Assembly (NCBI GenBank): GCA_036172245.1
Contig: JAYWIR010000005.1
Coordinates: forward strand, 3,410,001 to 3,474,000
Direction of reading: 5' to 3'
DNA: 64,000 nt
Origin: Raillietiella orientalis
Lineage: Eukaryota
Numbering within the stretch: the stretch's first letter is position 1; each line of letters starts with the position of its first letter. Under the pieces are notes generated by a model. That model ran no database searches. It was not told the origin of the DNA and was given only the letters and a program-made list of their open reading frames with translations. The translations under genes and the position numbers were made by a program. Shown here piece by piece: positions 1 to 64,000 of this stretch.

Positions 1-12124: not shown

Positions 12125-15100
12125 AAGTGCGTTTATTTAAGAACAAACTTTAACAAAGAAGTGCAGTGGCTGGACCAATGCTCTAGCCACGCACGAAGAA
12201 ACGCAGAGCCTGCCGGGTCACCGGTTCGCAGACCGGTACGGTCCTCCACGGCAGCAGGGGGAGTGGGGAAAAAACAAAAAACTAAACAGAAAGAAAAGAA
12301 AAAGTGGGAAGGTACGGAAAGGGATCTCTGTTGCTGCTCGGGCCGTTGCATCCTTCTCAGGATGCCGGAAAGCTCTTGCTGTATTCGCGGATCCAGGTGG
12401 GGCCATCGCGACGCCCTCCTCAGGAAATTGGCGGCGCCCTGGATGGCACCCTTGTCGCGGGGTCCCTCCACAGCCTTGCTCCATCCGGCGAAGATCCCGC
12501 GAAGGCAGCACAAGGCTGCTATCGAGGCCGCTGGCCGAAGGGCGTCGGCAACGAAGAGAACTTTTAGGTTGTCGCAGGAGATTCCGATATTCGCGGCAAA
12601 GCGGAACCAAAGGGGCCGAAGAGCAACACAATCCACAAGGAGGTGAAGAAGGGACTCCTGTTTCCCACACCTAACGCAATTAGGGTCGACCGCTGCCCAG
12701 GTCCAGTGGTGTCGGCGGGCGTTGCAGGGGAGTCCCCAGTGCTGCAACAGTAGAGACAACTCCTGCCATTTTTAGGTGTTCATGAGCACCGGGGGCCACT
12801 TGAGATGTTCAATGGGGACATCGGGCAGTGCGCCCCAGCTCAGAATTCCAAGGGGAGGCGTACTCGGGGTGGCAGTATCAGTCAGCTGACCCGTCTTCCA
12901 CTCCCCTATCTTCTTCTCCTTTCCGGAGATTGTTATTGTAACCTCCCACTTCGACGCAACATCGTTGTTCTGATCTTCCATTAAAGAGGCTAGCAGAGCA
13001 GCGAGGGGGGTTCTTCCTGCCCACGCTCTTTTCCTCCAAGATCTATCCGTTCGTGCAACTTTTGTAGCTCCCAAACACGAACCGTCGTTCCTGTTTCCTC
13101 TCTCACCCTTGAGGGGATCGCACCTCCCACCCTGGTTGTCTCTTTCCTCATTCTCTCCGGAGGGACCCTTCCTCCCCAATGGGGAGGGGCTGTCCTCTCC
13201 ATTTCAACTTCTCTCATTTCAACTTCTCCGGAGGGTCATCCCCTTGCGGGGGATGGTCCTCTCCATTTCAACTTCTCCGAAGGGAACCCGCAAGGGAACC
13301 GCTCCTTTATTCACTCCTCTGAAGACAACCCCGAAGGGACGCTTCCGAAACTCAGAAGGGCCGCTGCAGCTTCCCGCAGGGAATCGCTCTCGCTTGCTTC
13401 ATTGTGCACACTCTGTGAAGAGGCGACGACTCGGAAGGGTAATCTCCCGCTGAGGGGGGGTCCGCTCCATCGAACAACTAGGAGGGAGCCCGCTTGGGCT
13501 CCTGCTCCATGTTCCTTCTCTTGCACTCTGTGAAGAGGACGACTGGGAGGGTACCCCCGCTGAGGGGGTCCGCTCCATCGAACAACTAGGAGAGGAGCCC
13601 GCTTGGGCTCCTGCTCCATGTTCCTTCTCTTGCACTCTGTGAAGAGGACGACTGGGAGGGTACCCCCGCTGAGGGGGTCCGCTCCATCGAACAACTAGGA
13701 GAGGAGCCCGCTTGGGCTCCTGCTCCATGTTCCTTCTCTTGCACTCTGTGAAGAGGACGACTGGGAGGGTACCCCCGCTGAGGGGGTCCGCTCCATCGAA
13801 CAACTAGGAGAGGAGCCCGCTTGGGCTCCTGCTCCATGTTCCTTCTCTTGCACTCTGTGAAGAGGCGACGACTCGGATGGGACCCCAGATAAGGGGGTCC
13901 GCTCTCCGTTGCACGACCGGAGGGGGAACTCTCCACTCCTTGGATTCCTGGAAGGACCCGAAGGTCGACTTCCATTGTTCCGGCCTCCATCAGGGGCCTC
14001 CGGCTTAAACGACCACCGGTGCCACGCCCGAATGTTATCGGCCAACCAGAGCCATTGCAGGAGAAACTCGGAACCCAACGACGCAGTGGCGTCAGTTTCT
14101 GCCAGAGTATTCGATCCCGCGACGCATGGTGCCACGCGCGGAGGCCTTAACCACAAAGCCTCCGACGCGGGCAACCGTCGTTCCTGTTGGGCGCGTTGCA
14201 TGCCCATCTGTCCCCACGTGAGCACGGTTTCCTGCAACCAGGCACTACCGTTCGCGGGGCAGCAGGTGATCCATCCTTGATTTTTCTGAATCAAGGCAGC
14301 CACCCTCCGCAGCTGAAGCCCACATCGGTTGATGCGGCGGCGATGGAGTGCAAGAAAGGACGTGAGTCCCGTCTTGTTGGTGGCTTGCTTGCCGAGGAGA
14401 CGTGCAGAAACGCACCAGCAGGTGCACCACAACTCCCGCACAACGGCCAACATCCGGAACCGGTGCTGAAGCTCCAGCCGCTCCAACGTCAGGAGGCCGA
14501 GACCACCGTCCCGACGCGGAGCGCACAAGTCCTTTAAGCGGACTCGGGCCCTCCCGTTGCCCCAAAGGGCGATACGAAGGAGGTCCTTCGTCCGCTTTTT
14601 AATTCTCTCTGTGGGAAAGAGAAGAAAAAGTAGGGAACGGAGGAGTGGAGCCGCGAACGTGTTCCAAAGCGCGGCCCGTTCAGGCAGGAAAAAGCTGCCG
14701 CCTCGTAACGGGCCGATCGCCGTGTCTACTTTCTGGAGGCAGCCGGACCACGCTTCCGCAGGGGAATAGTTCCCCAACGGCACACCAAGGTACTTGAAGT
14801 ACCTCACCGTGAGGATCCCCAAACGGACCCAGTTCTGCTGCCCTGCTTACGCCGCACCAACTGGCATCACGGGCGACTTCACCCTGTTCACCGTTATTCC
14901 GGTTCCCCGATTCAGCAGGTGGAAGAACTCCTCGACCGCCGAAGCCGCGGTGGACATAGGGAGCAGCAGCAGAACGTCGTCCGCGTACGCTGAAACCGCA
15001 GGCGTACCGGCGCAGTCGTGCGGCAGGTGCTTTAGAGGATCCCTGTACGCTCTCAGTACCAACTCAAAGTAGGTACTGAAGAGCAAGGGGCTCATGCTGT

Positions 15101-15360
15101 CTCCCTGCCGTGTCGCACGCCGTGCACGGTCTACCCGCTGAAAAAAAGATTGATAATCGCGTCGCGCCAGCTGGAGCGCAGATAGGACAATAATGTGGCC
15201 GGGAAGCCCAACCGTTCCAGAGGCTACAGCAGGAGATTCTGGTCGACGATGTCGAATGCTTTACGCAAGTCGACTGCGACCGCAAGGGCTCCCTCCTCCA
15301 CCCGACCATCTGACCCTTTGCTGGCGCACGCACCGGAATTCCGGCTTCGCATCAAGCCCC
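12125..15360 (-). mobile_element. L1/Tx1-like LINE ORF2 remnant (RT core to zf-RVT and 3' end)
   Basis: GDSMSPLLF...AVSAYADDVLLL (14847-15095), FKYLGVPL...LCAPRRDGGLGL (13695-14822), DPNCVRCGKQESLLHLLVDC (around 12630-12690), AATAAA on the minus strand near 12135. Confidence 0.9.
13408..13905. repeat. 109-bp minisatellite (~4.5 copies) inside the LINE ORF2
   Basis: GCACTCTGTG recurs at 13523, 13632, 13741 and 13850 (period 109), with diverged end copies. Confidence 0.97.
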
Positions 15361-15930
15361 TTTCCTGTCAACGCTCTAGCCAGGTGGAAGCGTGGAACAG
15401 GTTTACCTCAAAGCTCGTCCCGCGACATAGCAACTCAATGAAGCCTTCGAGCGCCCACGCCGGGATGCATCCGTGCAGCAGCAGCAGGAGGTCGTCGGCA
15501 CAGGCCCACACGGGAGGCGTGCCAAGACGCGAGCTCGCCAGAGTTACCAGAGTCTCCCTGTATGCTCTCAGCACCCAACTCAAAGGGGATGCTGAAGAGC
15601 AGGCGGGTCAGGCCGTCACCCTGCCTTTTGCCACGCCGAACAGGCGCACCGCACACGTGTTGGCTGCTGAAAGAGATATTCATGAGCGCGTGGCGCCAGC
15701 AAAAGCGCAGATAGGCCTGAAAGACTTCCGGAAATCCCATGCGTTCCAGGAGTTCCAGAAGAAATTCCCGATCGAAGCAGTGGAATGCTCTACGCAAATC
15801 GCCCACGACTGCCAGGGTTCCGGACGTGGCTCTACCTCCCTCCCTGGTCAGGGGAAACTCGAGGATCCTCTTGACCTTCGCGCTAATGGGGTAGTAATGG
15901 TGAGAATGGGTAATTAGTATGATTGGATAG

Positions 15931-15984
15931 CAAGAATCAGTTTGGGAGAATATTAATTTTGGGTATTAAAGGATTATTTCTTGA
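15931..15984 (+). tRNA. trnP: Mitochondrial-type tRNA-Pro(TGG) copy lacking the T-arm (NUMT, presumably non-functional)
   Basis: Acceptor CAAGAA/TTCTTG; D-arm GTTT-GGGA-GAAT; anticodon stem TTAAT/ATTAA with 7-nt loop TTTGGGT; 7-nt TV-replacement loop AGGATTA. Confidence 0.8.
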
Positions 15985-15999
15985 TGGTGTATTTGAATT

Positions 16000-16054
16000 C
16001 TCCTTTAATTTATTTTCGATTTACAAATCGATGTTTCAATTAGACTAGTAAGGC
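16000..16054 (-). tRNA. trnT: Degenerate mitochondrial-type tRNA-Thr(TGT) copy lacking the T-arm (NUMT)
   Basis: Minus strand GCCTTAC-TA-GTCTAATTGAAAC-A-TCGAT-TTGTAA-ATCGA-AAATAAATTAAAGGA. The anticodon loop is one base short and the acceptor stem is imperfect. It lies next to trnP on the opposite strand. Confidence 0.55.
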
Positions 16055-17125
16055 TGGGCTTAGAGGGGGTAGCGACTGCCACCATGGTTCGTGCAGGAAA
16101 GTCTCCTCCGGACTGTCCACGGATTCCGCCACCCGTCCAAGTCACTCAGCCCACAATTTGATAAGCAACTTCGCGTCCGCATTCGGCAGAGTGATGGACC
16201 ACCAGTTGCCTACGTTGCGTGAGTCTCCTCCTTTCGGGAGGAGAAACCATACCTTAGATGAGCGGGACGAGTTGGGAAGGTCGTCTCGTTCGCGGATCAG
16301 CATGCCAATTGTAGCACCAGGTGGACCAGCTCTGCCTGGAAGCACTGGTAAAACTCCGCGAGCAGCCTGTCCTCCCCCGATGCCTTTCGTTTTCTGAGCT
16401 TCCCGACGGCACAGATGATCTCCGCCATCGAGAAAGGCTCCTGCAGATGGTTCCTATCCTCATCCCTCAAAACTGGGAGCAATCGCTGTGCAAAGGCGCG
16501 CCCGGGTCTTGCTCTCGCGTAAAGTGAGGAGTAAAAAAACACGCAAGATGCGGCTCACCTGCTCTGAGGATGAGCATTCTCGGCCTTGGGCGTCCAGCAA
16601 GCTGGCCGACCCGCATTGTCAGGTCTGCCTTTCGGCCATAGCTCTGCCTTCCGGCATTCCTGGAGTAGAGACGCACCAGTAGGTAGGCCCTCTGGTTCTT
16701 CAATGCTTCGCCAAAACCCGGAAGAAGGCGGTTCAGAAAGAACTCTCGGACTGAGCTCTTCATTTCGTCCCAGTCCGGAAGCGTCCGCAGCTGGAATTCT
16801 CGCAGAAGCGCGCGGAGATGCTCCGCTGCTCCTGAGAGGCGCAACCAGTCTCCTGGCAGGCGCCATGTTTGAGAGGGTGGACCTCTTCCTCGCGGGTGTA
16901 TGTCGAGCACAAGTCGCGGATGGTCGGACAGCTCCGAGAAGAGTGTTCCACGATTTCCCAGCCGTGCGCGCACAAGTGGTCGTCCAGGAAAATGGGATGA
17001 ATGCTGTTCGCCGCCTCGGCATCTCCGGCCAACAAGTTGCGCGTGTGCATGGCTGCGCACATCTCGTTGACCAGGCGCGCTCGTATATCGCGCGCGTACC
17101 TGCCACCAGGCGGACATTCGAGTTT

Positions 17126-19140
17126 TTCATTCGGTCACTCCGGGGCGTTTATTTTCATAAACCAGTTGGGAAGGAAGGTTCGCAACCGCCGAATACAAGA
17201 TGCAAAGGGAAGGTTTCAGCGACACGCAGGCCGGGAAAACGAGATGTCGAGAACGGGTGAGGGAGAAGGGGACAAAAAAAGAGAAAAGTAATGAGACTGT
17301 GTTGGTTGTAGCAGGGATCTTGGGATTCGCTCCGCAGTCAAAGAAAGGAAAACACCGGGAAATCTGTGGAGCGATCAGGCACAGGGAATCAAGGAGAAAA
17401 AGAATTCAATGAACAAGGGAGGGCAAAGGGCTAGGATCACCGGGATCCACCGTTCCTACTTATTTGTAACCCGTCGCTCTATGCCGGCGATCTCCTCTTT
17501 CGTTTTCTCGTCAAGCTGATGCCAGCTTGCAGCTGCACCGACGTACGTGGCTGCCATCGCGGTGACATCCCTTCGCCGCCTGGAAGTCTCCACCACATTT
17601 CAGGATGAGACGAAGGCGCGTATGCAACCTATGGTTGCGATCACCGCGCCAGTCGTTTGTCCTCCGCAGCACATCTCATTGAACCTCCGCAGCACATCTC
17701 GAGCGGTGTCCTCCCGGTGCAGCAGTGCTGCTACCAGCCTCCGCCATCGTTCATGAAGGACGTCTAAAAGCGGGTGCGGGAACGATTCTGTCGACCCGCA
17801 CCTGCCACAGTTAGGGGAAACCATCCCACGGGAAACACGATGCCGTCGCTCGTTGCACTGGAAACCCCAGTGCACGAACGGCAGCACGTCCTGTCTCCAA
17901 CCAAATGGAAACACGGATGTGTAAGCACAGTTTGGCGGGACCGCTAACACTTCTGGGGCAATTTCTAACAGTTCACGCCACCGAACAAGTCGCGAACAAG
18001 CAGTTGTGCGCGGAGTAACAGCATCTGCCAACTGGCGCGTGTTCCAGCCAGCCACCCAGGATGTAGTGAAGGAAATCTCTCATCTCCCCAGTCTTCTCTT
18101 GCCCTGAGGACAGACAGCGCCGCGCTAAGGGGAGTGGCGCTATGCTGGACCACTTCGCCACGTCCCCGGCAATCAGGCGCGCCCTTCGCACGTCTGCCTC
18201 GGCCAGCCAATCTCGCCGCAGGCCTTCGGACAACGCAGTGCGTACAGCTTCAAAGCGAGAGCGACCCTCGGCGCTGCTTGCTTATTTACCGGGGCTGTTT
18301 CCCATGTTCGGGCTGCTCGCCTGCCTACGATTCTTCGCCTGAGTGGCGGTCTCGCGCAAATCCGGTGGCCAGGATCTTCCATTGCCTTGCTTGTCCGCTT
18401 TCGGAATGGGCGCTGCACACTGGCTGCCGCGTTTCCGTTCCAGGAAGCGGGAAACCGCGTCTTCCCGTACACCGTCCAGTGTGAATTCCGAGGCGGAACA
18501 CTTCAAGTCCTCCGTCGCACGCGTAAACATTCCTGTGTGAAGAGAAGCGCGCGCAGTTTCCATCCGCCACCGGGAAGGAGGGCGCACTTGGAAGCAGGAG
18601 GCACCGTTCCAGCTGGAGTCTTTCGGCTGCTCTTCCTGGTTGGCATCATGGCTGCCTTCCTCGTGCGGGATTCGCGTCCCGTGCAGTTTCATGTTCTGCC
18701 AATTCGTTTCCGTGCAGGTGGCTTCCTGGGCGGGATGCTCGCAGCGACGCGCATCTCTCGCAGTGCTCGTCACTTCCTGCACCTCTTCTGCACGAACCCG
18801 CATTTTTTCCGATGCTTTCCCTTTCGTACACACAGTGTTCGCCATGCTGCTACACGCGAGCTTTTCGTACCGTGACACGTGCCCTCACCTCCGCTTGCGG
18901 ATATGTAGCAGGAATCCGGATGCTGGCAGCAAAGAAAGCATTTGCAGGAAGCGTTCAGGGAACCGCGCAACCGCTCCCATGCGTGCGGAGGTCAGGCGTG
19001 TTTTCGACGGGGGCTGAACGAACGAAAATGCGATACGAAGGACGTGGGAGATGAGACAGGGGTCATCGCGTCCTGCAACCAAGCGACGTTCCGATCGGGC
19101 TGCTTCGGAGGACATTCCGGTTAGCTCCGTGAGCCTCTTA
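17126..19140 (-). mobile_element. L1/Tx1-like LINE 3' remnant (post-RT, zf-RVT, 3' UTR)
   Basis: WRQDVLPFVHWGFQCNERRHRVSRGMVSPNCGRCGSTESFPH (17600-18055); UTR ends AATAAACGCCCCGGAGTGACCG on the minus strand near 17130-17153. Confidence 0.8.
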
Positions 19141-20819
19141 GGGAGAAACGTGCCTTTCGAACCATCTTCGAAATCGTTTCAATCCCTCGGTGGTCGTGTT
19201 CCAGAATGTTGCATTGCGTCCTATCCTAGGTACAGGATGAAGAAAACGAATAGGTATGGAACACCTGTGAAGTGTCCATTTCAAAAAGAACATGGGAACA
19301 GTCGAGTGAGAATTTGAAATATGGAGTCGCATAAAGCAGGCAGTCGGTTGAAGGCCATGGAGTGTCGCGCCAGCAAACGCGGTGATGTTATGGAAAATTG
19401 AAGCAGCAAACATCCTCGTGAATGGGGACGGTAACGATCAAGGAAGTCGACGAAAAAGAAACATCTCTTTTGTAAAAAGGCAAACACGGACTTTTGTGAT
19501 TTCTTTGCAGCAATAGCTCCTAAGAAACCAATTGCGTAGAGGAGGGGCGCTGCTATGACGTGTGGTGCGGTTTTCTGAACAGAGCTTGAGTGAAAGCCGA
19601 ATCGTGGGTGAGCCCGGCACGGGGTGAAATATGAACAGAAGATGAAGGCGAGTTAGAAGCCTTCCGGGAAGGGAAATGCAGTGAATGGGAAATTTTCCGT
19701 ATTCTTGTGAAAAGGGTTCTTGGAAATCGATGCTCTCTTTACAATTCTTTCTTTCTCAGGCAACGTAGATACCCTGAAGAGTGTAAGTTGAGTGTGTCTC
19801 TTGCAGGCTAGGGAGAGGAGTGTGGATTGTGCTTAGGGAGAATGAAGGATGAATCATGGATGTGCATTGGTGAAGGAGGAATGGTTGGTGGATTCGTATT
19901 GCATTGATATCTTCACGTACATATAGGTTCTGTCAGTGAAGTTGTACGCAGTTGAAGTTTGGACAAGGACCACGGCTAATTTAAAAGTTTTGCTTGGGAA
20001 GGATGGAGATGAGCTTACTTTGGCTATTTGAGGGTGTAAGAATTTGGACACATATGCCAGGTAATGTGGACACATGCCACTGAATCTCATAGGGATACCC
20101 GGTGAATGATGGATGTTCAGGTTTCGAAAAGTAAACGGAGAGACATGAGGTCAGTGTTTTCCTTTTATAGGTATGTAGAATGGTAAGGGAGATCAATGTT
20201 GAATGCTTCAGCAAGTTTGCTTTGAAAGTGACAATGCTGGGATGCAAAAACGAAGAGCAGATCATGGGAATGCATATCGGCAGATTTGGATTGATTTTAG
20301 GTTATGATGAAAGCTAAGGCAATGATTGAAAGGTCATTGGAGAAGTCGACTTAGATAATGCCAATGGTTTTCGATGGTGATTTGATTCTGGTTACGAGTC
20401 TGCACAGAGGAAATTTGTGTAGGGAAAGCAAGTTTTGGGAGCTAAAGTTTTCATGGACGGATGATAACGGATGCAGTAAGATGGAATATCTGGTGGAGGG
20501 TGGAGGGATGGAACATGGACAGCGAAGAGGAGGTGGTGTTTACCATGAGTTTTCTGTTTCGTGGTCCGGTGTGGAGGCAGAGAAGTATGTCCAAAACGGG
20601 ATGCATGATTAGATGGCAGATGGCAAGTCTGGAAAAGAGAAGGACCTAAAGCCAACATGTGAGTACTATGTGTGGAATAGAATCAGTTACTTGATTGTCA
20701 AAGTGTCGGTGTTCCCACTCGACAAGGTTTGTTTCTTTGCAGTCATCTGTTTATGGTGCTCATTTAGGTTGTTGAAGTCAAAGGTTTCACTAGGATCGAG
20801 TTGAGTGAGCACAAATCTG

Positions 20820-22035
20820 TGCCGCATGCTGCAGAGCATTTTCGAAATAGAATTCCTCGTCTAGCTAAGGTGGTAAATTGTCGGATCCACAGAGAGGGCA
20901 TCGATCTGGATTCCAAGGAAGGGGCTAGCTCGTTAGTGCAATACGTCTTTCGACGCATTGACCATGCGATTCGTGCTGGGAAGTGGTACGAGAAGAAAAG
21001 CAATGGCGGTGATCCATTTCGTATTGTGAGTGGATTGAATAATTAGTGTCCGTGTTCCTGAATAGGGGATGCAGTTCTGGCGGCAACCGGGAACAACGAA
21101 GTGGAACGTTCGGAAGTGCCTTTCATCCTCCTGTGTGCAGTCTCTGAGAGCCAAAGTTGAACTGATTTTTGATTTCTGGTTGATTAATAGCGCTGCAAAG
21201 CAGAAGTCGAAATTCCGATCCATTCAGCGGATCATGCACAAGAGGAAAATCGCCTGCGCGTTCATCAAGGACAGCGTGGAAGCCTCGTTCCCCTTTGCGG
21301 CATTTGGGAACACGAGAACGTGGAAGGAAGAGCACGTCGTGATTCCTGTCCAACGAGTGCCAGTCCAACTTGGAAAGGGACAGACTGTTCGCTGGGATGC
21401 CAACTACAGTGATGCCAGAACCCACTGAACCCCATAACCTCACTCATCCAGCGCAAACAGTTGAGGGATGGGTGAACGATAGATTTCACTACGTCCGCGA
21501 GGAGAAATCCAAGTGCATGCGGCTCGAGCGAACAACGTTGATGTCTTCGTTCTGATCGAGCAGCTCTCGAAATGCAGGCAACGGAGATGGGAGCCTCCGG
21601 TGTGTATTTTGAATGGAGCGCAGGGAAAACCGGAATGTTTAGGGACGCTTCCTGCCTTGAACTCCGTCATGAATCCAAGGCTGAGGCGCTGACCCTTGTG
21701 TGCAGCTTCATCAGCATCGGGCAAGCTCCTATTCTTTCAAGGCCCCTCCGACAAAACGAAGGGCTGCTGAATGGGACTTTTCCCTGCAGGGCGTTTTGTC
21801 GTTACGCTAGAGGTTCGAAGATCTGTGCCAGAGGAGCCCTCATTTGAACTGCTTGACTCTTACAGCAGACATTTCGCTCGCAGAGGATGGAAGTGGTGGA
21901 CGTTCACAGAGGCAGGCAGTGCGCGTGTGCATACGTTTCGGATGCATGGAGGAGAGAATTTTTAGTAAAGGATCACGAAAATTTGCTGCTTTTCACTGAG
22001 GGAAGAAAAAAGTTACGGACGGTAAAGTATTCTAT
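20820..22035 (+). mobile_element. Putative Academ-like DNA transposon XPG/PIN-fold nuclease remnant
   Basis: Frameshifted motifs in the expected order: RANNVDVFVLI (cf. DTDVFVLL), AEALTLVCSFISIGQ/FFQG..DKTKGC (cf. ALPxFHAFTGCDxxSxFxGxGKK), FTEGRKKL. Heavily decayed. Confidence 0.35.
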
Positions 22036-22039
22036 ATGT

Positions 22040-22290
22040 AAGGTGGTTCGTTCCCAAACGTTCCCATGGGAGCCACAGGGCAACACAGTCCACGAGCAAG
22101 GGTGGGAAGGATTCGTGTTCCCCGCACTTGCGACCGTCTCCGGGCTCGCTTTCCCCAGCGTCCAGCGGTGTCGACGCGCGTTGCAGGGGAGACCCTAGCG
22201 CAACAGCAGAAGTGACGACTCCTGCCGCTCCAGGGGGAGGGCGCTGCACCACATGAGCACAAAGGGCTACTCCGGGCCTCCACTGGTTGT
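22040..22290 (-). mobile_element. Short LINE zf-RVT fragment
   Basis: RKCGEHESFPPLLVDCVALWLPW in ORF 22013-22342; not seen at the equivalent place in duplication copy 2. Confidence 0.6.
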
Positions 22291-22299
22291 CTTCGAAGG

Positions 22300-22880
22300 A
22301 AACCTTGGAAGGAACCTCTTCCTTGCTCCGATTTCCACGCACACAGAGGTGTTCTCAGACGGTGTTTTGCTCCATCTCAGACCTGAGGCCGAAAAAGGGG
22401 GCCGTCGTCGCAGTTCTTTCATTCAGCTTCTTCAACAAGCAACCGCTTAGGGAGTTACCGTCAACGACAGGACCGTCGAGCATTCTGGTATGATCACAGT
22501 CTGCGTAAATGGTGAGTGTACGTGCAAGCGGAAAAATATCGTACCCCCACCCCCTTCAAATGCACAGTTTCTTTATAATGATATATATACATGTCTCGCA
22601 CTGCAGTGTTTTTGCGCCGAGGTTTTAACCGGGCTCGTTTCCAATTTCCTTCACGTTTTCAATTGCCAAGTGGCGTGCCTTTGCCCTGAGAACACGACCG
22701 TTGACCGCATTTGGCGCAGATACGGCCACTGTCGCGTAGAATGCTGCATCCTGCTGCTGCAGGCTTGTTTACGTGCCTGACCATATGGTATGAGGCTTTG
22801 GCTGGCTCATCTCTTTCGCAGCACTGGACTGTCTCACTCTGATGAAGCTCTCTGCATTGACAGGCACTGCCCATTCTTTA
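22300..22880 (-). mobile_element. Possible pogo/Tigger-like transposase remnant (paralog ~49950-50560)
   Basis: The paralog ORF 50127-50489 reads LETGL...AVNGRVLRTKARHLAIE...WKRAS, similar to a CENP-B-type HTH, followed by MLDGPVVDGNSL. Weak. Confidence 0.3.
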
Positions 22881-23159
22881 CTACATGGAAGGGTGGAGGG
22901 TGTAACGTTCGCCGAGTTTTAGTGACGCAAACAGTAGAAAAACTGCCTCCAGATACACTTTAGTAGTTTGCACCTAGCCAGTCTCAACCTAAAACTTACG
23001 CTTCCCAGTAATGCGGTTTGGGGCCATCTTAGGGGTCAACCTTTGGTGCAACGAGCGAGCATCACTTTGGAGGACTCAGTCGTGATCAGGATCTCGAAAC
23101 CAAGGTCGAGGGACCACAAGCTACAGAAGGATGCTTCAGAAAACGAAATCGAAAATGCC

Positions 23160-24055
23160 TTTTTTTTCTAAAGCCTGCATAACGAATCACGGCAAGGCTT
23201 ATACTTAGTGCCCTAAATAAACAGTAAGAATCCTCGACTATCGATTCAATCGTACACACAATATAGCAAACCGCATGCACAACCCATGAATCCATTTCAT
23301 CATTCCCACTTCATTTCTAATTTGTGCGATTTGAGGCCACCGTTCGGATGTTGGTGAAATGATGAATAGTACAGTGAACTACGTTTACTGAGGCATACGT
23401 TCGGGCTGTCGATGTAGCACCAGTCAGATGCAGCATCTCGTGCTGAATATGTGGTTCCCATACGCACATAAACTCCTGTTCTTGAATTTACGAAACACAG
23501 GAGATCGGTTTTGCTGCCAAGTCACCTGATTCCAGATTCCTTCAGAATCACCATAATTTTTCATATTCGGAAAATCTTCCTCCTATCCGATATTTGTCGC
23601 AACAACATAATTATTCTACATATATAGTCTCCACCTATTTCAGAATTCAACACATTCGACTCTTTTCGATCAGAAAAAGTTTCCGTAAGTGGTTGCAAAG
23701 TTATCCTCACCCCGTACATACTCAAACAGACTCGACATTCCAGTCAGATTCCATAATCCAAGCAACGTACTCATCGTGAGCTTATGGAAATCGGTATCAT
23801 ACACAAAGCAACCGACATAATAACCTTCACTGCCAACAAGCCTCAGCTCTTGACGAACAGTAGAAGCACCCTCCGTGAAACCGAAATCCTTAAACCGAAT
23901 ACGCGCACCAGAACGCAACACCTTCCCAATCCAGGAGGAAGCACGTCCAAAATTGCCACGATCATTAACACGCCTCCTCATTGAATTACGCTTACGATGA
24001 TTACCAGGAGAATGCAATGCACGACGTCTACGACGCTGTTTACGTAAAGAAACAT
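23160..24055 (-). pseudogene. cap: Endogenous CRESS DNA virus capsid (Cap) gene remnant
   Basis: Arginine-rich N-terminus SLRKQRRRRRALHSPGNHRKRNSMRRRVN (ORF 23670-24104), then SSLFEYV; the paralog near 51240-51290 reads SSMFEYVKLYGVRI, like the circovirus-type FxxYxIxxVxI capsid motif. Possible C-terminus VIRYAGFRK near 23165. Divergently oriented from Rep. Confidence 0.65.
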
Positions 24056-24216
24056 TCCTAAGATCAGCACGATGAAGTGTACGTGTTGCAACAGGCATCC
24101 TCACACCGCAACCTCTTGTATCCTAATGCATTCCAAAATAAAGGGAACAAAGAGAATACGAACCCCCTGACCCTCACATTCCTCCAATTTGACACCGACT
24201 ACGCAAAAACCACTTG

Positions 24217-24252
24217 GAAAGTGCAGAGGGTGACCCTGACCTCGGCACTTTC
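24217..24252. other. Putative rolling-circle replication origin stem-loop of the CRESS virus
   Basis: GAAAGTGC-A-GAGG [GTGACCCTGA] CCTC-G-GCACTTTC: 12 of 13 stem positions pair, with a 10-nt loop. The minus-strand loop CAGGGTCAC matches 6/9 of CAGTATTAC. It lies between the cap and rep starts. Confidence 0.65.
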
Positions 24253-24296
24253 AAAACCGTATCAAACCAAAAACACCCGCACCAAAGAGTTGCAAC

Positions 24297-25178
24297 ATGC
24301 CGTACGCAAAGAGCACGCGGCGATGCTTCACCTCAAACAACTGGACAACCGCAGAAGAAACTCAGGAAAGGTCACTTCGAAAAGGAATGCACGCAATCCG
24401 CGGTGAAGAAGGAAGCTCAACAGCAACCCCGCACCTCCAGGGATGCCTCCAAACAGCAATACACTCCACGATACCTCAGCTAAAAGGAATCCAACGTTTC
24501 TCAAGAGCTCCCGTGCAAACCTCCAAACGCAATTCTCAACGCAAAAAGACCGCCATGCGAAAGGGGCCCACCGAGAAACGAAAAACCTCCTACTATACAA
24601 GATCAAGTACATCGATTACAAACACAAAGGAGCACAATGCATTTCAGATCTTCGCATACAGAAAAGAGGGAAAAAACAGAAAAAGCGTTTTGCGAAAACG
24701 AACCACAACCATTCGATAAACAGAATGGCTTCCACATCGACAGCATCAGACTCGGACAATCCTACTCCACAAGCAATCCAATGATCCTCAAAAGATGACA
24801 CGTACGGCGAAAAACCATACAAAGACCTCATGCAAAGAGAACCAGACCACCGAGGTACACATTGGTACACCGGCTACCAAGGTAACTGGGGAAAAACCAC
24901 AGAAGCTAAACATATCAAATGCTACGCACCGTACTTAACCAATCGCAAAAAGAGAGGCGCCGCCCACACGCGGAAGGGAGAGACACTCATCATGCTGGAC
25001 CTCCTCCCACGCACACCACATCAACTACGGAATTATAGAAGGCCGAAGAAACGGAATGCCGGGATCCACTAAACTATCAAGGTCACGTTGAATTGACCAT
25101 CCGCCTCGCTTCGTCATCTTCCTCAGCATGGACCCCAACCACGAGAAAATGTCAAGCGACCTCTGCGTCATCCCTTAA
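24297..25178 (+). pseudogene. rep: Endogenous CRESS DNA virus replication-associated protein (HUH endonuclease + SF3 helicase), full length but frameshifted
   Basis: RCR motif I RCFTSNN and motif II GEE...TPHLQG (ORF 24297-24719); motif III decayed. Helicase EPDHRGTHWYTGYQGNWGKTTEAKHI (Walker A), LIMLDLLPR (Walker B), then in shifted frames RNGMPGSTK and PPRFVIFLSMDPNHEKMSSDL ending at TAA 25176-25178. Confidence 0.88.
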
Positions 25179-25921
25179 TCCACTTATTGGAACCAATGCC
25201 ACCTAAGGATGGCATTTCACATGCCACTGCGCTAAGCATTTACGCGTGGAATCGAAACCACGCTGCCGAATTATAGGCTACCTTGTACATGGAAATCTCC
25301 CAGAAACTTTCCATTCAGACTTTCTAATCGAGATGCCGGTGAGAATGCTCCTTGCTCCTGAAGCAATGTTCTGTTGCACCTTCTGACTTTGAGGTAGCAC
25401 AACTGTTTCAACATGCCCCTGCCATCCACACCATCCAGTTCATTCTTCCTTTTTGCAACACGGAAAAAAGGACACATTCCATTCATGCGCAGCACACATC
25501 ACATACACACGCCTGAACTGTTTTGTACTTTGACAAGACACATGGATGCCCAAGGCAACACGAAAAAATGCAGGTTGTCATCAACATAGGACTGCAGCAA
25601 GCGAGTTTCTCATCTCAACAGCAGTACTCCTGCAACACCATGCAGTCCACTATTAGGGAGACTTTCCGACGAGGAGATTGTGAGCACCAAGCATACCGAT
25701 GTTTCCAGTCCCAATGACAAGACAGCATGCTGTTTTCTAAAGTTTCCTAAGAAGCTGACACACTTGAATTCTTGTCAAAACACTTTTCCTTTGTATGTTT
25801 CATCATGCATACGTAGCGTTTGATCCGCATTAAAAATGAAAATGCTACCCATTTGAATTGTACCTTACTCATCAATAAAAAACTTCGTACGCCAAGATTG
25901 TTCGAAAGAATTTATTCATGT

Positions 25922-26195
25922 TCCAGCATTCAGTGAACACAGCTTTCAATTGACCAACACTGCAGTGCTACACACCCGAGCTGCATAAAACACCATCAGC
26001 AAATCCTGATCAAAATAAGATGAAGACCACTGATAGTTGGTTTCCAAACCTTGACATTGGTGTTGAACACCTCAAATTCTTCAGGATTCATTTAGCCATA
26101 TGCAGTAGCATCTCCTGAAGCGACTTGTTCCACGTAACTGAGCACTGTGTCTAGCATGATTTCCTGAGACATGTGCAATCTGGGTCAGCTCTGAC
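25922..26195 (-). pseudogene. eIF3f: eIF3 subunit F pseudogene, C-terminal part with a 44-bp intron
   Basis: SELTQIA...MLDTVLSYVEQVASGDATA...MNPEEFEVFNTNVK | GT...AG intron 26049-26006 | DLLMVFYAARVCSTAVLVN*KL matches the eIF3f C-terminus; contains stops and a frameshift. Confidence 0.8.
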
Positions 26196-26974
26196 TGGCA
26201 GTTAGTTGCCCTTTCAGAAGAGCGTTTGCTTTTCTGTGCTATTGGAACTGTGAACAAAGGAGACAGGGACAAATCAATGCTTGTGAGCATGGACTCAACC
26301 CAATTCGTTAGTATTTCCCTTTAATACTACTCCTTGATTCCGAAACAAACAAAACCAAAATTACACATACGCAAACAAGAGTAATGAATATACAATGATA
26401 AATACAATAGTCGTTTCACGGACGGAAAATTAAAGGGAAAACTACATTAAATGATCTTTTCGAATGTGCCATCAGATCAGACCCACTGAAACCAATTCAA
26501 AAAACATATGGCTTCAACAACCCAAATTATCTCGAGAGCACCAACAAAATTTAGAAAATGCATTCAATTTTCAACTATCATTTATTTCTTCACTCTTTCT
26601 TTGCTAGGAGTTTCATCTTAATTTTGTATTATCTCTGCAACTCAAACACAGGAAGATAACAAATGACCATACACTGAACAGAAAATAAGAACAGATTTTC
26701 AACATACATGCACAGCAACACCTACAGTGAAAGACAAATTGAAAGCCAATTTCAAAGAAAACACCATGAAACTGTGTAACAGTTTCACAGCTTCAGTTTA
26801 ATAACTGGGAGTTCTGAGAATACACTTCATTACCAAATGAATCTCATGAAAGATCATTTGGCATCTATCCAGTTGAAATAGAAGAAAGCAACTCCTACTA
26901 ACTCTGCTTCCAAAGCTCCTCTTCAAACTGCAAGAGGTTTCAACATTAGGACTTGTGAACAATTGCGAGCACCC

Positions 26975-27170
26975 ATTGGAACACTAATGAAATTGAGATA
27001 TGGCTAATTAAGATGATCAAAATATCATTGGGAATTGACATTGCAAAGAAATGTATGATCTGCATCATAAGGTCAACCCATCAGAAGGAGCAGTTGGTTG
27101 GTATGCCAACATTGCTTATGTCAGTGTACATTCAACTTTGATTCTTGTTTGCCTTTCAAGAAAATGTACA
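26975..27170 (+). pseudogene. eIF3f: eIF3 subunit F pseudogene, N-terminal MPN-domain part
   Basis: IGTLM, then MYDLHHKVNPSEGAVGWYANIAYVSVHSTLI (cf. [31 protein letters not shown]). Confidence 0.8.
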
Positions 27171-27499
27171 CAAAGTCGATTCCCCTTACAACCTCAGCAT
27201 CATATCTATTCACACTTCTTCCATAATTCAATTCAATACCTCTACTCCTGTTTTATTGTGAGCAACAGAAACAATAAGTAACTGTGACCCATCCTTTGCC
27301 CACGGTTCCTAGAAGGAAAATTTTCAACAAAACTAAGTTCTCAAACAAAATAAGGTAAGTACATTTCAGATGCTTACGATTCTTTCAAAATACTGCCACT
27401 TCACACTAAAACAGACATTTTCGTTCTCCATCACAAAACCATATTTACAGGTACTCACATGAAAACCAACTAACCTAACATCTCAAAGAATAAACATCA

Positions 27500-28590
27500 A
27501 CAGGGACAATTCGTGGAGAATTACCTCCTAACCAAGCGAAACTTGATTACAAAATTTGTTTCATTACAATTGGTGACAGTCCTATCCCGCATTAACAACC
27601 CGCCAATGCGACAAACATGAGAAACAACTCACCACTCCAACTGCCAGCAAAGTTCTGCCCCAAGTCCTTCCAAACCGATGGTCCATGTGTCCGAAAGCTC
27701 TTCTCCAGGAGTGATCCACAGGAGGGAAATACTTCCAATGTTGATGGATCAAAAAAAAAATAAGTGGGACGGGAAGGGGGGTGAAGTCCAAAGGAAAAAC
27801 CAAGGAGGGACCAGGAATGACCAACAACAAAAACCAATGAGCAGAATCAACAACCAAGGTGTCAACAAGATACACCGGCAATACCACAAACAAAAGGTCA
27901 CATCGGTAAGCACTCTACCAACCGTGCACCAAAGAAAAAAAAAAAAGGGCCTTGGCCATCACATCACAAACACTCCTTGCAAAAATCTCGCAGCCAGCCA
28001 GCAAAACAACCAGGCTGCTGAGGGGACAAAACCAACAAATCACAAACAATCTGGCAAACAGTACAAGCAAAAATCACCACACAAGAGAACCAAAAGAGAA
28101 CAATTCCAAATGCACACCCACCATGGGCATATCAGCGAACCCGCAATCCACTCAGGTGGTCAAAACAAAAAATAGAATAAACCACCATGCAAGCTGTGCT
28201 TTGACACACAAAAGAACATACGAAAACCCAATCAGACAGGACAAACCCAGGTAAAATCCGAAAACAAAGGCACACAACAGACACCACTGCAGAACAAACA
28301 AACCACCAGTCAAAACAAAAAGTTCAATTCAAAAGAGAAGAAAACAAAAGCAGCAAAGCATTGGAAAGCATCAAAAAAGAAAAACAGGCACCCACAACGA
28401 TCGCCACTCCTTACAAGAGAAGGTAGTCGACAAGACTGAGCGCCTCTGGAGATCGGACTCCCGTCGAACTGTGTAGCCCATGGGAAACATCCTTGCAGCA
28501 CCTCCACCAAAGGGAAAAATTGCCCGTAGCGGTACAATCATTTCAAAGTCACGCATCCAGAAGCAGAGGATTTCAATTCTGGGAACAGAG
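27500..28590 (-). mobile_element. Highly decayed LINE ORF2 linker / RT start
   Basis: ORF 27582-27893 ends ...KYFPPVDH...FGRTWGRTLLAV...SHWRVVNAG, resembling KSPGPDG...NWRPITLLN; contiguous with the 644-bp array. Confidence 0.4.
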
Positions 28591-31500
28591 TGTACTGCCG
28601 TTAGTAATCAGATCACTTGGCACGCCACCAAGTGCAACTCGCTGGGAGGGATAGGGGCGAAATGAGCGTGACGGTTAAACGCCCAGGAGCATCCTCGGGG
28701 GGTAGGGTGGCTCCCGGGCTCAGTTGGTGTGTGAAAAACAGAATAGTGACGATGATGCAATCAAATTTGGTTGGCCTGCAGAAGCAAATCTTCAAGGGAA
28801 ACGTGTAACAATACAAAGCGAAGCATCGCACGCGGAGAGACCGCAGGTCAAGCCTGCCCACTGACGACGGGGGGAATCGCCGGGGTAACTCGACCGACAG
28901 GAACTACATCCACACGCTCCAGATCGCTTGCACATACACGCTTCGGGGAACGAACAGTGGATTGGGGGAAATGGAAAGTGAATCCATGCAAGGTGAAGAA
29001 GTCTCCACATTTTCGGGAGCAAGAAGTAGGAACCAAAACTTCTCCATAGAGCAACAGGCCCGCTCGGCGGTAACGGGCGCTCAGCACTACGGAAAGCAGG
29101 AAGAGGGCTGTCCTGGTGTTTAGAGCCTCAACCGTGAAGGGGATAGCCAATCTGGAGGTCAAACGTGGCGAGGGAAGACCAATGATCACAAAGCACATTC
29201 GGAAACTGTCGATCTCACTGCTGGGTAGTCAAAAGTACTGGCGTTAGCAATCAGATCACTTGGCACGTCGCCAAGTGCAAATCTCTGGGAGGGATAGGGG
29301 CGAAATGAGCGTGACGGTGCAACGCCCAGGAGCATCCTCGGGGGGTAGGGCGGCTCCCGGGCTCAGGTGGTGTGTTGAAGAAGAGAATCGTGACGATGTT
29401 GCAATCAAATTTCGTTGACCTGCAGAAGCAAATCTTCAAGGGAAACGTGTAACAACACAAAGCGAAGCATCGCACGCGGAGAGACCGCAGGTCAAGCCTG
29501 CCCACTGACGACGGGGGGAATCGCCGGGGTAACTCGACCGACAGGAACTACATCCACACGCTCCAGATCGCTTGCACATACACGCTTCGGGGAACGAACA
29601 GTGGATTGGGGGAAATGGAAAGTGAATCCATGCAAGGTGAAGAAGTCTCCACATTTTCGGGAGCAAGAAGTAGGAACCAAAGCTTCTCCATAGAGCAACA
29701 GGCCCGCTCGGCGGTAACGGGAGCTGAGCACTAAGGAAAGCAGGAAGAGGGCTGTCCTGGTGTTTAGAGCCTCAACCGTGAAGGGGATAGCCAATCTGCA
29801 GCTCAAATGTGGCGAGGGAAGACCAATGATCACAAAGCGCATTCGGAAACTGTCGATCTCACTGCTGGGTAGTGGAAAGTACTGGCGTTAGTAATCAGAT
29901 CACTTGGCACGTCGCCAAGTGCAGCTCTCTGGGAGGGATAGGGGCGAAATGAGCGTGACGGTGCAACGCCAAGGAGCATCCTCGGGGGGTAGGGTGGCTC
30001 CCGGGCTCAGTTGGTGTGTTGAAAAACAGAATAGTGACGATGATGCAATCAAATTTCGTTGGCCTGCAGAAGCAAATCTTCAAGGGAAACGTGTAACAAC
30101 ACAAAGCGAAGCATCGCACGCGGAGAGACCGCAGGTCAAGCCTGCCCACTGACGACGGGGGGAATCGCCGGGGTAACTCGACCGACAGGAACTACATCCA
30201 CACGCTCCAGATCGCTTGCACATACACGCTTCGGGGAACGAACAGTGGATTGGGGGAAATGGAAAGTGAATCCATGCAAGGTGAAGAAGTCTCCACATTT
30301 TCGGGAGCAAGAAGTAGGAACCAAAACTTCTCCATAGAGCAACAGGCCCGCTCGGCGGTAACGGGCGCTCAGCACTACGGAAAGCAGGAAGAGGGCTGTC
30401 CTGGTGTTTAGAGCCTCAACCGTGAAGGGGATAGCCAATCTGGAGGTCAAATGTGGCGAGGGAAGACCAATGATCACAAAGCACATTCGGAAACTGTCGA
30501 TCTCACTGCTGGGTAGTCAAAAGTACTGGCGTTAGCAATCAGATCACTTGGCACGTCGCCAAGTGCAAATCTCTGGGAGGGATAGGGGCGAAATGAGCGT
30601 GACGGTGCAACGCCCAGGAGCATCCTCGGGGGGTAGGGCGGCTCCCGGGCTCAGGTGGTGTGTTGAAGAAGAGAATCGTGACGATGTTGCAATCAAATTT
30701 CGTTGACCTGCAGAAGCAAATCTTCAAGGGAAACGTGTAACAACACAAAGCGAAGCATCGCACGCGGAGAGACCGCAGGTCAAGCCTGCCCACTGACGAC
30801 GGGGGGAATCGCCGGGGTAACTCGACCGACAGGAACTACATCCACACGCTCCAGATCGCTTGCACATACACGCTTCGGGGAACGAACAGTGGATTGGGGG
30901 AAATGGAAAGTGAATCCATGCAAGGTGAAGAAGTCTCCACATTTTCGGGAGCAAGAAGTAGGAACCAAAGCTTCTCCATAGAGCAACAGGCCCGCTCGGC
31001 GGTAACGGGAGCTGAGCACTAAGGAAAGCAGGAAGAGGGCTGTCCTGGTGTTTAGAGCCTCAACCGTGAAGGGGATAGCCAATCTGCAGCTCAAATGTGG
31101 CGAGGGAAGACCAATGATCACAAAGCGCATTCGGAAACTGTCGATCTCACTGCTGGGTAGTGGAAAGTACTGGCGTTAGTAATCAGATCACTTGGCACGT
31201 CGCCAAGTGCAGCTCTCTGGGAGGGATAGGGGCGAAATGAGCGTGACGGTGCAACGCCAAGGAGCATCCTCGGGGGGTAGGGTGGCTCCCGGGCTCAGTT
31301 GGTGTGTTGAAAAACAGAATAGTGACGATGATGCAATCAAATTTCGTTGGCCTGCAGAAGCAAATCTTCAAGGGAAACGTGTAACAACACAAAGCGAAGC
31401 ATCGCACGCGGAGAGACCGCAGGTCAAGCCTGCCCACTGACGACGGGGGGAATCGCCGGGGTAACTCGACCGACAGGAACTACATCCACACGCTCCAGAT

Positions 31501-32578
31501 CGCTTGCAAATCCACGCTTCGGGGAACGAACAGTGGATTGGGGGAAACGGAAAGTGAGTCCATGCAAGGTGAAGAAGTATCCACGTTTTCGGGAGCAAGA
31601 AGTAGGAACCAAAATTTCTCCATAGAGCAACAGGCCCGCTCGGCGGTAACGGGCGCTGAGCACTACGGAAAGCAGGAAGAGGGCTGTCCTGGTGTTTAGA
31701 GCCTCAACCGTGAAGGGGATAGCCAATCTGCAGCTCAAATGTGGCGAGAGAAGACCAATGATCACAAAGCGCATTCGGAAACTGTCGATCTCACTGCTGG
31801 GTAGTGGAAAGTACTGGCGTTAGTAATCAGATCACTTGGCACGTCGCCAAGTGCAACTCTCTGGGAGGGATAGGGGCGAAATGAGCGTGACGGTGCAACG
31901 CCAAGGAGCATCCTCGGGGGGTAGGGTGGCTCCCGGGCTCAGTTGGTGTGTGAAAAACAGAATAGTGACGATGATGCAATCAAATTTGGTTGGCCTGCAG
32001 AAGCAAATCTTCAAGGGAAACGTGTAACAACACAAAGCGAAGCATCGCACGCGGAGAGACCGCAGGTCAAGCCTGCCCACTGACGACGGGGGGAATCGCC
32101 GGGGTAACTCGACCGACAGGAACTACATCCACACGCTCCAGATCGCTTGCACATACACGCTTCGGGGAACGAACAGTGGATTGGGGGAAATGGAAAGTGA
32201 ATCCATGCAAGGTGAAGAAGTCTCCACATTTTCGGGAGCAAGAAGTAGGAACCAAAGCTTCTCCATAGAGCAACAGGCCCGCTCGGCGGTAACGGGCGCT
32301 GAGCACTACGGAAAGCAGGAAGAGGGCTGTCCTGGTGTTTAGAGCCTCAACCGTGAAGGGGATAGCCAATCTGCAGCTCAAATGTGGCGAGAGAAGACCA
32401 ATGATCACAAAGCGCATTCGGAAACTGTCGATCTCACTGCTGGGTAGTGGAAAGTACTGGCGTTAGCAATCAGATCACTTGGCACGTCGCCAAGTGCAAC
32501 TCTCTGGGAGGGATAGGGGCGAAATGAGCGTGACGGTGCAACGCCAAGGAGCATCCTCGGGGGTTAGGGTGGCTCCCG
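28590..32578. repeat. Tandem satellite, 643/644-bp unit, ~6.2 copies
   Basis: ATCAGATCACTTGGC recurs every 643-644 bp (ORF track ends at 29251, 29895, 30539, 31183). Each unit has a CACTTGG(C)...(G)CCAAGTG hairpin. Confidence 0.98.
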
Positions 32579-33649
32579 ACCTGAAGGTGGTGCGTGGAGG
32601 AAGATTCGTCGCGATGTATCTGAGAAAGGTTGTTGGCGAACTGAGGCGACTTTTCATGGGAAAATTCAAGGTAGTGGAAACCTATAGATTTGAATCCGAA
32701 GATCGTTGCCAGTGAACGGGAAGTATCGATCGTTGTGGGGTGCCAAGAAGAAGAGCGGATTGTTTGCAAACTATCGTTTGGCCCACCAGAAGGAGAGCAG
32801 CCATTTTCTACTAGAGGGAAGCGAAAACAGCTACGATGTCCTGCCGTCTGTTTCGTGTCTGTGCATTCCAATTGCGAGTGCGGTGGAACCGAAAGCACTG
32901 CTTCCGCCAATGGAAACGAATGGAAGTCCAAAATTCCGGGTTCATTCCCCAGGAAACGAACACTTCAAAAAAATACTAGGATATCTAGCTTCCTACTTTT
33001 CATTTTCGCATCTATTTTCCGTTTTATCTTTCCCTTTTTTTCTTTTGGTTTTTTTTTCTTTTTCTTTTCGTTTCTTTTTCTTTGCGTTTCTTTAATTTTT
33101 TTTCGCTTCTTTTGTTTTTCGGTTTTTTCTCTTTTAGAGATTGCAGTTTCAATTATTTTTCTGCATAAAACTTGCAATTACCACCTCATTAGCTTACAAC
33201 GACGGTCAGTTGGGGACAACAAGAGCTTCAGAAAAGAGTTGCAGACTCAACTATAAAACGAAATGCAATTCTTACAAAGCATGATTCCCAGCCTACACAA
33301 AACACAAAAATCAGGTCGCCGACCGGAGGTTGGAATAACTTTCAGGACTTTCAATCCCCTATTAAAAAAAAAAAGGAAAAATGGGGATTTGCAACCAACA
33401 GGGACGTCCATGTCTCGGTAAACAATCACAAATCCACACGAACACAGATTCCTTCGGAAATCAACCGGAAAGAAATTTTCTACTTCAATGAGGACGCAGG
33501 ATGATGGGGAGAACATGGAGGATATACATTTTCGAACGCTTTGCAGGGGAACGATTACTCCTGGAGAGAGCGAAAGGATAGAAAGACGTTGGAAAGGTGG
33601 CTCGATGGATGGATTCGCTGGATGGACCGAAGAGTGATACGTAAACTTC

Positions 33650-36600
33650 AACTGAAGGAAACCGCCTACCTAGTCGACCCGGAAGCTGTCCTTTTCCTCT
33701 CAGCAAGGATGGATGCACTCTGTCTGTGCTGCTTCCATTGGAGGTTGGAGGTTTTTTTTTTTCTCCTCTTCCTTTTTCGTTGGTTTTGTCGGCTACCTGG
33801 AAACCTTATGAGCAACAAAGTTGCATCGACAACATGGCCGTTGCTGCACTTAGAGCAAGGATGGTACTTTTAGGGGATAGCGACCGTTGAAATAATGCGA
33901 TCTTCAAGGTGGATTCGGAGACACGGGGAGTAGATGAGGGTTGTTCGTTACCGAACATTTCGTGGGGGATGGATTGTTCCGCGGGAGAGACGTGTGCGGA
34001 ACACGGTGGTTGGGGTGAATGAAGGGATGGTTACAGCAGACGCACAAGCGTTCCAAATCAAGGCAAGCGCCTACCTAGTCGACCGGGAAGCTGTCCTTTT
34101 CTTCTCAGCAGGGATGGATGCACTCTGTCTGTGCTGCTTCCATTGGAGGATGGACGTTTTTTTTTTCGTGTCCTTTTTTTTTTTTCTCCTCTTCCTTTTT
34201 GTTTGTTTTTCTCCGCTACCTGGAAACTTTATGAGTAAGGAAGTTGCATGGACAACATGGCCGTTGCTGCCCTTATCCCTAGGATACTACGTTTGGGGCA
34301 TAGCGATCGTGAAAATGATGCGATGTTCAAGGTGGAATCGGGAACACGGGGAGTAGATGAGGGATGTTCGTTACCGAACATTTCGTGGGGGATGGATTGT
34401 TGCGCGGGAGAGGCGTGTGCGGAAACAAGTGGTTGGGGTGCATGAAGGGATGGTTACATCAGACACACAAGCGTTCCAAATCAAGGCAAGCGCCTACCTA
34501 GTCGACCGGGAAGCTGTCCTTTTTTTCTTAGCAAGGATGGATGCACTCTGTCTGTGCTGCATCCATTGGAGGATGGACGTTTTTTTCTTCGTGTCCTCTT
34601 TTTTTTTTCTCCTCTACCTTTTTCTTTGTTTTTCTCCGCTACCTGGAAACTTTATGAGTAACGAAGTTGCATGGACAACATGCCGGTTGGTGCCCTTGGC
34701 GCTAGGATACTATTTTTGGGGCATAGCGATCGTTAAAATGATGCGATGTTCAAGGTGGAATCGGGAACACGGGGAGTAGATGAGGGATGTTCGTTACCGA
34801 ACTTTTCGTGGGGGATGGATTGTTGCGCGGGAGAGGCGTGTGCGGAAACAAGTGGTTGGGGTGCATGAAGGGATGGTTACATCAGACACACAAGCGTTCC
34901 AAATCAAGGCAAGCGCCTACCAAGTCGACCGGGAAGCTGTCCTTTTCCTCTTAACAGGGATGGATGCACTCTGTCTGTGCTGCATCCATTGGAGGATGGA
35001 CGTTTTTTTTTTCGTGTCCTTTTTTTTTTTTCTCCTCTACCTTTTTCTTTGTTTTTCTCCGCTACCTGGAAACTTTATGAGTAACGAAGTTGCATGGACA
35101 ACATGCCCGTTGGTGCCCTTAGCGCTAGGATACTATTTTTGGGGGATAGCGACCGTTAAAATGATGCGATGTTCAAGGTGGATTCGGAGACACGGGGAGT
35201 AGATGAGGGTTGTTCGTTACCGAACATTTCGTGGGGGATGGATTGTTCCGCGGGAGAGACGTGTGCGGAAACCGGTGGTCTGAGTGAATGAAGGGATGGT
35301 TACAGCAGACGCACGAGCGTTCCAAATCAAGGCAAGCGCCTACCTAGTCGACCGGGAAGCTGTCCTTTTCTTCTCAGCAGGGATGGATGCACTCTGTCTG
35401 TGCTGCTTCCATTGGAGGATGGACGTTTTCTTTTTCCTGTCCTTTTTTTTTTTTCTCCTCTTCCTTTTTCTTTGTTTTTCTCCCCTACCTGGAAACTTTA
35501 TGAGTAACGAAGTTGTATGGACAACATGGCCGTTGCTGCCCTTATCCCTAGGATACTACGTTTGGGGCATAGCGATCGTTAAAATGATGCGATGTTCAAG
35601 GTGGAATCGGGAACACGGGGAATAGATGAGGTATGTTCGTTACCGAACATTTGGTGGGGGATGGATTGTTCCGCGGGAGAGGCGTGTGCGGAAACAAGTG
35701 GTTGGGGTGCATGAAGGGATGGTTACATCAGACACACAAGCGTTCCAAATCAAGGCAAGCGCCTACCTAGTCGACCGGGAAGCTGTCCTTTTCTTCTCAG
35801 CAGGGATGGATGCACTCTGTCTGTGCTGCTTCCATTGGAGGATGGACGCTTTTCTTTTCGTGTCCTTTTTTTTTTTCTCCTCTTCCTTTTTCTTTGTTTT
35901 TCTCCGCTAACTGGAAACTTTATTAGTAACGAAGTTGCATGGACAACATGCCCGTTATTGCCCTTATCCCTAGGATACTACGTTTGGGGCATAGCGATCG
36001 TTAAAATGATGCGATGTTCAAGGTGGAATCGGGAACACGGGGAGTAGATGAGGGATGTTCGTTACCGAACTTTTCGTGGGGGATGGATTGTTGCGCGGGA
36101 GAGGCGTGTGCGGAAACAAGTGGTTGGGGTGCATGAAGGGATGGTTACATCAGACACACAAGCGTTCCAAATCAAGGCAAGCGCCTACCAAGTCGACCGG
36201 GAAGCTGTCCTTTTCCTCTTAGCAGGGATGGATGCACTCTGTCTGTGCTGCATCCATTGGAGGATGGACGTTTTTTTCTTCGTGTCCTCTTTTTTTTTTC
36301 TCCTCTTCCTTTTTCTTTGTTTTTCTCCGCTACCTGGAAACTTTATGAGTAACGAAGTTGCATGGACAACATGCCCGTTGGTGCCCTGAGCGCTAGGATA
36401 CTATTTTTGGGGGATAGCGACCGTTAAAATGATGCGATGTTCAAGGTGGATTCGGAGACACGGGGAGTAGATGAGGGTTGTTCGTTACCGAACATTTCGT
36501 GGGGGATGGATTGTTGCGCGGGAGAGGCGTGTGCGGAAACAAGTGGTTGGGGTGCATGAAGGGATGGTTACATCAGACACACAAGCGTTCCAAATCAAGG

Positions 36601-39600
36601 CAAGCGCCTACCAAGTCGACCGGGAAGCTGTCCTTTTCCTCTTAGAAGGGATGGATGCACTCTGTCTGTGCTGCATCCATTGGAGGATGGACGTTTTTTT
36701 CTTCGTGTCCTCTTTTTTTTTTTCTCCTCTACCTTTTTCTTTGTTTTTCTCCGCTACCTGGAAACTTTATGAGTAACGAAGTTGCATGGACAACATGCCG
36801 GTTGGTGCCCTTGGCGCTAGGATACTATTTTTGGGGGATAGCGACCTTTAAAATGATGCGATGTTCAAGGTGGAATCGGGAACACGGGGAGTAGATGAGG
36901 GATGTTCGTTACCGAACATTTCGTGGGGGATGGATTGTTGCGCGGGAGAGGCGTGTGCGGAAACAAGTGGTTGGGGTGCATGAAGGGATGGTTACATCAG
37001 ACACACAAGCGTTCCAAATCAAGGCAAGCGCCTACCAAGTCGAACGGGAAGCTGTCCTTTTCCTCTTAGCAGGGATGGATGCACTCTGTCTGTGCTGCAT
37101 CCATTGGAGGATGGACGTTTTTTTCTTCGTGTCCTCTTTTTTTTTTCTCCTCTTCCTTTTTCTTTGTTTTTCTCCGCTACCTGGAAACTTTATTAGTAAC
37201 GAAGTTGCATGGACAACATGGCCGTTGCTGCCCTTATCCCTAGGATACTACGTTTGGGGCATAGCGATCGTTAAAATGATGCGATGTTCAAGGTGGAATC
37301 GGGAACACGGGGAGTAGATGAGGGATGTTCGTTACCGAACATTTCGTGGGGGATGGATTGTTGCGCGGGAGAGGCGTGTGCGGAAACAAGTGGTTGGGGT
37401 GCATGAAGGGATGGTTACATCAGACACACAAGCGTTCCAAATCAAGGCAAGCGCCTACCAAGTCGACCGGGAAGCTGTCCTTTTCCTCTTAGCAGGGATG
37501 GATGCACTCTGTCTGTGCTGCATCCATTGGAGGATGGACGTTTTTTTCTTCGTGTCCTCTTTTTTTTTCTCCTCTTCCTTTTTCTTTGTTTTTCTCCGCT
37601 ACCTGGAAACTTTATGAGTAACGAAGTTGCATGGACAACATGCCCGTTGGTGCCCTGAGCGCTAGGATACTATTTTTGGGGGATAGCGACCGTTAAAATG
37701 ATGCGATGTTCAAGGTGGATTCGGAGACACGGGGAGTAGATGAGGGTTGTTCGTTACCGAACATTTCGTGGGGGATGGATTGTTGCGCGGGAGAGGCGTG
37801 TGCGGAAACAAGTGGTTGGGGTGCATGAAGGGATGGTTACATCAGACACACAAGCGTTCCAAATCAAGGCAAGCGCCTACCAAGTCGACCGGGAAGCTGT
37901 CCTTTTCCTCTTAGCAGGGATGGATGCACTCTGTCTGTGCTGCATCCATTGGAGGATGGACGTTTTTTTCTTCGTGTCCTCTTTTTTTTTTCTCCTCTTC
38001 CTTTTTCTTTGTTTTTCTCCGCTACCTGGAAACTTTATGAGTAACGAAGTTGCATGGACAACATGCCGGTTGGTGCCCTTGGCGCTAGGATACTATTTTT
38101 GGGGGATAGCGACCTTTAAAATGATGCGATGTTCAAGGTGGAATCGGGAACACGGGGAGTAGATGAGGGATGTTCGTTACCGAACATTTCGTGGGGGATG
38201 GATTGTTGCGCGGGAGAGGCGTGTGCGGAAACAAGTGGTTGGGGTGCATGAAGGGATGGTTACATCAGACACACAAGCGTTCCAAATCAAGGCAAGCGCC
38301 TACCAAGTCGAACGGGAAGCTGTCCTTTTCCTCTTAGCAGGGATGGATGCACTCTGTCTGTGCTGCATCCATTGGAGGATGGACGTTTTTTTCTTCGTGT
38401 CCTCTTTTTTTTTTCTCCTCTTCCTTTTTCTTTGTTTTTCTCCGCTACCTGGAAACTTTATGAGTAACGAAGTTGCATGGACAACATGCCCGTTGGTGCC
38501 CTGAGCGCTAGGATACTATTTTTGGGGGATAGCGACCGTTAAAATGATGCGATGTTCAAGGTGGATTCGGAGACACGGGGAGTAGATGAGGGTTGTTCGT
38601 TACCGAACATTTCGTGGGGGATGGATTGTTGCGCGGGAGAGGCGTGTGCGGAAACAAGTGGTTGGGGTGCATGAAGGGATGGTTACATCAGACACACAAG
38701 CGTTCCAAATCAAGGCAAGCGCCTACCAAGTCGACCGGGAAGCTGTCCTTTTCCTCTTAGCAGGGATGGATGCACTCTGTCTGTGCTGCATCCATTGGAG
38801 GATGGACGTTTTTTTCTTCGTGTCCTCTTTTTTTTTCTCCTCTTCCTTTTTCTTTGTTTTTCTCCGCTACCTGGAAACTTTATGAGTAACGAAGTTGCAT
38901 GGACAACATGCCCGTTGGTGCCCTTAGCGCTAGGATACTATTTTTGGGGGATAGCGACCGTTAAAATGATGCGATGTTCAAGGTGGAATCGGGAACACGG
39001 GGAGTAGATGAGGGATGTTCGTTACCGAACATTTCGTGGGGGATGGATTGTTGCGCGGGAGAGGCGTGTGCGGAAACAAGTGGTTGGGGTGCATGAAGGG
39101 ATGGTTACATCAGACACACAAGCGTTCCAAATCAAGGCAAGCGCCTACCAAGTCGAACGGGAAGCTGTCCTTTTCCTCTTAGCAGGGATGGATGCACTCT
39201 GTCTGTGCTGCATCCATTGGAGGATGGACGTTTTTTTCTTCGTGTCCTCTTTTTTTTTTCTCCTCTTCCTTTTTCTTTGTTTTTCTCCGCTACCTGGAAA
39301 CTTTATTAGTAACGAAGTTGCATGGACAACATGGCCGTTGCTGCCCTTATCCCTAGGATACTACGTTTGGGGCATAGCGATCGTTAAAATGATGCGATGT
39401 TCAAGGTGGAATCGGGAACACGGGGAGTAGATGAGGGATGTTCGTTACCGAACATTTCGTGGGGGATGGATTGTTGCGCGGGAGAGGCGTGTGCGGAAAC
39501 AAGTGGTTGGGGTGCATGAAGGGATGGTTACATCAGACACACAAGCGTTCCAAATCAAGTCAAGCGCCTACCAAGTCGAACGGGAAGCTGTCCTTTTCCT

Positions 39601-41800
39601 CTTAGCAGGGATGGATGCACTCTGTCTGTGCTGCATCCATTGGAGGATGGACGTTTTTTTCTTCGTGTCCTCTTTTTTTTTTCTCCTCTTCCTTTTTCTT
39701 TGTTTTTCTCCGCTACCTGGAAACTTTATGAGTAACGAAGTTGCATGGACAACATGCCCGTTGGTGCCCTGAGCGCTAGGATACTATTTTTAGGGGATAG
39801 CGACCGTTAAAATGATGCGATGTTCAAGGTGGATTCGGAGACACGGGGAGTAGATGAGGGTTGTTCGTTACCGAACATTTCTTGGGGGATGGAATGTTGC
39901 GCGGGAGAGGCGTGTGCGGAAACAAGTGGTTGGGGTGCATGAAGGGATGGTTAAATCAGACACACAAGCGTTCCAAATCAAGGCAAGCGCCTACCAAGTC
40001 GACCGGGAAGCTGTCCTTTTCCTCTTAGCAGGGATGGATGCACTCTGTCTGTGCTGCATCCATTGGAGGATGGACGTTTTTTTCTTCGTGTCCTCTTTTT
40101 TTTTTCTCCTCTTCCTTTTTCTTTGTTTTTCTCCGCTACCTGGAAACTTTATGAGTAACGAAGTTGCATGGACAACATGCCGGTTGGTGCCCTTGGCGCT
40201 AGGATACTATTTTTGGGGGATAGCGACCTTTAAAATGATGCGATGTTCAAGGTGGATTCGGGAACACGGGGAGTAGATGAGGGTTGTTCGTTACCGAAGA
40301 TTTCGTGGGGGATGGATTGTTCCGCGGGAGAGACGTGTGCGGAAACCGGTGGTTGGGGTGAATGTATTGATGGTTACAGCAGACGCACAAGCGTTCCAAA
40401 TCAAGGCAAGCGCCTACCTAGTCGACCGGGAAGCTGTCCTTTTCTTCTCAGCAGGGATGGATGCACTCTGTCTGTGCTGCTTCCATTGGAGGATGGACGC
40501 TTTTCTTTTCGTGTCCTTTTTTTTTTTCTCCTCTTCCTTTTTCTTTGTTTTTCTCCGCTACCTGGAAACTTTATTAGTAACGAAGTTGCATGGACAACAT
40601 GGCCGTTGCTGCTCTTATCCCTAGGATACTACGTTTGGGGCATAGCGATCGTTAAAATGATGCGATGTTCAAGGTGGAACCGGGAACACGGGGAGTAGAT
40701 GAGGGATGCTCGTTACCGAACATTTCGTGGGGGATGGATTGTGGCGCGGGAGAGGCGTGTGCGGAAACAAGTGGTTGGGGTGCATGAAGGGATGGTTACA
40801 TCAGACACACAAGCGTTCCAAATCAAGGCAAGCGCCTACCAAGTCGACCGGGAAGCTGTCCTTTTCCTCTTAGCAGGGATGGATGCACTCTGTCTGTGCT
40901 GCTTCCATTGGAGGATAAACGCTTTTTTTTTCGTGTCCTTTTTTTTTTTTCTCCTCTATTTTTTTCTTTGTTATCTCCGCTACCTGGAAACTTTATGAGT
41001 AACGAAGTTGCATGGACAACATGCCCGTTGGTGCCCTTAGCGCTAGGATACTATTTTTGGGGGATAGCGTCCCTTAAAATGATGCGATGTTCAAGGTGGA
41101 TTCGGAGACACGCAGAGTAGATGAGGGATGTTCGTTACCGAACATTTCGTGGGGGATGGATTGTTCCGCGGGAGAGACGTGTGCGGAAACCGGTGGTCTG
41201 AGTGAATGAAGGGATGGTTACAGCAGACGCACGAGCGTTGCAAATCAAGGCAAGCGCCTACCTAGTCGACCGGGAAGCTGTCCTTTTCTTCTCAGCAGGG
41301 ATGGATGCACTCTGTCTGTGCTGCTTCCATTGGAGGATGGACGTTTTTCTTTTCGTGTCCTTTTTTTTTTTTCTCCTCTTCCTTTTTCTTTGTTTTTCTC
41401 CGCTACCTGGAAACTTTATGAGTAACGAAGTTGCATGGACAACATGGCCGTTGCTGCCCTTATCCCTAGGATACTACGTTTGGGGCATAGCGATCGTTAA
41501 AATGATGCGATGTTCAAGGTGGAATCGGGAACACGGGGAGTAGATGAGGGTTGTTCGTTACCGAACATTTCGTGGGGGATGGATTGTTGCGCGGGGGAGG
41601 CGTGTGCGGAAACAAGTGGTTGGGGTGCATGAAGGGATGGTTACATCAGACACACAAGCGTTGCAAATCAAGGCAACCGCCTACCTTGTCGACCGGGAAG
41701 CTGTCCTTTTCCTCTCAGCAGGGATGGATGCTTTCTGCTTGTGCTGCTTCCATTGGAGGTTGGTCGGTTTTTTTTTTTCGTGTCCTTTTTTTTTTTCTAC
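33650..41800. repeat. Tandem satellite, ~423-bp unit, ~19 copies
   Basis: The TAGATGAGG junction recurs with ATG at 33934, 34357, 34780, 35203, 35626, 36048 ... 41121, 41544; unit length 422-424 bp varies in the poly-T tracts; edge units are more diverged. Confidence 0.99.
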
Positions 41801-42224
41801 TACTTTGTTTTTTTTTGCAGTACACTTCCATTCCTCTCTGTAAATTTTGTCTGTCGTGAATGAGAAAGAATCTGATTGTGGGATATGTGGTTACTATGGT
41901 TTTTCTTTTGATTTGAGTTTTGTATTGCGCATGATTTTCCTTCTGGTGTTGTGATTGTTATATTGAAATTACAGTTTCTTTGTAGAGTGATTGTTGTGGC
42001 AACGGCGACGTTGATCATTCGGATTTTCCGGAGCCTTTTTTTTTAAAGTTGAAAATGTAGAATGATTTTGCATTAATCTCTTGATATGGTTTTTGTTATT
42101 GCTCTCCTTGTGGTACCTCTTTTGGGTATAACCTGCTGTTGATCGTTGGAGAAACCTGCGAGGTTCTCTCCAACACCCATAACGGAGGGTAAAACGAAAC
42201 AAAAATTAACGTTTGAAATTCGGA

Positions 42225-45118
42225 ATCGGGGAGAAAGCGCTGTTTATGGGGATAGAGATGGATCGTAATGAACCTTAGTTCTTCCTGTTCTGACCCCTGC
42301 ATCGTCTTCACGATGCTCACAAGTTTTGCATTGGAGTTTCTCCGGTTCGGTCATTGTGATACACTCTCGAAAAAGATCGTTGTTCAGTGCATGGCATCCC
42401 TGCTGTTTTTGTTTCTTCCTTTGGCGTCGCACCGCGTCACTTTTGCGCGAACACTGCAGAGAATTGCCAGAGACGCGGCGGGGTCAGGGCACACGTCAGC
42501 AGAGGTGCCGTCTATTGGTTTTAGGGTCGCCTGCCGGAAGTTTCAGGATGGACAAGAGTCGATAGGAAAGATCACGGAAGGCCACGCAATGGAATATGAG
42601 ATGCGGGAAGGTTTCCCTTTCACCGCTCTCGGCACAACTGGTACAACTTGCAACCAAACACCCTACTCTCCTGTGGGGGAGGTGCGCTCTGCATAGCATT
42701 CCCCAATGCAGGGAGAATAGAAACGCCGTCTCTTGCCACTCCATTGAAAGTTTCCCGCTGTTGCAATATGCCGGGGTCGCTCCGCCTCCTCCGGTTGTGT
42801 TGCGAGCTGCTCGACCCAGGTGATGAGCTCTTTAGGGGCGACTCTCGTTCTCATAGCGTCCATAACCTTCCAAGTTTTCCACGCCTACATTCGTTTTTTC
42901 CTGTCTCCAATGAGGCAGGACACTTCCCACGATGCTCGTTCGTTTCTATCTCCAGCGTTTGAGAGGATCTGGGGGGATGAAGGGGGGCCAAGGCAATTTG
43001 CGTGGGTTGTTTATTATCCATTGCAGGGGCTATCCAGTGTGAGGTTCCTTGTCGGATGCAGGCGGATTCCGGTTCGCCCGAGCCGTCGATTTTTCCCCAT
43101 GCGCAACCTGACCTCCTGAAGCCAGACAGTACAGTTCGCGTGGAGGCAGTAGATTCACGTGTTGTTTTTCATGGGAGCAACCGTGTTTTGCAGCTGATGA
43201 CCGCAATATCTAAGGCTGCTCTCGTATGCAAGGTCGATCGAAGGCAATCCTTCGCTGCCTTTCGCTCGCGAGGGGTCTTGCGGGTTCGCACCGTGGCGTA
43301 GTGCGCAACTCCCCCGTAAAGGCGAGTTTTTGAAACTATAGCTGTCGTTGCATGTACCACAGAGTTAGGAGGCTCAATCCTTCGTCCCTGCATAAAAGGC
43401 ACAAGTCTTTGAACCGGATACCTGTCCTCGCTGTGCGCCACAGGGCTTTCCTCAGGAGATCCTCGATTTGCATTTTCGTTAAGGGTGGGGCGGGCAAACA
43501 AAAGTGATGAGCAATGGAGGGAGTTTGCTACCGTGTTCCACACCGCGTCTTGTTCCTGCAAGTGAAACGTGCCGTCGCGAACGGACCAATCGCCAACTCA
43601 ACCTTTCGAAGACAGTCGGACCAGGCTTCTGTTACGCACAAGTCCCCCGGCGGAACGCCAAGTTACTTCAGATACCTGCCCGTGAAGCTTCTCGAGCGGA
43701 TCCAGTCCGGCCATCCTGCCAACGCCGCACCGACTGCTACGATGGACGACTTCTCCCTGTTCACCTCGAGGCCCGTCCAGCTGCGTAGCAGCTCCAGGAA
43801 GTCTTGCCGGGGTGCACCCGGGGAGCAGGAGCAGGAGGTCGTCGGCATAGGCCGACAGGGCAAGCGTGCCGGGACGCGAGCTCTACAGAGTTACCAGAGT
43901 CTCCCTGTGTGCTCTCAGCGCCAACTGAAAGTAGACGCTGAAGATCAGGCGGCTCAGCCTGCAACCCTGCCTTATGCCATGCCGAACCGACGCGGCGCAC
44001 ACGTGTTGGCTGCTGAAACGAATATTCATGAGCGCGTGGCGCCAGCAAAATCGCAGATTGGCGCGAATGACAGCCGGAAATCCCATGCGTTTCAGGAGTT
44101 ACAGAGGAAGTTCCTGGTCGAAGCAGGGGAATGCTTTACGCAAAGCGCCCGCGGCTGCAAGGTCTCCTCCTCCTTGGCCTTCCCCTCCTTGGTCAAAGGA
44201 AACTCGGGATCCTCTTGACCTGTCTGACCTTCGCGCTATAGCATCTGCCACCATAGTTCGTGAGGGAACCGCGTAATTGGGGTCCGGACTGAACACACAT
44301 TCCGCCACCCGTCCTTGTCGCTCATCCCACAAATTGGCATGCAACTTCCCGTCCGCATTCAGAAGAGTGATGAGCCGCCAGTTGCCTACGTTGCGTAAGT
44401 CTCCTCCTTTCGGAAGGAGACGTACTCTACCCTACAGGGACGAGTTGGGAACGTCCCCTCGTTCGCGGATCAGCATGGCTAGTTTGAGCACCAGTGGGAC
44501 CAGCTCTGCCGCGAAGCACTGGTGAAACTCCGCGGGCAGACCGTCTATCTCTGGTGTCTTTCGTGTTTCCAGCTTTCCGATGGCGGAGATGATCTTCGCC
44601 ATCGAGGAAGGCTCCTGGAGGTGGTTCCTAATCTCATCCCTCAACGCTGAGGCGCCATCTGGCAGAAATCGCTGCGCAAAGGCGCGCTCGGCTCTTACTC
44701 TCGTGTGAAGTGAGGACTAAAAAAACACGCAAGATGCGATTTGCCTGCGCTGGGGCTAAGCATTCCCAGCCATCGGCGTCCTGAAACCTAGTCGACCCCG
44801 ATTGCTAGGTCTATCTTTCGGTCCCAGCTCTTGGTTATGCAAGTCGTCGGACGTCCATTGCTGGAGTAGAGACGGACCTGTTTGTGAGGGATTGAGAAAG
44901 CAGAGGTAGGCCCTCTGCTTCCTCAATCCCTCGCAAAATGCCGGAGGGAGACGATTCATAGGGAACTGGGCGGGAACTCTCGGACTGAGCTCTTCATTTC
45001 GTCCCAGTCAGAGAGATTCCGAAGTTGGAATTCTCGCTGAAGCGCGCGATGTTCCGCTGCTCCTGAACAACTCAAGCAGTCCCCTGAAAGGCGTCACGTT
45101 TCAGAGGGTGGACCTCTT
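42225..45118 (-). mobile_element. L1/Tx1-like LINE ORF2 remnant (linker, RT, zf-RVT)
   Basis: RKTPEIDGLPAEFHQCF, LLPKGGDLRNVGNWRLITLLNADGKL, ALRKAFPCFDQE, GIRQGCRLSRLIFS, GLEVNREKS...GRYLK, CTSCAESGERETFPHLIFHC. Confidence 0.9.
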
Positions 45119-47488
45119 CATTTTGTGATTTTTGTTGACTTTTGTGATTTCTTTCCAGCATTCGCCCCTAAGAAACCAATTGCGTTGAGACGGGGTGCCG
45201 CTATGACGTGTAGTGCGGTTTTCTGAACAGAGCTTGAGTGAAAGCCGAATCGTGAGTGAGCCCGGCACGGGGTGAAATATGAACAGAAGATGAAAGCGAG
45301 TTAGAAGCCTTCCGGGAAGGGAAATGCAGTGAATGGGAAATTTTTCGTATTCTTGTGAAAACGGTTCTTGGAAATCGATACTCTCTTTACAATTCTTTTC
45401 CAGGCAACTCACCAACGCAGATACCCTGAAGAGTGCAAGATAGGTGTTTGTCTTGCATGCGTAACAGGTCAAGGAGAGGGGTATGGATGGAGATTATGGA
45501 GAATGAAGGATGAATCATGGATGTGCAATGGTGAAGGAGACATGGTTGGTGGATTCGTATTGCATTGATATCTTCACGTACATACAGGTTCTGTCAGTGA
45601 AGTTGTACGCAGTTGAAGTTTGGACAAGGACCACGGCTAATTTAAAAGTTTTGCTTGGGAAGGATGGAGATGAGCTTACTTTGGCTATTTGAGGGTGCAA
45701 GAATTTGGACACATATGCCAGGTAATGTGGACACATGCCACTGAATCTCATAGGGATACCCGGTGATTGATGGATGTTCAGGTTTCGAAAAGTAAAAGGA
45801 GAGACATGAGGTCAGTGTTTTCCTTTTATAGGTATGTAGAATGGTAAGGGAGATCAATGTTGAATGCTTTAGCAAGTTTGCTTCGAAAGTGACAATGCTG
45901 GGATGCAAAAACGAAGAGCAGATCATGGGAATGCATATCGGCAGATTTGGATTGATTTTAGGTTATGATGAAAGCTAAGGCAATGATTGAAAGGTCATTG
46001 GAGAAGTCGACTTAGATAATGCCAATGGTTTTCGATGGTGATTTGATTCTGGTTACGAGTCTGCACAGAGGAAATTTGTGTAGGGAAAGCAAGTTTTGGG
46101 AGCTAAAGTTTTCATGGACGGATGATAACGGATGCAGTAAGATGGAATATCTGGTGGAGGGTGGAGGGATGGAACATGGACAGCGAAGAGGAGGTGGTGT
46201 TTACCATGAGTTTTCTGTTTCGTGGTCCGGTGTGGAGGCAGAGAAGTATGTCCAAAACGGGATGCATGATTAGATGGCAGATGGCAAGTCTGGAAAAGAG
46301 AAGGACCTAAAGCCAACATGTGGGTACTATGTGTGGAATAGAATCAGTTACTTGATTGTCAAAGTGTCGGTGTTCCCACTCGACAAGGTTTGTTTCTTAG
46401 CAGTCATCTGTTCATGGTAGTCATTTAGGTTGTTGAAGTCAAAGGTTTCACTAGGATCGAGGTGAGTGAGCACAAATCTGTGCCGCATGCCGCAGAGCGT
46501 TTTCGAAATAGAATTCCTCGTCTAGCTAAGGTGGTAGGTTGTCGGATCCACAGAGAGGGCATAGATCTGGATTCCAAGGAAGGGGCTAGCTCGTCTTTCG
46601 ACGCATTGACTATGCGATTCGTGCTAGGAAGTGGTACGAGAAGAAAAGCAATGGCGGTGATCCATTTCGTATTGTAAGTGGATTGAATAATCAGTGTCCG
46701 TCTTCCTGAATAGGGGATGCAGTTCCGGGGGTAACCGGGAACAACAACGTGGAACGTTCGAAAATAGCTTCCGTGCTTCTGTGTGCAGTCTCTGGGCGCT
46801 CAAGTTGAACTGCTCTTTGATTTCCAGATGATTAATAACGCTTCAAGGCGAAATTAGAAATTCCGATCCAAGGAACTATTCAGTGTATCATGCGCAGGAA
46901 GAAAATTGCCTGCGCGTTCATCAAGGACAGCGTGGAAGGTATCATAATTCCTGCAATTTCGCAACCAGTCCCAGTCGAACTCGGAAACGGATACACTGTT
47001 CGCTGGGATGCCAAAACCGATTGAACCCCATAAGCTCACGTACCAGCGGAAACAGTTGACAGACGGGTAGATTTCACTGCCTCCATGAGGAGAAATCCAA
47101 GTGCATGCAGCTCGACAACCCAGCGTTGACGTCTTCGTTCCGATCGAACAGCTCTCGAAATAGATAGGAGCCTGCGGTTTGTCTTTTGAATTTGGCGCAG
47201 GGAAAACCGGAATGTTGAAGGGAGCTTCCTGCCTCGAAATCCGTCATGAATCCAAGCCTGAGGCGCTGACCGTTGTGTGCAGCCTCATCAGCATCGGGCA
47301 AGCTTTTATTCCTTCAAGGCCCCTCCGACCAAACGAAAGGCTGCTCGCGATTCTTCCAAGGAAGCTGCGGACTATTCCCTGTAGAGTCCTTGTCGTTGCG
47401 CTGGAGGTTCAAAGACCTGGGCTAGGGGAGCCTTCATTTCAACTGCATATCTCTGACGACAGACGTTTCGATTGCACAGGATGGAAGT

Positions 47489-48987
47489 TTGTTACCCGGT
47501 CACGCCGGGACGTTTATTGTTATAAACTAGCTGGAAACGGTTGTTTCCATCCAACGACTACAAAAACCAACAACAGAGATGCACCTCTGGCACGCAGGCC
47601 ACGAAAACGGAAGGACCTGAACGAATGGGGGAGGAGGGGACTACAAACCAAAAGGAAAAGTCTAAATGGGAGGAATGGGCCAGGAAACTTTGGTGACTCT
47701 CCGAAGTCACCGTAAAAGATAAAAAGGAAAAGCACCAAAGGCACTACGGAGCAAATGGGAAGTGGGACGCAAGAACAAAAATAAAGTAAACAGGGGAATG
47801 GAGGAGGATCACCGGGTTCTTCGTTCCAAACCGTGTATCATACGGCGATAAATGCCAGCGAGCTCCTCCGTGGCGTATTCGTCCAGGTGTCGCCACCCAG
47901 CTGCCGCTCTGACGAAGTCGGCTGCCTTCCTGGCGACATAGCATCGCTGACCAGTATTCTCCAGCACATCTCGGACCGTGACGATGGCGCGGAAGCAACC
48001 AGCTGTGGATATCATCGCAGCCGTCGAAAGTCCTTGGGCTTGGAAGAAACGTCGCAGCACTTCTTGGGCGGTGTCCCTCGGTAGCAGGAGTGCTGCTGCC
48101 AACTTCCGCCAGAGTTCCTGGAGGGCACCGCAGTCGAAAACAAGGTGCGGAAACGACTCCGTCGCACCGCACCGGGCACAGCAGGGTGAAGCCACTCCAC
48201 CGGAAACTCGGTTGCGCCGTTCGTTGTAGCGCAAGCCCCAGTGCAAGAAGAGCAAGACGTCTTGCTTCCATGCAAGGGAAACACCGAGCCGTCCAAACAC
48301 CAGGGAGGGATAATAAGTTCCTCGGGGGAAACACCAAGAGTTTCTCCCCACCGAAGTAAGCCCTTTGGTGTAGCACGAGGAGTGGCGGCATCCGCAAGCT
48401 CGCTCGTGGCCCATGGGCCAAGTGGTTTCGTACTTCCTGCAATGGTGCAGGAGAACTCCCACCTTGCCGGATGGCTACTGTCTTCTCGAACCTCGAGGGC
48501 GGACAATGCTTCGGCAAGGGGCGTGGCGGCCAGGGAGGAAAACTTCACCTGGTCCTGCATCACATCTTGGAGTGACCAAGGTTGAAATTGACGCAGGGGG
48601 CGAAGATTTTGTGGCTCATTCCTAAGAGTGCAGCCAGGGAATCAATGGATTCCTGCCGCCATGCATTGTAGTTCATTGGGCGGTAGGAAATCCATGTATT
48701 TGCTTCCAACAAGGTGGTGAGCTGCCTCAAAGGATACCCAAATCCCTGTCTTCTGTGACGCATGCCTGGGAAAGAAGTGCTTCGCTGCCAGCACACCTCC
48801 GTAGGAGGTTGCGCGCGGGCGCACACAGGGGGGAAGTCCATAGCTCGGCACACAGTGCCAGCATCCGGAACCGCACTTGCATTCCGATCCGCTTCATCGT
48901 CAGGATGCCAAGACGGGCATCGCGACGTGGAGCCGTCAGGTCTTTCAGGCGGATCCTGGATCGCGCCGGATCCCAAAGAGCGTTTCT
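47489..48987 (-). mobile_element. 5'-truncated L1/Tx1-like LINE insertion with a candidate target-site duplication
   Basis: zf-RVT SPCCARCGATESFPHLVFDC (47809-48462). Flanks CACAGGATGGAAGT (47475-47488) and CAGAGGTGGAAGT (48988-49000) correspond to a single CAGAGGATGGAAGT at 21881-21894. Confidence 0.85.
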
Positions 48988-50814
48988 CAGAGGTGGAAGT
49001 AGTGGGCGTTCACATGAGCGGGAAGTGCGCGTTTACGCACTTTTCCAATGCATGCAGGAGCGACTTTTTCGTAAAGAGTCACGAAAATCTGCTGCTTTCA
49101 CTGATGGAAGAAAGCAGCAACGGACGTTAAAGTATTCTCTATGACAAATGCATGCCTCATGAGAAGGACGGTACAGCCATTGGAGCGAAGGAGATTCTTT
49201 GTTTTCAATGAGAGGTGCAGGTAGCTGAAACAAAATAACTTGTATGTCGTTTTCAGTGTTATCCTTTCAAACTGTCATATTTGAATGCGTCGGCGAGTGA
49301 TGGGCGATGTATGACATTTCTGAAGTGGTATCGCATATGGTAAGGACACCAAACATGCAATGCAGCGCAGCCAATTCTTACTTCAATTTGTACTTATTCT
49401 TACGATGGCTGTTGTGTTCCGTGTATGCGAGCTGAATTGTGTTTTTGCCCTTCGTCAAACCTTTTCCTGCTTGCTTAATCTTCTTTTTTTTATTTTTGGT
49501 AAGGTTTTCCTTGCCCTACCTCTTGCTTTCTCATTTTCTTATCTTCAGCTTGTCGAATGACGTCTTGATTTTCTCTTTGATAAGTTTTCCGCATGCGGTG
49601 ACCCCCATCTTGGTTTTCAGTCATCTTCTCAGAACTGCTGGCGTTTTCAAGATTGGATGCTGCATCTCGTCGGTTGTTTGCTCATTCGGACCACTGCAGG
49701 TGGTTTTCACGCTCGAGCTTTAAATACCCCGGAATTGTGCAGACATTCCGTGGATGGCTGCATTTGTTGCAGAGTGCAGTTGGACATGCATCCACTGTCT
49801 GTGTGAGATTGCTGCGTACAAGACAAAAGTGAAGACTGCTTCCTACGCATGACTGGAAAGTCGTGCGAGTAGGTCTCCAGTGGCGTGATGGGTAGTGGCA
49901 TATGGTTTGATCTTGACAAGCGCCTCACCCGAGGTGTTCCCGAGCAAGTATCCCGTTTGCTCCGATTTCCACGCAAGCAGAGGGTTTCTCGGACGGTGTT
50001 TTGGTCCATCTGACAGCTGAAGCGTAGAAGCGGGCCGTCGTCGCAGATCTTTCATTCATTTTCTTCAGCAGGCAACCGCTTAGGGAGTTACCGTCAACGA
50101 CAGGACCATCGAGCATTCTGGTATGATCACAGTCTGCTTAAATGGTGAGTGTACGTGCAAGCGGGAATATCCTTCCCAACCCCCTCCAAACACACAGTTT
50201 CTTCATAATGATACACGTACACGTCTCGCACTGCAGTGCTTTCGCGCCCCATTCGGGATAACTTCGGGCTTTTAACCGAGGCTCGTTTCCAATTTCTTTC
50301 ATTCACGTTCTCAATTGCTAGGTGACGTGCCTTTGTCCTCAGAACGCGACCGTTGACCGCATTTGGCGCAGCTACGGCCACCGTCGCGTAGAACGCTGTG
50401 TCCTGCTGCTGCAGGCCTGTTTCCAGGCCCAACCATATGGTATGAGGCTTTGGCTGGCTCATCTCTTTCGCAGCACTGGGCTGTCCCACTCTGCGCGTGC
50501 GTCTGATGAAGCCCTCTGCATTGAACAGGCACTGCCCATTCCTTACTACATGGAAGAGTAGAGGACGTAAAGTTCACCGAGTTTTAGTGCCGAAAACACT
50601 AGAAGAACCGCCCTCAAATACATTTTAGTAGTTTGCCAGTCTAAACCTAAATACTACGCTTCCCAGCAATGAGGTTTAAGACCATTGCAGCTGTCAGCCT
50701 TTGTGCAACGACCGAGCAATACTCTGGAGCACTCGGGCGTGATCGGCATCTCGAAACCAAGGTCCAGAGACCACATCCTACGAAAGGATGCTTCACAATA
50801 CGAGATCCGAAATG

Positions 50815-51633
50815 CCTTTTTTTTTCTAAAGCCTGCGTGACGAAGTCATGGCGAGGCTTATACTAAGTGCACGAAATTCACAGTAAGAATCCTCGACTAT
50901 GAATTCCATCGTATACTCAAAATAGTAAGCCGCGTACACAACCCATTTCTTCATTCCCACTCGTTTATAATTTGTGCCACCGTTCGGATGTTGGCTAAAT
51001 GATGAACAGTACAGTCAATTACGTCTACTGCGGCATACATTGTCGCTGTAGAACCAGTCAGATGCAGCATCTCGTGCTGAACGCGTGGATCACATACACA
51101 CATAACGTCCTGTTCTTTCATTTACAAAACACAGGTGATCAGTTTTTTTGCTGCCTAGTAAGCTGATTCCACATTCCTTGGGAATCCCCTTTTTTCATAT
51201 CCCCAAAGTCTTCCTCTACTCCGGGATTTGTCGCAGCAACATATCCTCACACCGTACAACTTTACATACTCAAACATACTCGAAATTGCAGTTTGTTTCC
51301 GCAATCCAAGCAACGTACTCACCGTGCGCTAATGCAAATCGGTATCATACACAAAGCAACCAACCTTCACAGCCGACAAGCCACAACTCTTGACTAACAG
51401 TATCAGCACCCTCCGTAAAAGCAAAATCGCTACACCTAATAGGCGCACCAGAACACAACACCTTCCCAATCCAAGAGGAAGCACGTCCCAAATTACCACC
51501 ATCATTAACGCCTCCTCATAGAATTTCCCTCACGGTAATCATCACGACAATGCAATACACGACGTCTACGACGAAGTTCACGTAAAGAAACATTTCTGAG
51601 AACAGCAAAAACCACTTGGATAGTGCGCAGGGT
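50815..51633 (-). pseudogene. cap: Second, partial CRESS virus copy: capsid remnant plus left arm of the origin
   Basis: Homologous to 23160-24231; SLRELRRRRRVLHCRDDYREGNSMRRR; SSMFEYVKLYGVRI. No rep follows. Confidence 0.65.
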
Positions 51634-51860
51634 CTTCGCCCGGGAAAAGCATATGTCTGTTCCGGGCTGATGAAAGCATTTGCAACCCGTCCCAGGTGCT
51701 CTGCCCAAACCTTAGCTATCAACTTGGCTTCCGCATTCACTATTGTGATGGGACGCCAGTTGTTCATGCTCCTAAGGTCTCCTCCCTTAGGGGATGTGGC
51801 GTCCGACGAGCTCCGTTCCCAGCGCTTAGCGTTTTCCCTGACGACCAAGCTGCGCATTTA
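51634..51860 (-). mobile_element. LINE RT N-terminal fragment
   Basis: PKGGDLRSMNNWRPITIVNAEAKLIAKVWAEHL...ISPEQTYAFPGR (ORF 51516-51857). Confidence 0.85.
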
Positions 51861-54800
51861 CGGAACAAGGAAGAAGCAATTCCAAAACAAACGGGATTCC
51901 AAATCATTTCGGGTGACTTCGAAGGAACACAAGAAACGCAGCATCCTGATTGGAGAGAAGAAGAATGTTTCCGATAGTCCGCACGTCTTTTTGTGTATCA
52001 CTTTGCCGAGCACAGGCAGGAACTTGACCCATGCACGGCTTGAGACTCTCCTCACTGCACTAGGGAGCTTGAGTGACGTCACGTCGGCAGCAGCGTATCT
52101 GCTCCGCAACGAATTCCGTTGCCTAACAACAGAGATCCGTTTTCGCGGGAGGCCAGATAACCTGGACAGGAACATCGTCTCCGCCCTATACCGGCGCAAA
52201 CGGGGATCGCCCCGGGAGCCACCCCTCGCCCCGAGGGCGCTCCTGGATGCAGAACAGTGTTGCCCTTCCTTCCACCACCGAAATACCGAGTTGCCCTCTG
52301 CGTGCCAAGGGGAGCGGTGTGTAAAGTCGGTACCCTCGCCTCCCCAACTTTGGAATCTCCCGTCCTGGATCGGTATGTGAGTTTGTGTCGTTCCGTGTTT
52401 GCATCGGCCAGCAACCGTCAGAATGGATTCAAAAAGCAATTTTTTGTTCTGAAAAAATGTGTCGATGAGAGCATTTTCTAGACACAATTTTCATCTCGTT
52501 ATTTGGATGGAGCGAGGAAACAGCGTGAGGATTTTACGTACACATCTGCCGCGGATTTCATCCTTTGTTTTGGATTCGGAAACATCGGAAAGGTTTTTCA
52601 TTGAAAGGCTTTTGCGCTGTCCACCTGGACGCATCTCTCTGACCACCAGTCGTTCTCACAAAGTGACCTCGTCCCAAATCTTCGACGGGTGAATAGTGCG
52701 ATTTGCGGATATGAGAATTGGGTAGTTTGACAACTCGAGGATTCCATTCGCTTCCCGCAGCAGCAGCATCCTCACCGAAAGCGTCTGCTGTTTTTCTTGT
52801 GTACGCAACTTTGGTGGAGTCCATGTGCCCACTGCATCTGCACGCTCGTGGGTTCAGCTGATGTTTGAGTGACATCGATCACAGTTGGGAGGTGTGATGT
52901 AAGTCCAGCTAATCGATGAAGAACCAAATGCCATCCTTCCCTTCTCAAACGCATCTCTGTCTCTCATTCTATAAGAATAAAGATACTGTTTCGATTTTCA
53001 ATGTTTCCTAGAATTGGTTGTCTTCCTCATCGTGATTTCAACTGTTCCATAAAAAGTGAGTGATGTTCTGCCCATTTCTGGAAAGAAAGCAAAAGCGAAA
53101 CTGAAGCGACAGCAAAACTTTTGGGAAAATTATCCAAACTGACTGGAAGAACCTCTAAGAACTCGAAAGGCGGTATGAACTCAAATTGACATTAGCAGTT
53201 GAATTCAAGCTGTTGCTGTGTAGAGAAAAATGTGCTATAAGGCGTCTGCTTCATATGTTCAGTGAAGGCAATGCGAGCAACCGATGAAGAAGCAGAACTC
53301 CTGTGAGAACACGTCTTCATCAAGCTTCATTTCCTAGCAAGATTTCACAAGGGAAGCACTCGTTCTTCAATTTCTTTGAATGGAAACTCCACAATGATCT
53401 TCAATGCTCTCTCAGATGAAGAGTAATTAATCTTCCACATGGCATCTTTCATGGTCAGTTGCTCACGAAGCGGAAAATGTAATCACAGTATGTGATTCCA
53501 TGTTGTGAATTAAAAATCCTAGAATTACTGAATGGATGCACTTTTCCTGTTGTGGACAAAGCTTCCGTGTGACCTTTCCTTTTGAAACAATTCTCAATGT
53601 CCGTGGTAGCCATATTTGCTTCTTCAAAAATCACCAGCAAGGATTGGCAAGGACTACGCTGAGTGTTACCAACAACTTCCCCAATGCTCCTGTTTCTTTC
53701 TGTTCTCGTCTCCGTGCCTATTAAAAATTTCAAGGAAGCCTTTGCTTCATGGCAGAATTACGTCGTCTCGTGGCTTCCTTCTCATAGGAAGGGCACCATT
53801 CACTATGATGGAGAATCCGAGGTTTTCGAAAGCTTCAGCAGCACACTCACTTCATCCTTGGTAGTCATAGCCTTTCTACAGACCCAGGTTCTGACTAGCC
53901 TCGTGAGCTTCAGTTGGCAAGCTCTTATTTATGCTGTTTTGCTTTATTTTTTTTATTTTTCAGCTTCCATGTTTAACATTATAAAAGCAAGAGAAAGAGA
54001 TATCTTAAAGAACAGCGAATGAAACTCCTGTTTTATTCAATCACTAGTGCAGAAAAGTTTTCGTTGTCCGTCTCAAGCTTCCAGGGAAGTTTTTACTGGT
54101 CTTTTTTCCAGCTTGCTGCATCACTCCTAATTGGTGATAATGCGCCTGATTAGGAGCGGAAGCAGATGGCAGCAAAGCGAGTACTGCAGGATTTTTGCGG
54201 AGTATGGAAACATTTCCCTCTGGATCAGTCCAGTTACGTTTATCGCCATCTCTTCCCAGCTTGCATATTCCTTTACATGTTATTGGTCTGCACTTTTGAA
54301 GAGAACACATTGCAAAGGTTGGCACTGATTTCCCGTAAAAGGGAGTTGAAATTCGATGACCAGTTCAGAGATGCCAAGAAAGTGTATCGTTTGAGAGGCC
54401 CTCTCGAAAAGAAATGCATCCTCACAGAGATTTGTTCGAAGCAGAAGGCAGAAAGAAATGCTTGTTCTGAAAAGGAAAAGATAGCTGAATAGCCTTTCGA
54501 AAGGAAGGGATGCGAAGTGAGGTTATGAAAAGTTCAACTGGAATGAAAAATAACTACCTGGATGAGTGCATTCCTAATGACAACCTGAAGGTGGGACAAG
54601 AGGAACAAGAAGAATTGGATTTTTTTTTCACAATAACGAAGCCATTCTCTGCTTTATAGCTATTCCACTGGTTGTCTTCATGAATGCTCGAGATTCAAAA
54701 AGAAGGCAAATGTTGTCCATTCAACCAGAAGTTCCGTTCCCATGCAGTGAACGAGCACTCTGCTGAAAGTGGGCACAGCAGGGAGGGCGGGTTCATAAAA

Positions 54801-55199
54801 AAGCAACTGTTGCGATCGAAAGCTCGGAAATTGGAACGAAACGCGAAAGAATGCTCACCATCGAGAGTGAGGACAACGTGTGTCCGCAAGAGACCCAGGA
54901 GACGGGAGAACAGAGCTTTTGCGAAGTCGAAGTGGGCAGCTGGAGTCCGAGCTGTTTTTGAGCCAGGGAGACAGGCAGACCAAGAACGTTTAGATCATCG
55001 TCCCGATCTTCATCCGACATTTGCTGGGTTGGTTGGGGTTCTGGCTTCAGGTTTCACCCTTCTTTTTTCTCTCTCTTCAGTTTTTCTTTTCCCGCACAAT
55101 TCCCGAGAGCTTTCTGCGCTGCAGGCGGAGACGAAGTGGCGCATCCAGGCATGCTCTTCCGGAATGCCAGTTCTCACAACACAATTAACACTAAACACT

Positions 55200-55900
55200 G
55201 GGCACCGCTCTTTCAGGTGCCCCGCGGCATCACAGCGACCACAGTCATTGCACTTCCCCGTGCACTAAACATCGTTGCGGATCTAACGTTTGTGGGGAAA
55301 CCCACCGTTCTCGTGCACTCTGACACGCGCTGCGACCATCCCACTGAAAAGCTTTCCGCAACACTCAAATATAGTGGGATTGGATCATAGCGCGTGTACA
55401 CTGCAATATTTCTCATGCAGCTCCGCATGCACTGCAGTTTTCTGCGTGAGGACTGTAATTCCTGTGCGGTGGTCCACAGACGAGCGGTCCTCCGTCGCAG
55501 GACAGTTCCTGCGTCCATCCACAGTAAGGGGGGTATTTTGCCGGCTCCGGGCTAGACTTGCGTCCTTGCAAGTAAGCTCCACGCTCTGCCCTCCGCTCAC
55601 GATGGAAGAATCTTCAAGCTCTTCCTCACGAATCTTGAGCCTCTGAAGCACCTTCGATCAGGAACGTGCAGTGTTACCCCCGGAAGGCAACTTATCTTAC
55701 ATATTGAGGAAGACTTATAGCCACTGACCTTTTACGCATTCTGTTCTGGTATGGCTGCTGCAGTGGGTTCAGCTGTCTCGACGATCCAAGTCCTTGTCGT
55801 TGGCGCGGATGTTTCCGTGCGAGCAATTGCCTCAACTCCGTAGGTTGGGGAGAGAAACCTGCCTCTTCCTCGCTTACCTCCATCTTGGTATCCTCAGGCA
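55200..55900 (-). mobile_element. Probable gag-like ORF1 remnant with a CCHC zinc knuckle
   Basis: CGRCDAAGHLKERC (C-X2-C-X4-H-X4-C) on the minus strand at 55243-55202; the upstream extent is inferred. Confidence 0.5.
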
Positions 55901-55989
55901 TGGCTGCGATAAAACTCCGACGATGCACCACAGCAAAACACGCACGAAAGGGAGTCACCCGACGATCGCCGACGGAGAGCGACAAAAAC

Positions 55990-57975
55990 ACGTACACTCG
56001 ACGCCAGGTATGGAGAAGGTGTCCGTAACGAGAGAACGCACCTGCGGACCCGCGGTCACAGCGAAGCATCCGACATCCGAGAACTGGCGGAGTACAAAGC
56101 AGGATCCGAGAAGCAAGACAGGCACTCTGCTAGCTTGCTGCGAGACGAGGGCCGAGTACACTCGGTTCTCGCGCAGGTAAAAGTTATGCTTCGCAAGTTC
56201 TTCTCCACTCTGTACGCGAGAACACCTTCCGAGCGGTATTTCTCTCCCGAATGGTGCTTCGAAGATCGTGAGGAGCGTAGGAGAAGCCTGGACGAGCCAT
56301 TCTCGGCCGGTGAGATCATCACCGCGATAGGGAAGCCCAAGAGGCGCTGAGCGCCCAAGGAAGACGGCCTGTTTGCGGAGCTCTTCCTACGCTGTGCATC
56401 TTTTTTTCCTTTTTTTTTACCTGCACACTTTACAGATCATCATTGAGTTGGTTTAGTGTCAATTTCCAAGATGCTGGAAGACTTCTCTAGTTCTATTACT
56501 CGAAAATTCCTTCGAAATGAAAAACATTGACCTCCTCCGAGTTTGCAAGTTGACACGGGTCGTAGCTTCCTTTGAACGATAATGTTTTACACCACGGAGT
56601 CCTTACACATTAACATTCAACATTCATAAAGGGTGTCCGCCAGATGAATCCGGTGAAGGTTCTTTGTCCGTACCTGTCACACTTTAACGGGGATAACCGG
56701 GGAATGGAAATCGCCTCCTCCCTGGTTGACTCTGAAATGAACCCTCAAGGGAATCCACTCCCTAATTCTCTCTGGAGGGACATCTGAGGGGTCCGCACCC
56801 CTTTTGTCTTCTCCGAAGGGAAACGGGGGAAGATCAGCTAGTAAATTTCTTCTCCGTAGCAGACCCACAAAGGAACTGGTCCCGTTTCCTCCTTATCTGA
56901 AGAGAACCCCGCTTGAGCGCTTATGCACTTATCCAGAAGAGCGCTGCTTCCCGGAAGGGATCCAGTCACTTCTCTGGACTCTCTGGAGAAGTGGCGAATC
57001 CTAATTCAGAGAGAACCTGGATGACCTCGCGAAGAATGCTTTGACAAGCAGAGCCTTTCTCGTCGCAAGCCGCTCTCTGTTAGGAAGAATATAGACAGCA
57101 GCCTCACGTCTAGCTAAGTTACTGTGCAAACCACCGGAACAAGGAAAGGGCGGGGCGAATGGATAACGGAACTGCTTACAAACGCTGGGTCCGCGGTCGC
57201 TCGAAAGGACCTCGGACTCTTGCACCGGGGCGTGCTACTAGGTATTCCGGAGATAGACCTGTAGTGGCCCCCGGCGCTCATGAATTCCCGCACTAAAGTG
57301 TCATCATTCGGCGCGGCTGCTGCTGCACTTAGGTCTCCCGGGCAACGCCCGCTGACATCATCGGACACAGTTGTGTGTGGACCCACACTGTAAAAGGTGC
57401 GAGGAGCGGGAATCCTTTCCCCAGCTCCTATAGGAAGAGTTGCCCTGCGGCCCCTTTGGAGGCGCTTCGCTTCACCCAAGGATCTCCCGGCGGCAACGCT
57501 AGAGACGCTGTAGAGGGCCTCTTCCTGACCGCCGCCCTCACACCGGCCGCATCCCCAGAAGCACTTTGCTGCCTACGCGGGATCACAGAGGAACGCCTGA
57601 GGTGGCCAGGACAACAGGAACGCCATCTATTCAACTGCACTCTGGATGAGGACAGCGTCAAACTGATCGCTCCTGGGAGTCCTGAAACAGGAACTTGCAG
57701 GCATCCGTACGAGGATGCAGAGGACACTCTCCAGAACACAGTGATCGCTTTCCGAATCGCTTCTTCATTTTTCTCACTGTATGCTTTCTGTTTTATTCTT
57801 CCTTTGGTTTGTCTCCCCTTCCCCTGTGCTGCCGAGGCGAAGCCCGCCGACCTGCGCATCAGCTTCCGGCCGGTTCCCCCTCGTGGTTACAAGTTACGTT
57901 GCAGAACCCAATGTCCCGTCATAGACGTGTATCTGAATTTTATCATAAATAAACTATCCGGCGTGAGGACAGGGT
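55990..57975 (+). mobile_element. L1/Tx1-like LINE ORF2 remnants (pre-RT linker ~55990-56400; 3' end ~56640-57975)
   Basis: RKFFSTLY...LDEPFSAGEIITAIGK...DGLFAELF; later DPHCKRCEERESFP and FLTAALTPAASPEALCCLRGI (homologous to 12133-12759); AATAAAC at 57948-57954. Confidence 0.8.
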
Positions 57976-58419
57976 GTTTACCAATTTTGCACCGAAGCGC
58001 GCTCCCGACTGGATCAGGCGCAGGAACCTCAGGTCTCTCCGAAGCCGACTTCAGCTCGCGTTCTGCGACGCGAGTCTCTCGACAGTGACTAGCAGCCCGA
58101 TCAGGTAGATCGCTCCGAAGATGAGGTATAGCAGCAGCTTCCTGTTCTTGTCACTTCCAACGAGGTGCATATCGGGGGCGGGGGTGGGGGTCTAGTGGGG
58201 TGGGGACCGTAACAAAGAGCAGTCGGTCGTCTCTCCAGTTGCGAGCCAGTCGCCGAAGCCGGACGCGAGGTGGTGGCTGAAGGAGGGTGGCACCATAACC
58301 TTTTCTCGCGGATCGGGAAAACAAGAAAAAGCGAAAGGTGGGAAGAAGGGTGGGGGAGCGGGAGGGAGTGGGAGAGAAAAGACGTTCAACGCGTCGAGAT
58401 TACGAGTCACCCGGTGGCA

Positions 58420-58920
58420 TGGCGGCAAGAAGTCGCGTCCGACACTTTCAAGAGTGGCTCCTCACTTCACACTAGGCTCAGATTGGGGGGTCGGATGGTT
58501 CCCGCACAATTGGTTTGGGGCCCGACGATCGGACAATTTCGAAGGACCCACATGCCACTCGCGAAAGGAAGGCCCTCTCCATGGAGATCGATCCCAATCG
58601 TGTCCAGGAGCCTGCGCAGTGCGGCGTGCTTGTAGACGGACAGGCCTCGTCTCCAGAAAAAAGGAAGAACAATCATCCAGCTATCGCGTTCTTTGCAGCG
58701 CGGAAATTCGGAGCGACGGAGCTTTTGAATCGTGCGCGAGGATGGTACGTGTACGTCGCCTTCCGTACTTGACCGAGGGGGAGAGAAAAAATCTCGCTTT
58801 TTCTCTGGAGAGACCTGGAAGCGGGGACTCGCGAAAGAGGGAAAGCGCGTGCGCCTTCTGAGCCCGTACAGTGCGTAGTGCACCCCTCAGGAGCGACACG
58901 GGTACGCAGCAGCAGCACGA
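58420..58920 (+). mobile_element. Possible decayed LINE post-RT fragment
   Basis: Weak similarity to the region following YLG in the 13695-14822 ORF (...FLWRDL...RVRLL...). Confidence 0.3.
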
Positions 58921-60985
58921 AACCACGGGTTTCGGCTTTTCCTTCTCTTCAGAATGAGAATCTTCTCCAGCGACTTCGAAAGATTCATTTGCGCGGATGG
59001 CGATAGAAGAGCTTTCCCTTCCGCGCTGTAAAGCCTATCAGCACAGCTGTGACGTCATAGGGACGGCACGCGATTATTAGGTATGGCTATACACAGAGGG
59101 GAAAAAAATCTCCACATGTATGTGATCATGTATTTTTTGCTCCTCACACAACGGTATGCGTCATACGTACGACACGAATATAAAGGCAAAAAAGGGAAAA
59201 ACGAGCAATCCCGTGAAAACGAGCAATAACATATGAGGAAGATGATGATGCTGACGAATAGGAATGCATCAACACGGCTAGAGTTCATTGAAGACCTGTC
59301 AAGATGGGTGATGCCATCTACGACCTGAGCACCTTCTTCTGGGGTGTTCCTCACGTCCAGAGCGCCGAGTGCGCGTGGAGAAAGTCGCCATCCACTACAG
59401 TGTTGTGATCTGGAATCCACGTGAGGAAAACGGAGTCTCTCCAGGTGTTCGCGCGAAGTGTAGATGGAAACGCTGGCGTGTTTGCTGCACATACGTCCCG
59501 TCTTGTTCGGACAGTGGAAGGAAGGTCTCCGTTGTAGGCATTCTGGTGGAAGAGTCGAAAACGGCGGAGGGAAGCGAAGGAAATCCCGGTGTCTGCATGC
59601 ATCGATGGTGTGAAAAAAGCGTGCGTCACTTTATGGTTTGTGTCTGTGTGTGTTTTTCAGAAAAAGCAATTCTATTCTCACCACAATTCTATGAGATTAT
59701 GGAAACTTTCACAAATGTGTGTCAGAGGTATCAGAAACGACAATGGACGTCCCAAATGTAGGACGTTCCAAGACGTCCTACTTGAAATGCACCCGTAAAG
59801 AACAGCATTTTTTTTTAAAAAACAAAAAATCCAGTCTTCAGATTTCAGAGGAATTTTCGATGAGACAGTGAGGCGACGATGGATCTGAAGTCTCCATTCG
59901 GCAAACGAAACCCAAGTTCCCGCTTCCTGAGTATGCAGCCATGTTTGTTCGCTTATGTATGGGAATGCAGGTCATTTGGAAGGAAGAAATTGAGGAAATT
60001 CAAAAGCAGCGGGCTTGGCAGCAGACGACTTGCCATCCAGGTGTAATGTTTTCCGGATGTTTGGGAGAAATTCCCTGCGCATCATCCATCTCAAAACAAG
60101 GACTGTTATGCCGGGAAAGTCTCATGCTTCCCACAATATTCTTTCGCACAGTTTCCGAGGGGAGGATAGAGGACAGCTAGCAGCGCGTTCTTCGTGGAAG
60201 TGACGTCAAAGACAGGATGGAGTGGGTTCTTTCGAAAAGAAGCGCCCATGAAACGAATTTTTCAGTTTCTTGGAAAATTCCATGGTTGCAGTTTTGCTCA
60301 CTGTTATAAAGGCGTTCGTTTGCGGGACACGGTGAACATTTTGCCTAATATGCCAAGTAGATACCAAAGCCCTTTTAGGCTCACATGAATTCAATAGTAT
60401 CCTACTAGTAATTCAGCGCAATAATTATTTCTTCAGAAATGCTTGGATGGACTTTCGCGGAAATCCGTGAAGCCCATTCTACACTAACATGAACGGTTGG
60501 AAAAATTCGGCTGGAACTGACCTTTCTTTTACCTCTTTTCCCTCTTCTCAGATAGATGTTTACGGATGAAGTCAGCTGAATTAGTAATGATTGGAGGGAA
60601 GAGACAATGAAGTCATCACTTGCATGTTCTTCTGGTTTATTTTTCCAGCGAAAATCATTTCGATTGTATTTATACTGAGTACAAGAAGTATCTGTATCTA
60701 GTCATAGCCGGAGGAAGAATGACAAATTGAATCTTGTCATCTGCCAGCTCGTTTCTTCTTCAGGGCGATACTTTCTTTAACGCACTGTTTCGAGCTATGC
60801 ATTGGAGTCCACGCGAAAACCACTTTTCTTTCATAATCCTCAAGATTTCAACCCCTTTCTCTTCAAACTAACAGAATGGATGAAGTTCTTGAAGCCTCGT
60901 GGATCGTACATAGAACTGTACCCGTCGGATCCCTTCACATGAGACAATGAAAACTGCAGAGTTTCTGCGAAATCTCCGAGGAAGG

Positions 60986-64000: not shown

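What the first reader, a model, noticed from the sequence alone, without database searches (positions are those of the whole stretch)
23160..25178. Near-complete ambisense CRESS DNA virus genome integrated in the host (cap <- ori -> rep)
Seen: a ~880-bp Rep with RCR motifs I and II, Walker A, Walker B and motif C in order; a divergently oriented ORF with an Arg-rich N-terminus and an FEYVKLYGVRI-type motif; and a stem-loop between them, about 2 kb in total. Established: this is the layout and size of circovirus/cyclovirus-like ssDNA genomes, and reported endogenous copies are often rep-only. Inference: a whole-genome fossil that ties a possibly unclassified CRESS lineage to this host. Frameshifts split it into short ORFs, so it is easy to miss.
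Basis: partly seen in the sequence, partly recalled or inferred. Interest (0 to 1): 0.9.

Follow-up and report, generated by a model that had tools for sequence, protein, structure and literature searches.

The report
Decayed CRESS virus fossil, partly duplicated
A broken copy of a small circular single-stranded DNA virus (replication gene, replication origin and probably the coat gene) sits in this eukaryotic chromosome; such fossils are already known, but here a later duplication of the host DNA stops at the spot where the viral enzyme would cut.

Summary
The Rep gene is real. A profile built from 83 uncultivated ~2-kb CRESS genomes hits only three collinear stretches of the window (24303-25172). 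They score 26.7, 18.6 and 9.6 bits; the best of the other pieces scores 4.0. tblastn reaches E 8e-9. The gene is dead: at least 2 frameshifts, 2 in-frame stops, and no catalytic Tyr.

The hairpin at 24214-24255 is one of only two of its quality in 64 kb. It has the geometry of the relatives' origins. Its loop holds a degenerate nonamer, matching 6 of 9 bases, on the strand opposite Rep.

The "capsid" ORF (24098-23670, minus strand) has an Arg-rich N-terminus and the right place and orientation. No homology or fold test supports it as a capsid.

New here: the cap side plus about 8 kb of left flank is duplicated at 43759-51633, at 75-91% identity. This shows a real and old integration. The duplication ends between 24231 and 24232, which is the predicted Rep nick site. 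Rep has no second copy.

Whole-genome CRESS fossils are already published, so this is a new member of a known kind. The nick-site breakpoint is the interesting lead.

The parts
24297..24566 (+). Rep, N-terminal HUH (HUQ-type) endonuclease domain. Motif I CFTSNN 24324-24341; motif II HLQG 24432-24443; motif III position 24549-24563 lacks the Tyr.
   Evidence: Custom Rep profile, positions 25-111; the piece scores 26.7 bits, E 2e-7 among 1722 pieces; Pfam Viral_Rep E 0.02; tblastn with relatives.
24638..24916 (+). Rep, linker and start of the SF3 helicase, read in another frame. In-frame stop at 24782-24784; Walker A GYQGNWGKT at 24872-24898.
   Evidence: Profile positions 77-168; the piece 24785-25069 scores 18.6 bits.
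24986..25012 (+). Walker B-like LIMLDLLPR (the relatives have FDIPR). The second frameshift lies at about this place.
   Evidence: Translations; consensus of the relatives.
25008..25178 (+). Rep C-terminal part, back in the first frame. In-frame stop at 25089-25091; stretch aligned to motif C at 25110-25127; stop codon at 25176-25178.
   Evidence: Profile positions 208-262; 9.6 bits.
24214..24255 (-). Origin-like hairpin. Read on the minus strand, the loop is TCAGGGTCAC and its last nine bases (24238->24230) match CAGTATTAC at 6 of 9. The predicted nick lies between 24232 and 24231.
   Evidence: I6; sequence; 2 such hairpins in 64 kb; in 67 of 72 relatives the nonamer is on the strand opposite Rep and its last base abuts the 3' arm.
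24099..24296 (.). Spacer between the divergent ORF starts. The palindrome GTTGCAAC stands at both ends (24085-24092 and 24289-24296).
   Evidence: D3.
23670..24098 (-). Putative capsid gene, first 142 codons, with an Arg-rich N-terminus.
   Evidence: Place, strand and base composition only; no homology found. ESM Atlas nearest clusters are viral hypothetical proteins, 0.92-0.93, which is only a lead.
23200..23669 (-). Putative remainder of the capsid gene, broken into short frames. The split FEYV / YGVRITLQP motif lies near 23700-23745. The left edge of the G-poor block is at about 23160-23200.
50800..51633 (-). Second, more broken copy of the cap side and of the left hairpin arm. The ORF 51155-51328 carries MFEYVKLYGVRI. 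This copy lacks the equivalent of 24070-24204. It ends with the same GGGT as copy A at 24231.
15401..24231 (.). Copy A of the segmental duplication. Its right edge falls in the hairpin loop.
43759..51633 (.). Copy B of the segmental duplication, in the same orientation.
51634..51857 (-). Fragment of a LINE reverse transcriptase (NWRPI...AFPGRR) that abuts copy B. It is only 67% identical to the LINEs inside the units.

Best explanation
The stretch from about 23200 to about 25200 is the decayed remnant of one roughly unit-length genome of an unclassified CRESS-DNA virus (Cressdnaviricota), fixed in a eukaryotic chromosome.

Its layout is that of its nearest relatives. An origin hairpin lies in a spacer of about 200 nt. 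Rep reads rightwards from it. A gene with an Arg-rich start, most likely the capsid gene, reads leftwards on the strand that carries the nonamer. In the living virus, Rep would have cut the loop after base 7 of the nonamer, stayed bound to the 5' end, and primed rolling-circle replication.

The circle appears to have been opened between the 3' ends of the two genes when it was integrated. This step is inferred. The element no longer works: Rep has frameshifts and stops, lacks the catalytic Tyr, and has too few hydrophobic residues.

After integration, about 8-9 kb comprising the cap side and the host DNA to its left was duplicated 27 kb downstream.

Shown: Rep homology, the hairpin, the duplication, and the decay.
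Inferred: capsid identity, the opening point of the circle, and completeness.
For: REP
- A profile of 83 IMG/VR Reps gives 3 hits in six frames of the whole window. All lie in 24303-25172 and are collinear with the profile (positions 25-111, 77-168, 208-262).
- Among 1722 pieces, the Rep pieces score 26.7, 18.6 and 9.6 bits; the next best scores 4.0.
- tblastn with 220 ORFs from the relatives gave 201 of 1261 HSPs inside 24200-25250, best E 8e-9. The best hit clear of the region has E 0.013.
- The relatives are genuine CRESS genomes. All 4 Reps that I scanned against Pfam match Viral_Rep (E 3e-8 to 5e-17). One of their caps matches Circo_capsid at E 2e-20.

ORIGIN
- A hairpin of this quality occurs at only 2 sites in 64 kb.
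- In 67 of 72 relatives the nonamer is on the strand opposite Rep and its last base abuts the 3' arm.
- The window's loop has a 6-of-9 match in that same place and on that same strand.

LAYOUT
- In 69 of 72 relatives the longest non-Rep ORF is on the strand opposite Rep.
- The block size of about 2.0-2.1 kb compares with a median of 2137 nt in the relatives.

THE CAP SIDE IS FOREIGN DNA
- The left hairpin arm lies on the cap side.
- The stretch 23160-24069 is G-poor in both copies (0.16), while the adjoining flank is balanced (0.24).

INTEGRATION IS REAL AND OLD
- The cap side together with its flank occurs twice, at 84-91% identity.

DECAY
-. The hydrophobic share is 22.2%, against 30.4-42.4% in the relatives.
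Against: CAPSID. No test supports it.
- Pfam on pieces and on read-through frames of both copies: no capsid family.
- PDB sequence search: no capsid hit.
- IMG/VR and metagenome scans: none.
- The 5.8-billion-protein search: none.
- A profile of 5 circovirus-like caps from the same Rep lineage, and profiles of 4 cap clusters (45, 11, 9 and 4 members), do not rank cap-region pieces above background.
- hhalign probability 0.5%.
- The AlphaFold model is useless: pLDDT 44.

REP. It fails the standard thresholds.
- Pfam gives 15.6 bits against a cut-off of 26.
- phmmer against 1.84 billion proteins gave only one hit, a low-complexity acidic repeat protein.

NONAMER. The match is weak on its own: 4 of the 7 fixed positions, about 7% by chance by my binomial estimate.

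SPACER FOLD. The spacer as a whole folds no better than 16 of 200 shuffles.

COMPOSITION. The block (A .34, C .28, G .18, T .20) differs from the relatives (A .32, C .18, G .19, T .31) and is unexplained.

RIGHT JUNCTION. The junction near 25200-25400 has no independent support.
Confidence: 0.75

Rival explanations
1. Only Rep and the origin region are viral. The minus-strand ORF is not a capsid gene: it is some other viral ORF, or host or transposon sequence that happens to have an Arg-rich reading.
For: All capsid tests were blank. The duplicated unit contains this ORF but not Rep. Arg-rich readings are common in the GC-rich parts of this window.
Against: The left hairpin arm, 14 of 16 complementary to the Rep-side arm, lies on this side and is also present in copy B. 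So viral DNA extends left of the loop. The G-poor composition continues to about 23200 in both copies and then changes. Place, strand and total size fit the relatives. CRESS capsids are often unalignable between lineages (PMC7493932, passage read).
Confidence: 0.17
2. Sub-question of the duplication edge. The end of copy B in the hairpin loop has nothing to do with Rep. It reflects breakage at a hairpin-forming inverted repeat by host processes, or plain chance.
For: There is only one junction. Within about 3 nt on either side, its position cannot be told apart from microhomology or mutation. The 7 bases on the far side of the junction in B do not resemble the first 7 of a nonamer, so a Rep joining reaction is not indicated. 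Copy B also carries an unrelated 135-nt deletion close by.
Against: A random edge within the roughly 2-kb element would fall within 3 nt of the predicted nick less than 1% of the time (my estimate). A 16-bp imperfect stem is a poor cruciform former; this point is general knowledge and was not tested.
Confidence: 0.6
3. The viral sequence is a contaminant or an assembly chimera, not chromosomal DNA.
For: No reads could be laid; no sequencing run was listed (reported under Tried and rejected). The Rep-side junction has no second witness.
Against: The gene is full of stops and frameshifts. The cap side and its host flank occur twice in the contig and have diverged by 9-16%. Rep is joined to that duplicated part through a hairpin whose two arms pair across the boundary.
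Confidence: 0.03
4. The Rep belongs to a Helitron or a plasmid-type rolling-circle element, not to a CRESS virus.
For: All of these are HUH enzymes.
Against: The only Pfam family seen is Viral_Rep. The helicase follows the endonuclease with SF3-type motifs shared with about 2-kb viral genomes that carry capsid genes. No Helitron-sized ORF is present.
Confidence: 0.02

Closest known systems
Uncultivated 1.9-2.8-kb IMG/VR CRESS genomes L001-L083 (unclassified; Walker A G-N-x-G-K-S, FDIPR, NTKYET)
   Same: The Rep is collinear over the endonuclease and the helicase. It shares the HLQ motif, GN.GK[ST]...PR after Walker B, and the C-terminal ...S.D... stretch. The capsid gene is on the opposite strand (69 of 72). 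The nonamer hairpin is on the strand opposite Rep, next to the Rep start (67 of 72).
   Different: Identity is only about 30-45% in the aligned stretches. At 122 conserved columns, 41 are the same. None of their capsid groups matches the window. Their genomes are AT-rich without strand skew.
Whole-genome CRESS fossils: Naryaviridae/Nenyaviridae/Vilyaviridae elements in Entamoeba and Giardia (PMC7493932) and krikovirus (Draupnirviridae) elements in snakes, lizards, turtles and insects (PMC10193959)
   Same: Rep and Cap lie side by side in host DNA, with many stop codons and of ancient age. They are used to tie a virus lineage to a host.
   Different: Membership of any of these families was not tested, because no labelled reference sequences were at hand. 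In those studies the Cap was recognisable by homology; here it is not. In the passages I read I saw no duplication edge at the origin, but I did not read the whole texts or the supplements.
Endogenous geminiviral elements that keep the v-ori hairpin (Nicotiana GRD, yam EGV1; PMC5014472, passages read)
   Same: A degenerate rep together with an intergenic fragment carrying the origin hairpin, in repeated copies in the host genome.
   Different: Those are plant elements with an intact TAATATTAC, arranged in tandem arrays of viral units. Here there is a degenerate nonamer, and a dispersed duplication that carries host flank.
Endogenous circoviral elements of vertebrates (PMC6372831; only the highlights in the search listing were seen)
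   Same: Decayed Rep-derived fossils, sometimes duplicated.
   Different: Most of those are rep-only and belong to Circoviridae. Here the Rep is nearer to an unclassified lineage, and the origin and a probable second gene are retained.

Membership tests
CRESS-DNA virus Rep (HUH endonuclease + SF3 helicase) | Motif I (FTxNN) | tested here: met
   CFTSNN at 24324-24341, aligned to the relatives' fftlnny.
CRESS-DNA virus Rep (HUH endonuclease + SF3 helicase) | Motif II (HUH/HUQ) | tested here: met
   TPHLQG at 24426-24443.
CRESS-DNA virus Rep (HUH endonuclease + SF3 helicase) | Motif III (catalytic YxxK) | tested here: not met
   At the aligned position the Tyr is replaced, while the Lys is kept. 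This fits decay of a dead copy.
CRESS-DNA virus Rep (HUH endonuclease + SF3 helicase) | Walker A, Walker B and motif C, in that order after the endonuclease | tested here: met
   GYQGNWGKT, LIMLDLLPR and FVIFLS are collinear with the profile. Motif C and the Arg finger are degenerate.
CRESS-DNA virus Rep (HUH endonuclease + SF3 helicase) | Curated Pfam thresholds (PF02407, PF00910) | tested here: not met
   PF02407 gives 15.6 bits against a cut-off of 26. PF00910 gives no hit. In the two of the four scanned intact relatives where PF00910 appears at all, it stays below its cut-off at 18 bits.
CRESS-DNA virus origin of replication | Stem-loop with NANTATTAC in the loop, next to the Rep start | tested here: inconclusive
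   The stem-loop is present. The nonamer matches CAGTATTAC at only 6 of 9, though in the place and on the strand used by 67 of 72 relatives.
   No hit for either copy. A profile of 5 circovirus-like caps gave no hit either.
   No labelled reference set was available. Indirectly, the one relative tested (L049) matches the PDB chains 2hwt/6h8o better than PCV2-type chains.
Whole-genome endogenous viral element | Both Rep and Cap recognisable | tested here: inconclusive
   Rep is recognisable. Cap is supported by position, strand, Arg-rich start and composition only.
Whole-genome endogenous viral element | Host-virus junctions verified | tested here: inconclusive
   The left junction is present in two diverged paralogous copies. 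The right junction has no second witness. Reads were not obtainable.

The most novel reading that the evidence does not exclude
While a working Rep was still around, either from this element when it was young or from a superinfecting relative, it nicked the integrated origin in the chromosome. That nick set the edge of an 8-9-kb duplication.

Copy B starts, on the nonamer-bearing strand, with the two bases that follow the canonical cut (24231, 24230). It then runs through the hairpin arm, the spacer, the cap side and about 8 kb of host DNA.

This is what two routes would produce: a strand displaced from a Rep nick, or a repair synthesis that copied this strand as template and ran off at its Rep-bound 5' end. 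In either case the product would then be joined to a LINE by end-joining.

If so, it would be a natural case of a viral rolling-circle nickase remodelling host chromosomal DNA around an endogenous origin.
Probability: 0.3. Interest if true: 0.75.

Novelty: new member of a known kind. Interest (0 to 1): 0.45.

Why it matters
The fossil ties a so-far unclassified CRESS lineage, known to me only from uncultivated ~2-kb genomes, to a eukaryotic host. The diverged duplicate gives it a minimum relative age.

Fossils that keep the origin as well as the genes allow a test of how such viruses enter and later disturb chromosomes. The match between a duplication edge and the predicted Rep cut, on the correct strand, is a testable hint. 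It suggests that an integrated origin can remain a target of Rep and can seed host rearrangements.

Tried and rejected
REP SEARCHES THAT FOUND NOTHING USEFUL
- phmmer of the Rep piece against 1.84 billion proteins gave only a spurious acidic-repeat hit.
- The word-based search of 5.8 billion proteins found nothing for the Rep piece. It found nothing for the 148-aa ORF 50130-50573 in the flank. It found nothing for the cap ORF.
- Metagenome scans for cap and Rep found no relatives.

CAPSID
- AlphaFold on the cap ORF gave pLDDT 44, so no fold search was run.

READS
- Sequencing runs: none was listed for 22800-25700, and no RNA holder was listed. No reads were therefore laid.

GENOME AND EARLIER NOTES
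- No whole genome is held for this window.
- Earlier scan notes held nothing.

IDEAS REJECTED
- The cap side is LINE coding sequence. Rejected: no protein-level similarity to the LINEs of the window and no RVT hit.
- Copy B is an empty site and the virus begins at 24232. Rejected: the left arm pairs with the right arm and is present in B.
- Copy B is an insertion into a LINE whose two halves flank it. Rejected: the LINE at 51634 is only 67% identical to the LINE at the left of the unit, whereas 43759-44221 is 80% identical to copy A.
- A second Rep lies left of the cap, as in a concatemer. Rejected: no trace was found.
- The A/C-rich, T-poor composition is one-directional hypermutation (T>C, the complement of ADAR-like A>G). 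Not supported: at 81 differing conserved columns no single direction dominates (A>C 10, G>C 9, A>G 7, G>A 5, T>C 4), and copies A and B share the composition.

HOST
- A host guess from the LINE ORF via the ESM Atlas was uninformative.
Full report
SETTING

The window is eukaryotic DNA rich in repeats. It holds an ankyrin-repeat gene at 2888-5495 (minus strand), LINE reverse-transcriptase and zf-RVT fragments, and two long tandem arrays. No whole genome is held for it.

REP

The plus strand from 24297 reads MPYAKSTRRCFTSNN...GEEGSSTATPHLQG.

Standard libraries barely see it.
- Of 16 ORF pieces scanned against Pfam, one matched Viral_Rep, at E 0.02 and 15.6 bits. The cut-off is 26 bits. The match covers profile positions 2-75 of 82.
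- Of 6 read-through frames (stops read as X), one gave Viral_Rep at E 0.12. None gave RNA_helicase.
- The PDB sequence search gave one weak hit, a Rep endonuclease domain (7kii, E 0.41).
- phmmer against 1.84 billion proteins gave one hit under 0.001. It is an acidic repeat protein of 2064 aa, which I take as spurious.

The case rests on relatives fetched from IMG/VR. One locus shared PHLQGCLQ. Two further scans then gave 83 loci, most of them 1.9-2.8 kb, of one Rep lineage.

- A profile of their 83 Reps, run without filters over the six frames of the whole window (127,996 residues), reported three domains and no others:
  - profile 25-111 at 24303-24566;
  - profile 77-168 at 24638-24916, in another frame;
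  - profile 208-262 at 25008-25172, back in the first frame.
- Run over 1722 stop-to-stop pieces, the three Rep pieces score 26.7, 18.6 and 9.6 bits. The fourth-best piece scores 4.0.
- tblastn with 220 ORFs of the relatives gave 1261 HSPs at E up to 10. Of these, 201 lie inside 24200-25250, best E 8e-9. The best hit clear of the region is 0.013.

The alignment shows several shared stretches:
- motif I and motif II;
- EPDHRGTHWYTGYQGNWGKT against the relatives' epdDRkvyWfweekGniGKs;
- a Walker B ending in PR;
- a C-terminal stretch, INYGIIEGRRNG...PRFVIFLSMDPNHEKMSSD, against vSYsalEsiKnG...phiivfaNfpPdeekLseD.

The relatives are bona fide CRESS genomes. All four Reps scanned against Pfam match Viral_Rep, at E 3e-8 to 5e-17. 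One of their caps matches Circo_capsid at E 2e-20. RNA_helicase appears in only two of those four Reps, at about 18 bits and below its cut-off. This explains the blank for the window. The best solved-structure match of one relative (L049) is 2hwt/6h8o at E 1e-6, ahead of PCV2-type chains at about 2e-4. That 2hwt is a nanovirus Rep is recalled, not given by the call. I therefore do not file the element under Circoviridae.

REP IS DEAD

- It has at least two frame changes.
- It has in-frame stops at 24782-24784 and 25089-25091.
- The Tyr of motif III is absent.
- F+L+I+V+M+W+Y+C make up 22.2% of the 236 aligned codons, against 30.4-42.4% (mean 35.9%) in the relatives.
- At 122 conserved columns, 41 are unchanged.

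ORIGIN

- Between the two ORF starts lies a hairpin: arms 24214-24229 and 24240-24255, 14 of 16 paired, loop of 10 nt.
- Hairpins of that quality occur at 2 distinct sites in the 64 kb.
- The 198-nt spacer as a whole folds no better than 16 of 200 shuffles.
- The loop holds no canonical nonamer.
- In the relatives, 72 of 86 loci carry NANTATTAC in a hairpin loop.
- In 67 of 72 loci of up to 2.8 kb, it stands on the strand opposite Rep with its last base abutting the 3' arm.
- Read that way, the window's loop is TCAGGGTCAC followed by CCTC... Its last nine bases match CAGTATTAC, one of the relatives' nonamers, at 6 of 9.
- On the 7 fixed positions this is 4 of 7, about 7% by chance by my estimate. 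The sequence match is weak; the geometry and strand are right.
- Rep enzymes cut after the seventh base and stay bound to the new 5' end (PMC7826260, passages read). Here that cut falls between 24232 and 24231.

THE SUPPOSED CAPSID GENE

The ORF 24098-23670 (minus strand) starts with an Arg-rich stretch.

Nothing identifies it as a capsid.
- Pfam on pieces and read-through frames of both copies: nothing.
- PDB: nothing.
- IMG/VR: nothing. Metagenomes: nothing.
- The 5.8-billion-protein search: nothing.
- hhalign against three circovirus-like caps of the same Rep lineage: probability 0.5%.
- A profile of five such caps: nothing.
- Profiles of four capsid clusters (45, 11, 9 and 4 of 73 caps): nothing.
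- A single-sequence AlphaFold model: pLDDT 44.
- The ESM Atlas puts it nearest to clusters of viral hypothetical proteins (0.92-0.93, one of them mostly Cressdnaviricota). Its recognition value is low. I count this as a lead only.

What speaks for a capsid gene is indirect.
- In 69 of 72 relatives, the longest non-Rep ORF is on the strand opposite Rep.
- The left hairpin arm lies on this side, so viral DNA continues left of the loop.
- G content is 0.16 over 23160-24069 in both copies, against 0.24 in the adjoining flank. This puts the left edge near 23160-23200 and the whole block at about 2.0-2.1 kb, against a median of 2137 nt in the relatives.
- The motif F-E-Y-V-K-L-Y-G-V-R-I(-T-L-Q-P) has the pattern and length of a conserved capsid strand. 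It is seen in the relatives L009 and L010 as YKFYRCARIQLEFVP and YQFYRIKNITVRVKP. L010 is Circo_capsid.

That motif is intact only in the second copy.

THE DUPLICATION (NEW)

Self-comparison shows that about 15401-24231 (copy A) recurs at about 43759-51633 (copy B), in the same orientation, with insertions and deletions. MAFFT identities are:
- 91% for 19489-21894;
- 86.5% for 22323-23160;
- 84% for the cap side.

Two blocks at the left end are lower by blastn: 74.7% for 16070-16888 and 80.4% for 15401-15877.

Hence the cap side and its left junction with host DNA predate an old duplication. This is the best evidence here that the integration is real and ancient. Rep has no second copy at DNA or protein level.

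Copy B lacks the equivalent of 24070-24204. It then matches 24203-24231 at 26 of 29, through the left hairpin arm and two loop bases, and ends there. A reads ...GGGT|GACC and B reads ...GGGT|CTTC. Beyond the break, B continues with a LINE reverse-transcriptase fragment on the minus strand. That fragment is only 67% identical to the LINEs inside the units.

The break therefore falls between 24231 and 24232. Allowing for chance matches and mutations, it could lie a few bases to either side. This is the predicted Rep cut, and the nicked strand is the right one. On the nonamer-bearing strand, copy B begins with the two bases that follow the cut.

Two readings remain open.
- A Rep nick at the integrated origin, giving either a displaced strand or run-off of repair synthesis at the Rep-bound 5' end, followed by end-joining.
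- Breakage at a hairpin-forming repeat, or chance.

The seven bases on the far side of the junction in B do not resemble a nonamer half. I therefore see no sign of a Rep-catalysed joining. The left edge of the duplication lies inside LINE copies and cannot be resolved. I give the Rep-nick reading about 0.3.

COMPOSITION (UNEXPLAINED)

On the plus strand the block is A .34, C .28, G .18, T .20. The relatives are A .32, C .18, G .19, T .31 on the Rep strand. CpG is not depleted inside 23200-25200 but is depleted from about 25400 to 28400.

A one-directional mutation process is not supported. No single direction dominates at 81 differing conserved columns. Both copies share the composition.

COMPARISON WITH WHAT IS KNOWN

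- Whole CRESS genomes integrated with both genes are published for Entamoeba and Giardia (PMC7493932, passages read).
- They are also published for krikoviruses in snakes, lizards, turtles and insects. There, 17 of 36 Cap elements were paired with Rep, and the elements carry many stops (PMC10193959, passages read).
- Plant geminiviral fossils keep the origin hairpin (PMC5014472, passages read).
- Vertebrate circoviral fossils are mostly rep-only (PMC6372831, highlights in the search listing only).

My literature searches, and the passages I read, showed no report of a host duplication ending at the nick site of an endogenous origin. I read no paper in full, and the supplements were not opened.

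VERDICT

This is a real, old and dead CRESS-virus fossil with Rep and origin, and probably the capsid gene. It is a new member of a known kind. The nick-site edge of the duplication is the part worth following.

Noticed in passing
window 33753-41817: A tandem array of 19.1 copies of a 423-nt unit, 94% alike. Each unit holds an open 140-aa frame (MRDVRYRTFRGGW...).
   Followed up: no
window 28535-32600: A second array of longer units, with copies 92-96% alike. A 131-aa open frame recurs at 29492, 30780, 31424 and 32067, minus strand.
   Followed up: no
window 1-2953 and 60986-63915: The two ends of the window are 97.8% identical over 2.95 kb. This is a much younger duplication than the A/B pair.
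   Followed up: no
window 2888-5495 (minus strand): Exons of an ankyrin-repeat protein (Ank_2, E 3e-41). The piece 2888-3550 gives a weak PRANC-domain match: E 0.0026, 18.5 bits, below the cut-off.
   Followed up: no
window 44887-44931: The only other hairpin of comparable quality in the window: 15 of 16 paired, loop 9-13 nt. It lies inside copy B of the duplicated unit.
   Followed up: no
window 24085-24092 and 24289-24296: The palindrome GTTGCAAC stands at both ORF starts, 204 nt apart: just before the Rep ATG, and within codons 3-5 of the minus-strand ORF. Both ORFs begin ATGCC.
   Followed up: no
window 27600-28400: A stretch as A/C-rich and T-poor on the plus strand as the Rep region (A .35-.53, T .08-.17). 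It holds a 184-aa low-complexity open frame and has no Pfam match.
   Followed up: partly
window 50130-50573 (minus strand): A 148-aa open frame in the flank shared by both copies, just beyond the cap side. It has no Pfam family and no relative in the 5.8-billion-protein search. It is broken in copy A.
   Followed up: partly
window 25195-25216: A short inverted repeat (AATGCCA ... TGGCATT) lies just after the Rep stop codon. I read it by eye.
   Followed up: no
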